Source of the DNA: Mytilus galloprovincialis
Taxonomy: Eukaryota
Reading direction: 5' to 3'
Length of the DNA stretch: 64,000 nucleotides
Assembly: GCF_965363235.1 (NCBI RefSeq)
Contig: NC_134842.1
Location: 20,221,521 to 20,285,520 of the forward strand
The notes below the pieces were generated by a model that had not been told where the DNA came from, ran no database searches, and saw only the letters and a program-made list of their open reading frames with translations. A program made the position numbers and the translations under genes. Positions 1-64,000 of the stretch are shown here, in pieces. Positions within the stretch are counted from its first letter, which is position 1, and each line of letters opens with the position of its first letter.

Positions 1-552
1 TTTTGGTCTCGAGCTTCACGGAGAAGACATTAATTGTCAAAATGCGCATATTAAAGGTATATTAATCGGATAAAATTGTTATGTTAGCTCTTACTTGCTT
101 GCATTATTATTCACAGTCATTGTACAGCTACACGAATTAGATTCAGACATTTTAACTTGGATTTTATTATAACTACTTTTACCTTATCCAATTATCACGT
201 CACACCGAAAAAAGCCTTATAAATCTAATTTTCCCAATAAAAGAATAATTTTGGCAGACAGCAGATTTTAATCGCTAATATGGAGATACAAATAATCTTG
301 TAATGTTATTGATTAGATTTCCTATTTAATCGAATTATTCTAACTAAAAAAGAATGTTGTACTACCTCACAGATTTTTCTTGTACTTTAAGAAAATGTAT
401 CTCTGTGCTTTCCTCTTCAAAAAAAATAGTCTCTAATATTTAATTAACTGTGCATTTGTATTCAGATATCGCAGATCAAATTTATTCGTTCATTGTTTAA
501 TCATACGTTTTTTGATTGAGTTAAGTCTGCCAATTGATATTTTATCGTATGT

Positions 553-922
553 TTTTCTTTGTTGTGATGTTATGCTATTGTTTCAGAAAAAGGAAGAAGG
601 TTTGGATCCATTAAAACGTTTAATCCCGCTGCAAATGTTTGCACCTGTCCTAAGTCAGGAATCTGATGTACAGTAGTTGTCGTTTGTTTATGTAATATAT
701 ACGTGTTTCTCGTTTCTCGTTTTGTTTATATAGATTAGACCGTTGGTTTTCCCGTTTGAATGGTTTTACACTAGTAATTTTGGGGCCTTTTATAGCTTGT
801 TGTTCGGTGTGAGCCAAGGCCCCGTGTTGAAGGCCGTACTTTAACCTATAATGGTTTACTTTTTAAATTGTTATTTGTATGGAGAGTTGTCTCATTGGCA
901 CTCACACCAAATCTTCCTATAT
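553..922 (+). repeat. Interspersed repeat family A, long subfamily (about 370 bp)
   Basis: Shares the ggccttttatagct...gttgaaggccgtac...gttgtctcattggcactcacacca core with family A and carries a distinct 5' part (tgtcctaagtcaggaatctgatgtacagtag). About 88% identical to 51184-51553. Confidence 0.8.
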
Positions 923-2761
923 CTACTTAAACATTGGATCCGTACTGGTGAAAAGCTGTAATTTAGTTTTGACATTTTCATTACTAAAATAACAGAACAA
1001 AGATTGTTAGGTTGAAACCTATGAGGACGAACTATTAATTAAGTATGATCATACAATTCACCAAGTAAACGCATAGTGACAATTTTGGAAATTTTATAAT
1101 TGACGAATGATAGCGAACAGTAATAGACAATTCTAGGAACTTCAATCACTTAGTTAATATTGAAACTGAATAATCCTTGAACAGCAAAATTAAAATTCAA
1201 ATAGTTTATATCTTTGAGTGCCATCATTAAGACAATGATACCCTTTAAAACAAGGAGAAAAACGTTGAAACGTTCTGTTGACCGCATCCTATTGAAGTTA
1301 TGTATTTATTTCCAGAGGGCTATTAACATGGGTGTGAGTCACACTGCAAGTGTCGTAATTGAAGACAAATTTATAAATCAAACTTGTTAATTGCTTCGGA
1401 TATTCCATCAAAAATCCGACACCGAAACGAGAATTTTAATTCTCTTGATACCGTTTTGTCTTAACGGACAGTTAAAATAATATAACTCTTCGAGTCATAA
1501 CGATGATTACAACCTCATCCGGGAACACATTTATTCTTGACTCATTTGGTCAATGTAGTTTTATAAATAGCCATTACTGCATTACTTCCACTGTTTTAGA
1601 TCTTCTGTTAGCGTAAATTGTTATACACATAAATGCAATTTGTAATTTTTTTACATATATTATAATTACGGATTCCGAAGAAGTTGATAATGTATTACTT
1701 AAACATTTTGGGAATACATATTATTCACTCATACTTTTATTATTCAGACCTCTACTTTTAAATTTGTATAAAAAAACAAGAAATATTTTGTCTTTTTTAT
1801 CAATATCATTTTTAAATTTGTGCTCTGTAGTAAGTTTATTTTACAGACACGTTAGAATGAGAAATCTTGGAATATGTATAAAAAGAATGTATAAAAAAAA
1901 CCAGATAAATGACGAAAATAAAAAAGACGCCTAGTTAAGTTAAATTTTCAATTAAATATTCAACATCGATTTTGGTTTTTCTTTTGTCTTTTATTGCATG
2001 AATCAAGATAAAAGAAACCTTATTGTGAAGAAATTGTCTATATATCTACCAGCTAATGTCTAGGTCATTATATTTTTCTGTTGTTCCGAAATGGTGTTTA
2101 ACAGATTCAGTAGGTAAACAATGGTATATTTGTTATAAAGTATTTAGTTGAACCATCATAGTACGAACGAAAAGATTAAAGGAAAGGATGAGCGATTATT
2201 GGTAGAAATATAAGAAAAATATTTTAAAAAAATCATGAAGATAGCTTATACTTCACAAGGCGTATGTCTATCATTTCAGACGAAAGAAATTGATTATGGA
2301 ATTAGCGGCAATACATAAAATTCTGTAAAATACTTATAAATTGAAATTCTCAACAACAAATACTATGGTGTGCGGAGAACTATGTCATCAACATAGATAA
2401 AAAGCTTTTGAAAATGCTTGAAATCAGTTATCAACCTAAAATGGAAAGATCGATTTTAACATTATGTAAAATGTCAAAGCGTCTAATTTGTGTGATTGAT
2501 TATCTTTTGACAGTATTTTTGTAGTTTTTGTGATGAAATTTATGCAAATACATCACAAATGATAAATGATTATTTTTTTCTAAGCAATCTACAAATCGTC
2601 ATCCTAAACTTAATGTCACAAATTAAAAGAGAGAAATAAGAAGATTTTTTTTAATATTCAGTTATATCAATGGTATTTGCCATTCCCGCTGACTTTCAAA
2701 ATATTGTAAACCATGCAATATAAAATTTTAATCTTTGCTAAAGAAAGAAAGAAAGAAATGC

Positions 2762-2885
2762 AATGTAGTATACCGGTTTTCAAAAGTCATAAATTGATTG
2801 AGATAAAACTAATCCGGGTTACAAATTTAAACTGAGGGAAGCACGTCAACTATAAGAGGAATGCAAAGGAACAACAGTAACATAA
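2762..2885 (+). repeat. Interspersed repeat family B partial copy
   Basis: aatgtagtataccggttttcaaaagtcataaattgattgagataaaactaatccgggttacaaatttaaactgagggaagcacgtcaactataagaggaatgcaaaggaacaacag. Confidence 0.7.
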
Positions 2886-4229
2886 TTTTACATATTTGAG
2901 CTGTATAATGAATCTCGAATTTATTTCATAAATATATAAAAGATTGGTCACCAAACATATAAAGTTGTATTTGTTAGTTGAAAAATAGGTTTTAAAAGGC
3001 GTCATCACAGATATCAGGGACTCTTTTCACAAAATTGCTTCAGATTGTAAATTCACGTAAGTCAGAAACATTTCGGAAAAGTTATGAATTTTTATCGTAG
3101 GTTATTTTGTTATAATCAAAGGCTTATAACTTGTTACGTACGTCAGACGTTTCGTCTATATACAAACCAGTAGCGACACCCGAATCAAAACAGCTTTCGG
3201 AGGTCAAATCTGATATGAAGATGATGAATATTGAAAACCAAATACCGTGAAATTGTGTAAAATACATCAGAGGCAATGCATGCTTTAGATATTAAATTCT
3301 CAATGTTTCGAAAAATCACCGTTTCATTGATATATCATATAAACATAGTAGTGGCTGGTGATAATATTTTGGGCGAAACTCTCTCCCGCAGTTACATCTA
3401 CTCAGTAGATGAAATACTGATCAAATATCCTATATTTTGTTAAGCAACGTGCTCATTAAAAAAAGAGAAAACAACACCTTAAATAATTCATGCATCCGAA
3501 GCGCTTTTCATGACATACTTTTATTCGGAACACACAAATCCGACATTTGAAAGCCGATGATGTTAAAAACCGAAACAGTTGAAGTGCTATTTAACCATTT
3601 TGGATTTTAAAGTACCAGACACAATATTTGTGTTTCATTAATTTTTTCAACTTTGCCAAATAAGGAGAGGTAACTCAGATAGTAGGTGAGATAAATTTCA
3701 TAATAGAAAGGGTTCGGAATTTACCTATTTTAGTATGTAGCAAGAAAACAAGTCTGATGATCTTCTTATTTGAAAATATATTATAAGAGCTATCTTCTCT
3801 CATTTATCTTCAAATTATATAAGGTAGTTTTCTTTTTTTCACACAAAATCCGATAAGTTTGATGAAAACTTCATTTTGACAAATTTAAAAACAAATCTAT
3901 GGAATTTAATTAAGACAGCCCATTCATCCTAAATATGATAGATGACTTTGATAGTTTTAGTACAATCAAGGCAATCTTTTGGTATCTCGTTTTTTATTTG
4001 TTCTAACATTGGATTCCATGTCGAGGTGCAGTTAAACAAAATCTAAGTAATACCTTTCTTTAAAGATCTTCGATGTTCTTCTATTCTAACTTGAAATGGA
4101 TTTAAAAGTGTATTGTGTTCTCTCATACCATACAACAAGCCATTAGGTAGAGTGTTAAGTACTCATAAAAAGTAGGAATCCCGACCATGACCAGTATCGG
4201 TGTCTTTCTATAGTTATGTATATAAAAGA

Positions 4230-4385
4230 ATTAGTGTAAGACAATAACAATCAAAACCAAGGAGTAAACAAAGACACAAAAGACCAAATGACATCTACAC
4301 CAACAGTTATAAATAATAAATAAGAAACAACACGAACTCCACTAAAACCCGGGAGTGAAATCAGGTGCCCCGGAAGGGTAACGTC
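4230..4385 (-). repeat. Family T copy, diverged
   Basis: ...taagaaacaacacgaactccactaaaacccgggagtgaaatcaggtgccccggaagggtaacg matches the aacacgaaccccatcaaaaactaggggtgatctcaggtgctccggaag block. Confidence 0.6.
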
Positions 4386-7300
4386 CTAAATATTTTATAA
4401 CGTCTAAAAGTTGAACACATTCGTAGCTTCTTGTGACTGACTGAGGATAAGTTTAAATAGGTTGATCTTAAAATCTCTATATGTTGGTTATTGGTGGTTG
4501 ATAGGGTACTGTGTCATTATCATCATTTCAAAGTACACATTTTTCAAATCTTTATATCTTAATTCAAAAATTTATACTAGGAAATATTATGTTTGATATA
4601 AATGTACTTGTTTTGAAGACACCCTTTGAAACTGTTAAAACAAATAGATTTTCCGACATAACTGATTCCAATCAGTTTTAGACCAAATGCATATGATATT
4701 TGTGTAATGAAAAATTTATGTACATTTGTAATTAAAAAAAATTCTGTAAGGTTAAGGCAACTGTAGTTTACCGATGTCATTATTTGGAATAGAAACCATC
4801 ATTTTTGGAAAATCACACACCACACAACATCCTTATCTGGTATCTAAAGATCTACGAGAAAGAAAACATGCCTCTAGTGAGTTCGGACACAGAACCATTG
4901 TCGTGATAATGACCGTAAAACTTATGAAGTGTTGATTGAAATCGTTTCCCTAGATATATCTGTTTGAACAGTTTTTGTACTTTTTAGTGTTAAAACATAT
5001 GAAAGTTTTTAACTCCCTCAGGCAAAGTTGTGCCTACTTGTAATCTTCAACATATTGAAGTTAAGAAGTATTTTGTAGATGTAGATGTAGATGGATTTGG
5101 TATGCTTTTTTGTATTTCAGTTCTTATACATCCCTGGCTTTCAAATATTCGTCTTGGATCGTTCCTTGTGAAGGTATATCTAGAAAAGCGCTTCGGATTC
5201 TTGGAATTTATAATGTGTAGTTTTTTTTTTAAATGCCATTCATTGACCTTTATTTGGTAGCTAGGAAACGATATTTATTAATACTCATTTGTCGGTCTTT
5301 ATTCCTCATACTACTTTTGTACAACAAAAACATGCCATTTTTTCATAAAGCTATGAAGAATTGTATATATTTATAACTGTATCTAAGACTATAAATTTTA
5401 TAAAGATAGAAAAAAATTTGCATTTGAGAATCGGAATATAGCATTAATGTAAAAAAAAGTTAGTCAACGTTGTATTTTTAAAATGAATAGTGACATGGAT
5501 AATTCGTTAAATGAATTAAAGCGTACACGAATTTCGAGAAACCGACAGACAGCATTCTAAACTGTCAGTCACCGTGCGTTGTCTCGCATCAATTTGATTA
5601 AAAAACTTTCCAAGTTGATGGCATCAGATTTGCGAAACATTATGTAAAGTGTCAATCAGTCTGATTTATTATAACTACTCTGTTTAAACATTGGAAAAAC
5701 AAATATTCCCTAAGTGGATTATGCAAATGAGTTTTCATGTTTAGTGAAACTTGATGTATTTCTTTAGATTAGTTTAAACAAATATCTTGATGTCAAGTTA
5801 TTCAATCATGTCCGTTCATGCAAGTAATATAAAATTGAATACATTGATAACCTTAGCAGTATTTGGCAAAACATTTAGGAATTTTTGGTCCTTAATGCTC
5901 TTCAATTTCGAACTTTATAGGCGTTTTTCAATCTTTTTTTATCCGAACGTCACTGATGAGTCTTTTGGCCTTACGTCTGGCGCAAATACTAAATTTCAAT
6001 CCTCGTATCAATGATGAAATTCTTGGGTTTTTTTTCCTATTTTACTTAATTTTATATTTGTGGATCCAACACAATTGTAGCATTTTTTTTGCAGTAAAAA
6101 CGTAAATTTTCAAAAATACCAAACTTCCAGGAAATTTCAAAAACATACCCAATCAAATGGCAAAATTAAAAGCTCAAAACACATCAAACAAATGAAGTTA
6201 TTTCTGTGTAGGAAATGGTGAATGAAACCTGGTTTTATAACTAGCGAAACGTCTCATTTACATTACAGTCGCACCAAAAAATCCTTAATATTGTTTACAT
6301 TGTGTGAACAAAGCAAACAGACATAATAGGTTAAATTGTCAACGATAGGTAGATATATTGTGTATTGCTACAAAAAATGTGTTTACTCTAGGATAACATG
6401 CAATGTATCACACAAAAGGATATATAAGTAGCATAAAAACAATAATAAAGTTAAGAATAAAAATGGGGAATTTGATAAAGGGACAACAATTCGATAAAAT
6501 TGACGAACACAGCTGAAGGTCACAAAAAGTTCTACAACACAGCGATATATTTTCGCTTCTGGAGGCGGGCTTCAGCTGACCCATACCTAAAAATGTGTAC
6601 ACGTTCAGTGAAAATTTCAAAAAACATATAAAAGAACTAAAATAAAAAATCATAAAAGACTAAAAAAGGACGGAGGCTCCTAACTTGGGATAGGCACAAA
6701 CATGCGGCGGGGTTAAACATGTTTTGTGATGTCTCAATCCTGCACCTATATCGCTATCCAGTTAAGACAAAAACAAAAACAAAGCAAGACGCACAGTAAA
6801 ACTTAATTCTATAGAAGTCAGAGTTCAATGTTAGAATCGGTAATCAAAACAAACTTAGAAAAATGAAAAATGATACATAAATTAACAAAGGTCTACTAAT
6901 AGATATGACATGCAAGCTTCAGACCTCAATTAAACTAATTCTATATCTAAGTCAAACACAATCCTTCCTGTTATGAGTTTAGTATATTGCCCTCATTAAA
7001 GAAATGAGAAGAACTGAACCTGTATCATGCATACAACTGGTTTAAGAACAAATTTGTTTAAGCACTCGCGACAAAAGGCTAAAATGTTGTGGACTGAAAG
7101 CATATCTAAATGTTTATAGTTAATAAAACATATGTAAATACTCATGTTCTTGTCTAAATGGTAACTCAAGCGCCTTTTATAAAATGAAATTCATATGAAT
7201 TTCATACGCAATGGTATTAATAACTTCTAATCTCGAAGTATAGATCCATCAATATGTGTACCGAGCTTGTAACTAAACAATGAACACAAATTAAGACAAC

Positions 7301-7930
7301 AATTGAAGTGTTTCCTACTTTGAGATATTTGACGATGGATACGCCATTATAACGCACGACTGGCACAAATGTAGAATCCTAATTCTGGTATCTTATCTAT
7401 GATGAGTATATATACATATAACTTGTGACAATCTTTAATGACGAAATTAATCAGATGCGATTATAGTATCACAGTAAAGTTATCCTCTGCAAATTTGGAT
7501 TTATCGAACATTTAATTATGTTCTTGATTTGTTAACTCGCGAACCCTTCCTCTATATCTGTTTATGTTCATTATATCAAACCAAATAAATTAAACTCTGC
7601 TGATGATTGATATATATTTGAACGCTGCTTTTGCTAAAATACAAACGTACACAAATGACAGATTATTTCGTAAACAATTGTGACAGTCGTAGATAAATGG
7701 CACTAGAAGGTGCCCGTGAAATCCAGAAACAATTGAACAAGTGTTGAAACAAATAGTTTTAAAACTGTGTGGTCAGTACGTCGACTGCATATGCGCGAAA
7801 GCGTTAAAGACTCGGATCGATAACGGTCTCCGAATTTGGTTATTTTCTCAAAAAGTGCCGTTTTCTGTGGAACAAAATATTTTATAATAATTTAGGAAGT
7901 ACAAAACACTGCATTTATACGTCATATCTT

Positions 7931-7961
<31 letters not shown>

Positions 7962-10427
7962 TGGTGCGGCTCAACGAAATCGGTCTCTTTCTTAATTCGT
8001 ATAGATTATAATTTAAAAGGAAATCCATTCTCGTTTATCACTTGGTAAATCTGTGTTTCATTTAATTTTTACCTCGTGTGTATGAACTTCATATCTCGTT
8101 TTCTATTTCTGTGTATGCATATTTTCTAAAATGAACGAGTTGATTATTTTTGTTCTTTGATAGAAAATTGACGCCTTCGTAAGACCTTAATTGAACGGAT
8201 TTGAAATAATTAGTAATATTAGAGTTAAAAGATTATTTTTCGAATGCCAACTAGAAAATGTTTCCAATAAATGAAAGACTTTTACACTTTTAAATTGGCT
8301 TTAATCTTACAAATCAAAAGAAATTTAGAATGGATCGTGCAAATGGTAATAAATGCATCAAGTTGGATAGATAAAAGAAGCTAAGTACTTAATGATTTAA
8401 AATCAAACACATTGTATGAGACTAGTAGATCTTTTGAATAAAAAGAACGAAATGACTTATAGAGCAGATTAGACAAATATTGTGTTTGTTTATTCAACTC
8501 TAAATAAGAATTTTCCTAGAGTACATGTTTAAAAAGACAAATCCAATGACAATCTTACAAGGAATGACTGCAATACATTTTCTATCTACTTGAAATAATC
8601 TACAAAATGTGATGTACACCTTTAAATAACCACCTACGAGGATTATTGAGCGTGCAACACCGTGTTAATGTTATTTTTCGTAGACAAAAAAAATATCAAA
8701 GTGGTTCCTGAATAAACAGACACTATTGGTTCTTTTGAATTGATAACATAATAATCTATAATTATGATTTTACTTTTTATGGATCGATCCCCTACAGACT
8801 CACGTGCAAATAATAAAAACAATGTCAAATGTTAAATGGATATTTGAGAAAATAAAGATAACTGTCAGAAAGGCTGACTATCATAAAAGATTGTTTCACC
8901 TTTTTCTAACAACATAAACAAAGACTTTCTTAACTTTTTTTTAAATAAGATGTTGATACTTCTTGACAGAAAACACCAACAAATATGTCGTCGCGAACTT
9001 TCCAAATCTTTATGCATCCAGGAATATAAATAAAAAAATAGATTGAGTATAAGAACAATGCAAACGTGAAAATAAAGTTTTTCAATTTTCATAATTTCAG
9101 AAAGAAAATTTGGCATGCATATAGTTCATCGGAAATCTACAATGTTATACTTCATTACTTTTATTTAACTTTATCTGGATAATAGGGAAAAACCTGAAGG
9201 GATAGAACAAGGAATCATTGTTGCTTCAGAACACTGGTGTCGACGAACTATTACAATGTTATGAAAAGTCTGGAAATTTGGTAAACTTTACAGACGAAAT
9301 TTGGTATATAGTATCAAAAATATATCTACAATTTTACACTCATTACATCCAATTAATTTTATCTTGATAATTAAAAATACCCGAACGGGCATAACACGGA
9401 ATCATTGGTTTTTCATAAATTGTAACACCTGTGTCGATGAACGTTTGCAATGTAACAATCAATTTACGTGAACTGCCTTAGGTCCGTATATAGGATAGAT
9501 AGTAGATAACAAGAAATACATCATCAAACTAAAGGAATAAATGTTAAAAGTTGATCTTAGAGAATAATAACATTCACAGCAAATAACATTATATTATCAA
9601 ATATTTTTTATGTGTTTTGCTCTATAATTATTATGCATTATATTTTTCTTCTAACGATCGACGATTTTTTTTTTATTAAAACGTGGCATGAAAAAAGTAT
9701 TTGAAACATAACCATTTGTTCTCCCATGCATTCCGCAGAACAAGTGACAAGTGACAGAGCGATTTTCTCTCTCAAAACAATGTGAAAAAAGAAAAGGAAC
9801 ACAATTCTTTAATTTAAAATATGAGTCATACCGATTACAAACAAAAAATCCTTCTTTCTGCGTCTTCCCATTATTCATCATATTGTTCTATTCAGCAGGA
9901 ACTGAAATCATTACAAAACGAAAAACTAATTTTGTTTTAATTTTGTGTTTAGACGAAATGATAGCCAGGGAATTGAAGCAAGTCTTTTGTATTTAGTTTT
10001 CATTAAATAAACCACAAAACATAGGATCCTAGAATTGCTCTCAGCTGTTGATCATAGACGACAAATTCTCCTGAGTCATTTTAGTGACACACTTAATTAT
10101 TCATTTAGGTTCTGATTTTCGTTGATATTGTAAGAGAGAACATAAGGTTGTCCATATTTAGATGTCGCTTTACTGTATCGTTAATATACAAAGGGCACAA
10201 CGCCACTGAGTTTTTAAATGTATTAAGGTTAAAACAAATATGTCTTTATGTTCTGTTGAATATTATTTTATTTTCGAAATTGTGATCTTAAAGAAAGTAT
10301 TTCTATTTTAGAACCTTTTATTTGAAATGAAATGATTGGATAGGTTAACAATTGAATTGATAAACTGCCAATATAGTACTGTCTAGAGAAAAAAAATATT
10401 ACTATAAAAAGAAATAAAAACCTCCAT

Positions 10428-10448
10428 AAAAAAAAAAAAAAAAAAAAA
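10428..10448 (+). repeat. poly-A tract of about 21 nt
   Basis: Homopolymer run. It directly precedes a short repeat shared with 3538-3595. Confidence 0.9.
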
Positions 10449-13239
10449 CACACAAAAAATACCCGTTATAGATTAAATGTGTACGACGACTATCTGTTTT
10501 GCATTTAACTCACCAAAAACGCTCACAGCCGAATATCTAAAAGCCGAAGATGTATAAAAATCGAAACTGTTGATGAGCTATATGAACAACAACAGACCTA
10601 AATAATAATCAAATCAATCTTAGTTTAACTTTTGGGTTGAAACCCAAGTTTCTTATAATTTCGAAACTTATTAAGTAACTGTATTAGAATACTTTGTTAT
10701 AAATCATGTCAGTACAAATATACTGACTTCTAAGCTGGTACAATGAAACAGAACCCTAAAATCCAAGAAACCCAAATAATAAAGAAAGGTCACTTACAAG
10801 ATCATATACTTTAACATATTTCAAATTTTTAGTGGCACCAAGCACTGTCTATGCAAAGAAAGTATTAATTTAGCACAGTTGGCCTTGATTTAACAATGAA
10901 CTCAGGATTCTCACAGGTCAAATCCCTTGTTTGTTAAATTTACTGATTCATAAAGGTCATTTATTGCTGCATAAGATTTAGGTTAACATAGAAGTAATCA
11001 TTAAAACAGTTACATATGTCACTAAGAGAGGGGCGAAAGATACAAGAGGCACATTTAAAAATCACTTCAATTAAAACAAAAATAAATGAAGTGAAGCATT
11101 TACTAAATTAAACAAAATCTGGCGAAAGTAGACATGAAATTTTCTGTTCTGTACTTTGTGTGAATATATTTGTAAAGTTTTTATCTACAAGGCTAAGTTT
11201 ACATTAAAATTGATCTTTTTGGTCTTACATCAATACACCAACATCATAAAAAAACCTTACATACGAGTACCTATCAATAAAACGGGAAAGAAGTTTCATT
11301 TATGTCAGAATGCATTTTAAACTGTAATCATGGAAGTTTGTGTAACGCTCAAAATAAACACTGAGAAAAATAAAGGTTAAGAACAAATGTTGCTTTAGTA
11401 TTTTCGCATTTTCTAAATGATTCTAGACTTGTAATTTACAATTATTTGTATCTTTACTTTCAATGAAATATTTTTATGAATTTGGTATGCTAGATAATTT
11501 GTAGATTTAAAACTGCATATGTTTTAAAATTGTTCTTTCCACAAAATAAGCTTGTGTAAGTTAACTACAAATTGTAAGTCATCAGAAAAGGAAGAATACT
11601 CAAAATGTTGCTTTGAAAAAAAACAAGGCACACTGTGAACAAATACTAATGAAATCTCTTTCTGGGTAATGACCTTTCTTCCATTAATTCTTTAACATTG
11701 TTAAAACCATGTCCGATCAATCAATCTATAGAAAAGGCTTGACTGGTGAAGACTTATATATTCAACAAAAATATTAGTGAAATACAAAAAGAGAATAGAT
11801 TTAATTACCATTCTCATCCATTCAATATGATTTATCACTCGAAATCAAACATAAATATTGTAAATGTCCATGCAAGTGTACGGAGACAGTCATTAATGGA
11901 ATATTAAAGTAATGAAGCGAATTAAAATAGACAGTTCATAATATTTAGTCGCAGTATATTGAAAATAAAATCAAAGCAAAACAAAATTGTTGAACAACGT
12001 TGCTTCATAATCATAAACGAGGAAAAATAATATCGGTTGAAATAGAATCTTTCCAATATCTGTGTTTGCAACAGTATTGATTGGCAGTAATTAATTATAC
12101 GCTTTGTTTTACCATACGCTTGTTTTATTAAATGTTTATATTTTTTCAAAGTTTGCATCGACTTAAAAGTTTAAATGTCCTTTGTCATCTTTAACCTATC
12201 TTTTATTAGAAGGTGTTTGTTTAAGTGCTGTTTGATATGACATCTAGTAACAAATATTTCATATCATGCACTTTTGAAATAATTTTTTATACCTATGGTT
12301 GGATATGTGAATTCCTCTTCTTTAAGTAATAATTGATAGAGGTAATCAATGTATAAACCTCTATCAAATCATTCTCCCCCGAAAAATAATTAAAAAGTGC
12401 TAGACCAGTTAAAGTAAGTAAAATAAATCACTATTCTACACCTGGATTTTAACCATGTAATACAACAGTATATTTTTTATTTGCCCATTTGACCTTTTGT
12501 CTTTCATCTTCCGCCCAACATGTTAAGAACATTCACCCATATGGGTTACCATATCCCGTTTATTATTAAATACACAATTGGATGTACATTTGTTGTTTAA
12601 AAGGCAGCAACATTTGTTCCCATCATTTTTGAATATCTTTATGAGTTTGATTCTTGGAAGATTCTGTTTTCAAAGGAACTATAGAGAAACGTATTCCTTT
12701 TCTGGAAAAGTCAATAACGACCAAATGATATTTTCAATATCTTAATTACTACAATTTCTTTTTTGCACAGTAAGTTTATATCTTATATAGACTTTGAAAC
12801 CCCAAATGGGTTAATTATCACCCATATGCTTGTTTGGTCCCAACCTGTTCGAATCAATCACCAACCTTGATAAATACCTTGGTAGCTCAGGAAAATGGTG
12901 TGGACATATCACATGGGGATGTGTATTACGAGCTTTCTTTGTGTAGACAATGAAGGATCAATTTCAAATCTTTCTTTTTCTATACCATGTATTGACGTAT
13001 GTAATACATCAATGTTTAAAAGATGACTGAGAGAAATTGAAATACATGAATCAAAATACGATTTAACGACATTTCAATCCATCTTTGAAATTTCTGTAAA
13101 TATCTAATTTTGTGGTTTTGTGGAGACAATTACTAGTACTAGTACAAACACAACATACTTTGATATAGTTGAAATGTCATCCATTTTGCAGAATGTCTTA
13201 TTGATTCAACGTCAATGATTAAAAAGGGAAAAACATGAT

Positions 13240-13450
13240 CCAACAGTAGTATACTGGTGTACAAAAGTCATGAATTAATTTAGAGTAAACAGATCCAGGT
13301 CACAAACCAAAACCGAGAGAAACACATCAACTGTAAGAGGAAATCTAAGGACCAACAGGAACACCGACCGAAGTGCAACAAAAACACACAAGGAAACGAA
13401 GAAATAGTTATAAGTGTATAAAAAGGCAAAATTGATTATACCAATGACAA
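13240..13450 (+). repeat. Interspersed repeat family B copy
   Basis: caacagtagtatactggtgtacaaaagtcatgaattaatttagagtaaac...acatcaactgtaagaggaaatctaaggaccaacagg. Confidence 0.7.
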
Positions 13451-13971
13451 CCTCCTAAACTTGAATTCTTTCTATTTAAAAATAGCTTATCCGTCCCGAC
13501 AATATCATGATGTCAATATATTTATATCGACTAAAAGGTGTTGGCAGGAAAATAAACTTTACTTTGGACTCTAGGTGGGCGGCTCTCTAACCACAATGTA
13601 CAACATGTACAATGTTCAGCTCTGTATTTTCGTAGAGTTTGTTAATTTGAAATTTAAAAAAAAACAGGATAGTTTAGTCTTAGATGCATGATTTTTTTAT
13701 TAGTTGTTAGTGGCTTTGAACTAGCTGTCAGATAACTGCGAGTACTCTCAGATCTGTTCCTAGTGTCTTTTTGTTGTCGGGATGTACAAGTACCCGGCCA
13801 CGTCCACTTGCATTTTGTTCATCTGATGAGTTAAGCCTTTTTCAACTGATTTTTATAGTTCGTTCTTATGTTGTACTGTTATACCACTGTCCCTGATTAT
13901 GGGGAGGGTTGTGATCCCGCTAACATGTTTAACCCGCCACATTATTTATGTATGTGTCTGTTTCAAGTCAG

Positions 13972-14238
13972 CAGCCTGTAATTCAGTGGTTGTCGTTTGT
14001 ATATGTGTTACATATTTGTTTTTCGTTCATTTTTTTTTTATTTAAAAAAGGCCGTTAGTTTTCTCGTTTGAATTGTTTTACATTGTCATATCGGGGCCTT
14101 TTATAGCTGACTATGCGGTATGGGCTTTGCTCATTGTTGAAGGCCGTACGGTGACCTATAGTTGTTAATGTGTATTTCATTTTGGTCTCTTGTGGACAGT
14201 TGTCTCATTGGCAATCATACCACATCTTCTTTTTTATA
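13972..14238 (+). repeat. Interspersed repeat family A (SINE/MITE-like, about 265 bp)
   Basis: agcctgtaattcagtggttgtcgtttg ... ggccgttagttttctcgtttgaattgttttacattgtcatatcggggccttttatagctgactatgcggtatgggctttgctcattgttgaaggccgtacggtgacctatagttgttaat ... gttgtctcattggcaatcataccacatcttc. Near-identical copy at 24035-24298. Confidence 0.85.
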
Positions 14239-14465
14239 TAGTCTAACAGAAATATAAACAAACAACGAATTTACGATGACTAATAACGACAAATAAAGTC
14301 GTTTAGAATACATGTATATAAAATTTACTCAAAATATTCACAGATACTAAGTAATCCAAATCTGAAGACATAATTGTTTTATATTTGAAAAAAATAATGA
14401 TTATCCGAGGTTTTTGTCGAGCCTGCAACTTTTGTTGCAGAAAGCTCCACTTAGGGAAAGTGATC

Positions 14466-14486
14466 CGGCGGCGGCGGCGGCGGCGT
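14466..14486. repeat. (GGC)7 microsatellite
   Basis: ccggcggcggcggcggcggcg. This produces the spurious poly-Ala ORF 14414-14629. Confidence 0.95.
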
Positions 14487-14539
14487 CGTTAGCTAATTTC
14501 TTAAAAGCTTTATATTTTAGAAGGTGGAAGACCTGGATG

Positions 14540-15310
14540 CTTCATACTTTGTATATAGATGCCTCATGTTACGACGTTTCCGTCAGTCACATGTCCAATG
14601 TCCTTGACCTCATTTTCATGGTTCAGTGACCACTTGAAAAAAAAAGTTTTTTTGTAATGTTAAATTCTCTCTGATTATAAGTAATAGGATAACTATATTT
14701 GGTATGTGCGTACCTTGCAAGTTCCTCATGCCCGTCAGACAGTTTTCATATGACCTCGACCTCATTTCATGGATCAGTGAACAAGGTTAAGTTTTGGTGG
14801 TCAAGTCCATATCTCAGATACTATAAGCAATAGGTCTAGTATATTCGGTGTATGGAAGGCCTGTAAGGTGTACATGTCCGACTGGCAGATGTCATCTGAC
14901 CTTGACCTCATTTTCATGGTTCAGTGGTTATAGTTAAGTTTTTGTGTTTTGGTCTGTTTTTCTCATACTTTATGCAATAGGTCTACTATATTTGTTGTAT
15001 GGAATGATTGTAAGGCGTACATGTCTAGCGGGCTGATATCATCTGACCTTGACCTCATTTTTATGGTTCAGTGGTGTATGGAAATGTTTTATGATCTATA
15101 TGTCAGTCGGGTAGGTTTTATTTGCGTTGACCTCATTTTCACGGTTTTATTGTTCAGTGTTAAGTTTTTGTGTTTTGGTCTGTTTTTCTTAAACTATAAG
15201 CAATAGGTCAACTTTATTTGTTGTATGGAAGAATTGTTAAAATGTCTGCCTGGCATGGTTCATCTGACCTTGACCTCATTTTCATGGTTCATTGGTCAAT
15301 GTTTAGTTAT
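14540..15310 (+). repeat. Tandem array of about 5 units of roughly 150 bp
   Basis: The core tgaccttgacctcattttcatggttcagtg recurs at about 14605, 14760, 14908, 15053, 15132 and 15271. The units also share the aataggtctactatatttggtatgtg...gtacatgtc blocks. Confidence 0.85.
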
Positions 15311-16329
15311 CTTGGTAAATGTTAAGTTTATGAGACAGTCGTAATAAAGCTTTATACAAGTTATATATAGGACTATCAACATAATATCAATGATTAGTAA
15401 AGAAGGCGAGACATTTCAGCGTGTGCACTCTTGTTAACGATATTCAGCATCCTGTAGTACATATCACGGGCAAAAACTTAAAACCTATACAATAGTCACA
15501 ATGTATTTATGTCAATCATTGCTAGAATAACGGAGTTGCGAGGGGACCGACATTGTTTTAAAGAAAATGGAACGTTATGTACTATTTTGAATAATTCTTT
15601 TTGTCGACATTACGGCTTTGAAAATGCTAAAGATGATAAAAGACTCTCACTTCTTAAATAAATCAGATGTATCCCTAAATTATTCTATAGTCATATTTAT
15701 ATTGCGATTGCATATTTTTCTAAAATCCTTTCTAATGTGCTTAACAAATAAGAAATTTTAGAATAAATAACACCACAGCTAAGACAATCAGTTAACCGCA
15801 GATGATTCATTATAATCGCATTCAATCTTACTTTATATATAGTTAATGCATTTTTTTGCAACAAACGAAAGTGTGCCATAAATAGGGAAAACGCGTAAAT
15901 ACTTAATAATACATATGAATGACATTTTGAAAACAGCTCTCTTGATTCAGCAATGAATCATACTTATAAAACCCTTTATATTTAAGATGTTGAATTATAT
16001 TTAAATATCATTCGTAATGATTCCTAAAACCATGGCTTTTCCTATCCAGTGGTATTTCAAATTACTTGACATAAAGGCGAAGTTGATATAAGCGTTAGGC
16101 CATTGGTAAAAAATAAGAAAGAAAAAAAAACTGTCCACAAAACTCTTGATAAAAAATGAAATCCCTTGGAATATTATATTGTAAAACAAAAGGAAACATA
16201 GTTTTGTTTGAATCATGTGTCAAAGTAAAATAACAACAGGGAAGGGAGCATTTTAGCAAAATGATAATTTAAAACTAAACTTTATTCTCTAATTAATGCA
16301 ATTATTAACATACGTTATACAAGTGGAAG

Positions 16330-16412
16330 GGTTAGCTAGCTATAACACCAGATTTTATACACCTTTCTCTGTTCGCATATTGTCAGTACCAAGTCAGGAA
16401 TACGGCAGTTGT
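16330..16412 (-). repeat. Family B 3'-terminal fragment (reverse orientation)
   Basis: ggttagctagctataacaccagattttatacacctttctctgttcgcatattgtcagtaccaagtcaggaatacggcagttg. Confidence 0.7.
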
Positions 16413-16857
16413 TTTCCATCGTTCCGTTGGTTAATATAAATATAATTTCAGTCGGTTGATTTTATGAATTAGAATGTAATTATTTTCTTCTGAATTGTCT
16501 GCCCATAGATGGCGTTTAGGTTAAGTGTTTTGTGTGATTTGGCGGTTAAATCATTCGGCACGACAGGGTCTACTCGATAGGTCACGTTAATATTTACATC
16601 CATGCTGTTTGATATTTTGTAACATGCATTAAGAGATGATTGATTTACAAATGATTGTGTTTATTGAAATACTAGTATATATATGATGACATTTCGATAT
16701 GATTCGTAATTTGTAGATGTTACATATTATTAAATGGGCTCTGTCGTGTGGTATTGCATTTGACTCTTTTTTGTTGTTTATTGGTATGATTATTATCAGT
16801 GGTTGTGATATATGGGTGTTAACGGAAGAAGAATAATAAAGTTTCATAGATATAGGA

Positions 16858-17110
16858 AGATGTGGTGTGAGTGCCAATGAGACAACTCTCCATCCAAACA
16901 ACAATTTAAAAAAAAAAGTAAACCATTATAGGTCAATGTACGGCCTTCAACACGGAGCCTTGGCTCACACCGAACAACAAGCTATAAAGGGCCCCAAAAT
17001 TACTAGTGTAAAACCATTCAAACGGGAAAACCAACGGTTTAATCTATATAAAAAAACGAGAAACGAGAAACACGTATACATTACATAAACAAACGACAAC
17101 TACTGTACAT
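16858..17110 (-). repeat. Interspersed repeat family A, long subfamily copy (reverse orientation, 5'-truncated)
   Basis: Reverse complement of 640-922: gtgagtgccaatgagacaactctcc...gtacggccttcaacacgg...caaacgacaactactgtacatca. Confidence 0.8.
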
Positions 17111-20100
17111 CATGTTTGATTGAGTTTTTTTTTTATCGAGTTCGTATTTTTGTTACTTCTATTTGACCATCCTTAACATCTCTTATTCGTTTAAGACAAA
17201 CAATCAAACATCGTTAAAAGCGAAATGTGTCCTACAATATGTTTACAATAACTATTATATACACAAATAGGCGCATAATATAGTAAAAGGACTTAAAAAC
17301 ACTGAATTGCATTAAACTTAAATGACAATCAGGAAAATCATTCGGAATGCGTCTTTTTTGTGTGGTAAAATTTCATTCTTTCCAGTAATAAAACAGTTTT
17401 TTGCTATTATTATACCATCTCTATTCAAAATATGAAGTTTCAAGTCAGTGATAATTGTTTTGTAATAGTAATCCCATGATCCAGTGTGTCAGTGTAAAAT
17501 CATCCCGATGTCCGGAGGCCAGAGGATGATCTCACACTGACTCACCAAGTCCGAACGGGATAACTATTTTACATCCCATCAGTTCTAGATTTGATAAAAA
17601 CCATTTCCGCTTCATAAAAAATAGTTTAGAACGCGACACAATTATTATAATATACTTAATATATATCTTATAGTATATAACAAGTTCGATTCCCAGTATA
17701 GACACTGATTTTTATTTCGACATAAATTTTGATAGTTATTTATTCCGTATACATATTTCTAAGTTTATATTACATTCCCGCCAAAACGTTACAGAACAGA
17801 GGACAGTATTTAGAATAAATAAAATCAAGGTAGGGAGATCCGATAAGGCACATATTACTTCTGGTAGAACAAAGGAGCTGGGATGTAATTAGAAAGACAC
17901 CGGCAAAAAAACCAACAACAAAAGACAGCACGTCAGACGCGCAACTCTTCAACACAACACTCTTTAGATTTGCCTTGCCTTTAGGGCGTTTATATTTGAC
18001 TGTTAAATAATAATTAATTAAAGCATAAAGTTGCTTTTTAACATAACTAATCAGTGAAAATTTGCCACGGATGTTTTTCATGTGAATTCTATTCAAACTC
18101 TGTTGATATAATAGGTTACTACAGAGTATGTTGGCTGCTTAAATTGCCTCTATCTCATCGACACCATCAGTTATAATCCAAACGGAATAGAAGTTAATTA
18201 CTAATCTCTTTCATCCGATATAATGTATTACTTTAAATCACACAATAGCATTGCGAGTTTCCACTTGAGTGTTTGGAGAAAGCCATTCATACACTGAAAA
18301 ACTAATGAAGCAAAGTATAACAGACAGTTCATAATATTTTGTAGAATATGGGGGAAAATCTCATAAATAGTAATCAAATAAAGATATAGAATGCACGCCC
18401 ATTCAAAATATTCCATTAAGTCGATAAACCGAATAGAAATGGCTTTAAATCAGACATCTATTTGACTACTTTTATGCTAGAATTGTTCAATCGTGTTGGA
18501 AAGCATTTCTGTCATACTGAGCAAGTATTTTATTTGCAAAGTATATACTTTTTCCTTTAAGCACTTGATCAATACAAGTTCACAATCTGCATAATGCAAT
18601 ATTTGATTTTCAAAAATAATTATTACAATTCAGCTTTATAACCGTCAGTTTTTAAAGACGGGTTTTAGGCAGAAAAGCAAATTGTTATTCATCTTATTTT
18701 ATCCGTAAGACAATGATTTCAGGAAACTGTAGACATACTGTCTAATGTAATCATAAAATTTTCAATCAGTCTGTTTCTTAATTGCTGATGAAAGAATGTC
18801 AACTGATAGTTAAGTGTAAAAGTTGTTTTGTATCACCAGACAAGGAATAAACTCCTAGCATAAATCGATGTCATTCTATCATTTCCGATTAGCTTCAAAA
18901 TAGAATATAATTGACCAAGTATTTATTTTTTGTAAGCGGACATTAAAAGGCATATTTTTTTGTCGTCCATTCGGCGGTAATACACCTCGTCCTATCTTCT
19001 CTTTTGAACAAAATGGCAATTGTTTTTCAAATATGGCAATACCTTCCCGCAATGTGTCTTCTAAAATTCAGTCGATTTACAATACTGCAGAGTTTATCAA
19101 TTTGATGTCAAAACAGAAAAAAATACACTGTAAAGTGAGTGTTTATGATTATACCTTTAAAAGTGTAGCTGCAATGATGCCTTGTAATCAGTTTTGTTAT
19201 TCCCCTTTTCTGAATTTAATGAATTCTGTGTAATTTCATTGTTCGTACCACAAAATGAAAAAAAACCCGCCTTGTCATTGGTTGAAACGTGGACGTTTTG
19301 TACACTAACCAAGACGTATTTCTGCTAGATTTTGTAATTTTTATTTAAAAAACTGTTTAAAACAACAGTTTTTTAAAACAAAACTTTAACATGAGAATTA
19401 GATTTTGACCTTGTTTTTTGGTTTTTTTGCTATTTTCGTTTTTAACTTTTTGCGCGACCAATTTCTTTATACAAGTATTAACTATAGCTTCCCGTACTTT
19501 TTAGGGCATCCGCTAAAGTAGAAGTACTCACAGAAATAGACTGAGCAACGAATAATTAAATATATAATCGAGTTTTTTTGAGCCATGAACACATGTCTAA
19601 AATGAGTTTTCATATCCGTCAATAAACTAATATTCATCGTTAAACGAATGTAACATTTATTTAAGATGTTCCTCCACATAACCCTGCTGGGTCATTGTTT
19701 ATGTCAGACGCACACATTTGACGAAAATTCAAAATATAGTTTCAACATGCATGAGCGCATTTTATTCATTGAAATATTTATAGCAATAGTTCATCAGGTA
19801 TGTTTCTAATGAGAAATATACAATGGGAAAGTACAAATCATCAGCTTGTCATATATTCTATTTTGAAATCTTTCTTATTTGCTATATTTTATGAAAAGCA
19901 CAAGATATAGGACTTGTACACTGGTTTTGTTAGAATCCTTGTTTGAATGGACTGGTCACATATAACGCGATCAACATTTGTGAGATAGAAATTGAAGCTA
20001 AATAAATTCATGTTTGTATTTAAGAAACGAACACATGATGTCTTATTGATTTCTTTATATAATGAATTGCGCTGTCATTTAAAAACAATATTGTTGAAAA

Positions 20101-21704
20101 CAATATATTTAACGCCGTTCAGATGATAATCTATATAGACATATCAAAGTGCTTCTGGTTGTTTCACAATGCTACAGGGAATCGAAAACACTTTCTCCTT
20201 ACATATAGAAATTAATTAAATTGCATTTGACAGTGGTGGTTGTCATATTTAGCAATACTTTAAGCTTAAAACTAAATCTGCTGACAATATTTATCTCCTG
20301 TCTGATATTTTCTATTTGACATTTTGTACGCTGTTCCCAAGGATATAAGAGATAACAGATTAATCAGCAAAATGCTCCGTTCTTTTTTTGTAATTTACAA
20401 GACGAAACTTAAATCTACGATTCCATACGATATGTTTATTTCTGTATCAAAAATAAAAATACATATATGGTTGATAGTTTTAAAATAACATAACACTAGG
20501 TTTGTTTGATTATGGGTCTCTTTTTTTTTTTAAATTTATTTAAGGCAAATTCTTATTGACACTGTTTTCTTATTTGATTCAGTTATAGCAGAAAACAAGA
20601 TTAAACATGTATTTCCAAATGCATTTGTTTTTAGTTAAAAAATTCAATACAAATAAGAACATGCAGTTGACAAAACCATTCCTATACATTTGCTGGAAAA
20701 ATGTACAATTATATCAAATGAATTGAAATATGAAAACAATTTAAGCACAACGAAAAGAGTATTGGTTCCATTTGTACAAAGATATTAATAAACTCATAGA
20801 AACCAGGATAAAAATGTTTGTATGAAAATGGACCGAAGACTTACGTTACCAGTTTTTGCATTACTCATCATGGTTAGTAGTTTCATGAGTCCACAGAAAC
20901 GTAAAACATAACTATTATTTCAAATCTTTAAAGGAAAATTCATTAATTAAGAAAGTTCTAAGAAGGTTAGCACTCCCTAAGGTAATGTTGCTCATAGACG
21001 ACTTTGGTTAATTTTTAGTTAGGTTTGGTCATAAAAACTCGCAATTTGTCTAACAGTTTATACGTATCTAACTTCCAACTGTTTTTGTTGAAGCCTTCTT
21101 GAAGGAAGGTAATCCAGACAAAAAGCTTTGGACGTACGAAATGTAAAGACTGTTATTTTTTAATTAACTGCTTATAAAAAAAGTGATTTATCCACAATCT
21201 AAAAACAAGCAGTACTCCTCCAGAAGGTAAATATCTGAAAAAAAATCCCCTAGTAAAATGACATTTTAAACTGTTCAAGTGTTTTATTTCCAACCATACA
21301 GATACATGTTACATTTGTTTTAGGGCAAGACAAGGTATATGATACAAAATATGCCCATATTTCTTTTTGTATAAACACAAAAAGAACGAGGAAAATTTAC
21401 CGTCATTTTACTGGATACTAAAACTTCACAAAACTCTGTATAAAAACGATACATGACTGGATGATCAAGATAAGATGTTCGACTAAATATCTTTCTAAAG
21501 TGATGACTACTATTATTTCTACAGTAAAATATGGTTTTCAAAAATATTGTGATGAGATATATTCAACCAGGGGTGTTAATCAGATGTGAATTCTAAAAGG
21601 TTCAAAAGATCTCCTGCTAAATTTTAGGTCACAATCTCTGCAATTTTGAAGCAACATTTAGACCTATCATTTTGCTCGGCTTTTGTATCGACAATATATT
21701 TTTT

Positions 21705-21980
21705 TAAGTTTGGAGGGTTGATATTTCAACGGACCATCGGTAGTCCAATGAGTACCTATTGTGCACCCCTACTGGTCGATTGTTTTATGACTCGTATGAC
21801 GCAGAATTCATTCAAAACCTTCTAAGAGACAAAAAAATATTCTTTGCAAAATTATTTAGTTTTACTTTCAGATATATTGACGATGTCCTCTCACTGAATA
21901 AGCCATATTTCAGCCATTACTTTCATCTCATATATCCCTGTGAACTCGAAATAAAGGATACTACTGATATATACTAGAAA
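21705..21980 (+). mobile_element. Degraded retroelement RT fragment, probably Penelope-like (RY-DD motif type)
   Basis: Frameshifted reading TIGSPMSTYCAPLLVDCFM / ...KLFSFTFRYIDDVLSLNKPYFSHYFHLIYPCELEIKDTTD. F-RY(I/V)DD followed by ..IYP.ELE.KDT resembles the PLE RT motif 5 to 6 region. Stop codons truncate it. Confidence 0.4.
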
Positions 21981-22184
21981 GACTGCTTCATACCTTGGTC
22001 TCTTCCTCAATATTGACACATATAGACGACTTCACCTTAGAGTTAGACGTTCCACAAAATCTCCGAAGTCCCGCTTTGATTGGTGATTACATTGATGTTA
22101 ATATTTGAGAAATTAAGGACTTGGCAGTTCCATTACTTTGGGAACTTTTGCAATAAAATAAGGTATATACGTGTATAATTCAGT

Positions 22185-22275
22185 GAAATAGAGGCGAACA
22201 ATACCAAAGGGACTAATAAGTCGGAAATAAACTGCAAACGCTATAAAAGAAGACACCATTCGCCATCTTTGGTTA
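22185..22275 (-). repeat. Family T 3'-terminal fragment, diverged
   Basis: agaggcgaacaataccaaagggactaataagtcggaaataaactgcaaacgctataaaagaagacaccattcgcc. Confidence 0.5.
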
Positions 22276-22685
22276 ACTTCAAAGAAACAAAGAACACACA
22301 TTTGATTGTTCAGAAATTAAAGCTCTATATGCGGGGTTTCAATATGTCCATGATTATATAGATAAGCTTCTGCATGTCCACACTTAAGGGATTTCTTTAA
22401 CGATTAGCGCAATATTGAAATATTTTCGCGATCTCATATTTCGTAAACAGAACAGTCGTCTAATCTGTTGGCTTACAGAATTTGCCCTTATTCATATTTT
22501 GTCGTATTGCCTTAATTTGAATGACGTGTTGTTCATGCATAGAAGGTGACACTTATCCTGTTAATGCATCTTGGAATGACCCAATCGAAGTACATTCAAT
22601 TCCCTTCGTTTTATGTTTACTTTGATGGGTATTTTTGTAAGCATGTTCAATGGATTTAAGAGATTTGAACGCTGTGATATAAACA

Positions 22686-22814
22686 ATAAAAAGTAAAATA
22701 CTAAATTAGTTTATTTATAATACATTTTTATGATTCTATATTTCTATGCAAGATATTAAAAAATTCGAGTATTTTCAAATACCAGCGCAACTTTGATGTT
22801 TTGTAAATACATAA
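22686..22814 (+). repeat. Local duplication copy 1 of about 130 bp (copy 2 at 23622-23755)
   Basis: aaaagtaaaatactaaattagtttatttataatacatttttatgattctatatttctatgcaagatattaa...accagcgcaactttgatgttttgtaaatacat versus aaaagtaatatactaaattagtttattcataatgcattattacaattctatattcgtattcaagatattaa...actagcgcaactttgatgttttgtaaatacat. Confidence 0.85.
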
Positions 22815-23537
22815 AATTTTATGTACTCCATCAATATATGATATACGATTTTTATGTAGAATCTATTGGGTTTCAATTATAATCTGATGTTACTTAATTA
22901 CCAGGCACGTTCTTTCAGATCTAATCTATCACATTTACAGTAATGACAGCATTGTATATTTCCACTTCAGATGTATGTAAACGTTATTATTCAAATGTCA
23001 AACAAATCAGGTGGAAGGAGCGGATATGTCTCGATATTTCACGCTATGTATATGGAAAGCTTTCTTATCACATATAATCCAATAAATCAGTGGAGAGATT
23101 GTTGAGAAGAAATACATTAGAATGATGTTGCATTAATGAGGTAAATAAAAGGCTTTGTTATATATAAGGTTTCTTTCCACGTATAAAAAGTACAGATAAT
23201 TGACTATCGTATGACAGATATCGGAATCAGACTTATATTTGATTCCATGGTAAACAAACGAAGCTTCAGATTCAGGATGATGCTAGAATAAAAATAACAG
23301 AAAATATGAAGAATTCGTCAATAAAAGAATTTTTGAAATGTTTAAAGGTGAAACAAGCATAACAAATATCATTTAACGGCCTTATACAATTTAACGTTAT
23401 TTTGATACTGCTTTATAAGTGATTGCTACAACCGACTTTTCTGAATGGTTAAAACTTTAAAGTAAAACACACATCAGTACTCTGTGTAGCATACATAATT
23501 ACACCGTGTATTATGCATAATTACTCTATATATGTAT

Positions 23538-23620
23538 CATACATATAAAAGAGGGACGAAAGATACCAGAGGGACAGTCAAACTCATAAATCGAAAATAA
23601 ATTGACAACGCCATGGCAAA
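23538..23620 (-). repeat. Family T 3'-terminal fragment
   Basis: aaagagggacgaaagataccagagggacagtcaaactcataaatcgaaaataaattgacaacgccatggcaaac. Confidence 0.8.
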
Positions 23621-23621
23621 C

Positions 23622-23755
23622 AATTAAAAGTAATATACTAAATTAGTTTATTCATAATGCATTATTACAATTCTATATTCGTATTCAAGATATTAACAAA
23701 ATCCTGATTCGACTATCTCCAAATACTAGCGCAACTTTGATGTTTTGTAAATACA
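23622..23755 (+). repeat. Local duplication copy 2 (see 22686-22814)
   Basis: As above. It follows a family T fragment directly. Confidence 0.85.
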
Positions 23756-24034
23756 TGTATAACCAATGTGTGTTTAACTGATGCGGCGGAGCTTATGTTT
23801 CAATTTTCATCAGGATAGTTTTTTTTCTAAAATGTGTATGCTAATGAGGATTCCCGTTACAATTTGTATTACTGATTTCTAATCACGAATCAGTGTAACC
23901 AAACGGTATACGAAAAAACGGTGTGTACGATATGGGACGAATAAAACAGTTTAAGATTCATAGCATTTATATTTGCTAAAGCAGAGTATTAAATGTATTG
24001 GCTATTGTAATATTTTACTGTTTGAAACATTTAA

Positions 24035-24298
24035 AGCCTGTAATTCAGTGGTTGTCTTTTGTTTATGTGTTACATATTTGTTTTTCGTTCATTTTTTTAT
24101 ATGAATAAGGCCGTTAGTTTTCTCGTTTAAATTGTTTAACATTGTCTTATCGGGGCCTTTTATAGCTGACTATGCGGTATGGGCTTTGCTCATTGTTGAA
24201 GGCCGTACGGCGACCTATAGTTGTTAATGGCTGTGTCATTTTGGCCTTTTGTGGATAGTTGTCTCATTATCAATCATACCACATCTCCTTTTTTATAA
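24035..24298 (+). repeat. Interspersed repeat family A copy
   Basis: About 95% identical to 13972-14238 along its full length. Confidence 0.85.
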
Positions 24299-24399
24299 TT
24301 TCGAATTGTGAGATTTATTTCAATCGTGATCTTTTTTACTATGTATAAAAATAAAATATTGTAACCCTATTTTTATGTTAAATATGATCAATACTATTT

Positions 24400-24770
24400 G
24401 CCACGTATCATCGTGCATCAATACATTATTACACCGTGTACCACACATTATTACTTTGTGTACAACACATTGTTACGTTGTGTACCAGAAGTCATTACAC
24501 CGTGTAGCATACATTACTAAACCTGGTTCAATGCACCTTTTAAACATGAACCAAACTTTTACACTGTGAACCATACACTTTCACACCGACCTACTCACAT
24601 TGTTTAGCTATATAACACACTTCAATACAGCATGTACAACACATTATTACACCATATACCACGCGTTATTACACCGTGTACTACACATCATTAAACAGTT
24701 TAGCATATACCATTTCATCGTGTTCCATACATCATACCATATAAAACCAGTTACATCTGTTTCCATATAC
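24400..24770. repeat. Minisatellite of degenerate units about 25-35 bp long (cattattacaccgtgtaccacacat-like)
   Basis: Repeated acattattacaccgtgtaccacac, acattgttacgttgtgtaccag, tcattacaccgtgtagcatac, acattattacaccatataccacgcgttattacaccgtgtactacac. A related short block lies at 23480-23530. Confidence 0.8.
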
Positions 24771-25740
24771 CAAATATGATCATCTGTTGTTAAGCCTATC
24801 TATATCGCCGCGGTATAGCCCTAAGGCGCTGATACAGCGTTTAGCAAACATAAATCAATCAAACCTTAGTTATAATAATTGAAGTTTATACATCGGTGTT
24901 CTTTTGAAATTATTCTCTTTGGTGGTTGCATCTAATTGTAATTAGAACCATATTTTGGGATGGTGTATCTGTTTGGATTACACTGTGCTGATACATGTTT
25001 TGTTAAAAGTACATGTTACAAAACAGTACAAATTACTACAATGGTAAACAGAATAACAGCACTAATTTGAAAAACTACAGAGCACTTTAACTTGTCCCAA
25101 ATGATTTGCTATTAATATTTTGCAAAAGACATATTAAAGCCAAGTGTTTCATGTTCCCTTTTATAGTCAGTTCAAGTCAATTCCATTAGTAGATTCCCTT
25201 TATCTTTCTACCAAATTCTCTTAAATTGCAGCAATCGTAAACATCTAAAAACCTTTCCAATGCAATACAATATTCCTAAGCGACTCAATAGATCAGACGT
25301 TATAGGGTTTGATTGACAGTAACCGTGTTATCCGATAGAATTATAATGTTTATTCACTAATCTGGTCATATTGATTCCTAGGTCTGGCTTTAATAGAAAA
25401 GCAACAGTAGGAGAATTCACTTGTTGGAATGGCTTAGTATGGACAACACGTTGTCGGGAAATGGAATTAAAGACAACTATATATCCGATATCACCCACGT
25501 GAAATGTTACGTTAATCACATTTATTTAAACTTACAATCTGGGAAAATGTGAAAGTTTTATTTAATTATTAGATTTCGTTTCGAGAATATTGTCGAGAAT
25601 TTAAACGCGTAATTACTTATATATCTCAGTTGATAAATCATTATTTTCATTCAAATACGGAAAAATGATGGCCCAACATCGCAATGAGGAAAACAATTGC
25701 TATGTTTATTTTTTTACAATAAGTAATTAATATAGCACAA

Positions 25741-25748
25741 TATAAATG
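25741..25748 (+). promoter_or_regulatory. Candidate TATA box (TATAAATG) 34 nt upstream of the LHFPL-like ATG
   Basis: tataaatgg motif. The 5'UTR would be very short unless a 5' non-coding exon exists upstream. Confidence 0.2.
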
Positions 25749-25781
25749 GTGAAGATATAATAAACATGCGATCTATATAAA

Positions 25782-26148
25782 ATGAACAAACTTGTGTATT
25801 CCATATGGATATTGTTGACAATTGCTATAACGATTTTAACAATATTTTGTATATTTAACCCTGCATGGTATATACACAATAACCATATACATTCATTTGG
25901 ATTGACAGTATTCTGTGAGGGATTATCAACCGAGGATCAACAAATTCAAAGTCGGTGCCAAACATACGGAGGAACATTTGGTCTGGCGAACATACCATCT
26001 GGAGCGTGGCAAGCTTCGTTTTTGTTAATTTCTACAGGAGCATTTTCTTTCGGAGTCACTGTGATATTGGGAATATTGATACATTGTATCAGAGAGAGAT
26101 ACGTCTACAGTATAAGTTCACTTGTGCTATATCTACAAACATCGGCAG
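25782..26148 (+). CDS. LHFPL-like: Tetraspan membrane protein (LHFPL/TMHS-like) exon 1; ends in phase 1 at GCAG|gtaagt
   Basis: ORF MNKLVYSIWILLTIAITILTIFCIFNPAWYIHNNHIHSFGLTVFCEGLSTEDQQIQSRCQTYGG...ASFLLISTGAFSFGVTVILGILIHCI...LQTSA. TM1, a Cys-containing extracellular loop and TM2 are present. The (N/Q)P(A/Y)W(Y)I ... FGL..(F/Y)C.G motif resembles the LHFPL family. Canonical donor G|GTAAGT at 26149. Confidence 0.6.
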
Positions 26149-26649
26149 GTAAGTCCTGTAACATGATTTGCAGGTTTAAAAAACAAATCGGTATGATAAA
26201 TATCACTATAGTAGACAAATTAGTTTATATCAGCAATTATTATGCCCTGATATTACCTTTATTTTTTTTTATGTTTATTGTAATTTTACAAAAACGGATA
26301 TTTATGTTTTTGTTTAATCATATAATATTATTCTTTAGTCATTTTTCAAGGCTAATTTGTAGTGAACAAAAAAATCGGAATTTATCAAACATCATAAAGT
26401 AATCATCACTTCAAGGGCGTTGAAATTCTGAAAATGTTAAAGTAAGGCTAATCATCTTTACAGAATTTAAGATGACATGGTAGGCAAATATCCAAATATG
26501 ACTGCTTTAAGACTTAACAGAAAAATCTGTTAAAAAAATGTACTGGAGGAAGTAGGCCAGCTCTGTCGAACAAAAAGTAGAATTTTCTTTTGTAGATCCA
26601 TTTTGCCTTCATACTTGTTGTCAGACTTCACTTTGTTTGCAAAATATTT

Positions 26650-27420
26650 AGCTTTGAGGTTGAAAGATCAATGAAAAACCCGAATAAACAGTAAACTATA
26701 TCTATTATGCCGGGGTCACATATTGGCATATAGACCGGCGTGCACCAAATGTACAGAGAAAATTGGCAAAGTCGGTATACGCTAGTTGCACGCCAGAGAA
26801 GGCTAAGCAATCGTTAAACGCGCGTTGTTTAAGTTTGAATTACGTCGAAATACAAAGGTATACGCTTGGAGAACGCTTCAACTGGAGGAAATTTTGCAGC
26901 ATAAACATTTTCATCCAACTGAAGCGTGTGTCTAGCGTATACCTGTACGCTACACGTACGTTATACATACGCTACAAGCGAGTTTAACGCGCTACAGATA
27001 AGTTTGAGACACGTTTAGGGCACGTTTTATACGCTTCGAGATCGTTCGACTTTAACTTAAACGTATGCGGGTGTGTTTGTAACAAACACCATCTAATTGA
27101 ACGTCCAAGATACGACCGGGACGCGTCTCAAATATGTTAAAGAAACTTTTTTTCCTCGTAGCGTGTATTCATCTACGTTAGACAAACGCCAGGCATACAC
27201 AACCATACGTTTCTTGAAGGCCCGATAAACGCGTAGGTACGCTTCTCGTACGCCCAATTCACGATTAAAGCTCGTTGTGCACACGTTACAGATTTGATTG
27301 ACAGGTTGAATGCATCCAAAATTACTAACGTATTGGCAGCGGACATGATTTTCTAACACGCCCGGCGTACGTCGGAGCAATACGCTGATTTGTGACGCCG
27401 GTATTAGATAATACAGGTCG
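26650..27420. other. CpG-rich, GC-elevated block inside the LHFPL-like intron
   Basis: Dense ACGCG, CGTACG and TACGC motifs in an otherwise CpG-poor, AT-rich region. It carries overlapping long ORFs on both strands (26763-26987 +, 27093-27440 -) with no recognisable domain. Confidence 0.6.
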
Positions 27421-27512
27421 TATTTTTGAAATGAAAACATATTTCGTAAATAAATATTGTTCTAGTATACTTTTCCTAAAAATATTTACAATGTTTTATA
27501 TATATTTTTCAG

Positions 27513-27739
27513 TTTTGTTGATAATCTCGGCATTAGTTACATTTCCGGTAGGACTCAGCTCTCACTACTTCCGGTACTACTGCGGGGATTCTGCGTCTGT
27601 GTTTTATTCAGCTAACTGTTCCATAGGATGGAGTTATATGCTGGCAATCATGTCTGTATCACTGTCAATATTCTGCCCAGTTCTTTGGTGCTTTAAGGAA
27701 ATGAAATGGAATGAGTTTCAGTTTAAGGAATATGTATAG
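27513..27739 (+). CDS. LHFPL-like: Tetraspan membrane protein (LHFPL/TMHS-like) exon 2 (terminal, TAG at 27737-27739)
   Basis: Acceptor tatatttttcag at 27510-27512. Phase 1 joins G+TT to give ...SAVLLIISALVTFPVGLSSHYFRYYCGDSASVFYSANCSIGWSYMLAIMSVSLSIFCPVLWCFKEMKWNEFQFKEYV*. This supplies TM3, the second extracellular loop with C..C and a conserved W, and TM4. It resembles the C-terminal half of TMHS/LHFPL proteins (C.I.W..MLAI.S). Total about 197 aa. Confidence 0.6.
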
Positions 27740-30179
27740 TTAAGTCAAGAGAAAAAGTATATTAACTTTTTATATGAAGATTAAAAACAACCACATATTC
27801 ATATGTTTGAAATAATTCAATGACGTTACGTAAAAGCTTTACTCACCCTGAACTCTTATACCTATCCATATTTTATCATACATTTTTGCCAAGTAACCAT
27901 ATCTCGATTATTTGTTTTAAGTTGATAAGTATTGTTTATCTCTTTGCAGTCTAAAAATAACGACGAAAAATATCGAGATTTTTAAAAAAATATCCCAAAT
28001 AAGGATCCTTATACTATTCCATACCTTTTAAGGTGCTTGCATATTATTTTTTTATCAAAATATAAATTTGAAAATATTAATAACATTTTTTCAGATTGCA
28101 GCTGTAATTTCAAAATCTGAAATATTTGTTTGTTACATGATATTTGAAGTAACGTTTAAAGCTGCATTTTACGATTTTGGAATAACAAGGCCGTATGAAT
28201 TTTATAAATCTAAACAATTCATTTTCAAAAGACCGATTTGATATGTGTTAGCTGAATATGTTTCTCCTTACATCAGACATTTTTGCTAGAATTAATTCGC
28301 AATGATTGGAAACGTTTCCTGTTAGGTCTTTACAGTAAATACGTATTTAACCATTCAACAAAGGGATAATTATACATTTAATTACTGAAAACAGCCATTC
28401 AATTGGCATTATCCATAGAATACAATAAAGTATGACCTAAGACCATTGACACAGATAAATTCCTTTCATACAAAATATTGTCCTCTAAAAAAATGTTTAA
28501 ATGACCAGTTGCTCTTTGGTCAATTCATTTACTCCATTACCCGATTTCCTGTTATTACACTTGGGGATAAATGTTTGACACAAGACCTAAATGACCATTT
28601 TTTACTACTTAGTCATTAATCATTAAAAACGTTTTCATGTCGTATTCCACATGGATAAATATACATTGCAAATGAAAAAAAAACAAACAAATGAATTGTT
28701 AAACCTTTTATTTCATTATATGTTTTTGAATATTTAAAGAAAAAAACATAATTAAAAGATTGTATTTTTTATTATCCTTTTTTATAACTTAAAGAACTCA
28801 AACCGTCTTCATGTAATCATTATTAGTAATAACAAAGAAATGTTTCAAAGAGTATTTGCTAATTTTGGTAGAGTTTATATGTTTCTGTTATATTAGAGGA
28901 AACATAATGTGCTCAGACAAAAAGCTATAATCTGTCAATGTTACATAATTACCATTATTAAGTATCTATTGTATTTAGATATTAAACTAATGTAAACTAT
29001 ACAACGAATGATTTGTTTCAAAAACATAAAACACGAATTGTATAACACTATACTTATCAGTGAAGGGGACACAACATGTTTCTTATGGTGTGTATATTTA
29101 TATGTATTATAAATAATGGTTGTGAACTTCAACAATGATAAAAAAGTTATTATAGGTTAATGTTATTTGTTGAATAAAACTATGTGTTGTTTATTTTAGT
29201 ATATACATTGCAATTGAAATAACAAAAACGCAAACGTAGCAACGTGATGATAGAATTTTCAAGTTCGCACTGCAGATGTAAAAAAAAATCATCTTTTTTA
29301 GTTATGATTGCGTAAAAGTAGAAAAGAAACCCGTCAACGGAGCGAGAAACAACAAGTTACAATATGAACTAAAATGTTAAAGTTTACATGCAAATACTAT
29401 CATGATTAAAACACTTGAAGGAATGACGAGTACATCATATTTGGTAATACATTCAACTCTCAACGAAAAATAATCCGCTTCAATTTAAAGTTAATTGTTT
29501 AAACAATAGTGTTTTATTCGACACATTGAGTATTTTATCGATAACTGAAAACAAAAAACAAAAGACACGGAATATTTCATATGTGCACAAATTACTGGAA
29601 TAGAAGACATGCGTTAAATTACTGATCTGATAACAATCAAACAAGATCTCAATACAGGCAAAAGTACTTAAATTATTGATGAAGAAAGTCTCAAATATCT
29701 AAGGGAACTTTAAAGCATCAAAGCAATGAAAAAAAACGTTAAACGCTAATTTAAGCATCAATTTGAAAAAGCTTTTAAAGATATAAGAAAACAGAAAAAA
29801 ACCCAACACAGAACCTGTAATTTCGCCAATCTGCACTAGATCTTTTTATGAGACGGTGTTGTCATTATATGAGAGAACTGTTGACCGCTCCCTAGATTCT
29901 GAGTATTGTTTGGTTTTGCATTTATTTTTTCTTAAGTTTTCTATGTAATTTTGTATCTTGTCCATTTTCATTTGACTATCATGATGTTTTTTCTATTTAT
30001 ATTTTTTTCCCGTCGTTGTGTACTGTCATCTGTTTAAACAAAAATGAGCTTATTTTTATCCAATTGATATGAAATAAACTTTGGTTGGTAATATGACAGT
30101 TGTTCTCCACTTGTCCTTTAGTTAATGACGTTTGATTTTGTCGGATTTTATGACATTCCTTCATGAAATCACTTTTAAG

Positions 30180-30470
30180 TCTTTTTTTTTGTTAGTAATG
30201 AATTACATTCAAAAGAGGGACGCACGATACGAGAAAGACAGTCAAACTCAAAGATTGAAAATAAAATGACAACGCCATGCCTAAAAATAAAAGGACAAAC
30301 AGACAAACAGACAAACAGACAAATAATAGTACAGAAGACACACCATAGAAAACTAAAGACTAAGCAACATGAACAGCAACAAAAACTTGGGGTGATCTCC
30401 GGAAGATTAAGCAGATTCTGCTCCACATGTAGCATCTGTCGTGTACCTTTGTACAAACACATCATTGTTA
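30180..30470 (-). repeat. Retroposon 3'-tail repeat (family T); full-length copy with an internal (ACAAACAG)n microsatellite at 30291-30320
   Basis: Plus strand aaagagggacgcacgatacgagaaagacagtcaaactc ... ccggaagattaagcagattctgctccacatgtagcatc. Consensus sense orientation ends ...gactgtccctttggtatctttcgtccctcttt. Confidence 0.8.
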
Positions 30471-30589
30471 AACACAGAACATTGAATATCTAACGAAGGA
30501 GGCATCCACTTATAAATACCATTAATTTAGGGACAAATGTAGCTAACCAATGTTCTAATCTCGTTATTCTACTAACAATATACAAAATT

Positions 30590-30890
30590 AAAAGACAGAA
30601 AGACGGATAATCGTACACAAAACATACAAAAATAAACACTTAGCGATTAAAACAAGATTAAAGATGGAAGTAATTCCAGGTGTACCAAAAGGGTAAGCAG
30701 GTCCTGCTCCACATATGGAACCCATGGCCACATTATTGGTCATTAAAGCACAAATCAGGTGACATTTATGACTATTATTACGTATAAATAACTGTTCTGT
30801 TGAATCCTTTATCTCTACTTCGATTGAACTTACTTCAACAGAGTCACCAAATTTTGAATAAATTAGTGAGAGAACATCATTCAAATAGCG
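30590..30890 (-). mobile_element. Retroelement fragment: ORF end (SIEVEIKDSTEQ, homologous to ELEIKDTTD at 21930-21960) running directly into the abundant tail repeat
   Basis: Minus ORF ...EVEIKDSTEQLFIRNNSHKCHLICALMTNNVAMGSICGAGPAYPFGTPG... The GAGPAYP segment is encoded by the gtggagcaggacctgcttaccc block of the tail repeat. Confidence 0.55.
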
Positions 30891-33800
30891 GAACGTAAAT
30901 TTAAAGTATATTGCTAACTTTTTTTTTATCCCTCTTCCTAAGAAGTTCCTGTATGTTCATAATAATGAAGAAACAAGTCGGCAAGAACAGATGCACAATT
31001 GGTTCCCATTGGAATGCCGACATTTTGTTGAAAAACACGTCCTTAAAACGTAACAAAAATGTTGTCAATCAAGAATTCAAGCATCTTGATAATGTCAGTT
31101 TCAGAGAATTTGATGTTTTAAATCAGAGTGATTCTTTACAAAGTAGAATTTATCCTTCCCTAAGACAAGATACTTGTATCTACGTTTGCCGTAATTTTTT
31201 TTTATGAAAAAAGCAATACCAACTTTTTAAATTTGTCTTTTAGTTTGGAATGGAGAATACATGTGTGAAGTGTAGAAATATATACTGAAAAGTAAAATAG
31301 CAAAAACACTGAACTTCAGTAAGGAATATTATAAAATGCTTACCATTCAATTGATGTGTATAAAATCAAGCTTTTCATTTTGGGATTTGATAAAGGACTT
31401 TCAAATTTGAATATCCCTTGGATTTCGATATTTTAGTTTTTTTTAATAGTTTATTCAATCCCTTAACTAGTATTAAACGGTTTGAAAGATTCTTTCAAGT
31501 AAATATGACTTCATCTGCCTACCTGTTTTAAATTTACAGAACACTCCACAGCAAATTGAAATTAAGTGACATATTTAATTTTTAGCAAACATGTTTACCG
31601 TCAACTGTTATATTTTACTGATTGAAATAAATAATATTCTTTTTCGACAGCATACTTGAATTAATTGAGAAGTGAATTTTGCTGTTTGTGATAAAGATTG
31701 GTAAATGAACAAAATTAATAACGTTCACAAAAAAATGATTATAAAGCAAAAATTTTGAATTTGTTATCCGATGATTTGATTGAAAAGTCTAGTAGATATC
31801 TTGTTGACGAAAAAGAAGAGTCTAACGGAATACACTATGTGTTTGTAAAATAAGTTTTGTATCGAGCTGTTTAAACTGGGTAGCTAAAAACTAGCTGAAC
31901 AGAGTTTTATACAGGGCAAAAAACAAACAATACAGAAGTGGTAGTTTACTGGCAGAGTGTGATCCCATTTGTATTCTATCTGGCACCCTTTCATTGATTA
32001 AGTCCTACTTAGACCTCTTGAGTTCTTTTTTACATCTTACTAACACCTCATCACATAACCACTGTTCTATTTCAAAGAACAAACATTGACTTTGAACACT
32101 CAATGATTTTTGGATTAGATCGTGGATAGGCAACTATTTATATGTTAGCATAGTGTGCTAGAAATAGAATGAACCTCCTTCAAAATTGTTAGTACCTGAT
32201 TTTTGTCTCAAATACATACACACGATCTAAGCGTATACAAACGAATCTGTAAAAATCTGACCGTATATTACTTCAAGAAAATGTAAGAAGTCTTAAAAGT
32301 TAGCATTCTTCTCGACTGCATTAATGCAAACTTATTGACAAAACTTCCTGATGACACTTCAATGAACAAATGTAGACAAAACAGAAACCCTATCGTAATG
32401 TTCTATTATGAGGAGGAGATGAAATCTTAACACTATTGGTAAACGTATTGGCATCATGATATTTCTTATCTATATAAATTTGTCTATAAAAATGTCGATA
32501 GTGGAATGTCAAAACCTTCACAGTTGAAAAAAAGTAAAATTGGCAATCTATTGGTACTTACAGCATTTGTTACATAGATATATTAATTTCTTCTAATGTG
32601 TTTTTAATTCATGCTAAAATGTTTCATTTTGCAGCAAGATTCAATACTATACACCATTTGGGTTTCACATTGGTTGGAAACTTTTTGTTTACACTGTCTT
32701 GTGCACTGCTTCATATTTTACTTATATTTAGAAATTGACAATGAGAATCGGTGGAGAACAAATTTTTATGACAAAACAGATGACCTCATTTTACGGCTGG
32801 TGAACTTTCCATCATTATTTCTAGTGTTCAAAGTGTAAATATTGACGAAATCCGTAAGAAAACTTAACGTACCACTTCACAATTAGTTGACTATGACATT
32901 TATTGAAATATATCTATCACATATGACCACGGTTATGTTCCAACTATAAAAACTCCAATTCCGTTCTCCTTTTCCAATTGTGAAATGCCCCAATGAGAAA
33001 CATCATCACAATTGTACTGATGAACACGGCGTTTGCCACTAGTGATACAGGAACTGCTTATCCTACGAGAGCACCTGCACAGTGTTTGCTTTGATTGGAG
33101 TTGATTAGTCTAATTTATTGATCTTTGTATTTGATAAGAGACGACAGACCAATTCATGAGTTTTACTTAAGTTCAACTGTGGAATGACTGGTTTTGATGC
33201 AATTGTATTCCCTTTGAGCTAATGCCAGTAGTGATCGTTTCAGTTTTGTGTGTATAAATTACACATTAGTGTGAGGGGAAGACTGGTTTTTAGATTAAAA
33301 TGTTTTGGTATTTGTGAAATATTTTGCAAAACAGGTCAAGACCGCGTCTGTCTTTGCTTAGGTCTAACACTCGACAGGAGAATGTCAAGGTACAAAAGTG
33401 CATATTATTTGATATGAAGATGTCGTTTATTGCTTGATGTTTGTACTGGTGAGATATATTCACTTTTATTGTTTACATATTAAAAACAAAAACTTTATTT
33501 TAAATTACAATCTGAAAGTTTATCGAAATATTGATTTTAAAAGAAGAAACCAACCGATGTAAGATTACACTCCCATCATGTATTGACGGCAATTGCAAAT
33601 ACAGCTTAGTGCAATGCGTAAATAATGAATTGGTATTGTAAATTGACATCTATGTTCATTTCAATGAATTAGGAAAGTATAATTGACTGCCGTCGAGACC
33701 TTAATTGACTCGATATTTCTGTACTTAATGTTAAGTTCATCTTTTACAAATGCTGTATGTATGACACTTTTACAGAACGAACCTTTTGAATATATTTCTA

Positions 33801-34837
33801 TTGGAAAGTTGTAAACAGACTAAGGCGACTCGAAACTGGTTACCGTTAACACATAACCGTTATGAAAGTAATCCTTAGCGTATAATTAATTATTATTTTT
33901 TTTTTAAATGAAAATGTGGCATCAGTTTCCAAAATACTTACATAGATTTTCAGTAGATGCATAATCGGCTGTCATATGTTATCTATGTGATCAACCAACA
34001 TAAGTAAATGTTGAATTACAAATTAAAAGGTGTTCGTAATTAATTGCCAATGTTAATCTGGAACTAGAGAATAAACGATAGAGTGTATTGACAAATATGA
34101 CTGACCGAAGTAACTAATACGTTATAATGTATAGCTGATTAATCCAATTCAGTTGTGGATCATTTATTTCTTTTGCATGGTGTATGATATGATAGGAATG
34201 CTCGATAAAAATAAATATATATATCAAGTACAACAAGAAATGTATATTTCATTGACAAAGTTACTTTATATTTGGTTTTAAGAATGAATCATCAACAAAT
34301 GTACAATAAGCATTTTAAGTTCGACTGAAAGGAACATGAAGTAAATTATGAAATTAACGATTGGGGACATTTGAGTTTAGAAATAAGGATGACAATGTCA
34401 ATGAACGAACTTTCCAACTTAACCAAAAACTATATCGAGTATAGTACATCATTTGGCTTCAATAATACGCACATACCGTTTTAGGAACTATAAAAGGTCC
34501 TGAATGATAAACAGTTATCAAATTTAAACACAAAAGCCAACGAACGTTTTATTTCAAACACAAAACATGAGCAACAATGAAAACCACCAAACTACATGCT
34601 AATGAAATAAGATAGTACATAAAATAGATTAGAAGAAATTAAACGTTTAAATGAGTATCTCAAGCATTAAGAATGTTCGCGAGTCCTCTTTTGTTTTTTT
34701 TGTCAGATATTCGGAATCCTCTTTCCCTATTTAAATGCCTTAAATTTTTTTTTACATTGACCCCCATTTTTCTTTTAATAAAACTTTTACATATATACTT
34801 ATAAATCATCTGTTAAATTCTTATAAAATCCTTGTTA

Positions 34838-34840
<3 letters not shown>

Positions 34841-34871
<31 letters not shown>
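34841..34871 (+). repeat. poly-T tract of about 31 nt
   Basis: Homopolymer run. Confidence 0.95.
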
Positions 34872-34874
<3 letters not shown>

Positions 34875-36454
34875 GTTTTTGAGAACTTAAACTTATCGAT
34901 GATAAAGGTATGAAAAATCAAAAGAGAACATTTTCCCGCCAAAATTCCAATGGCTATTATTTCGAAAACAAGCACATTGACCTATATATATATATATTTT
35001 CTCTTTTTTGGATCCTTTATTAATTCCATATCAATGAATACTAGTGTTATGAAAAGCTTGTAATTTTTGAAACTGAGTTGCGAACCTTCTTAAAACCTGA
35101 AAATTAACAAAAACTCTATCTAATTTTCAAACTAGCGAATCAATTCAATAAACCGATGAAGGGAACATAAGATATTTGTCTTGAGAAAACTTTCAGGAAG
35201 AGATTTGTAACAGTATGCTACAGGATGGAGTGTCAATAATATATTTAAGTCAATGTAAACGACGAATCGTAGCAAATGTCATGACAGCGATAAGCCGTTC
35301 TTTATTGCTTTCCAATGTACAACGGTAACGTGGGAATAGAAGTTAACATTTGTTTAATACCAACAAAGCCCAAGACAAATAAAACACTAAAACTTGATAG
35401 ACATTGTCATCATTCTAATGAATCAGACTATAAACTATAACTTTATTTAGTTCTGTCTTAAGAGATTATAGATTCTCAGCGTTACATGCAATATCAATTG
35501 ATCAGTTTAAATAATTTGTGGAATTTTACGTTCATATACAAAATGTTCAGATATTTAAAACTGAATAGATATGAAAAAATTGAGATGCATATAATTCGAT
35601 GAAATAAATTAAAGACAACTATTTTAGTGTTGCTGTCCTGATTTTATTGCCAAATTAAAAAAAAAACAAGACTGCAAAGTATATACACAAAAATCAAAAA
35701 CGGAAGAATATATGTGAAATGTTCACTTAAATCAGAAGTAGGTCAGGAAAGTAAACGTTTCAGCATTGAGATATTTAATGAAACAAAGATGATGCATTTG
35801 AGTCCTTCTCTAAATGATATACTTGTGAATGAACGTTTGTTTTCTATAACTGGCCCATTGGTGAGATTCACATTCAAAGCGGCACTTTTGTTCAAATTTG
35901 CCAATTGTAGCAATGGACTCTCATATTTTAGAAAATAATGATGCAGTAAAAATAGTCATCTATTGAGCCGCGTGCAATATATCTTTGTTGAGTTTTCAAA
36001 CACTTTTAGAAATAAAACTAAATCATTAGTTGCAAGATGATTCCGAAAGACGAGAATAAAAATTTGGGCGAAGTTTTCTTAAGTGATAATCATTTAAAAA
36101 ATAAATATTTTCTTTAAAAACATGAAAGAAAAAACCTTTGAAAAAGTCTTATATACTATGCATTCCACAAGCTATTATTTAGATGAGAAGTAACTGCCCC
36201 TTGGACAGTAAACATAATTTAAAAAAAGAAACAGAGTACATCAAGATGTGGTTTAAACCCAATTTAACAACCAAGTAAGAAACATTAAGTTTTCATTATT
36301 TTCATTTCAAAATGTATAAAAATGCACAAGTATTAGTCCGTTTCGTTTTCCTGTTTGGTGTTTTGCACGATATATTACTCTGTAATTTGCTATCATTCTA
36401 ACCAAATCATGAATGTGATCTACCGAATAAAACTATTTACCGGATTTTTATAAC

Positions 36455-36705
36455 ATAAGCAACACGACGGGTGCCACATGTGGAGCAGGATCTGCTTACC
36501 CTTCAGGAGCACGTGAGATTTCCCCTAGTTTTTGGTGGGGTTCGTGTTGCTTAGTCTTTAGTTTTCTATGTTGTGTCATGTGTATTATTGTTTGTCTGTT
36601 TGTCCTTTTCATTTTTAGCCATGGCGTTGTCAGTTTATTTTCGATTTATGAGTTTGACTGTCCCTCTGGTATCTTTCTTCCCTCTTTTATCTAGAGATTT
36701 CTCGA
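36455..36705 (+). repeat. Retroposon 3'-tail repeat (family T), sense-orientation copy
   Basis: gggtgccacatgtggagcaggatctgcttacccttcaggagcacgtgagatttcccctagtttttggtggggttcgtgttgcttag ... ccatggcgttgtcagtttattttcgatttatgagtttgactgtccctctggtatctttcttccctcttt. Spurious ORF 36573-36755 derives from it. Confidence 0.8.
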
Positions 36706-37374
36706 ATTATCAGACACACACGAACAAAAGACCATCATTCTTTAACTTAAAATAGGGAAAGTTAGATCGGGGTTTTGTTTTGGACATGTATCATTTTTTT
36801 CCAAATTGACTGATAATTTCAAAGTCTGGCAATTGAAACCAAAATCTGATTGGCAATATTGTTCCATCAAAGAATAAACTAATTATTTTATTTAGCGATT
36901 AGTTAACTCAAATTATCTGTAGTAATAATGACGAATGTATTACACAATGTCAACTAAATTACAATGGCTTCCATAAAATTCCAAAGAGGTTAGGTACAAC
37001 TTTACAAAGAGGGATCTTTGGTTGAAAAGATTCCTTGAAGGTAGAAACACTCTGTAGAAAACGAATCACGAAAGAAAAGACACAAGTTGAAAATTTTAAC
37101 TGAAAATTGAATATTCCATGTGCTGTTCATTGTAAACGTACCTGCATAAATGTAACGGAAATTTCACAATAAAACTTTAAAGAAAATTTCTAATGTCAGA
37201 TGTACATTTCTACTTTAATAAAAACTTATTGATATAATCGAATAAAGAAATTAAAGAAGCATAATAAAGTATGTATTTTGGACCATCGGGGACCACAACA
37301 TTCAGCCAGGTTTTGCCAAATACATCGCATAGGTCATAAGCAAAATTTAGAAAAAGACGAAAAAAGAAAACACA

Positions 37375-37470
37375 ACGCACATAACTTTTCATTAAGAAAT
37401 CCGCCCATAACGAGGGGTGATTTCAAATGCCCTTGAAGTGTAAGCAGATCTTGGTTCACTACAGGGAACT
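37375..37470 (-). repeat. Family T head fragment
   Basis: ggggtgatttcaaatgcccttgaagtgtaagcagatcttggttcac matches ctaggggtgatctcaggtgctccggaag..taagcagatcctgctccac. Confidence 0.5.
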
Positions 37471-37922
37471 TCGTTTTGTTCATAGTAAGAACATTTGTGA
37501 TGATCAGTAGTGTATAGATATCATCGCCAAAAAGAGAACTTCTCACTTATTATTGCGTTCTTATATACCACATTTTGCAACTGATGTAATATCGACCATT
37601 GAGTTATATACAATTACTTTCACTGCTTATATATAAAATTCAAGATGAATATACTAACATTTTCCACTGTATTTATGCTTATTGACTACTTAATTCTTTT
37701 TGCATCACTGGGTCGACATCGCAGATGGTCTTTGTTTATAATACACAAATTATTAAGAAACTAGGCGTGAAACTGCATCCCGCATAGTGTAGGATGTCGT
37801 AATGTTCTATTGTAATTTGTTTGTTTGTGTCTTTCTCTGTCCTGAATATTTTTCCATTTATTTGTATTGTAGTTCTGTCATGTAATGTTGTAATGTTAGT
37901 GTTATATTTAACATTGTAATAA

Positions 37923-38010
37923 AGCGGGAGGTTTGGCTAGCTATAAAACTAGATCTAACCCACTATCTTGTTCTTAAAATGTCCTGTACCAAGTCAGGAA
38001 ACTGGCAATG
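37923..38010 (-). repeat. Family B 3'-terminal fragment (reverse orientation)
   Basis: gcgggaggtttggctagctataaaactagatctaacccactatcttgttcttaaaatgtcctgtaccaagtcaggaaactggcaatgg is the reverse complement of ...caactgccatattcctgacttggtacaggacatttt... Confidence 0.7.
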
Positions 38011-38431
38011 GATATCTTAAAGTTCGTTTCTGCGTGTTGTACATTGTTGTTTCGTTTTTTGGTTTTTTGTTGCACTTAAAATTTTTCTGTGGTTTCGTCA
38101 TTTTCCTCTAATAATTGATGTGTTTCCCTAAGTTTTCTTTTATAACACGGATTTGTTTTCTCTCAATCGATTTATGAATTTCGAACAGCGGTATACAACT
38201 GTTGCCTTTATTTACAATTTCTTATGAAAAATGTATATAATCATTGTTATATTTAAATCATCCAAACCGGAATACTAAACCGAACATGTACGTTGTACTT
38301 TTATAGACAAACGATGCATAGTATTTAATATAGACGAAAGACACAACCATTGCAAATTAAAATAGTAAAAATGTTACACTGGAAATTAGGACGAATAAAA
38401 ATAATACATTTACTGGCCGTTATGGTTTCAA

Positions 38432-38478
38432 CTCACATCTCTCTCACATCTCTCTCACATCTCTCTCACATCTCTCTT
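38432..38478 (+). repeat. (TCACATCTCTC)4 tandem repeat
   Basis: ctcacatctctctcacatctctctcacatctctctcacatctctc. Confidence 0.95.
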
Positions 38479-39454
38479 GACATAATTTGAATAGCAATAA
38501 TCATTATGAAAAAGTTAAATGGTAATAAATCTATTTTGAAGTAATAACATTCACATATCCTGAAATAGTTAAGAAACTAAGATTCCAACACAATTTAGCA
38601 ATGTTGAACGTATGCTTTTTTAAATGTCTCTTTGAGATGTTTAGCTTTTTAGGGCCTGCAAATTCTTAGCTTTCAAATGTTCGGGTTGGTTTGAGTGGTT
38701 ATAAAAAACTAATGCCAGAAAAGCGCATTGGAAGGAAAGGATTTGTTGTGAAAACCAACCTCTTCATTTGTGTCAGACATCATTCCGTCCACATTTCGTT
38801 TTTCATGACTCTTTAGGAATTTTTTTTTCTGTATACTAGTAGTTTATATACGGTTTAGGTGAGTGGCTCTTTTGTATCTTAATTCTCTCTTTATGTCATC
38901 AGTCCAACTGAGGGTATTAAATACTTAACGCAATGTTTTCTGAGGACTGTATTATGGAATATGTCTCTCTATGGTTTTTTCTGGTTTATTTTACAAAATA
39001 CATTTCTTTTCCTAGTTGGTTTATGTTCTGTGATATCTTAATTAACATTGATTGTTTCTGTTTCCGATTCTTAAAAGGCAAAGCCTACTGTATTGAAGAT
39101 GATTTTAACCTTTCAGTACTAACTTTTTGTTTAAAAATAATTTTGAAGGTCGAGTTTGCTTATTTCTTTCTTTCTTTCATTTGCTTTTTTTAATTCTATT
39201 TAAACGTCATGGATGAGTCATGAGTCGTTTTCGACGTAACGTACGTCTTCCTTTGGCGTTTTTATTTTTAAGAATAGTATCTTTGCTGATTTTATTCTGA
39301 TTAAAAAGACATTCAATACGTTTATTTAAATATTGTTGAAATAAAATATTTTTTAAAAAGAACTGCAGTTCATTAAGTTCAATTCAATAATGTAGTGTCC
39401 ATGTGGTCTTATACTATAACTAACTCGAATGAAATATTTAGTTTACATTCTCAA

Positions 39455-39715
39455 AAGAGGGACGAAAGATACCAAAGGGACAGTCAAACTTACAACGCCA
39501 TGGCTAAAAATGAAAAAGACAAACAGAAAAACAATAGTACACATGCCACAACATAGAAAACTAAAGAATAAACAACACGAACCCCAATGACGTGAATTTG
39601 AAAAGCGAGCAACCCAACGGATGCCACATTTAGAGTAGAATTTTCGTACTCTTACGGAGCACCTGAGATCACCAGAGGTTTTTGGTGGGGTTCATATGGC
39701 TCCGTATTTGGTTTC
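39455..39715. repeat. Family T copy with a snap-back (inverted-duplication) structure: antisense body 39455-39600 then sense head 39620-39715
   Basis: aaagagggacgaaagataccaaagggacagtcaaactt...aacacgaacccca is followed by ggatgccacatttagagtagaattttcgtactcttacggagcacctgagatcaccagaggtttttggtggggttcat. The two halves are reverse complements around the tggggttcgtgtt junction. Confidence 0.7.
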
Positions 39716-40147
39716 TGTTTTCTGTAGCTTGTTTGGAAAGAAAAAGTTTACGGACATAGTTCACACTTTCCGTTATGAATTTACTATTATTGTATCGATA
39801 TCTCTTCCTGTTTTGGAATTACCAGTTTAAGGTGGCACGGTAGTATTTGCATTCCAGAATTTAGGTTGCTCTTTTGTGTACCCTACCTAAGCCAATGTAT
39901 CTGAACAGTGTGATGGGACAAAAAATACAGTATCAACTGTACACACTTTCCCAAACTGAGGAATGAATCAGGTGTTGAAAAATATGAAATAATTTTACAA
40001 ACAGATGAAAATGAATTTTTGAGAATTTTTTTAAATTGTGTATTCACTTCATAATAAAAGACCTATAAGCACTAGTGGCCTCAGGTTTTTAAAACAGCAA
40101 AATAAGTAAACGGTCATGATACACATTCAAATTCATTTCTGAATAGT

Positions 40148-40340
40148 AAAAGAGGGACGAAAGATACCAAAGGGACAGTCAAACTCATAAATCTAAAACA
40201 AAATGACAACGCCACGGCTAAAAATGAAAAAGACAAACAGAAAAACAATAGTACACATGACACAACATAGAAAACTAAAGAATAAACAACACGAACCCCA
40301 TCAAAAACTAGGGGTGATCTCAGGTGCTCCGGAATGATAA
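40148..40340 (-). repeat. Family T copy, about 300 bp downstream of the HSPA12-like stop
   Basis: aaaagagggacgaaagataccaaagggacagtcaaactcataaatctaaaacaaaatgacaacgccacggctaaaaatgaaaaagacaaacagaaaaacaatagtacacatgacacaacatagaaaactaaagaataaacaacacgaaccccatcaaaaactaggggtgatctcaggtgctccggaatgataag. Nearly identical to 39455-39600. Confidence 0.85.
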
Positions 40341-40662
40341 GTAAAATGAAAGTACTTCAGTTAACTGCGAATGTAGAATTTTTTGCAGTGTTAGAAAGTG
40401 GTGAAAATTATAAAAAAGCTATTAGTATCCCTTATGGGCCAAGAAATACTACCGTGCCACCTTAATAGTGATTCAAATATGATTGATATAAGCTATCCAC
40501 TAGTATGTATACGTATAAATAAAGATTTCAATGAATTTCTTTCGATTCTGAAATAAATTCGTATGTAAATATTTTCTTCAAAAACACAAATAATTAAGTT
40601 TTATAATAAGTAATCAAATGAAAGTGGAATTTTGATTTCATTCAAACGACTGATTTATTTTC

Positions 40663-41711
40663 TTATATCATTTCAATCGTAACGTTGTGATTCTTACCCA
40701 GTTCAGTTCCGGAAATTTGTACTTGTATTTCTGTTTCCCCTAAAACCACTTGTACTTTTATGTTTTCAGTAATCGTTGGATTTGGTTTTTCAACTTTGAT
40801 TACTCCCAATTCGGAACACCCTTCTTCATCCGTATACATGGGATTTTCTTTTTCTGTTTTGAAAATATGCAACTTGAATTCTCCGCCTTCACTTGGTCGA
40901 CTTATAGCCATTGTCTTAAAAATTTTGCCTGGTTGAATGGGTTGCTTACGCTTAAGAAATGCATCGAATAGACCAATACACTTGGCTTCACCATTTACTA
41001 TTTCAAGGTGGTTCTGATCATGAATTGCAGGGTCAAATGTTTTTTTCTTCCTAAACCCATATGTACACCTCGCTATTCTGTGAGCTATGATATTTGGTTG
41101 GTGACCAAACATTACTGCGCCTTGCATAACGGCTAAATCACAGTCCTTTGGCACGATAACTGTAAGTTTGGGAAAGGTATCTTTTACTGCCTTTTGAACA
41201 AGCATGCATTGTGAAAAACCTCCAACCAAAAGAATTTGAGTTATTCCATCGCAACATTTCTCAGAAAGAATGTCTAGCATAAGTTTAATCAGAGAATCAA
41301 TTGTTAACTGAAATAAAGATGTGAATAGACTAAATTCAAATCTTATTTTGTCTCCTTTTAGTGACACTTTTGATGAAAAGTCTGAAGACTCAATAACGGA
41401 TTTTAAAGTTTGTCCCAATTGTTCCTTACAAACAAGATTCAATGCATTAGGTATTTTCATATTTATTCGCCCAGTGGTATTAGGTTTAATTGATCTCTTC
41501 TTAGTTTCAAACTCTCTCGATAGATCAAGGTAATTAGCAAGATGTTCTCCTTTTAATGCATTCATTATTGCTGGATTGGTGATTTTCTCCATCAAATTGA
41601 AAAACTCAGCATCTACTGATGTTCCCCCACAATTACTACCAGAGGCAAAATATATTTCTTTTAGTCTTCCATTATTGATTTTTTCATGAACTGTTATATC
41701 AGCTGTGCCAC
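40663..41711 (-). CDS. HSPA12-like: HSPA12-like exon 4 (terminal, includes TAA stop at 40663-40665), 1049 nt
   Basis: Minus strand ttttag|GTGGCACAGCTGATATAACAGTT completes the codon carried over from exon 3, giving G-GTADITVHEKINNGRLKEIYFASGSNCGG... and a 349-codon C-terminal part. A possible AATAAA lies 11 nt after the stop (plus tttatt at 40647-40652). Confidence 0.85.
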
Positions 41712-41944
41712 CTAAAATTTTTGAAGTTATGAATATCACATTGAATATATGTACACATTTTAATCATTTTACAATGACTTGATCTCAGCTTTCTCAGATC
41801 TGAAATCATTATCCAAACCAAAATGATATGTTTAACAGTTTCATTTTACGCAATAACATTCCTTCAAGCATATGAATTCGAAAGACATTAAATAAAGCAC
41901 AATTGTATGTTTCTTTTTCACCTGTAAAAATTGCGAACAAATGG

Positions 41945-42150
41945 GTTTTTACATAAATAAGGCCGCCAGTTTTCTCGTTTGAATGGTTTTACATTGTCAT
42001 TTCTGGGCTTTTAATAGCTGACTATGCGGTAAGGGTTGTGCTCATTGTTGAAGGCCGTACCGTGACCTATAGTTGTTAATTTCTGTGTCATTTTGGTCTC
42101 TTGTGGAGAGTTGTCTCATTAGCAATCAATCCACATATTCTTTTATTTTT
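41945..42150 (+). repeat. Interspersed repeat family A copy (5'-truncated), inside HSPA12-like intron 3
   Basis: ggccgccagttttctcgtttgaatggttttacattgtcatttctgggcttttaatagctgactatgcggtaagggttgtgctcattgttgaaggccgtaccgtgacctatagttgttaat...gttgtctcattagcaatcaatccacat. Confidence 0.8.
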
Positions 42151-43264
42151 TTATTTTTCCAGTTTTATTGCAAAGTTTGCAAACAATGGCGTTGTAATAC
42201 TGAACAGTAAGAAAACATATTGCTTACAAGAGCTTATGTTATAAGTACTCGAACGCAGTTTTTAATTCAACAAGAAATATTCTCCATGACATCATTTGAC
42301 AAAGCTCTACTCCATGCTCTAATTTTTAATAATTTGAATTTCAACAAAAGCAATAGAAATATATTGTTTGATTTCAATAAATGTCATTAGCTGTCAGTAG
42401 CTTCCATCCTTATTCATCAAATGAAAAACCATATGCTACTAAACACAAGTGTTGATGTTAGTCATGTTAATCCAGTAGCAAAATATAGAAATTATTTCCG
42501 TTGAAATTTGTTCGTGTTTACTTAAAATACCACCTTGCAAACTGTGACATGTTTACTTCAATTAAACTTGGAGAATTCACCTCTTGCTATGGTGCCTTAT
42601 AATCGTAACTGTAATAAAGCCTGTAACGAATTTTGTCCTACTAAACATTTCCTGGAATATGATTGATTAAAAGCAACCGCGTGGAGTCCGTGTATATTTC
42701 ATATAAGGTAAGTAGGATGGTGTGGTTTATTTCAATACACGGTAAGTAGTGGTGTTACATCCCCTTATAAAAACACGGTATTGAGGGGAAAGCTTTAAAG
42801 ATTTCAACAGACAATGCAATCATGATGGTAAACAATTGAAATAAATTAACAAAACACATAAAGCTAACAAGTTGTTATAATTAGGTCTTTACACTTTTCT
42901 GTGGAAAGACCTATTGTTTTTCTTCTGATTATTATTTTTTCTTCTTCAGCCAAATTTTGTTCTTGCGATAAACGTTTGTTTCGCAATATGTCGCTTAGAT
43001 ATTTGGTATATGATATCGAACAGTTTATGCGCTTTTGAAATTTACCCTGCGTAACCGAATACTTTTCTTTGTAGGAGTTATCTCCCCAAACACTGTTTTC
43101 CTTGTGTCCACAACTCCTTCGCAACCGTAAAAGATTACGACAAATTTATTTTATAAAATTGCTCGTTATATCCTTCGCATGATTTGTCCAATTTCGACCG
43201 AAGCAATATGAACGCTTGATATGAGAGTTATATCCCTTTTTGTATTTGAAATTTTGAAATGTAT

Positions 43265-43700
43265 CTTAAACTGGAACACCATAAGTGATAGAGACCTAGG
43301 ATCTTTTGATTTGAGGTCCTTGGTCCAAAACAATGAAAATTAGGTCAAGGTCAAAGGTCAAGGTCATATTCTAATTTTTGAATTTGTCTTATTTTCACTC
43401 ATTTTCATTAACCTTATAAGATATCGACAAATTATTTTGTATAAATTGTTAGATGCGACATGTGGTAACTAAATAATTTTAGTTGAAAGGGTGCGTAAAC
43501 AATGAATGGGAGTTTTAGCCCCTATCATATCTTAAATTATGTTTAAAGTGATATAACTTATTAACCATACATATTAGAGACTAGGGTCATTTGATTTGAA
43601 ATCCTCAGTTTGTGACCTTGAAATTGAGGTCAAGGTCATAGGTTAATTTGACGTTCTAGATTTTGACCTTTGCTTTAAATTCATATCTATACATCATAAA
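43265..43700. repeat. Two direct repeats of about 200 bp rich in GGTCAAGGTCA, related to the 150-bp family; inside HSPA12-like intron 3
   Basis: 43290-43380 gatttgaggtccttggtcc...ttaggtcaaggtcaaaggtcaaggtcatattc versus 43590-43660 gatttgaaatcctcagtttgtgaccttgaaattgaggtcaaggtcataggtt. Confidence 0.65.
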
Positions 43701-44645
43701 GCCATATGAACTGACCTTTTAGACCGATTTTTTATATTTTAATATCAAAATAGATATTAACTGGTGGAAAGACCTTCAATTGTTCTCTGAACAATTGGTT
43801 TTTAATTGACATTTGTTTTTGTATCGACTAATGATAGTAGGTTATTAATACTAACGGTATCGAAGAGTTAATCACTTTAATAGATCACTCGTCTAAATAC
43901 CACATGTTAAGATAGTCGGTAAGATAAATTCGTTACAAAGTGTGTTAGTGAACTAATACGATATATATGGGATTAGTAAATTCGAAATGGAGATTTAAGC
44001 TTCGCTCTCGCCCCATATGTAATTTACTGACCCCATATATATCATATTAGGTCATTAGCACTCTATGTAACTAATAATCTTCGAGAGTAACGTTTTCAAT
44101 GAGATATATAAATGCCATACAATGAAGATATGATATATTAGGAAATGGGTAGTTGGCAATTTTAAAGCTGACGTCATCACGTTTGTCAAAAATTTTAGTT
44201 TGAAGTCCTCTTTCTGTGTCAATTTCTATGTAACAATCAATCTTTGACATAGCCATTCTAGTTTTGGTAGTATCTTTTATACCCTGTTTACATAGGTATA
44301 TGTGATACTAACAATTATTTTGGTATTTTGATTATAATCAATATATCTGACGAAAATTTGAAAAACACATGGTTAGATGCTTTTTCTTTTATTTTCTTTG
44401 AAAAGTTTAAGCACGAATGGTGCATCATATGAGTTACAAACAAAGAAGCCAGTAAAGATACACAATAAAAACCAATTTGGAATACCGACTGGCTGTTGAT
44501 ATATCAATCGAATGAACGCAAACAATATATTGTCGATGTATAAGATGTATAACGGACTGACTTGCTTGAATATATTTGATACATATATAGTATTGGAAAT
44601 AAGACGCTTTTTTAAAATTTTGATTAACTTCTAACTATAACTTAC

Positions 44646-44799
44646 CTCCCAAGTCAACCACTATATATTGTGTGCCTACCGGAGCAACAACTATTTCAGA
44701 GTCAGCATCAACACTTTTTTTAGTAGGCAGCGTTTGACAGTAAATTGAGGCTGCCTCCGGTTCAAGGGCTATACGTAGTTTGTTTGGATGTATACCTGC
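44646..44799 (-). CDS. HSPA12-like: HSPA12-like exon 3, 154 nt, ends in phase 1
   Basis: Minus strand tcacag|GCAGGTATACATCCAAAC... encodes AGIHPNKLRIALEPEAASIYCQTLPTKKSVDADSEIVVAPVGTQYIVVDLG(G), ending TTGGGAG|gtaag. No ORF of 60 aa or more was called here, so the exon was found by reading the sequence directly. Confidence 0.75.
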
Positions 44800-44839
44800 C
44801 TGTGATAATACCTATCTTTAAACAATTTTATAATAAATA

Positions 44840-45060
44840 AAGGCAACAGTAGTACTTCACTGTTCAAAAGTCATAAATTGATTGAGAGAAAACAAGTTTT
44901 GACTACAAACTAAAACAGAAAAACACATCAACTATAAGAGGAACTCAACGAAACAACAGAACACTGAAGTGCAATAAAAAACAAAAGATAATGCAACATA
45001 CATAGAAACGAACAATTAGATAACAACTGCCATATTCCTGACTTGATATAGGACATTTAA
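44840..45060 (+). repeat. Interspersed repeat family B (about 220 bp), inside HSPA12-like intron 2
   Basis: aaaggcaacagtagtacttcactgttcaaaagtcataaattgattgagagaaaac ... tcaactataagaggaactcaacgaaacaacag ... caactgccatattcctgacttgatataggacattt. Other copies at 61630-61850, 13240-13450 and 2762-2885. Confidence 0.8.
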
Positions 45061-45600
45061 AAAAAAACCAGTGGGTTGAACCTGGTTTTGTGTCAAACTC
45101 AGAATAAATTCAATATTCAAGCATTGACTATACATAGATTAATGCTTTTCCACTCTATAATATGTATAAGTACACAGCCTAGTGATTAAGTGTAATGACG
45201 CCATACCGATCTTAAAAAAGGACCATAATTTTACATATCCATTGTAAAAATAAAATTAACCTTGGTCAAGTATTACGAGGTCGTTCATTTGAATATTGTA
45301 AAATACCACAAGAGTAACGAGTAGGTACGAACATTCATCCAAAATGTGCAATTGGACTATTGATAAAATTGAGAATGGAAATACGGAATGTGTCAAAGAG
45401 ACAACAACCCGACCAAAGAGCAGAAAACAGCCGAAGGTCGTCAATGGGTCTGCAATAAAGCGAAGATATCTAGCACTCGGAAGCTGCCTTCAGCTGGCCC
45501 CTAAACAAACATGTGTACTAGTTCAGTGATAATGGACGTCATACTTAACTCCAAAATATATATTGAAAATAAACTAAATTTCCCCTTTAATACTATCTTC

Positions 45601-45669
45601 GCTAACCAAGGGTTACGATCCACTCCCCTCTTCTCTATAGAGTAGAGTGGATCGTAACCCTTGGCTAGC
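45601..45669. repeat. Near-perfect 25-bp stem / 17-nt loop hairpin inside HSPA12-like intron 2, 40-105 nt from the exon 2 donor
   Basis: gctaaccaagggttacgatccactc-ccctcttctctatagagta-gagtggatcgtaacccttggctagc. Arms are 24/25 complementary. Confidence 0.9.
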
Positions 45670-45706
45670 AAAGATGCTCGAATACATATGTATACCAAAC
45701 AAATAC

Positions 45707-45925
45707 CTGTTCAGCACTTGTCCTCATAAACAGTTTTGCATTATCATCCCATATGGCTGGCACTGTTAGTACCCACAGAATATCATCTATTTGGATATTT
45801 TTCACCAGTTTATTAACTCTTTCAATGAAATGATCTTTCAGTGCTTTGATTGATAAGGAAAAGACATCTAAAGCTAATAATGATTTGCCACTAATATCTT
45901 CAATCATTAAATCTTTCGATAAATT
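45707..45925 (-). CDS. HSPA12-like: HSPA12-like exon 2, 73 codons, phase 0
   Basis: Minus strand ttttgtag|AATTTATCGAAAGATTTAATGATTGAAG... encodes NLSKDLMIEDISGKSLLALDVFSLSIKALKDHFIERVNKLVKNIQIDDILWVLTVPAIWDDNAKLFMRTSAEQ, ending GAACAG|gtatttg. Confidence 0.75.
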
Positions 45926-47405
45926 CTACAAAACATGTGCAACATTAGATAGCAACACAAAATAAGGTTATTTTAATTCAAAATAATTCATTATCGGAGT
46001 TTCAGATATATATTTTGACATTTTACAGAGAAAATAATAATTATGATAATGGATCAAAACTCGAAATTAATGGTATTTTCTCATATATCATCAATGTGAA
46101 AAGGCTATCTTATGAGATAGGAAATGACATAGCAAAAAGTAGACATTTGCCTCGCTTACATCAGATAGAAGTACAAAGAAATCAAAAATGTTTGGAATTT
46201 GTATAAGAAATCTATGATTTGATTAAAGCTAGTAGTAATTTTGATTACACCGGAAGTACTTCTTTCCAATGATTTTGAAATTCAAAGGATAGATCAACCT
46301 TCGATTGTTCTCCGAACAGTAGGTTTTTAATTGTCATTTTAATTCTTTAAATTATTTTATTAATTGACGTTGCATGTTTTCCCCTATAAGGTTGCCTTCA
46401 CGATCCTCTACCAGATTTTTCACGATTTAACCGCAATTCTTTTTTTCACTATCGTTTTTTTCGATTAACTAAACGACGGTTGTGATTATTCAAACTATTT
46501 TTTCTAATTCATTTTTCCCCCAAATTTTTAAATGCTACTTGCAAGTAATATGTTTTCAGTAACTCATTTCCATCATAGGTCGTAAACTTTATTTTGAAAA
46601 CTACGTGCTTGAATGGTCACTAACCACGAGACACATTACATAAAACAATCTAATATATGATTTTTTTTCAATCATTAATGAAAGTGAAATAGTAAAATAA
46701 TCATTCGCTTTAGCAGCCAGTATGGTCCAAGTTTGTCAAAGTAAGCTAAGAAACATTGATGATGAATTATTCCCTTGTAGGTGTATAATTCGACCTCATT
46801 GAATCCGTATTCATGTGAACTTCAATTCAAACCCTTATCTAGAGATGGATAACTCATGAATTGTGCGTGTAAAGTTATTTAAATGAAAAGAATGTCAATA
46901 TTGAAAGTGAAACAAAGGTAAATCATTTAACTAATTGATTAGATCCACAAAAAAATCACTCTTATACAGGAAAAACGATCATAAATATACATTTCTAATC
47001 TATAATGAAAAACTAAACCTACAAAAATCCAATTGCACGAGTTCGCTTAATCTATTTATATCTATCTTTATGATAACATGGCTTATATGGTCATCGTATA
47101 ACTTCGGAGGTCGATAGTTAATTAGATAGCGTCTAGACTAAAATACACACAAAATGAACCTGCATATTATCGTACCAATGCAATCTTAACTGTTTGTTAT
47201 AGACTTTTAATAGTTTTGATAAATGTTTTACATTGTTATAAATCAATTATGATAATTTAAGTCAAAACGCTGAAAATAAATTTGACAGCTTTTTTGGAGA
47301 AAGTTAAATGCCATTGGCTATTTTTGTCAAATAACTTGTGATGGAAATTTTAAAATAAGTTCTAAATCGCAAATAATATAATACATAATTTAATCATATG
47401 TGTAC

Positions 47406-47714
47406 CTTGTTTTGATATAAGTACATTTTAATTCTGGAAAAGTAGAAATAATCTTCATGAAGTTGGTCACTAATTAAATCGGCATATTCGTTTTCTGCTT
47501 CGTATCCAAATGCAACAAATTTTTTGTCACTATCAAGTAGCAGACTTGTAGGGGTTTTGAGCGACGCGAGTTGTGTACTCCCAGCATTCCATGACTGGTT
47601 TGCATGGATCTCTAGTGGATCTCGTTTGAAATCGGTACGGGAAGAAAACGCATACCCAGAATAAGTTGTTCCAAAATCTATTGCAGCAACATATAGATAA
47701 TTAGATTCGGTCAT
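47406..47714 (-). CDS. HSPA12-like: HSPA12-like exon 1 (ATG at 47714 to donor); 103 codons. In-frame TGA lies 12 nt upstream of the ATG.
   Basis: ORF MTESNYLYVAAIDFGTTYSGYAFSSRTDFKRDPLEIH...MYLYQNK. On the minus strand the exon ends CAAAACAAG followed by GTACAC donor (gt at 47405-47404). Confidence 0.8.
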
Positions 47715-49554
47715 TGTATCAGTTCAAGTGTACCTTTCACACAATAAAACATTTACAGCATGGATTCATCTAGTTGTCAAATACCGGCTGAAATTAAATA
47801 AATAGTTTTAAATGAATATGGTGGTAAAAGTTATTTAAACATATCAAAAAGACAATATATAAGTATATTTTCATATAGTCTCTTCTTTTATCCTTCGTAA
47901 GATATCATTGTAGAAACATATCACAACAAAGAAGAAGCATTTGAAAATCCAAAACACAACCATAAATGGAAACCTGTGAATGAAAATAAAATAACATTTT
48001 ATTAAAGGTGCCTTTCGTCAGGAATATTTCAACCCCAAAATATGAAAGTAAAAGATACATAAGTGCATTGATATGGAAAATGGGAAATATTATGACCAAA
48101 CGAGATCCAAAACTAATAACCCAATTGCAATCCATCAAAAAGCAACTTTGATTTTAGTAATAGGAAGTCTCTATAATTATGTTAACGGGGAATTAAAGAC
48201 ATAAAGGTCATAGTATAGACGCACTGCATACTGAGCAGGTGCTCCTCACAGGACCTAGCGATACAGAAGTGTATGCTGTGATTGTTTTTCGGTCTTTTTC
48301 GTTTTTTGAAATGAAGTTTTCAGTTATTTTTTACTTTAATATTATTTTGTGTCAATAACATATATTTCGCATAACCTTCGTTTGTTTACAATGTTGTTAA
48401 ATCGGGTCGGTCTATTTGACTTACAGATGAATTTTTCACTGAAATTCCTATCTATATTTCAATTTAGTTATTTCAAATGAATCACTTAACGCGTAATATT
48501 TCATCCTATGCTATATTTAGAAATCAAGGTACAACCACATAATCTTTCTGAATAACCGTCCTTATCATTGGATTTTAACTTTCCATGAGCAACGGAGCCT
48601 CCAGCTTTTCAAGTACTGATCATCTTTCCATTAAGACTTTGTTCATCTCTTGTTTTTTGTCAGAATTGTGTTTTATATTCAATTTTCATCTCTTATTCCG
48701 GGAAAAAAATATTTCTTTGAACGCTTACCTTTCGACGTTGTACTGAACGTTTGAAGGCCAACTCGCGTCCACATTTTGTAGTAACCAATTTACATCAACT
48801 GTGTCGATTTTCAATTCGGCGAGCTGTTGTTGGACCAGATATGAAACTTCGGTTAAGAATTGAATCAACAATCAACTTAATGAAATGAATGAGCTGTAAA
48901 AAATTCGGTCAACGTCTATAAATGAAATCCATGGTTGCGAAGACAGTACTGAATGGTTCCACGTGACTATTCAAAGTTCACATACTTAATATTATTTCTT
49001 TTATCTACTCGAATAATGTCGCATAATCTTATTGATTTATATCTATTTACCCTCACTTAAAGATAGGTCAAAAGATATAAAATTACAAGGTTAAAAATGT
49101 GCGACGCATTTTGTTTTTATTCGTAATATTTTAAACGCGATAGTCACGATAAAGTGCCATGGCCTAATCGGGGCTTAAGCGCGATAATTTGATCCACTAA
49201 TAAAGTGCGATGGTCTGTGCTTTTCATTTTAACACGTTAAAGTGCATTTTCCCACAAAATATCAACGTTAGCAACGTTCAACAGTATTAAATAAAATTTA
49301 AATAAAAACAGCTAGGGTACCAAAAACAAGTATACCTTTTTACTTTCTAATTAATAATTCTATAAAAAGAATACATTTTTTATTTTAAAATGACAGCAAC
49401 CTAACGGACAGATGCATAGTATCATCATATGATTGCCAATATGACTTAATGTATGCAACCTTTGTTACAGTATAACCTTTAACGTGGAAAAATCGATTTG
49501 GCTTACACTGCATAGTATTTTTTATTAAGACCAAAGGGTCTCAAAAGAAGTGTG

Positions 49555-50818
49555 TGAAGTTAGCAGCCGGTTCGTTATTCGATATTCGATATTCAAAATC
49601 TAGTGAAAACCATAAAAAAACAAATACTTTATAACATTAAAAGCATTATTTTTATAGTTAAGAGGACTTTGAAGATACGTAAGAAATCGTTAAATGACCT
49701 CTTCAAGGTGTCGTAAATTCTCGTTGTCAAATATAAACCCTTTTCCAAGTTGCATATTTGTCTTTATATGTTATATAGATTTTTGTCAATAAAACGACCT
49801 CAAAAATTCCTCTATGTTGTATAGATTTTTGTCAATAAAACGACCTCAAACAGTGGCGGATCCAGAACTTTTTGTAAGGGGGGGGGGGGGGGGCCGCTCC
49901 AGTCACATTTCAGTGATTCCCTGTATAATCAACCAAATTTTTCCCACGAAAGGGGGGGGGGGGCGGGCCCCTCAGCCCCCTGGATCCGCCTATGTCAAAG
50001 ATTTACTTTATATATGCTATTTTTTAAAACAAAAAGAAACACCGATAACTCTAGAAACATTTAGAATTATAAATAGAAATATTTATGGAAACCCAAAAAA
50101 AAGAAATACATAGCGAAAACCTACCTCAGACCGCTTAAATGAGAGTGATGAGTCCCCTGGTCTTAAAATGTCCTTAAAATGTAACCAAATCATAGACTAT
50201 ATATATTAAAAAAAAGGTGTATTAGAAGGGGTTTTTAGGATAATGTCATCTTCGATATCTACGGAGGGCTTAGATTGTCACTTTTCAGCTAAAAAATGTC
50301 AAAATTGTACGACAAAGGGCACAGGGCAATTGTGAGACCCCTGATATCTCAATCTTTCTACTATTATGTAGACATTAATCAAAAGGTAGACACAAACGTA
50401 ACTAACTTGGGTACACTTCCGCTCTCTCATGTTTACGGAGCGCCTAAAGTGCCAGTTGGATATTCAAAATATATAGCGAAAACCTACCTTAGACCGCTTC
50501 AATGAGGGTGAAACCGCTCTGGTCTTCCAATGTCTATCAAATTCAACCAAATCATAGACTCTGTATATGCAAAGGTTGTATTAGTGTCAATCAAAAATGT
50601 TGACGTCACAACCGTATTGAGTTGGGTTTTTTTTTGTGTTTTTTTTAACATAAAAAACGTATAATTCTTAAGTAATATTATCATGTCATCATTTTCATTT
50701 AACATGTTTAAAGAGTTTTTCTATGATAACATAATATTGTTTAATATCGAACTGGCTGTTAGCGGCCAGTTGGATATTGAATATCGAATATCGAATAACG
50801 AACCGGCTGCTAACTTCA
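49555..50818. mobile_element. 1264-bp element bounded by perfect 41-bp terminal inverted repeats (non-autonomous DNA-transposon/MITE-like or foldback element)
   Basis: Left end 49555-49595 tgaagttagcagccggttcgttattcgatattcgatattca. Right end 50778-50818 is its exact reverse complement, tgaatatcgaatatcgaataacgaaccggctgctaacttca. The interior carries about 95-bp direct repeats (50108-50200 and 50472-50565), a 45-bp tandem duplication (49768-49850) and a nested poly-G palindromic unit. No transposase-like ORF. Confidence 0.7.
49855..49990. repeat. Poly-G palindromic mini-element: 11-bp inverted repeats GGCGGATCCAG / CTGGATCCGCC flanking G16 and G12 runs
   Basis: ggcggatccagaactttttgtaa-G16-ccgctccagtcacatttcagtgattccctgtataatcaaccaaatttttcccacgaaa-G12-cgggcccctcagccccctggatccgcc. 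This causes the spurious ORF 49814-50113. Confidence 0.8.
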
Positions 50819-51183
50819 TATACATGTAACCCCAGTGTAAAACAATTCAAATGACAAAAATGGCAACGTGAGTTAAATACATGAACAAAACAATAAACGA
50901 ACAGAAAATATGAAATATGCAAAAAAAAAAATACCACTAAATTCCGGATAAACTAACTACTGCAATGTAACTATTACACTTTTAGGACAACTTTCAGATC
51001 GTACGTTAAATAATAACAAGAATACATGTTTGTAGTATGAAATATATATCCAACCACAAATGTAGTTCATGTATATATTCAGTTATTATAAGGCCTTCAA
51101 AGTAAAGTCTTCATTGTGTGTAAATTTGAGTTTTTGATTGGACTGCGTTAAGTCATTCTAATTTACATTTTATAGTGGTGTCT

Positions 51184-51553
51184 TTCTATGTTGTGATGTT
51201 TTACTATTGTTTCAGAAAATTGAGATAGTTTGGTACCATTAAAACGTTTAATCCCGCTGCAAATGTTGTACCTCTCCTAGCTAAGTCAGGAATCTGATGC
51301 ACAGTAGTTATCGTCTGTTTATGTAGTTCATACCTGTTTCTCGTTTTTCGTTTTTATATAGATTAGACCGTTGGTTTTCCCGTTTGAATGATTTTACACT
51401 AGTAATTTTTGGGGCCATTTATAGCTTGCTGCTCGATGTGAACCAATGATCCGTGTTGAAGGCCGTACCTTGACCTATAATGATTTAATTTTATAAATTG
51501 TTACTTTGATGGAGAGTTGTCTCATTGGCACTCATGCCACATCTTCCTATAGC
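51184..51553 (+). repeat. Interspersed repeat family A, long subfamily copy
   Basis: Aligns along its full length with 553-922. Confidence 0.8.
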
Positions 51554-54500
51554 TATTGGACAATGCTTCATAACAAGCTGTATATAGTTATACAGTGAGC
51601 AGTGTAACAAATATCAACAAAGAAAGACTACGGCTTGATGTATAGATAAAACGATAAAAAAGGCATAGGAACTCAGCAACAAACGAAACCCATTGCCTGT
51701 ACCAAATTCCCGTTCCTCCATTGGACTTTGGCGTGTCATACCATCGCACTTTTGCGTGTTATCTGATTGCACGTTCAAACCAAAAAAAAAAACTATCGCA
51801 CTCCAGCGACTGACACCATCGACCTTAATCGTAGACCAATCTGACTTAAGATTGACCATCATGCTTTATAGTACCATTGCACTACATAATCCTTCATATC
51901 TGTATATGAATAATGAAGCAAAAAGGTAGAAAGAATATAAGAGGCAATACCTAACAATAAAAAATAGAAGAAATCTAGTAGATAAATGCATCATTAGACA
52001 TGGTTCAAAACAAGCTCAAAATCGGCTCTTATAGACAAAGTCAAGCCCAGTCGAGACTAGATATAAAGGTCGAGGATGAGTCGAGACAGTATTCAGTCTC
52101 TATTTAAATGATCAAGTACTCAATCAGAATTATTAGGTAGCAATACACAGTCAGAAGATTAGGTTCGCATTATGGCCATGGTGAATTTTTAAAATATGAT
52201 AGTTTTTGTACAATAAAATTAATGTTTAGATAGTGGATGAATAGTATGGCCTTCCAAGTGGATTTACATTAATATTTAGATTGTTTTAGCATATTTTATA
52301 GGCATCGATTTTGTTTGACAGTCCGTACTTTGCTATCCGTACCGCCCAGAAATTATTGTAGTGTTTTTCAACAAAGATTTGACGTTCGATTGTTTTCAAT
52401 TAAATTTTTTGGAAAAACGTGCAGAAATGCATATGATTTTTTTGAACCTCTTGATATATAAATGTCTATGTTTTCTGATAAGGTATCACTCTCATCGATT
52501 GCAACTTTCCTTTGGACCAAATTATGGAGACTTTTGGGACATTTTCACCCCTTTCCTTGCAATATTTTGTATCAAATAATTGCAGATTTTTGCCATGATT
52601 ACACCAAAAAGATATTATATTTCACCATTATAACTATTGGAAATAAAATCTATGGAAGATTCTTTTTCCATAAATATATATACACATGCAGAAGATAATT
52701 ATTAAGCCTTATTTGTAAGAAAGGCAGGGAAACAGGTAGTTTTAAAATTATAAGTGTCATTTTTTTCCCTAACTGTATATTGCTACTTTGAATAAAGTCT
52801 AGAACAAAGTCGAGTACATATATGTATTGAACTAAATACAAATATCTGATATAATGGTGAAAGAGTTCAACATATGAACAAACTATGAAAATCAGTAGAA
52901 ATGGGCATTACACATCAGATCAGTACAAAACAAAAAAAGTAATAAAAGCATAGACCGGACATGACAGAGTATTTATATATCCCTACAACAAAAAAGACAC
53001 TTAATACAGATCTTCGAATACTCGCAGGGACTGATATTTTGTTCAAGTCCAATAACATCTTTTTAAAAAACATTTATCTAAGATTTTGGTATCAATCAGT
53101 AAACTGCCAACATTTTGTGGATCTAGTGTAAAGGCGACATTTCCAACCAGACAAAACGTGTCCCTATCCAATGCCAAAATATAGGTATCGACACATTGTA
53201 GATAAAGGCAACAGTAGTATACCGAAAGTGATAAATCGATTGACAGTGAATATGTATATAACATTAAAATTAGTTGGGTGTTAAATTATGGGTAGCAAAA
53301 CAGTAGTACCAATTAAACAATGTTTTCAACGAACAATTATCTTCAAGATAACGATAAGTGTTACTAAAACTATCAATTAAATGCAGTTGAGACCGGTCTA
53401 CACTAGCAACTATTATTTATATCAACATGAACAATACAAGATCAATTCTGTCATAAAAAAAGAGGCGCAGTAATGTCTGCTTGAATTAACTCTTCCAATT
53501 ATGTCAATATAAAATATGTAAAATAAAAGTCATACTAGTGTAAGGTTCAACTATCTATATATAAAACAAGGTTTAAGCCACCATTTTCTTTGGAAAAGTC
53601 TAAAATGTGTCACTTGTTTCTCATTTGTTCCGTTGTTTGATATAGTCTCAAGTTTTGTCTTTTTTATGAATTTATCCATTTTGTTTTAATTTACCTTCGA
53701 TTTCAGGCGGTTTTTAACGACAAGTAGATCTCTCTTTACCAAAAAGTCATCGGCATTTCATGGATTAGGACTGCTATTTTAGAATATCAGTTTTTTTTTA
53801 ATTCCGCCATATATTCATGTGGCTGTCTTAAATTAAGGGATGAATTCAGTTATTTTAATCGTATAAAATATTTTTTGACTCTGGATTTGGTGTATATTAC
53901 AGATCCTTTATAGTCAGTGCAGAGTTAAAAAGTAATTTTAGGATAATATAGGAGATATTATGGAAATAATTGTGCAAATCGTGATACAAGCATGAAATTC
54001 GGTATGATGGTCGACCAAATGATAAATAAAAGAAAACAGCTGCTGGCCATAAAAAAATTCCATTTTTTCAAGATGACCACCGCTCATTTTACAAATGGCG
54101 TCATACCCAATTGGCTATACTTCGTAAATCCTTTGAAAGTTGTGTTATAGGTTTAATCCAATGTAAAGTTTGATAAAAAGTAGATAACAGTTCCCAAATA
54201 CGATGAAACAGTACATAAATGACGAAAAGTGCCTTCCGGTTCAAAAATGGCGGCAAAAACGTGGAAAATTTTATTTTATTAATTTTTTTCTGATTTACAA
54301 CAGATATCACTTATTTTGTTAAGTTCAAATACCTAGTTTGGTTAAAAATACAAGTTGCGTATCTTTATTTGATTATTTGAAAGTTGCCAATACACAAACT
54401 CGTACAAGGAAGGCCAGAACGATGGCATTTAAAGTTACCAACACAGTTTTATGATTCATCTGTATTTCAAAAGTTCGTGACACGAGTGGGCAACGGCAGC

Positions 54501-57398
54501 AAAAGAGGTAAATTTTGGTGATTTTCTTTTCTTTCGTCCCAACCCAGTATTAATTACTTGGTACGTGTACCTTTCGAATGCATTAATCCGGTTGAGCCCA
54601 CCTTGATATGCTTATCTTTTTATGTGCTCCGAAAGAGAACCACTGGTAGACGGAATAGCATAATAAAACCGCTGCTTCCTGGCAAATGATTCAAATCGTG
54701 CCTCGATAACAGCAATTGTTGATGTTGCCAAACATGATGCAAACAGATACTTATATGATGTCCATGTCTCTGTCTTCATACTTTATTAAAGCGTCCATAA
54801 ACGTCCGTTACATGTAGAAATACTTTCCTTGTAAGCCGACCTCTTTACACTCTCCCACCAAATGCTGAAACAGTGTCACATCCAAAGAACGCATGGAATG
54901 AAGGAATAGCAGCTACACAGGGACCAAACGCATTTTATATGTCATGTACAGGAAGCCATCGAAAGTCTTTATTCCTTCAAAAACCTATCCACATTTTTCC
55001 ACACCTAACTTGGCGAGTTCTGCGGTTCCTTATACTACTACATCTGTATCAGTACTACTTAAAATTACTTTTGTCAATCATTTTTACGTGCAGATTTATC
55101 AATCATAGACAAACAATTGTGTATCTGCTTCCTCATGGTAACAAGAATAAAGCTGGGAAGTATCCGTATTTAAATTGTAAAGAATATTTTCATCTTGAAT
55201 AACAAAAGCATTTTTATTAGTCTCTGAAATTTCAATTCTGTCAGTAAGAAACTTGAACTATTCTGTTTTTTTGTCCTTTCCACAGAAAAAATCTACTCTA
55301 ACCCCATGGCGTTCTAACAGAACCAACAACTTTCCGTCTAGCACCAGCACCTTGCCCTCTTCTCCACCAAGTCGTTAAATTATTCATTTAGTAAACATCA
55401 AATACAATGTCTACCCGTGAATACATATCGGTGCAAGATTTTATGCATGATCATCAAATAGTGTTTTGCACGTGGTGGCCTGGAATTAACCATTGCTGCC
55501 CAACCAACCATATATGCATAATTGCGTCAAAAGTTTGATCAGTTGATTGCAAATCGCACAATGTTTCAAGTGTACCCATTTGTTGCGATTTAGTACGACT
55601 GTTTAAAGCTACTACAAAGTTAAAGTTAAACAAGGACAGAGGGCCAATTTAGTTTTCATGGATAAAGAAATCTTCAAACTGTTTACTTGGACAAGAAATA
55701 GTAAGTCTAGAAAGGAGATAGCAATCAATTTTCGTGTTCTACAGCTTTTGTTTTGATAAAGACATTTTGAGTTTCATTGTACGGCTATGACTGGAAATTG
55801 TTTTTTGTCTGGTTATAAAAAGCCGATTCCCCCTTTGTTTTGCATTTGCTTCAAAAGATCCTCGTATATTGCAATTGTTTGGACCCAATATCTTGGAGTT
55901 TATTGACCATGTAAACATATCTTACCTGCTTCCGAATCAACAATTTCCTTTTAAAAAGAGTCAATTTTGTACAAATCTGACGACTTTCTAGAAATGGATT
56001 TCCAAATTCGTTCTTCACTTTAGAAAGCCTTTGACACCTTTAGAAGAAATCCTTTTGTGTTTTCGTAGCATAATTTACACTTTCAAGACCAAAATATACG
56101 GTATCATGCTTGATATGGACTGTTTGTAAAGTACGATATCTGACTTATAAAATGAGCGTACTACCGATATCACATACAGATTCCTACACTGCAACAAGTG
56201 TATTACGATATTTCTCCACTCGAGACAGTTAAATTTTATTATTTAAAGTGCGAGGCTTGCCGAGCTTTTTAAATAATTAAAATATATACGTCACAGGTTG
56301 GGAATGTAGCCACCAAACCTGGTAACATTTATTTACTTAAAGAAAGTCAAAGAGAAAGTTTTCCAGAAAAATCAGTATTTTCAAACTGAAAAAAAACAGC
56401 CATTTTTTAAAAAGGCCATGGCCATTATGAAAAAATGCTTTTTTTATGGCCAGCAGTTTAATTCTTAAAAAGTTTATAATAATGATGCTTCTTGCTAATG
56501 TTCACGCTTGTATCATTATTTGCACAATTCTTTCGATTTGCTTGCAAATATCTTCCACAAAATTAGGTAAGGATTTTGCGAGCAAAAAAAATCACGTATG
56601 AAACTAACCTAATTTTATTTTTAAAAACCTCACGTGCAAATTATCATATGAGCGTTTGTTTCACGTATGCATTTTATCAGATTGCTCATATGAGCATCTG
56701 CTCACATGTTGCACACGTGAATATGAGTTTGATTTTGTTATCTTATTTATTCCAGATGATGATGATTAAATTGTATCTAAAGATAAAAAATATGGCTGCT
56801 TCAAATAGGAATATTTTTCAAATTTAAATGAATATCTTAAATATTTTAATTGAAAATAAAATAACTGACAACTCATGTTAATTAAGCGTTATTCTTTAAT
56901 AACTGTCAATTAGTTATGAGTTTTATATAATTTTGTCTTTTTTATTATTTAAAAATTATGACTAAAACATAACATTACTGTTACATTATAAAACTAATGG
57001 AGGGACTTGCAAGATTAGTACATATTGAATGTCTTTGATTACTGTACTGAGTACTGTAATTCAGAAAGTTTAAAAAGGAATTATCTATATACATGTAATA
57101 CTTATTTGAAGCAATCTGCATACTAATACTCCGATAGTTAGGACTAAAACTGTTCTACATTTCAGAAACTGACACAAAAATGAACATAATGAAATAGAAA
57201 TGATAACTTACAAATAATTAACCACAGCAACACTGGTTTTATCAGATTCCAACAATGCCATTTTCTTGAAATAGCACGAAATATGGCTTAACATTTTTCA
57301 TCTCCATCTCCCTCCAAATTGATGCTTTGAATTTGAATTTACATAAAGTACATGACTGGACATGTCATTTTGAAAAAGCTCATTTGTTTTCAAAGTCT

Positions 57399-57826
57399 TT
57401 ATTTCAACAAGAGTTTAAGTTTGAAATAGATTTGGACGATAAATGCAAAGTTGTACGTGTCGTCTGCATATAATTCAGTCTCTGTGTGATCTAATGTAAA
57501 CGGGATATCATTTATATAGATTAAGAATAATAATGGTCCTAATATGGAACCTTTTGCGACCCCAAATGTTACATTACTGTATCCTGATTCAGTAGTTCCA
57601 ATTTTAACCTTTTGCAATCTATTTGAGAGATAGGATGAAAACCACATAACAGAGTGATCATCACATTTATATAAATTAAGTTTCGATAATAAGATGTTAT
57701 GGTTAACAGTGTCAAATGTTTTTTTAAAAAATCTAGAAATAAAACAGCAGTGAAATTGCCTTTGTCAAATTCTTCTTTATTCTTCAATTTGTAGGGTAAG
57801 GTCTTGTAATAGGCCATCCCGCACAA
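57399..57826 (-). mobile_element. Degraded non-LTR (LINE) retrotransposon reverse-transcriptase fragment
   Basis: Two frameshifted minus-strand ORFs. One reads ...FTAVLFLDFLKKH... (the RT FLDFxKAFD block). The other reads LSNRLQKVKIGTTESGYSNVTFGVAKGSILGPLLFLIYINDIP...LYADDT (the GVPQGSxLGPLLF and YADD blocks). Confidence 0.75.
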
Positions 57827-59789
57827 CCAAACCCTTGTGGATGCCCCACATATTAGAGTTTAACAGTAAGACATTGCACAGGGGTGGATCCAGCTATTTT
57901 TAAAAGGAAGGATTCAAACTATATTCTATATCATGATATGTACCCTTTCAAATGCATTGATCTTCAAAAAAAGGAGGGTTCCAATCACAGGTACAATTTC
58001 ATAACAGGCCCAATTCTAACTTTGCCTTTAACAGGCCACTATGCACGAGTGCGGTGATATAGAACGTCGATTCCTACATGTATGCATAATGAAATGTGCA
58101 CATTTTTCCTTCAAAATCCATAATTATTCTGATAAACACGTTTTTAAATATTATTCATGTCTACTGACTAATTGCAATTTCGAGCGCAGCTTATATTGTA
58201 CTGTAGTTTCCCTTCTACCATGTCTACGATTTTGAGTAAAATAAGCGCACCAATTGCCAAAGCGCTGTTCTGCCGACATGAATGCAACAGAATACAGAGG
58301 GTACGGTAACGTTACGGATCAAGAATTATTTTCCGTTTTAATAAAACTTGACAGATTTTATTAATTATCATCGGAAAATGTCCCGAATGGATATAAGTAA
58401 TTCAAATTAAACCAGATTTATTATGCTGTATACATGTAACATATGTATTTTAGTCTCTAAATTTACTTCAGGTACATCGACGTAACAATTTCATGATAAG
58501 TTATCAAACCTATTTCAGATATAAATTTGAATGATTTTTCTGCAATAATATTCAAACTTAATTTTTTAGCGAAGGCTTGTGGTATGTAAAAAAGTTACAA
58601 AATGCTCTTGAATTATAGACACAATAAAAACTAAAGGTGGAAAGTCAAACGCACAAGTCTGGCAAAAATGAACGGACAATGCCATGACAAAAACCGGAAA
58701 ACGACAAAAGACATAGTTATAGTTTTCCCTGCCTCAAATTTAAAATAACTCAAATGAAATTTATATAGCTATAGATAACATAAAAAGTTATATGATAATG
58801 CATATTCATTTACAATATTTTAAAAAAGTTACATCAAAAATTTAATTAAAAATATTTAGATCACGTTTTCAAGTGTTCATCCCGACATCCGTAATTTTTA
58901 AAGGGTATAAAATTATGTTACGTCAAGTTGACAAAATTTTCACCACGGCACCAGCATACACATTTATTTGCAATCACTTGTTATCCATTAAATATAAAGT
59001 TTCAGATGCTTATATATATTCAATGAATAAACATTATTTCGGCAATCTGTTGATTGTTAACTCAATTCGCAGCGCTTTGTGCAGTAATATATGACTGAGC
59101 TTTTTTTTTTATAATATAAAAAAATGTTAAATTATCAATAAGGAAGAAGTAAGAATTAAAATTGATTTAAAAAAAAAATTAATAAACATGATTAAGTGGA
59201 CGTGGTAGACTTTCAATTAACATAAACCGTCTTCTTTCTAATGTTTATTTTATTCTTAAAAGGGGGCCCTGATAAACACTGGGAAGTTTCACCCGTCCAA
59301 ATTAATAAACACGACTAGACACGGTCTGACAAAATCTAAACGTACTTTTGTATCCATGTTCTGTTTTTGCTGACACCGTCGTGACGAATCTAAACAGCTC
59401 GCTAGAAGATTCAGTCTTGTTTATCTTGACATGCCTTAACGGATTAATTTACCTGATGAGACTATCGATCAGAATGGCGTCTAAACGGTCTTAAAAGTCT
59501 TGAGGTTTTTCTATAGAGATAAATCCAGTCAATTAAGATATGATGCGACCAAAATGACCGTTTCAGACTGAAATCGTGCTACTAGTGTATTGTAGTTACG
59601 ACATAAGGAACATATCCGATATTATCTCTGAAACGGCTATTCCATAACGGTCAACCAACTCGTGATGGCGTGTGTAACATTTACGAAGGGATCACTTCAA
59701 CTTAGCCATTATGAACTCTTCGATTTATAGCTTCCTTGTGAGTAACAATCCTCTATCAAGTAAATATTCATTTGAACATGTACATCTTA

Positions 59790-60090
59790 CAGTCATTTCA
59801 TACACCAAATATAGTTGACCTATTGTTTATAGTATCTGAGTTTTGAACATGAAAACTTAACCTTGCTCACTAAACCATGTAACGAAGTCGAGGTTCAGTG
59901 AAAACTGTCCATCAGGCATGAGGACGTTGCAAGGTGTACACATACCAAATTTGGTTGTCATGTTACTCACAAAAAGAGAGGGAATTACATTACAAAAAAA
60001 ATGTTAACTTTTGTTCAAGTTTTCTTTGAAATGGAGGTCAAGGACAGAGGACATATGAAAGATGGAAATTTTATAACATAAGGCATCTCT
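59790..60090 (-). repeat. Roughly 150-bp tandem-repeat family, about 2 units in reverse orientation
   Basis: Reverse complement matches the 14540-15310 units, for example cactgaacctcgacttcgttac, catgcctgatggacagttttc and tacaccttgcaacgtcctcatgcc. Confidence 0.7.
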
Positions 60091-60295
60091 AAACAAAGTT
60101 TGAATCATCCAGCTCGTCTTCATTCTGAAATATTAAGCTCTTAATTAGTTAGTTAATACCATTGTGGCCACAGCCGTATGATCACTATCCCTATGTCCAG
60201 CTTACTGCAACAGAAGTTGCAGGTTCGAAAAAAACCAGAGAAAAGAAGGCAATACATTAAAATTCGGTGTTTTGCGTTTGCGCTAATTGATATTT

Positions 60296-60515
60296 CATAT
60301 GCGCCATAAAGCCTATTTCATTTGAGTCACACTATATGGACCAAATTTCATTTGCGCCACAGACCATATTTCTTTCGAGCCAGACCATATTTCATTTGCG
60401 CCAGACTATATTTTTAGCCCCACAGACCATAATTCATTTGTGCCAGACCATATTTCTTTTACGCCACAGACTGTATTTCATTTGCGCTAAAAAAATATTC
60501 ATTTGTGCCAATAAT
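60296..60515 (+). repeat. Minisatellite, about 21-bp unit (cagaccatatttcatttgcgc), about 9 units
   Basis: catttgagtcacactatatggaccaaatttcatttgcgccacagaccatatttctttcgagccagaccatatttcatttgcgccagactatatttttagccccacagaccataattcatttgtgccagaccatatttcttttacgccacagactgtatttcatttgcgc. Confidence 0.9.
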
Positions 60516-61187
60516 AAGGGTGAACAGCATAAATAAAATATCAATGTTGAAAAGGTAATTTGAATAAAAGCATTACAATATAAGAATAAGAACATTTAGT
60601 TTGATTTTCCATTAGACTAACTGTCACAATTCAAATGACACAAACGTTAAGAACTTTAGTTAAATCGTTTGTCTACAACAGTGAGCTATACCATTTACCG
60701 TTACCGCACAATAAATAAAGTCAACAATAGTATACAACTGTTCAAATGTCATAAATCGATAAAGAGCAAAGAGGAAAACAATGGAACAAAATTGCTCAAT
60801 TTTCAGTTTGGCGGAAAATGTTTTATTGTTATTATTGTCATTTCATCATTAATATTTTAACCGAATTTTCATTGGTCTATATCAAAACGTTTCTTTTGGT
60901 TGTTTTCAATTCATAGTTTCTACAACTTAAGATTATTTTTTAAATTAGGAAACGAGAGTATCAGGTAGTTGTGTACAACCCTTTTTTTTATTTTTGCATG
61001 TAAATGATTATACTGTGTCTCATATTTATAGTACTTTGGTTTAATAAGGAAAGTTATCAATTTTCTCTTATAACAAGGACAATCACAGTATATAGGATAA
61101 TTTTGCATTTTGTTTTAAGATAGGGCGTTGTTTTTAGTTGTTCATTATTCACTTTATATTGTCCTGTATAAAGCATGAAGATAAAGA

Positions 61188-61333
61188 CTGTAAAAGAGGG
61201 ACGAAAGATACCAAAGGGACAGTCAAACTCATAAATCGAAAATAAACTGACTACGCCATGGCTAAAAATGAAAAAGACAAACAGACAAACAATAGTACAC
61301 ATGACACAATATAGAAAACTAAAGAATAAACAA
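61188..61333 (-). repeat. Family T copy (3' part)
   Basis: aaaagagggacgaaagataccaaagggacagtcaaactcataaatcgaaaataaactgactacgccatggctaaaaatgaaaaagacaaacagacaaacaatagtacacatgacacaatatagaaaactaaagaataaaca. Confidence 0.85.
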
Positions 61334-61629
61334 TTTATTTGTCAGGTAAATTTTGCTGTTAAGTGTCTACTGCAAAAGTATCGAGAACGTTTCCAATTAT
61401 CAGGTGTATCATTCGTAATGTAATTCTAAAGTTAAGTTTCTGATTCATTGGCACTTAATTCAATTCAGATATTACAAATGTCTAGCAATACCAGCTTAAG
61501 TAGCATTAGTTATCATGATGTACACATACTGTTGGACTTTGTTATTATTGGGTATCTTATAATTATCAGTCATCTGGTTTTTTCTGTTGTTCTATTATCG
61601 CCTTAAAACAGATAAGATATTTCTGAATA

Positions 61630-61850
61630 AAGACAACCACTGTTAAAAAATCATAAATCGATTGATAGAAAACAAATTTGGGTTACAAACTTAAACCGAA
61701 GGAAAACATCCATTATAAGAGGGGAAAACGGATCAATAGAAATGCTGAAGGTCAACAAAAACAAACGCTAATGCAACATAAACTGTACATAGAGACAATC
61801 TATTAAATAACAACTGCTAATTCCTGACTGGGGACAGGCCATCTTAAGAA
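61630..61850 (+). repeat. Interspersed repeat family B copy
   Basis: aaaaatcataaatcgattgatagaaaacaaatttgggttacaaacttaaaccgaaggaaaacatccattataagagg ... caactgctaattcctgactggggacaggccatcttaag. Confidence 0.75.
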
Positions 61851-63782
61851 CAAATTATGAGTAAATCCTAGTTTTGTGGCTATCAAAACATTGCGCTTAA
61901 AGGACAACATTACATGACAGAAATACAGTGAAATAAATACAAGAACACTCTGGACAGGGAAACACATAAATAAATTTCAAATATACTTATAAAGCATTTA
62001 TTTGTAACGTTTGCATAAATATATGTATTACATTTAACAAAACAATCATTAGTAATATTCTGATATAAACATGAATAAATGCTACTTGCAAGAATACACA
62101 ACAGAGACTTTCAGTCTAAAAAAATAAATCATTTTAAATTTACAAATAAATAATAATTTCATAAGAAAACTAGATCATGAAAATCATGTTTTAAGTACAT
62201 TATTTAGATGATAACTATGATATCTATAAGACATGTATATAGTTATATACATTTTCTTTTGTACTTGATACATTTCTCTGAATCAAGTAATGTAAAATAA
62301 GGATAATATCATCATTCTTCTATCATGAGTTTGGACAATTTGGACACCACATTGAGTGTTTTCAAAGTAGCATTCTGATTTCTGCTAGGACATAAGATCT
62401 TTAAATAACAAATGTCTAATTCATTATACATAATTCATTGGTAGGCATTGGGGTAAAGTATCGTTGGTAATACTGTATCATAAAAACTACTTTAAAATAC
62501 GTTTTCCACCAAAATATTGAATATTATAGCACCATAGGCTTCAATAGGTGACTTGATGGTCGCAAATGCCCATTTATGCGTCACCAGTACACTTAATTTG
62601 TGACCATCAAATCACCAATTGATGCCGTCTGAGCTTAAAATATAATACAGTTGTCTCCTAAATATACCATTCATTGTCAGGCAACAAGGGAAAGAATCAT
62701 TGGTAATGCTGTATCATAAAATCTACTTGAAATACTTACATATTTTTGAAAAATTCAAAATCAACCATCTGAATTAGTGAACAGGGATTTCTTGATTAAA
62801 TGTAAGAAAGAGGAAACAGTAAAAACATTTAGAGAATGATTTTTTCTAGTATGTCGTCAAATCAAACAGGAAAATGTATAATATATATATATAACTACTG
62901 TACTACTTTCCTCTTCAATATAGCATTTGGAACATAAGTGGTTCATTACCTGCATCTGTCTAGTGAAAGCTTTATAAAGACATTGATAAAAATTAAATAC
63001 TTGGTAATATGACATTGAGTTAGACTTTCGTTCAATAGAGGATAGTAGCTACTCTTTTATTTAATTTTTATTGTCAGATATTTGGAATTCCGGAAGTCAT
63101 ATTTATTTAGTGTACTGCCAATAACATATTATGTACGCCTTTAACCCTTTTCCTTTTTTATCTTATTAAATATAGTTTAGAAAAAAATATTTAAAAATCT
63201 TATAAAATTCTTGTAATTTTTTCATAGTTTTTGAATTAATAAAAGTGTCAATGATAAAAAATATCATGAATATGGAGATAATCAATTCTCACCAAAACAA
63301 TTATCTTCTGCGTTTTCTCATCAATAAGAGGTCCTCTTAATAAGTCAATAATGATTAAATAACTTGCTTATACTAAGCAGGTAATGAAAATAATAATGCT
63401 TTCAAAAGTTTATTAACAAATTTAACAACAGTTACATATGTAAAGAATGCTTGAGTTTAATGCTTAAGAATTTCATCAATTGTAGTATAACTTATTAAAA
63501 CAATAACATGTTGTCAGGTCAATTAATGTATAAGAATATTTAATGAAATCATTTAAAGGATGATAAACATTGCCCACTCTCTTTTGCAATAGGATATCTT
63601 TAATAAGACTGCTATTCTATCATTCATTTCTACCAATGCATTCACAATAGAAACCAGAAGTGCAAAAATAATCAAAATCAATAGATAAAATTTAATTGAA
63701 ATGAACGATGAAAATAAATGTAAAGAATAGAGTTTAATAAGAGCATATTTTTCAACATATAAAACAATTCTACAATCCTTAT

Positions 63783-63860
63783 TTTAGCCATGGCGTTGTC
63801 AGTTTATTTTCCCTCTTTGAGTTTGACTATCCCTCTGGTATTTTTTCGTCCCTCTTTTAA
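63783..63860 (+). repeat. Family T 3'-terminal fragment (sense)
   Basis: ttttagccatggcgttgtcagtttattttccctctttgagtttgactatccctctggtattttttcgtccctctttt. Confidence 0.75.
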
Positions 63861-64000
63861 TGTAATTCTTATTTGACTGATCAATGAATTAAATAATAAA
63901 GGCTGGATACTTTAGTTCACACATATTGCCTTTAACTTTATAAATCACAGAGGAATTTATTAGCCATTTCAATTAGGTGAAACAATCCAACTAAAATAAT

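What the first reader, a model, noticed from the sequence alone, without database searches (positions are those of the whole stretch)
26650..27420. CpG-rich island-like block inside the intron of the LHFPL-like gene
The window is strongly CpG-depleted and AT-rich overall, yet this roughly 770-bp stretch is packed with CG dinucleotides (ACGCGT, CGTACG and repeated TACGC(T) motifs). It supports ORFs of more than 70 aa on both strands with no recognisable protein motif. It could be an unmethylated regulatory island, an internal promoter, a recently inserted unclassified element that has escaped CpG decay, or a cryptic satellite built on a TACGC-like unit.
Basis: seen in the sequence. Interest (0 to 1): 0.55.

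Follow-up and report, generated by a model that had tools for sequence, protein, structure and literature searches.

The report
CpG-rich mobile element in mussel intron
The CpG-rich block is one copy of a roughly 700-bp non-coding "cut-and-paste" transposon that landed in the intron of a mussel (Mytilus) gene; it is CpG-rich because the element family is built from a short repeated CG-containing motif, not because it is a host regulatory island, so it is an ordinary finding.

Summary
The CpG enrichment is real: 62 CpG, observed/expected (o/e) 1.73, GC 43%, the highest CpG count of any 770-bp stretch in the 64 kb. The window itself is only mildly CpG-poor (o/e 0.87), not strongly depleted. The block is a discrete element at 26708-27403. 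It has imperfect terminal inverted repeats and a duplicated TTA on each side (26705-26707 and 27404-27406). It lies in the only intron of a Mytilus LHFPL/TMEM211-like gene. The M. edulis orthologue carries it. Two more distant mussel orthologues lack it and have no CpG-rich stretch in that intron. Other copies, 83-89% identical to the window copy, lie in unrelated mussel contigs. They are flanked by TTA/TTA or TAA/TAA and are equally CpG-rich; the family consensus has 67 CpG and o/e 1.84. Short inverted ends plus a 3-bp TWA duplication are the hallmarks of PIF/Harbinger ("Tourist-like") non-autonomous transposons. The CpGs sit in a repeated 9-bp motif, TATACGCTA, and are phased at 11 bp. I infer these are binding sites for the partner transposon's DNA-binding protein. 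CpG sites have not decayed faster than other sites. The ORFs are no longer than chance allows. Verdict: a new member of a known kind, of low interest.

The parts
26705..26707 (.). Left target-site duplication, TTA
   Evidence: The same trinucleotide flanks the right end. Other complete copies carry TTA/TTA (L012) and TAA/TAA (L013a).
26708..27403 (+). Non-autonomous DNA transposon copy, 696 bp, PIF/Harbinger-like ('Tourist-like'). The orientation is arbitrary.
   Evidence: 93.6% identical to the 701-bp family consensus built from copies in L010, L012 and L013. Absent from the orthologous intron in L003 and L004-L009.
26708..26733 (+). Left terminal inverted repeat, TGCCGGGGTCACATATTGGCATATAG
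   Evidence: It pairs with the right end at 19 of 26 positions in this copy and 23 of 26 in the consensus; the first 16 consensus bases match at 15 of 16. The two ends pair in both the MFE and the centroid folds.
27378..27403 (-). Right terminal inverted repeat (reverse complement TACCGGCGTCACAAATCAGCGTATTG)
   Evidence: The same terminus is conserved in L010, L011, L012 and L013.
27404..27406 (.). Right target-site duplication, TTA
26856..26944 (.). Central palindrome or hairpin (36-nt arms, 17-nt loop)
   Evidence: Inverted repeat I1. As RNA it folds at -41.3 kcal/mol, z = -6.95 against shuffles. The weak MIR395 hit on both strands is below the gathering score and reflects only hairpin shape. 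In L010, the loop of this hairpin was itself hit twice by other copies.
26944..26998 (+). Degenerate array of five 11-bp units with a TACGC/ACG core
   Evidence: TRF reports period 11 and 2.8 copies within this stretch. Register shown.
27236..27290 (+). Second degenerate array of five 11-bp units, each with CG in the same phase (CpGs at 27240, 27251, 27262, 27273, 27284)
25782..26148 (+). Host gene exon 1 (LHFPL/TMEM211-like). Context, not part of the element.
   Evidence: The spliced product is 99% identical to M. edulis protein P0001 and matches Pfam L_HMGIC_fpl.
26149..27512 (+). Host intron (GT...AG) that contains the element
   Evidence: Splice sites read. The spliced product matches P0001.
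27513..27739 (+). Host gene exon 2, stop codon included

Best explanation
The block is a single copy of a ~700-bp non-autonomous class II (cut-and-paste) transposon family of mussels. It inserted at a TTA in the intron of an LHFPL/TMEM211-like gene, in the lineage leading to the Mytilus edulis complex. SHOWN: it has discrete ends with imperfect terminal inverted repeats. A 3-bp TTA or TAA duplication flanks every complete copy. Copies occur in unrelated contexts, including copies nested inside each other. The element is absent from the orthologous intron of two related mussels. The family consensus is itself CpG-rich (67 CpG in 701 bp, o/e 1.84). The CpGs lie mostly in about 9-13 copies of a 9-bp motif (TATACGCTA) in both orientations and are phased at 11, 22 and 33 bp. 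INFERRED: it is moved in trans by a PIF/Harbinger-type DDE transposase together with that element's Myb/MADF-like DNA-binding protein. The phased CG-containing motifs would be that protein's terminal and subterminal binding sites, lined up on one face of the helix. The CpGs have persisted because these copies are not methylated in the mussel germ line. There is no sign that the element has a host function.
For: Composition and motifs. 11-bp phasing of CpGs: 18 pairs at lag 11 in the window copy, against a mean of 4.9 and a maximum of 15 over all lags in 5000 random placements. In the consensus the counts are 26, 16 and 13 at lags 11, 22 and 33, against a random maximum of 19. Motif count: 9 sites for the 9-mer and 13 for the 8-mer, each allowing one mismatch, against at most 6 for the 8-mer in shuffles. 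Orthologues: M. edulis L001 carries the element at 99.1% identity. L003, about 86% identical in the flanks, lacks window ~26702-27417 to 27440. L004-L009 have a 2.1-kb intron with no similarity, o/e 0.8 and no TACGCT. Other copies: ORF translations P0014-P0018 led to L010-L014. L012 holds a full copy at 87.8% identity. L013 holds two adjacent copies, L010 three nested or partial copies, and L011 and L014 hold fragments. Ends and duplications: TTA/TTA in the window and L012, TAA/TAA in L013a. Of 12 ends, 10 are TTA or TAA and the other two differ by one base. All copies have o/e 1.7-1.9. CpG-site bases changed in 41 of 641 cases (6.4%) and other bases in 170 of 2736 (6.2%). Literature: PIF/Harbinger elements have TIRs of about 15 bp and a 3-bp TSD, usually TAA or TTA. 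They need two proteins, and the Myb-like protein of Harbinger3_DR binds a 9-bp subterminal motif (PMC9710019; PMC2836001). Bivalves carry PIF-Harbinger elements and abundant MITEs (PMC10294476). TEs show little methylation in oyster (PMC3840415).
Against: No autonomous partner with matching ends was found, so the superfamily assignment rests on structure alone. Only three complete copies give paired duplications, and the window and L012 have TA just outside the TTA, so a 2-bp TA duplication (Tc1/mariner type) cannot be fully excluded. The alignment to the empty site in L003 is slightly more economical under the TA model: a 1-bp gap against a 4-bp gap (my reading). L003 also carries about 55-60 unrelated bases at the site, so it is not a clean empty site. 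Copy number in the source genome is unknown. At about 700 bp the element is at the upper end of what is called a MITE. The role of the motif as a protein-binding site is an inference, and methylation was not measured.
Confidence: 0.78

Rival explanations
1. It is the same kind of element but of the Tc1/mariner type (a Stowaway-like non-autonomous element). It would duplicate TA, have ends T(T/A)ATGCC...GGTAT, and be mobilised by a mariner/pogo-like transposase.
For: TA lies immediately outside those ends in the window, L012, L013b and L010S2. The predicted empty site AAACTATATC-TA-GATAAT aligns to L003 AAACTATATT-T-GATAGT with a single 1-bp gap. Tc1/mariner is the richest DNA-transposon superfamily in bivalves (PMC10294476).
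Against: Three of ten ends violate TA: the right flanks of L013a and L011 are AA and the left flank of L010S1 is AG. All ten of those ends are TTA or TAA under the 3-bp model, and the middle base co-varies between the two sides of each complete copy. The inverted ends are also symmetric only under the 3-bp model (TGCCGG against TACCGG).
Confidence: 0.12
2. It is a host regulatory CpG island or internal promoter of the LHFPL-like gene, or a transposon copy that has been taken over for that purpose.
For: o/e is 1.7-2.0 over about 700 bp inside a gene. CpG sites show no accelerated decay, which fits an unmethylated state.
Against: The block is not at the orthologous position in two related mussels, whose introns have o/e of about 0.8. 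The same composition is found in copies in unrelated contexts and in the family consensus. GC is 43%. The annotated M. edulis product uses only the two exons that flank the intron.
Confidence: 0.05
3. It is a satellite-like or rolling-circle (Helitron/Helentron-derived) repeat whose ~700-bp unit is amplified head to tail.
For: Two copies abut in L013 and copies cluster in L010. The interior has 11-bp periodicity. Non-autonomous Helentrons that carry tandem repeats are common in bivalves; this last point is from my own knowledge.
Against: The abutting copies in L013 are separated by two different duplications (TTA then TAA), as expected for independent insertions. There is no 5'-TC or 3'-CTRR terminus and no insertion between A and T. 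The inverted ends are symmetric and target duplications are present. The window holds one isolated copy.
Confidence: 0.04
4. It is a fragment of foreign DNA (bacterial, viral or organellar) or a degenerate protein-coding gene.
For: CpG o/e above 1 and ORFs on both strands.
Against: No match in phage records, IMG/VR, GTDB genomes or JGI metagenomes. No Pfam family. The only protein-level hits are translations of other copies of the same repeat, with shifted frames. ORF length is within chance.
Confidence: 0.01

Closest known systems
Tourist-like MITEs and other non-autonomous PIF/Harbinger elements (for example rice mPing and zebrafish Harbinger3N_DR)
   Same: Both have short terminal inverted repeats, a 3-bp TTA/TAA target duplication, no coding capacity and dispersed copies. 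Both carry a repeated short motif near the ends, like the 9-bp subterminal motif bound by the Harbinger3_DR Myb-like protein (PMC9710019, PMC2836001). The consensus end T[G/A]CCGGCGTCACACAT also loosely resembles the mPing end GGCCAGTCACAATGG (PMC4561436). That resemblance is a lead, not a test.
   Different: It is larger (about 700 bp against 430 bp for mPing). The motif fills the whole element at 11-bp phase rather than only the subterminal regions. CpG density is very high (o/e 1.84). No autonomous partner has been identified.
Stowaway-like MITEs (Tc1/mariner)
   Same: Both are non-autonomous elements with inverted ends in AT-rich targets, and TA is adjacent to several ends here.
   Different: The duplication fits TWA better than TA.
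Vertebrate-type CpG islands
   Same: Both show a local CpG excess over several hundred bp inside or near a gene.
   Different: GC is below 50%. The block is not conserved in position. It is a multi-copy mobile sequence, and its CpG excess comes from a repeated motif.
Foldback-like elements and MITEs with internal short repeats in bivalves
   Same: Both have an interior built from degenerate short repeats and a central palindrome.
   Different: The arms here are not long inverted arrays of repeats. The internal 11-bp arrays are short (about 5 units) and degenerate.

Membership tests
PIF/Harbinger non-autonomous element (Tourist-like) | 3-bp target-site duplication, TWA (TTA or TAA) | tested here: met
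   Window TTA/TTA, L012 TTA/TTA, L013a TAA/TAA. Ten of 12 ends are TWA; the exceptions are TCA in L010S3 and ATA in L014. The sample is small.
PIF/Harbinger non-autonomous element (Tourist-like) | Short terminal inverted repeats (about 15 bp) | tested here: met
   The consensus matches at 15 of 16 positions, extending to 23 of 26. The window copy matches at 19 of 26. The ends pair in the predicted fold.
PIF/Harbinger non-autonomous element (Tourist-like) | Dispersed multi-copy family with insertion polymorphism between species | tested here: met
   At least 8 copies or fragments lie in 5 unrelated contigs from two other samples. The site is filled in M. edulis and empty in L003 and L004-L009. 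Genome-wide copy number was not measured.
PIF/Harbinger non-autonomous element (Tourist-like) | No coding capacity | tested here: met
   No Pfam match. The ORF frame is not kept between copies. Open stretches are within chance.
PIF/Harbinger non-autonomous element (Tourist-like) | Ends shared with an autonomous element that encodes a DDE_Tnp_4 transposase and a Myb/MADF-like protein | not testable with these tools
   No mollusc genome or Repbase/Dfam search is available. The terminus pattern was not found elsewhere in the window or in the scanned collections.
PIF/Harbinger non-autonomous element (Tourist-like) | Extended target preference around the TWA | tested here: inconclusive
   Only about 6 sites are known. 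Three have TA just 5' of the duplication, and two nested hits lie in the element's own hairpin loop.
Tc1/mariner (Stowaway-like) | TA target-site duplication | tested here: inconclusive
   It fits 7 of 10 ends and the L003 empty site, but fails at the right ends of L013a and L011 and the left end of L010S1.
CpG island (regulatory) | Length of at least 200 bp, o/e of at least 0.6 and GC of at least 50% (the classical criteria, quoted from my own knowledge) | tested here: not met
   Length and o/e are met (1.73), but GC is 43%.
CpG island (regulatory) | Conserved at the orthologous position, associated with transcription start, unmethylated | tested here: not met
   It is absent from the orthologous introns of L003 and L004-L009. 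Methylation and transcription are not testable here.
Helitron/Helentron | 5'-TC and 3'-CTRR ends (or asymmetric ends with a 3' hairpin), no target duplication, insertion between A and T or between T and T | tested here: not met
   The ends are TGCC...GGTA, symmetric, and have a 3-bp duplication.
hAT | 8-bp target-site duplication | tested here: not met
   The flanks of the window and L012 copies share nothing beyond TTA.
Satellite DNA | Long head-to-tail arrays of the unit | tested here: not met
   There is one copy in 64 kb. Adjacent copies are separated by their own duplications. Only short, degenerate internal 11-bp arrays exist.

The most novel reading that the evidence does not exclude
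The 11-bp-phased array of CG-core 9-bp motifs that fills the whole element may be more than transposase or Myb-protein binding sites. It could act as a portable, unmethylated CpG-island-like module that the family scatters into mussel genes, or as a methylation-sensitive switch for its own mobilisation. The family also appears to insert preferentially into the loop of its own central hairpin.
Probability: 0.08. Interest if true: 0.4.

Novelty: new member of a known kind. Interest (0 to 1): 0.15.

Why it matters
It matters little beyond annotation. The finding shows that CpG-rich 'islands' in mussel introns can simply be copies of a CpG-rich transposon family, so composition alone should not be read as a regulatory signal in these genomes. 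It supplies a consensus, ends and target duplication for a Mytilus non-autonomous element that can be used for repeat masking. The insertion is present in the M. edulis complex and absent in a related mussel, so it could serve as a lineage marker. CpG and non-CpG sites have decayed at equal rates, which is a small piece of evidence that these copies are not methylated in the germ line.

Tried and rejected
- **ORF word-index search:** the 115-aa ORF (27093-27440, minus strand) found nothing. The exhaustive representative search then found translated copies.
- **Profile search:** a search with those copies added nothing new.
- **JGI metagenome scan with the ORF:** no relative.
- **DNA-pattern scan of metagenomes:** this was badly designed. 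My pattern included TAGATA, which turned out to be host flank, so its failure says nothing.
- **Corrected terminus pattern:** no match in GTDB genomes or IMG/VR.
- **Phage DNA, Rfam and tRNA:** nothing. The exception is a sub-threshold MIR395-like score on both strands of the central hairpin, which reflects generic hairpin shape.
- **Exact-protein look-ups for more orthologous introns:** nothing on record.
- **A related pair of ends at window 50597/50825:** rejected on reading the sequence.
- **MAFFT global alignment of the intron with L003:** it misplaced the gap, so I anchored the junctions by hand and with a pairwise aligner.
- **A 12-of-14 match between L003's filler and the element's interior:** about as expected by chance (my estimate is about 1 such match), so I did not take it as a remnant.
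- **Helitron, hAT, SINE/LINE (no A-rich tail) and satellite readings:** rejected on end structure.

Full report
**1. The observation**

The stretch 26650-27420 contains 62 CpG, with observed/expected (o/e) 1.73 and GC 43%. The whole window has GC 31% and CpG o/e 0.87.

Sliding 770-bp windows put this block first in the 64 kb by CpG count. The best stretch elsewhere has 32 CpG. 200-bp windows inside the block reach o/e 1.8-2.0, while the flanks are at 0.4-1.0.

TACGCT occurs 8 times against 0.10 expected from the rest of the window. Half of all CpGs are in ACG context.

The block is therefore real and far beyond chance. The ORFs of 74 aa and 115 aa exist, but they have no family match and are no longer than shuffled sequence gives.

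**2. Context**

Exon 1 (25782-26148) spliced to exon 2 (27513-27739) gives a 197-aa protein. It is 99% identical to an unnamed Mytilus edulis protein and similar to scallop "transmembrane protein 211-like / LHFPL7-like" proteins. It matches Pfam L_HMGIC_fpl with E = 2.2e-26.

The window is therefore mussel DNA. The block lies in the gene's only intron (26149-27512) and ends about 106 nt before the acceptor.

**3. It is an insertion, not a conserved island**

- The M. edulis assembly locus (L001) is 99.1% identical across 25500-28000 and carries the block.
- A Logan contig from a related mussel (L003, about 86% identical in the flanks) matches up to window 26701. It resumes at about 27418-27441, with only about 55-65 unrelated bases in between.
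- A more distant mytilid orthologue recovered from metagenomes (L004-L009) has a 2.1-kb intron. That intron has no similarity to the block, CpG o/e of about 0.8 and no TACGCT.
- A regulatory island needed by the gene would be expected at the same place in these relatives. It is not there.

**4. It is one copy of a dispersed repeat family**

A word-index protein search with the 115-aa ORF found nothing. An exhaustive search of representative proteins then found five short "proteins" that are plainly translations of related DNA. Their contigs hold further copies:

| Locus | Content |
|---|---|
| L012 | Full copy, 87.8% identical to window 26703-27406 |
| L013 | Two adjacent copies, one with an internal deletion |
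| L010 | Three nested or partial copies |
| L011, L014 | Fragments |

A 701-bp majority consensus is 93.6% identical to the window copy. A second Logan contig of the orthologous locus (L002) breaks 51 bp inside the element, as assemblies often do at repeats.

**5. Anatomy**

- **Ends.** All copies begin TGCCGGCGTCACAC and end GTGTGACGCCGGTA. These ends are inverted repeats that match at 15 of 16 positions in the consensus and at 23 of 26 when extended. The window copy matches at 19 of 26. They pair in the predicted fold.
- **Target duplication.** Immediately outside the ends lie TTA/TTA (window, L012) or TAA/TAA (L013a). Ten of twelve ends seen are TTA or TAA.
- **Adjacent and nested copies.** In L013 two copies are separated only by TTA-TAA, that is, by their own duplications. 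In L010 two further copies have landed in the TTA and TAA of the loop of the element's central hairpin.
- **Window coordinates.** The element is 26708-27403 and the duplications are 26705-26707 and 27404-27406.
- **Interior.** There is a strong central palindrome at 26856-26944 (z = -6.95). There are 9-13 copies, in both orientations, of a 9-bp motif TATACGCTA, against at most 6 in shuffles.
- **Phasing.** CpGs are phased at 11 bp. The window copy has 18 pairs at lag 11, against a mean of 4.9 and a maximum of 15 in 5000 random placements. The consensus has 26, 16 and 13 pairs at lags 11, 22 and 33. Two runs of five degenerate 11-bp units lie at 26944-26998 and 27236-27290.

**6. Why it is CpG-rich**

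The consensus itself has 67 CpG (o/e 1.84), and every copy has o/e 1.7-1.9. CpG richness is thus a property of the family, carried by the repeated CG-core motif.

An o/e well above 1 cannot arise from mere "escape from decay". Still, the copies have not decayed preferentially at CpG. Relative to the consensus, CpG-site bases changed in 41 of 641 cases (6.4%) and other bases in 170 of 2736 (6.2%). This fits the sparse, gene-body-centred methylation of invertebrates and the low TE methylation reported for oyster (PMC3840415). Methylation was not measured here.

**7. Mechanism (inferred)**

Short inverted ends plus a 3-bp TWA duplication are the structural hallmarks of PIF/Harbinger elements and their non-autonomous "Tourist-like" derivatives. 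These elements need a DDE transposase and a Myb/MADF-like DNA-binding protein. In Harbinger3_DR that protein recognises a 9-bp motif in the subterminal regions (PMC9710019; PMC2836001).

Bivalves carry PIF-Harbinger elements and many MITEs (PMC10294476).

I therefore read the element as a non-autonomous PIF/Harbinger-type transposon, and the phased 9-bp CG-core motifs as the partner protein's binding sites, set one helical turn apart. No autonomous partner was found, so this remains an assignment from structure. The loose resemblance of the ends to the mPing end GGCCAGTCACAATGG (PMC4561436) is only a lead.

**8. Rivals**

- **Tc1/mariner-type element with a TA duplication.** This fits 7 of 10 ends and aligns slightly better to the imperfect empty site in L003. 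It fails at three ends and gives asymmetric termini.
- **Host CpG island or promoter.** This is contradicted by non-conservation and by the family-wide composition. Later co-option cannot be tested here.
- **Helitron, hAT, retroposon and satellite readings.** All fail on end structure.
- **Foreign or coding origin.** This finds no support.

**9. Verdict**

The thing itself is an ordinary non-autonomous DNA transposon, a new member of a known kind. Its mildly unusual traits are the very high CpG density, the 11-bp phasing of its motif and the nested insertions into its own hairpin loop.

Noticed in passing
L010:3006-3945: Three copies of the same element are nested. Two independent insertions hit the TAA and TTA in the loop of the element's own central hairpin (junctions ...GCAGCT-TAA-TACCGG at 3210-3212 and ...AAAATTT-TCA-TGCCGG at 3691-3693). 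This suggests a self-target or an assembly of a repeat cluster.
   Followed up: partly
L013:815-830: Two copies abut, separated only by their two target duplications (GGTA-TTA-TAA-TGCC).
   Followed up: partly
window 5846-6017 and L010:892-1363: A different repeat, about 72-74% identical, is shared between the window and the unrelated mussel contig. It is presumably another interspersed element.
   Followed up: no
window 40663-41739 (-): A 358-aa ORF has a weak Hsp70 Pfam hit below the curated cut-off (18.4 bits against 20.6). It may be an exon of an HSPA12-like gene.
   Followed up: partly
window 7451-8300: This is the second-highest CpG o/e stretch of the window (about 1.6, but only 32 CpG at 32% GC). 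No repeats were found in it.
   Followed up: partly
L004-L009 (e.g. L008:2596-3078, minus strand): The orthologous intron of a more distant mytilid, recovered from ENA and JGI metagenomes, carries a called 160-aa ORF on the opposite strand with no Pfam hit. It was not examined.
   Followed up: no
window 27521-27523: The window has ATA where M. edulis (L001) and L003 have ATG (Ile against Met in exon 2). This is one of the few coding differences from the M. edulis assembly.
   Followed up: no

Follow-up and report, generated by a model that had tools for sequence, protein, structure and literature searches.

On the minus strand of the window, the whole 64 kb stretch of Mytilus galloprovincialis DNA analysed here, four coding exons join in frame to give 1731 nt encoding 576 aa and a stop, with GT..AG borders at all three introns and no internal stop. 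We hold with high confidence that the locus is an intact, single-copy Mytilus gene for a 576-aa HSPA12-type atypical Hsp70. Its exons, introns and neighbouring repeats are collected in Table 1.

Table 1. Coding exons, introns, repeats and hairpins at the locus (positions within the window)
Feature	Position	Strand	Remarks
Coding exon 1 (aa 1-103)	47406..47714	-	ATG 47714-47712; donor GT follows
Coding exon 2, 219 nt (aa 104-176)	45707..45925	-	tblastn match; found in both other assemblies
Coding exon 3, 154 nt	44646..44799	-	IALEPEAASIYC and start of VVDLGGGT
Coding exon 4, 1049 nt (aa 228-576)	40663..41711	-	stop TAA 40665-40663
Intron 1, 1480 bp	45926..47405	-	GT..AG; detectable repeats 3-4%
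Intron 2, 907 bp	44800..45706	-	GT..AG; about half with copies elsewhere (44832-45092, 45360-45581)
Intron 3, 2934 bp	41712..44645	-	GT..AG
Interspersed repeat, ~200 bp, intron 3	41946..42144		at least 5 further window copies (725, 14035, 16850, 24094, 51350)
Interspersed repeat, ~260 bp, intron 2	44832..45092		copies at 2749, 13241, 37945, 60710, 61638
Short interspersed element, ~195 bp	40147..40341		322-516 nt downstream of stop; flanked by TTTTAC direct repeat
Second copy of that element, 5' part only	39453..39586		19-nt deletion; 1077-1210 nt downstream of stop
Intron 3 block, ~907 bp	42883..43789		missing from GCA_900618805.1; AATTA on both sides
Near-perfect hairpin, 37-nt arms, 7-nt loop	45595..45675		starts 31 nt downstream of exon-2 donor
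Long imperfect hairpin, intron 3	43928..44075		63-nt arms, 81% complementary

Gene model and orthologues

The four-exon model proposed in an earlier note on this DNA is exact: the product is 100% identical to RefSeq XP_076106867.1 ('heat shock 70 kDa protein 12A-like isoform X1', M. galloprovincialis), and the proposed junctions are those of the M. galloprovincialis RefSeq, M. edulis RefSeq and older M. galloprovincialis ENA annotations. Its finer points hold as well: exon 3, described there as absent from the list of open reading frames, lies outside every listed frame of at least 40 aa; intron 3, put at ~2.9 kb, has the length given in Table 1; and the motifs DFGTTYSGYA and VDLGGGT both stand in the translation. 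Exon 1, a 100% tblastn match with a counterpart in the M. edulis and older M. galloprovincialis assemblies, carries phosphate-binding motif 1 (AAIDFGTTYSGYA). Exon 3 is 100% identical to its M. edulis counterpart, and exon 4 completes the ATPase domain and adds the C-terminal beta-domain.

The M. edulis orthologue XP_071180502.1 matches at 571 of 576 residues without gaps, and the allele VDI81650.1 from the older M. galloprovincialis assembly (GCA_900618805.1) at 557 of 576; in these two entries, as in XP_076106867.1, the exon borders are identical to those found here. Identity between assemblies reaches 98.0-99.2% in exons, against 97.4% (M. edulis) and ~93% (GCA_900618805.1) over the whole gene region. 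The older allele lacks ~1.2 kb of insertions in the introns and 3' flank, its intron 3 being ~1 kb shorter (1914 bp).

An HSPA12-type Hsp70 with a lid-less beta-domain

Assignment to the Hsp70 family, made in the earlier note from motifs, is borne out by a Pfam HSP70 (PF00012) match at residues 101-430 (E 1.9e-12; 46.7 bits, well above the cut-off of 20.6). The narrower HSPA12-type call is likewise upheld: two vertebrate HSPA12A sequences align from residue 3 to 576 with 286-295 bits (E 4e-92, at 30% identity, and 7e-96), whereas the match to canonical Hsc70 is weak, at ~30 bits. The first of these was found with a human HSPA12A sequence as query, to which the entry, named HSPA12A, is 100% identical. 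These comparisons support membership of the HSPA12 subfamily, as judged from sequence similarity. HSPA12A and HSPA12B constitute human group I, the atypical Hsp70s, in Brocchieri et al. 2008 (PMC2266713). With the vertebrate pair the mussel protein shares end-to-end homology (30-32% identity), the motifs DFGTT.SGYA, KTPT, W.(L/I)TVPAIW, IALEPEAASIYC, VVD.GGGT.D(I/L)TVH, LVGGF, KGAV(M/L)FG and a C-terminal FG(D/E)TEI, and a plan in which a divergent ATPase domain is followed by a domain resembling the beta part of the substrate-binding domain, with neither lid nor EEVD (PMC13580251). It differs in length (576 aa vs 675-686 aa for human HSPA12A/B), lacking both the ~65-aa N-terminal extension of vertebrate HSPA12A and a ~50-aa insert between IALEPEAASIYC and the DxGGGT motif. 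The gene has four coding exons, as do its Mytilus paralogues, vs 12 in human HSPA12A/B (PMC2266713), which is a lineage difference and not a criterion of homology. The proteins, 99% identical, are named '12A-like' in M. galloprovincialis and '12B-like' in M. edulis by NCBI, so that the A/B label is arbitrary in bivalves, in line with PMC11268181.

Residues ~1-430 form a nucleotide-binding domain of the Hsp70/actin fold that retains its phosphate-binding and catalytic residues. The phosphate-1 motif (D13-G15-T16-T17), catalytic Glu, phosphate-2 and adenosine motifs are all present, and alignment with Hsc70 equates D13, E189, D225, G227-G229, T230, D232 and G391-G392 with Hsc70 D10, E175, D199, G201-203, T204, D206 and G338-339, respectively. 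Which residue corresponds to Hsc70 K71 is uncertain: pairwise alignment places D79 there, and the invariant FKM motif suggests K96 instead. K96 and the aligned active-site residues are invariant among 39 family members.

Structure prediction shows residues ~432-576 as a divergent Hsp70 substrate-binding beta-sandwich, a region in which the Pfam search found no match at the sequence level. The full-length AlphaFold model (pLDDT 88.4) is closest in the PDB to full-length DnaK and BiP (E ~1e-23). When the C-terminal 145 aa were modelled alone (pLDDT 88.7), the best 50 PDB matches were all Hsp70 chains, mostly isolated substrate-binding domains and otherwise full-length or lid-truncated Hsp70s, aligned over 137-152 columns with E ~2e-5 and TM 0.52-0.61. 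Canonical Hsp70s (DnaK, HSPA8, BiP) thus have the nucleotide-binding fold, catalytic residues and beta-sandwich fold in common with the mussel protein at marginal sequence similarity (~30 bits, 16-19% identity), but their helical lid and EEVD/TPR-binding tail are missing from it: the structure model has no helix past residue 431, and the protein ends ...NVTIEMI directly after the beta-domain.

Repeats, insertion polymorphisms and hairpins

The interspersed repeats that the earlier note saw in the introns and 3' flank are real and have further copies in the window; its statement that they make up most of the intronic and flanking sequence is not borne out. Another window copy was found for 20% of intron bases (intron 1 3%, intron 2 48%, intron 3 21%), and for 25-29% of the first kb on the 3' side and 0% on the 5' side; the intron figure rises to 29% once paralogue loci of M. 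edulis, 84 kb in all, are included. All these shares, 20-29% for the introns, are lower bounds from ~150 kb of mussel DNA searched (window plus 84 kb). Further copies of the ~200-bp intron 3 repeat lie at paralogue loci, and the ~195-bp element of the 3' flank has many copies both there and in the window. The latter is missing from the older M. galloprovincialis assembly and is therefore an insertion polymorphism. Its two 3'-flank copies (family T of the earlier note) are near-identical as claimed, at 95-96% in two ungapped blocks (85.6% with gaps, owing to a 19-nt indel). They are spaced 695-714 bp apart; only the first falls within 700 bp of the stop, where the earlier note had placed both (Table 1).

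Three repeat or indel blocks are missing from another M. galloprovincialis assembly. The ~907-bp intron 3 block contains an internal 104-nt direct repeat (43278-43381 / 43564-43666), has a 77% copy at an unrelated M. edulis locus, and is probably a polymorphic mobile-element insertion. It also holds the GGTCAAGGTCA repeats singled out previously (43343-43366, 43628-43638), three of which lie in intron 3 (43343, 43356, 43628) and six in the window, vs 0.01 expected by chance. The introns and 3' flank have passively gathered short mobile elements, some of them still polymorphic between haplotypes, and nothing suggests that they play a role in the gene's function.

Where one strong hairpin had been noted, we find two. 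The one next to the exon-2 donor (dG -64.4 kcal/mol, z -11.65 vs shuffles) has no second copy in the DNA searched, and its sequence is 98.9% conserved in M. edulis; that in intron 3 (dG -60.7 kcal/mol, z -10.2) is conserved there too. No Rfam family matched the latter at threshold, and its sole match, MIR7994, was sub-threshold and on both strands, which we read as chance.

Paralogues, alternative readings and proposed function

A homologue search returned more than 2000 matches at E<=1e-3, nearly all bearing bivalve HSPA12-like names, of which the best 120 are almost all bivalve, mostly ~575-580 aa long and 40-58% identical. Three M. edulis paralogues on other chromosomes (45-50% identity) have the identical four-coding-exon layout and begin at the equivalent start position. 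Length, domain plan and, in the Mytilus paralogues examined, exon layout are common to the bivalve-expanded family, to which the gene belongs, as the earlier note had suggested. Within it the gene stands rather apart: beyond its orthologues the best Mytilus matches are only ~50-58% identical, and the nearest paralogues of the same species ~50-56%. The suggested tandem family is not seen here: tblastn of the 64 kb window revealed no second HSPA12-like coding segment, and at the M. edulis and older M. galloprovincialis loci the 10 kb on either side contain no further gene call. Tandem arrangement is common in the family, though not universal. The Pacific oyster Magallana gigas has 89 HSPA12 genes (PMC11268181).

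The 'complete gene' of the earlier note would be overstated if the transcript had additional 5' exons, mostly non-coding, or occurred in other isoforms, which we consider possible though rather unlikely. The RefSeq name 'isoform X1' implies that one or more further isoforms have been predicted; ~70 nt upstream of the ATG an acceptor-like sequence, a pyrimidine-rich tract and then CAG (tttatttaatttcag), makes an upstream non-coding exon possible; and in human HSPA12B an intron interrupts the 5' UTR (PMC2266713). However, three independent annotations agree on the ATG and the extent of the coding sequence, the paralogues begin at the equivalent position, and an added UTR exon would leave the protein unchanged. 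We think it very improbable that hairpins or repeats of the introns serve the gene, for example by regulating splicing, yielding small RNAs or acting as AGGTCA response elements of nuclear-receptor type, and are not passive mobile-element debris. The hairpins do fold much better than shuffled sequences (z -11.7 and -10.2), their identity in M. edulis is 97.6-98.9%, and one of them lies close to a splice donor, but this conservation only equals the locus background between the species (97.4%) and therefore carries no signal, nor does any Rfam family match at threshold. The AGGTCA direct repeats of the intron 3 block resemble nuclear-receptor half-sites, yet the block is missing from another M. 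galloprovincialis haplotype with an intact gene and is copied at an unrelated locus.

We consider it very unlikely that this paralogue was recently inactivated or is decaying, so as to be a pseudogene or a relic without transcription that merely keeps an open frame. Bivalve HSPA12 genes do turn over fast, often in hemizygous presence/absence regions (bioRxiv 10.1101/2020.09.15.298695), and the 3' flank is dense in mobile elements. No transcript evidence for the gene came to light: the sole Logan member of the product's 90% cluster, a 358-aa sequence, equals the unspliced exon-4 ORF, so that its source is genomic or unspliced sequence, and no spliced transcript is shown by that cluster (n=1). 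Nor does the whole 64 kb window contain a canonical trimeric heat-shock element (nGAAnnTTCnnGAAn), which leaves HSF-driven heat inducibility unsupported. Decay is nevertheless difficult to reconcile with a frame that stays open, and splice sites that are all kept, in three assemblies of two species, with exons better conserved than introns, and with the retention of all catalytic and family-invariant residues. From few substitutions, dN/dS is 0.15 against M. edulis (5 non-synonymous, 9 synonymous) and 0.34 against the older M. galloprovincialis assembly (19 aa, 34 nt differences), not ~1.

We know of no HSPA12 protein with an established mechanism. The protein is probably cytosolic, given that no obvious N-terminal signal peptide was recognized by eye. 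It would bind and hydrolyse ATP, and its nucleotide state would govern how the lid-less beta-domain binds clients; with no lid, binding and release could be fast, which might suit a holdase or co-chaperone more than a foldase acting alone. HSPA12A and HSPA12B have no lid, are of unknown function and are massively expanded in bivalves (PMC13580251); Mytilus has many such paralogues, and HSPA12 transcript sets specific to a stressor are reported in M. edulis (PMC8774603). The gene is already known and annotated, and is an ordinary member of this bivalve-expanded family: it would be one of tens of bivalve HSPA12 paralogues, subsets of which may be induced by heat, salinity, toxins or pathogens.

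Gene model and family assignment

The four coding exons (table) join into an uninterrupted open frame of 1731 nt, which encodes 576 residues and ends in a TAA stop, and all three introns start with GT and end with AG, so that the minus-strand model proposed in the earlier note is exact. The motifs it had read, DFGTTYSGYA and VDLGGGT, are found in the translation, and intron 3, put at ~2.9 kb, measures 2934 bp. A tblastn search of the window with the product retrieves exactly the four exons and nothing else notable, and an exact-sequence look-up identifies it as RefSeq XP_076106867.1, 'heat shock 70 kDa protein 12A-like isoform X1 [Mytilus galloprovincialis]'. Reading the raw sequence without tools had therefore recovered the RefSeq gene model exactly, even exon 3, whose 154 nt are indeed absent from the listing of ORFs of at least 40 aa.

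The M. edulis protein XP_071180502.1 differs from the product at 5 of 576 positions and is gap-free at every junction, and VDI81650.1, from the older and independently annotated M. galloprovincialis assembly, differs at 19. The proposed junctions were checked by mapping the window exons onto the orthologous M. edulis locus and onto the locus in the older assembly (GCA_900618805.1); exon ends are identical, AG/GT are kept, and the spliced translations of both loci equal their deposited proteins. The four-coding-exon layout is common to three M. edulis paralogues (45-50% identity, on other chromosomes), whose junctions fall at equivalent residues (~103/104, 176-179 and 228-230). The gene model is therefore correct and typical of the family. 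A search for transcripts of the gene found none; the cluster of its product has a single Logan member, which is the unspliced exon-4 ORF. An AATAAA hexamer at 40654-40659 (minus strand) starts 4 nt past the stop codon and is a possible polyadenylation signal, although such a hexamer is weak evidence in DNA so AT-rich.

Membership in the Hsp70 family, as the earlier note had it, is borne out by a Pfam HSP70 match of 46.7 bits (E 1.9e-12) covering residues 101-430 only. A protein search returned >2000 homologues, and among the best 120 almost every one is a bivalve protein annotated as HSPA12A-like or HSPA12B-like. HSPA12 membership was tested by direct alignment and not by these names. The reference, a vertebrate cluster named HSPA12A (P0127, 1071 members), was found with a human HSPA12A sequence, which is 100% identical to P0127 over its full length. 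BLASTP aligns mussel residues 3-576 to residues 69-690 of this reference at 30% identity (E 4e-92) and the product to turtle HSPA12A at 32% (E 7e-96), whereas the closest solved structures by sequence, Hsc70 ATPase domains, reach a marginal 30 bits; the HSPA12-type call is upheld. Homology to vertebrate HSPA12A reaches the last C-terminal residues of the mussel protein, with the characteristic family motifs in common, but the vertebrate N-terminal extension (~65 aa) and an insert of ~50 aa before the DxGGGT motif are missing from the mussel protein.

Coordinates of features of the HSPA12 gene and its surroundings, with aligned active-site residues of its product
Feature	Window position or Hsc70 counterpart	Strand	Basis or remark
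Coding exon 1	47714-47406	-	spliced translation
Coding exon 2	45925-45707	-	spliced translation
Coding exon 3	44799-44646	-	154 nt; spliced translation
Coding exon 4	41711-40663	-	spliced translation
~195-bp element	40147-40341		self-comparison
Cut-down copy of ~195-bp element	39453-39586		self-comparison
~200-bp element	41946-42144		self-comparison
~260-bp element	44832-45092		self-comparison
Further repeat	45360-45581		self-comparison
Block missing from older M. galloprovincialis assembly	42883-43789		~907 bp; AGGTCA repeats; AATTA flanks
Block missing from older M. galloprovincialis assembly	40152-40339		195-bp element; TTTTAC flanks
Block missing from older M. galloprovincialis assembly	41825-41907
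Residue D13	D10		alignment to Hsc70
Residue E189	E175		alignment to Hsc70
Residue D225	D199		alignment to Hsc70
Residues G227-G229	G201-G203		alignment to Hsc70
Residue T230	T204		alignment to Hsc70
Residue D232	D206		alignment to Hsc70
Residues G391/G392	G338/G339, adenosine-binding glycines		alignment to Hsc70

Active site, fold and predicted activity

The active-site residues aligned to Hsc70 (table), from D13 to G391/G392, are invariant in 39 of 39 family members, and the invariant K96, in an FKM motif, may be the less clear counterpart of the catalytic K71. The AlphaFold model that was based on the family alignment is confident (pLDDT 88.4, pTM 0.88) and places an ATPase fold ahead of an all-beta domain, and the top PDB matches to this full-length model are full-length DnaK and BiP (E ~1e-23). 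Pfam finds no meaningful family in the C-terminal 145 aa alone and does not reproduce a precomputed weak 'DUF8340' label from the database. Modelled on their own (pLDDT 88.7), the same residues have as their top 50 matches Hsp70 chains over 137-152 columns, mostly isolated substrate-binding domains, at E ~2e-5, TM 0.52-0.61 and 10-17% identity. The helical lid and the EEVD tail are both absent from the protein, in agreement with a published account of HSPA12A/B as proteins without a lid, whose mechanism is untested (PMC13580251). Modelling thus shows the C-terminus of HSPA12 to be an Hsp70 substrate-binding beta-domain without a lid, which matches published views and is nothing new in kind.

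In the best-supported reading of these features, the protein would be an ATP-regulated, lid-less client binder. It is probably cytosolic, as no signal peptide is seen in its N-terminus, and would probably act beside canonical Hsp70s in stress and immune responses of the kinds already linked to bivalve HSPA12 paralogues (PMC8774603, PMC11268181). The canonical heat-shock element has no match in the window in either trimer phasing, with ~1 expected by chance, which leaves HSF-driven induction of the gene unsupported.

Repeats, insertions and an inversion around the gene

Self-comparison shows that the interspersed repeats (table) are genuine: for each there are several further copies, either in other parts of the window or at M. 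edulis loci that are unrelated. The earlier note had held that they make up most of the intronic and flanking sequence, which is not established: 20% of intron bases recur in the window and 29% have another copy once 84 kb of M. edulis loci are added, both figures being lower bounds from the ~150 kb of mussel DNA searched. By the same copy search, intron 1 and the 1 kb just upstream of the gene are all but free of repeats. The two 3'-flank copies had been described as near-identical and as lying within 700 bp of the stop. They align at 95-96% identity in two blocks with a 19-nt indel in between, but the ~700 bp is the distance from one copy to the other, and only one of them is that near the stop. 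The GGTCAAGGTCA repeats are real, with 6 matches in the window against 0.01 expected. Three exact sites outside intron 3 stand at 14897-15275 (minus strand) with 147-221-bp spacing; they match the intron-3 repeat over its 25-nt core at 92%, which places that family also ~28 kb away. A tRNA scan for tRNA-derived SINEs found none, and a functional reading of the repeats was considered and rejected. A perfect 22-nt inverted repeat, TTAAGGTGGCACGGTAGTATTT, at 39827-39848 and 40444-40465, is kept in M. edulis; the pair encloses 595 bp of 3' flank, the 195-bp element included, and may be the termini of a larger element of foldback or MITE-like type.

Three blocks of the gene region are missing from the older M. 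galloprovincialis assembly (table). Those flanked by AATTA and by TTTTAC resemble mobile-element insertions that are polymorphic and carry target-site duplications, and part of the 907-bp block is found again at an unrelated locus at 77% identity. Neither the M. edulis nor the older M. galloprovincialis locus has the 1283-bp block at 49550-50832. This block carries 46-bp terminal inverted repeats that are 97.8% identical, and it resembles a non-autonomous DNA transposon inserted specifically in this haplotype, ~1.8 kb upstream of the start codon. A segment of ~1.9 kb (52033-53944) is inverted relative to both loci, and a search for inverted repeats bounding it found none of note. Near an M. 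edulis HSPA12 paralogue (locus L004), a retroelement integrase-like ORF (Pfam Integrase_p58_C, 27071-27727) lies 5 kb downstream, which fits the idea that mobile elements crowd HSPA12 loci. On a small scale, the present locus cleanly illustrates how mobile-element insertions within and beside an HSPA12 gene can be polymorphic.

Hairpins, allelic divergence and family setting

The strong hairpin announced in the earlier note is real, as is a second one, and both are far more stable than shuffled controls. One, at 45595-45675, is a near-perfect structure of 81 nt located 31 nt downstream of the exon-2 donor; the other spans 148 nt in intron 3. Either could be a working RNA element of a stress gene, for example a small-RNA precursor or a splicing switch that depends on structure or temperature. 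More mundanely, they could be foldback mobile elements. Both are single-copy in the window and M. edulis DNA searched, and their conservation in M. edulis is no better than that of their surroundings. An Rfam search of 39000-49000 gave sub-threshold matches only. That to MIR7994, at 38 bits where the gathering score is 100, falls on both strands of the palindrome and was put down to chance similarity with a hairpin.

Against M. edulis, 14 of 1731 coding nt differ (9 synonymous, 5 non-synonymous; dN/dS 0.15), and against the other M. galloprovincialis allele 34 differ (98.0% identity; dN/dS 0.34). These substitution counts, small as they are, point to an intact gene under purifying selection, and a pseudogene reading was considered and rejected. 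Exon 1 holds 10 of the 14 differences from M. edulis, its identity being 96.8% against 99.5-100% for exons 2-4. The 9-kb gene region (39716-48697) is 97.4% identical to M. edulis and ~93% identical to the older M. galloprovincialis locus, so that the window haplotype is nearer the M. edulis reference (5 aa differences) than the GCA_900618805.1 haplotype (19 aa). Introgression of the allele between the two species could account for this nearness; the more mundane alternative is that the species complex, being highly heterozygous, harbours deep allelic polymorphism. Taken jointly, we consider it very improbable that either one of the hairpins is a working RNA element or the allele has introgressed.

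The window has few long ORFs and is rich in A+T, each 2-kb block having 27-36% G+C, as expected of animal nuclear DNA. The tandem family suggested earlier is not seen: tblastn finds no second HSPA12-like gene in the 64 kb, the M. edulis and older M. galloprovincialis loci have no further gene call in the 10 kb to either side, and the nearest paralogues in the two species are ~50-56% identical. On these grounds the gene is a dispersed, fairly old lineage, as judged from the sequences compared, and not a member of a visible tandem array. ORF segments at 25782-26126 and 27530-27736 (plus strand) match Pfam L_HMGIC_fpl (LHFPL tetraspan family; E 2.3e-11 over profile positions 4-112 and E 1.9e-10 over 123-172) and probably represent two exons of a gene for an LHFPL-like membrane protein, ~13 kb away from the HSPA12 gene.

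The gene itself is already known, being annotated in RefSeq and belonging to a well-documented bivalve expansion; biologically it is one more member of it, and it matters little beyond quality control. The family has grown mainly through tandem duplication (PMC11268181) and is often found in hemizygous regions (bioRxiv 10.1101/2020.09.15.298695), and its molecular role is still unknown (PMC13580251). It is of interest for stress tolerance and for presence/absence variation in mussels.

What the first reader, a model, noticed from the sequence alone, without database searches (positions are those of the whole stretch)
49555..50818. 1264-bp element with perfect 41-bp terminal inverted repeats, internal direct repeats and a nested poly-G unit
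Both 41-bp termini are exact reverse complements (tgaagttagcagccggttcgttattcgatattcgatattca), and the similarity extends weakly about 9 bp further outward. Perfect TIRs of this length imply recent mobilisation or a foldback or cruciform-forming structure. The interior has no coding capacity. It carries two direct repeats of about 95 bp, a 45-bp tandem duplication, and the GGCGGATCCAG-bounded G16/G12 unit. I could not assign it to a known TIR superfamily and could not determine the target-site duplication by eye.
Basis: seen in the sequence. Interest (0 to 1): 0.6.

Follow-up and report, generated by a model that had tools for sequence, protein, structure and literature searches.

The report
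Recently inserted non-coding transposon in mussel
This is a 1.28-kb non-coding mobile DNA element with perfect 41-bp inverted ends, present in this Mediterranean-mussel haplotype but missing from the same spot in three other mussel genomes; it is an ordinary kind of genomic parasite, and its one unusual feature is that it left no target-site duplication.

Summary
Exact 41-bp inverted repeats lie at 49555-49595 and 50778-50818, where shuffled sequence gives none. The 46-bp tandem duplication, the roughly 122-bp direct repeats and the poly-G unit are also present.

The window is Mytilus galloprovincialis DNA. Orthologous loci from M. edulis, another M. galloprovincialis assembly ("Lola") and M. 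trossulus all lack exactly 49550-50831 (1282 bp). The block is therefore a derived insertion that is polymorphic within the species. It sits inside the inverted end of an older roughly 600-bp MITE (miniature inverted-repeat transposable element), about 1.85 kb upstream of an HSPA12-like gene.

It has no coding capacity. It carries five copies of the motif GCCRGTTSG, which are the only five in 64 kb, and a strong hairpin just inside the right end only.

There is no target-site duplication. The right end carries 8-13 extra nucleotides beyond the repeat.

I read it as a non-autonomous terminal-inverted-repeat (TIR) DNA transposon of an unassigned family. It does not meet the Spy, Helitron2/Helentron, Tc1/mariner or Foldback criteria. 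I could not find a second copy, because no mussel genome was searchable by DNA.

The nested poly-G unit is a separate 144-bp hAT-like MITE with a 5-bp duplication. Its family occurs in many marine-invertebrate metagenome contigs.

Interest is modest.

The parts
49550..50831 (.). The whole inserted block (1282 bp), absent from three orthologous loci
   Evidence: L001 8091|8092 and L003 8098|8099 join window 50832 to 49549. The junctions were read directly. The boundaries cannot be shifted in either direction, because 49550 G differs from 50832 C and 49549 A differs from 50831 C.
49555..49595 (+). Left terminal inverted repeat, perfect 41 bp. The extended arm is 49550-49600 and starts exactly at the insertion boundary.
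50778..50818 (-). Right terminal inverted repeat, perfect 41 bp. The extended arm is 50773-50823.
50819..50831 (+). Right-hand tail TATACATGTAACC. The first 5 nt are a weak extension of the repeat. The last 8 nt (ATGTAACC) have no counterpart at the left end and are not in the empty sites. The tail does not form a stable hairpin.
   Evidence: -0.3 kcal/mol, z +0.6
49571..49594 (+). Heptamer microsatellite (TTCGATA) x3.4 inside the left repeat, mirrored at 50774-50802 in the right repeat
50740..50781 (.). Subterminal hairpin (9+9 bp stem) just inside the right repeat. It is built from two opposed copies of the repeat-core motif. The left end has no equivalent.
   Evidence: -15.1 kcal/mol, z -3.25, against z +1.1 for the left end. 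One search shows the self-complementary match 50740-50781.
50451..50459 (+). Internal copy of the motif GCCRGTTSG, within the longer repeat-like stretch around 50444-50473. The other four copies are at 49566-49574 (+), 50748-50756 (-), 50765-50773 (+) and 50799-50807 (-).
   Evidence: 5 matches in 64 kb, all inside the insert, against 0.28 expected. (D4, D8).
49767..49850 (+). 46-bp tandem duplication, 1.8 copies at 97% identity
   Evidence: D3
49851..49994 (+). Nested 144-bp hAT-like MITE. Its ends are CAGTGGCGGATCCAG and CTGGATCCGCCTATG. It contains G16 and G12 runs and is flanked by the 5-bp target-site duplication TCAAA (49846-49850 and 49995-49999).
   Evidence: (I12). Family relatives with exact 5-bp or 8-bp duplications were found in metagenome contigs.
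50104..50225 (+). Direct repeat, copy 1 (122 bp)
   Evidence: 79% identical to copy 2
50467..50584 (+). Direct repeat, copy 2. It follows the internal repeat-like motif directly.
49533..49549 (+). Left part of the inverted end of the older host MITE ('MITE-B'), which the insertion interrupts
   Evidence: with the insert removed, 49533..50917 pairs with the reverse complement of 51420-51324
50832..51420 (+). Rest of the host MITE-B. It is present in all four genomes.
   Evidence: (I7)

Best explanation
The block 49550-50831 is one copy of a non-autonomous class II (terminal-inverted-repeat) DNA transposon of an unassigned family. It inserted recently in the lineage of this Mytilus galloprovincialis haplotype.

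**Where it landed.** It sits inside the inverted end of an older MITE, about 1.85 kb upstream of an HSPA12-like heat-shock gene.

**How it moves (inferred).** It encodes nothing, so it must be moved in trans by a transposase encoded elsewhere. I infer that this enzyme recognises the roughly 20-25-bp motif GTTAGCRGCCRGTTSG(A)TATT. One copy lies in each perfect 41-bp end, and three more lie inside the element. Two of those three form a hairpin next to the right end.

**Its history.** On its way the element picked up a 144-bp hAT-like MITE, a 46-bp tandem duplication and a pair of 122-bp repeats.

**What is shown.** It is an insertion. It is polymorphic. It is non-coding. It has perfect ends and clustered motif copies. 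It left no target-site duplication and no target deletion.

**What is inferred.** That a transposase binds the motif. That other copies exist. And how integration happened without a duplication. That last point has two possible explanations: a family that does not duplicate its target, or an excised copy pasted into a chromosome break by end-joining. The second would also explain the 8-13 extra nucleotides at the right end.
For: - **Perfect ends.** The 41-bp inverted ends occur only here and are not expected by chance.
- **Clean empty sites.** Three other assemblies lack the block. Flanks are collinear at 92.7-93.4% identity over 0.86-5.9 kb in M. edulis and Lola, and at 82% over about 290 bp to the left in M. 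trossulus; the right flank there was read directly only.
- **Polymorphic within the species.** The window's HSPA12 exon is identical, apart from the first few ORF residues (upstream of the exon boundary), to M. galloprovincialis XP_076106867.1. The Lola M. galloprovincialis assembly is empty at this site.
- **Clustered motif.** All five GCCRGTTSG matches in 64 kb lie in the element, against 0.28 expected. This is the pattern of repeated transposase-binding sites known from Ac/Ds, En/Spm and P elements (established knowledge).
- **Non-coding.** No coding capacity was found.
- **Age.** The perfect ends contrast with the 79%-identical internal repeats. That fits an old family with a recently mobilised copy, or ends kept intact by selection.
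- **Setting.** Nested transposons on both sides (a hAT-like MITE inside it, a host MITE around it) are typical of mussel intergenic DNA.
Against: - **No target-site duplication.** The insertion boundaries cannot be shifted by even one base, yet almost all cut-and-paste superfamilies make a duplication (PMC4122938).
- **Unequal ends.** The extended left repeat starts at the boundary. The right one stops 8 nt short of it.
- **No second copy.** None was found in the window (64 kb), in about 130 kb of other Mytilus DNA, or in about 0.26 Mb of invertebrate-host metagenome contigs. An exact 23-mer from the repeat gave no hit in the metagenome, prokaryote-genome or viral collections. These searches barely sample mussel DNA, so the absence is weak evidence.
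- **No partner.** No autonomous element is known.
Confidence: 0.6

Rival explanations
1. It is a non-autonomous Helitron-like element of the Helitron2/Helentron type (a 'HINE', like the bivalve elements pearl, MgE, DTC84 and Cg_HINE). It would be copied by rolling-circle transposition. That mechanism leaves no target-site duplication, uses subterminal inverted repeats and end hairpins, and prefers TT or T-rich targets.
For: - Clean insertion with no duplication or deletion.
- The ends are asymmetric, with the inverted repeats at unequal distances from the two termini.
- On the minus strand, the repeat nearest the 5' end can pair with downstream sequence, and a strong hairpin lies there. Helitron2 has a comparable 5' hairpin (PMC3627910).
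- On the minus strand the target reads GG|TTCTTTT. If the four-C run is a pre-existing length variant, the insert is flanked by TT on both sides, as described for HINEs (PMC4067079, PMC7492417).
- A microsatellite and internal repeats are present.
- Bivalve genomes are rich in HINEs (PMC7492417).
Against: - The repeats are 41 bp. Helitron2 and Helentron repeats are 8-15 bp.
- They lie 0-5 nt and 8-13 nt from the ends. The described pattern is 0-4 nt at the 5' end and 20-60 nt at the 3' end.
- There is no hairpin downstream of either repeat: the 13-nt tail folds at -0.3 kcal/mol and the other end has only 5 nt. A 3' hairpin is the family's key termination signal.
- In the orientation that gives a 5' hairpin, the 3' repeat is terminal, not subterminal.
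- With the three observed empty alleles, the insert is flanked by A and C on the plus strand (G and T on the minus strand), not by T and T.
- There is no central tandem array of satellite-like repeats.
Confidence: 0.13
2. It is not a member of a mobile family. It is a one-off insertion made during repair of a chromosome break, either templated copying or capture of a DNA fragment from elsewhere in the genome. The inverted repeats would simply be a feature of the donor sequence.
For: - There is no target-site duplication, no target deletion, and there are extra nucleotides at one junction. This is the usual signature of end-joining or template-switch insertions (inference from established knowledge of break repair).
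- No second copy was found in any sequence available here.
Against: - The left boundary of the insert coincides exactly with the outer end of the extended inverted repeat. That is expected if the fragment ends are defined by a transposase, not by random breakage.
- The five clustered motif copies and the perfect 41-bp ends look like functional transposon ends.
- Almost no mussel genome sequence could be searched, so the lack of copies carries little weight.
Confidence: 0.17
3. The block is ancestral and was deleted in the other genomes, or it is an assembly artefact.
For: Only one filled allele has been seen. Mussel assemblies contain many haplotype-level structural differences. For example, a 1.9-kb inversion lies only 1.2 kb away.
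Against: - Three genomes, including the outgroup M. trossulus, share the same uninterrupted sequence at the site. The filled allele has no direct repeats that could produce that exact deletion.
- The perfect ends argue for a young insertion.
- The interior is unique sequence with its own nested MITE, and is not a duplicate of neighbouring DNA. Palindromic read artefacts would not look like this.
Confidence: 0.05

Closest known systems
Non-autonomous TIR DNA transposons with repeated subterminal transposase-binding sites (large MITE-like elements; Ds, dSpm or P-type derivatives as models)
   Same: Perfect terminal inverted repeats, no coding capacity, several copies of a short motif concentrated at and near the ends, presence/absence polymorphism with clean empty sites, and nesting in and by other MITEs.
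   Different: No target-site duplication. One end carries 8 extra nucleotides. No sequence or terminal-motif match to any superfamily I could test. Copy number and autonomous partner are unknown.
Spy transposons (PIF/IS5-related; PMC4122938)
   Same: Eukaryotic TIR elements, typically 1-1.5 kb and found in invertebrates including molluscs, that integrate without any target-site duplication or modification.
   Different: Spy inserts precisely between AAA and TTT and has the terminal motif GGANNNNG. Here the target is GAA|CCA and the termini are GTGTGTGA and GGTTACAT.
Helitron2 / Helentron non-autonomous elements (HINEs: DINE-1, Cg_HINE, pearl, MgE, DTC84; PMC3627910, PMC4067079, PMC7492417)
   Same: No target-site duplication, inverted repeats placed asymmetrically near the ends, a hairpin beside one repeat, a microsatellite and internal repeats, and abundance in bivalves.
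   Different: The repeats are three to four times longer. The spacing from the ends is wrong. There is no hairpin after the 3' repeat. There is no clear TT target and no central satellite-like array.
hAT-like MITEs with 5-bp or 8-bp duplications (nested unit only)
   Same: Ends begin with CAG. It has a 5-bp duplication. It shares the end and subterminal architecture CAGNGGCGGATCCAG-N3-TTTTT-N2-AAGG(G)n ... (G)n..CCCC..CCCTGGATCCGCCNCTG with dozens of elements in coral-, worm- and mussel-associated metagenome contigs.
   Different: The core is shorter (144 bp against 170-480 bp) and the G runs are unusually long. Assignment to hAT rests only on the end motif and duplication length, since no transposase has been linked to it.

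Membership tests
Class II TIR transposon, non-autonomous | Terminal inverted repeats at the ends of the mobilised unit | tested here: met
   41 bp perfect, 51 bp at 94%. The left arm starts exactly at the insertion boundary.
Class II TIR transposon, non-autonomous | Target-site duplication of a fixed length flanking the element | tested here: not met
   The empty sites read AA|C(C/T)AGTG. The filled allele reads AA|GTGTG...GTAACC|CCAGTG. No base is duplicated. A 2-bp AA duplication is possible only if the pre-insertion allele had CCCC.
Class II TIR transposon, non-autonomous | Evidence of mobility: presence/absence at orthologous sites | tested here: met
   Empty in M. edulis, M. galloprovincialis Lola and M. 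trossulus.
Class II TIR transposon, non-autonomous | Multiple dispersed copies sharing the same termini | tested here: inconclusive
   No copy in the 64-kb window, about 130 kb of other Mytilus DNA, or about 0.26 Mb of metagenome contigs. Exact 23-mer scans of three collections were negative. No mussel genome could be searched by DNA.
Class II TIR transposon, non-autonomous | No transposase gene in the element; an autonomous partner with matching ends elsewhere | tested here: inconclusive
   Absence of coding capacity is shown. The partner could not be sought.
Helitron2 / Helentron (HINE) | Integration without target-site duplication | tested here: met
Helitron2 / Helentron (HINE) | Short (8-15 bp) asymmetric subterminal inverted repeats: the 5' one 0-4 nt from the end, the 3' one 20-60 nt from the end (PMC3627910, PMC4067079) | tested here: not met
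   The repeats are 41-51 bp and lie 0-5 nt and 8-13 nt from the ends.
Helitron2 / Helentron (HINE) | Palindrome or hairpin downstream of the 3' repeat, near the 3' end | tested here: not met
   The 13-nt tail folds at -0.3 kcal/mol, z +0.6. The other end has only 5 nt beyond the repeat. The only strong hairpin (50740-50781) lies inside the right repeat.
Helitron2 / Helentron (HINE) | Insertion into TT or a T-rich target, with T at the element boundaries | tested here: inconclusive
   The minus-strand target is GG|TTCTTTT. TT flanks both sides only if the CC-to-CCCC difference pre-existed. With the observed empty alleles, the insert lies between G and T.
Helitron2 / Helentron (HINE) | Longer relatives with the same ends that encode a Rep/helicase protein | not testable with these tools
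   No DNA search of Mytilus genomes was available.
Spy | Insertion exactly between AAA and TTT | tested here: not met
   The target is AAAAGAA|CCAGTG (criterion from PMC4122938).
Spy | Terminal motif 5'-GGANNNNG | tested here: not met
   The termini read GTGTGTGA and GGTTACAT.
Tc1/mariner | TA target-site duplication | tested here: not met
   There is no TA at the empty-site junction. TG and TA abut the perfect repeats, but they are part of the inserted block.
Foldback elements | Long inverted ends built of tandem subrepeats, plus a 9-bp duplication | tested here: not met
   There is only a 7-bp x3.4 microsatellite within a 41-bp repeat, and no duplication.
hAT-like MITE (nested unit 49851-49994) | Ends beginning CAG.. 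(hAT consensus YARNG, from memory) and a fixed-length duplication | tested here: met
   Left end CAGTG; right end reverse-complemented CATAG, with one deviation. Exact 5-bp duplication TCAAA. Family members in metagenome contigs have exact 5-bp (10) or 8-bp (3) duplications.
hAT-like MITE (nested unit 49851-49994) | Link to a hAT transposase | not tested
   No autonomous copy was sought.

The most novel reading that the evidence does not exclude
The element represents an undescribed lineage of bivalve DNA transposons that integrate without duplicating their target. Two forms are possible. One is a cut-and-paste group like Spy but with a different target and different termini. The other is a Helitron-like rolling-circle derivative with unusually long 41-bp asymmetric inverted repeats and a hairpin at only one end. 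Under either form, the 8-nt tail and the unequal ends would be true features of the family rather than accidents of this one insertion.
Probability: 0.15. Interest if true: 0.55.

Novelty: new member of a known kind. Interest (0 to 1): 0.3.

Why it matters
It documents a very recent transposon insertion that is still segregating in Mytilus galloprovincialis, a species known for extreme presence/absence variation. The insertion lies 1.85 kb upstream of a member of the greatly expanded HSPA12 stress-gene family, so it is a usable marker and a candidate regulatory variant.

The clean empty sites show integration without target duplication, which is rare among inverted-repeat transposons. If other copies behave the same way, this would add a second duplication-free group beside Spy, or broaden the known architecture of Helitron-like elements in bivalves.

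As it stands, from a single copy, it is an ordinary unclassified non-autonomous transposon.

Tried and rejected
**Searches for other copies**
- Self-BLAST of the window found none.
- BLAST against all fetched loci found none.
- Exact scans with a 23-mer from the repeat found nothing in metagenome, prokaryote-genome or viral contigs.

**Reaching other copies through spurious ORFs in protein collections**
- The 80-aa ORF across the right end gave no hit.
- The 68-aa internal ORF gave no hit among 1.84 billion representatives.

**Fetching more of the same genome**
- Gene positions of the RefSeq M. galloprovincialis assembly are not on record.

**Literature**
- A full-text search for the end sequences found only unrelated primer matches.

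**Target-site duplication**
- I tried all boundary shifts. I also tried 2-10-bp duplications around the perfect repeat, the extended repeat, and the repeat plus tail. None fits the empty sites.
- An 8-bp hAT-type duplication (ATGTAACC) is rejected because it is absent from the empty sites and from the left junction.
- A TA (Tc1/mariner) reading is rejected.
- A Ginger-like TGTNR end with a 4-bp duplication is rejected.

**Ideas that did not hold**
- I first thought the insertion lay exactly at the end of the neighbouring MITE, which would suggest a transposase-made break. I dropped this when that MITE's inverted end was found to extend at least 17 bp further out.
- The 8-nt match between the insert's left end (GTGTGAAG) and the M. 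trossulus version of the target is noted but treated as chance, because the same bases are mirrored at the right end.
- The internal 363-bp spacing is not a hidden tandem array of whole units, since only the 122-bp segment aligns.
- Rfam and tRNA scans found nothing that could explain the internal repeats as a SINE.
Full report
**Observation**

The sequence is as described. The 41-mer TGAAGTTAGCAGCCGGTTCGTTATTCGATATTCGATATTCA occurs at 49555-49595 (+) and 50778-50818 (-) and nowhere else in 64 kb. None of 100 dinucleotide-preserving shuffles gave a match. With mismatches allowed, the arms extend to 51 nt at 94% complementarity, 49550-49600 and 50773-50823.

Features inside the element:
- Each arm holds a (TTCGATA) x3.4 microsatellite.
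- There is a 46-bp tandem duplication at 49767-49850.
- There are two 122-bp direct repeats, 50104-50225 and 50467-50584, 79% identical.
- The GGCGGATCCAG-bounded unit carries G16 and G12 runs.
- The longest ORF is 99 aa and lies mainly over the poly-G unit.
- Five ORFs have no Pfam match above threshold, and two have no homologue in the large protein collections.
- There is no meaningful Rfam match and no tRNA.

**Source organism and context**

The window has about 31% G+C and almost no long ORFs. The one substantial ORF (40663-41739, minus strand) is the 3' exon of an HSPA12-like heat-shock gene. It is 98% identical to M. edulis XP_071180502.1. Apart from the first few ORF residues (upstream of the exon boundary), it is identical to M. 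galloprovincialis XP_076106867.1. The window is therefore M. galloprovincialis nuclear DNA. By collinearity with the M. edulis gene model, the annotated gene starts near window 47695. The element lies about 1.85 kb upstream of that start.

**Empty sites**

I fetched the orthologous loci through the HSPA12 protein: L001 (M. edulis, GCA_963676685.2), L003 (M. galloprovincialis 'Lola', GCA_900618805.1) and L002 (M. trossulus, GCA_036588685.2).
- In L001, positions 6914-8091 match window 52032-50832, and 8092-8948 match window 49549-48694.
- In L003, positions 6907-8098 match 52032-50832, and 8099-13911 match 49549-43790.

The junctions read as follows:

| Genome | Junction |
|---|---|
| M. edulis | ..GGGTCTCAAAAGAA\|CCAGTGTAAAAC.. 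|
| Lola | ..GGGTCCTAAAACAA\|CCAGTGTAATAC.. |
| M. trossulus | ..GGGCCTCAATACAA\|CTAGTGTGAAGC.. |
| Window | ..GGGTCTCAAAAGAA[GTGTGTGAAGTTAGC...GCTAACTTCATATACATGTAACC]CCAGTGTAAAAC.. |

The inserted block is therefore exactly 49550-50831 (1282 bp). Three genomes lack it, including the outgroup and another individual of the same species. The simplest reading is a recent insertion that is still polymorphic in M. galloprovincialis.

**Junction anatomy**

The boundaries cannot be moved in either direction, because 49550 G differs from 50832 C and 49549 A differs from 50831 C. There is neither a target-site duplication nor a target deletion. The only escape is to assume that the pre-insertion allele had CCCC where all three empty alleles have CC or CT. 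That would allow a 2-bp AA.

The extended left arm begins exactly at the boundary. The extended right arm ends 8 nt before the boundary, leaving ATGTAACC with no counterpart. This tail does not fold.

The target lies inside the inverted end of an older host MITE of about 600 bp. With the insert removed, 49533..50917 pairs with the reverse complement of 51420-51324. That MITE is present in all four genomes.

**Internal logic of the element**

The 9-mer GCCRGTTSG occurs five times in the window, all inside the insert, against 0.28 expected. One copy lies in each end. One lies at 50451 (+), directly before the second 122-bp repeat. Two opposed copies lie at 50748 (-) and 50765 (+). In context the copies share about 20-25 bp, GTTAGCRGCCRGTTSG(A)TATT.

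The two opposed copies form a hairpin at 50740-50781 (-15.1 kcal/mol, z -3.25). The left end has nothing comparable (z +1.1).

Repeated end-proximal motifs are the usual form of transposase-binding sites in class II elements (established knowledge; the binding itself is inferred here). The perfect ends contrast with internal repeats at 79% identity. That suggests a young copy of an older family, or ends kept intact by selection for mobility.

**The nested unit**

The unit 49851-49994 (144 bp) has the ends CAGTGGCGGATCCAG and CTGGATCCGCCTATG. It is flanked by the exact direct repeat TCAAA at 49846-49850 and 49995-49999.

A degenerate pattern built from this unit and a decayed relative at about 57870-57995 matched 78 metagenome contigs. 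To judge from their accessions (the samples were not looked up), these come from marine-invertebrate host-associated samples. One of them, L009, is 78% identical to window 57804-59586, so it is mytilid DNA.

Where both ends were found, 10 elements have exact 5-bp duplications and 3 have exact 8-bp duplications. The elements share the architecture CAGNGGCGGATCCAG-N3-TTTTT-N2-AAGG(G)n ... (G)n-CCCC-CCCTGGATCCGCCNCTG. The nested unit is therefore an independent hAT-like MITE that landed in the larger element.

**Comparison with known families**

| Family | Criterion | Result here |
|---|---|---|
| Spy | Inserts between AAA and TTT; ends GGANNNNG (PMC4122938) | Shares only the lack of a duplication; neither criterion is met |
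| Helitron2 / Helentron non-autonomous elements | 8-15-bp asymmetric repeats; a hairpin after the 3' repeat; T or TT boundaries (PMC3627910; PMC4067079; PMC7492417) | Shares the lack of a duplication, asymmetric ends and one hairpin beside a repeat. But the repeats are 41 bp, the spacing is wrong, there is no hairpin after either repeat, and the TT target needs an extra assumption |
| Tc1/mariner | TA duplication | Not met |
| hAT | 8-bp duplication | Not met |
| Ginger | TGTNR ends with a 4-bp duplication | Not met |
| Foldback | Long subrepeat ends with a 9-bp duplication | Not met |

I therefore file the element only as an unassigned non-autonomous TIR element.

**Mechanism and confidence**

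| Explanation | Confidence | Main reasons |
|---|---|---|
| A transposase supplied in trans recognised the repeat and motif copies, and moved this copy into the host MITE. The lack of a duplication and the 8-nt tail mean either a duplication-free family or an excised copy joined into a break by end-joining | 0.6 | See best explanation |
| Helitron-like rolling-circle element | 0.13 | Several defining features not met |
| One-off break-repair insertion of non-mobile DNA | 0.17 | Disfavoured because the left boundary coincides with the repeat end, and because of the motif architecture |
| Ancestral presence with deletion elsewhere, or assembly artefact | 0.05 | Disfavoured by three matching empty alleles and by the unique interior |

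The main weakness is that no second copy could be sought in a mussel genome. All DNA-searchable collections here are prokaryotic, viral or metagenomic. The protein-based detours also failed.

**Verdict**

This is a real, recently inserted, polymorphic, non-coding transposon. It is ordinary in kind, and its one unusual property, integration without target duplication, rests on a single copy. Interest is 0.3. There is about a 15% chance that it marks an undescribed duplication-free transposon lineage in bivalves.

Noticed in passing
window 52033-53946: A segment of about 1.9 kb, only 1.2 kb from the element, is inverted in this haplotype relative to both M. edulis (L001 4917-6915) and M. galloprovincialis Lola (L003 5044-6910). 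No inverted repeats flank it. The junctions read ..CTCTTAT|AGACAAAG.. and ..TTTTAGGATAA|TATAGGAG...
   Followed up: partly
window 49533-49549 plus 50832-51420: An older MITE of about 600 bp with imperfect inverted ends of roughly 60-100 bp (AAAGGGTCTCAAAAGAACCAGTGTAAAACAATTCAAATGA...). It is present in all four Mytilus genomes and is the target of the insertion. Its family and target-site duplication were not determined.
   Followed up: partly
window 49851-49994; loci L006-L083: The nested poly-G MITE belongs to a family with the ends CAGGGGCGGATCCAGG and CCTGGATCCGCCCCTG. The family occurs in 78 metagenome contigs that look like DNA from several marine-invertebrate hosts, with exact 5-bp or 8-bp target duplications. 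Such wide conservation of the ends and subterminal G/C runs across apparently distant hosts may deserve its own look, for example as a case of horizontal transfer.
   Followed up: partly
window about 57870-57995; L009 257-2134: A decayed relative of the nested MITE (GGTGGATCCAGCTATTTTTAAAAGG...). The ENA metagenome contig L009 (ERZ887851, 7.2 kb) is 78% identical to window 57804-59586, so it is DNA from a related mytilid inside a metagenome assembly.
   Followed up: partly
window 49878-49893 and 49952-49963: Uninterrupted G16 and G12 runs. Their exact lengths are prone to sequencing and assembly error, and they are likely to be hypermutable.
   Followed up: no
window 49552-49559 versus L002 about 140-150 (minus strand): The left end of the insert (GTGTGAAG) is identical to the M. 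trossulus version of the target sequence 3 nt to the right of the insertion point (CTAGTGTGAAGC). M. edulis and M. galloprovincialis have GTGTAAAA or GTGTAATA there. I treated this as chance, but it could reflect a target preference for sequence that resembles the element's own end.
   Followed up: partly
window 25782-26402 and 27392-27739 (+): ORFs that look like exons of a small multi-pass membrane protein. They were not examined.
   Followed up: no
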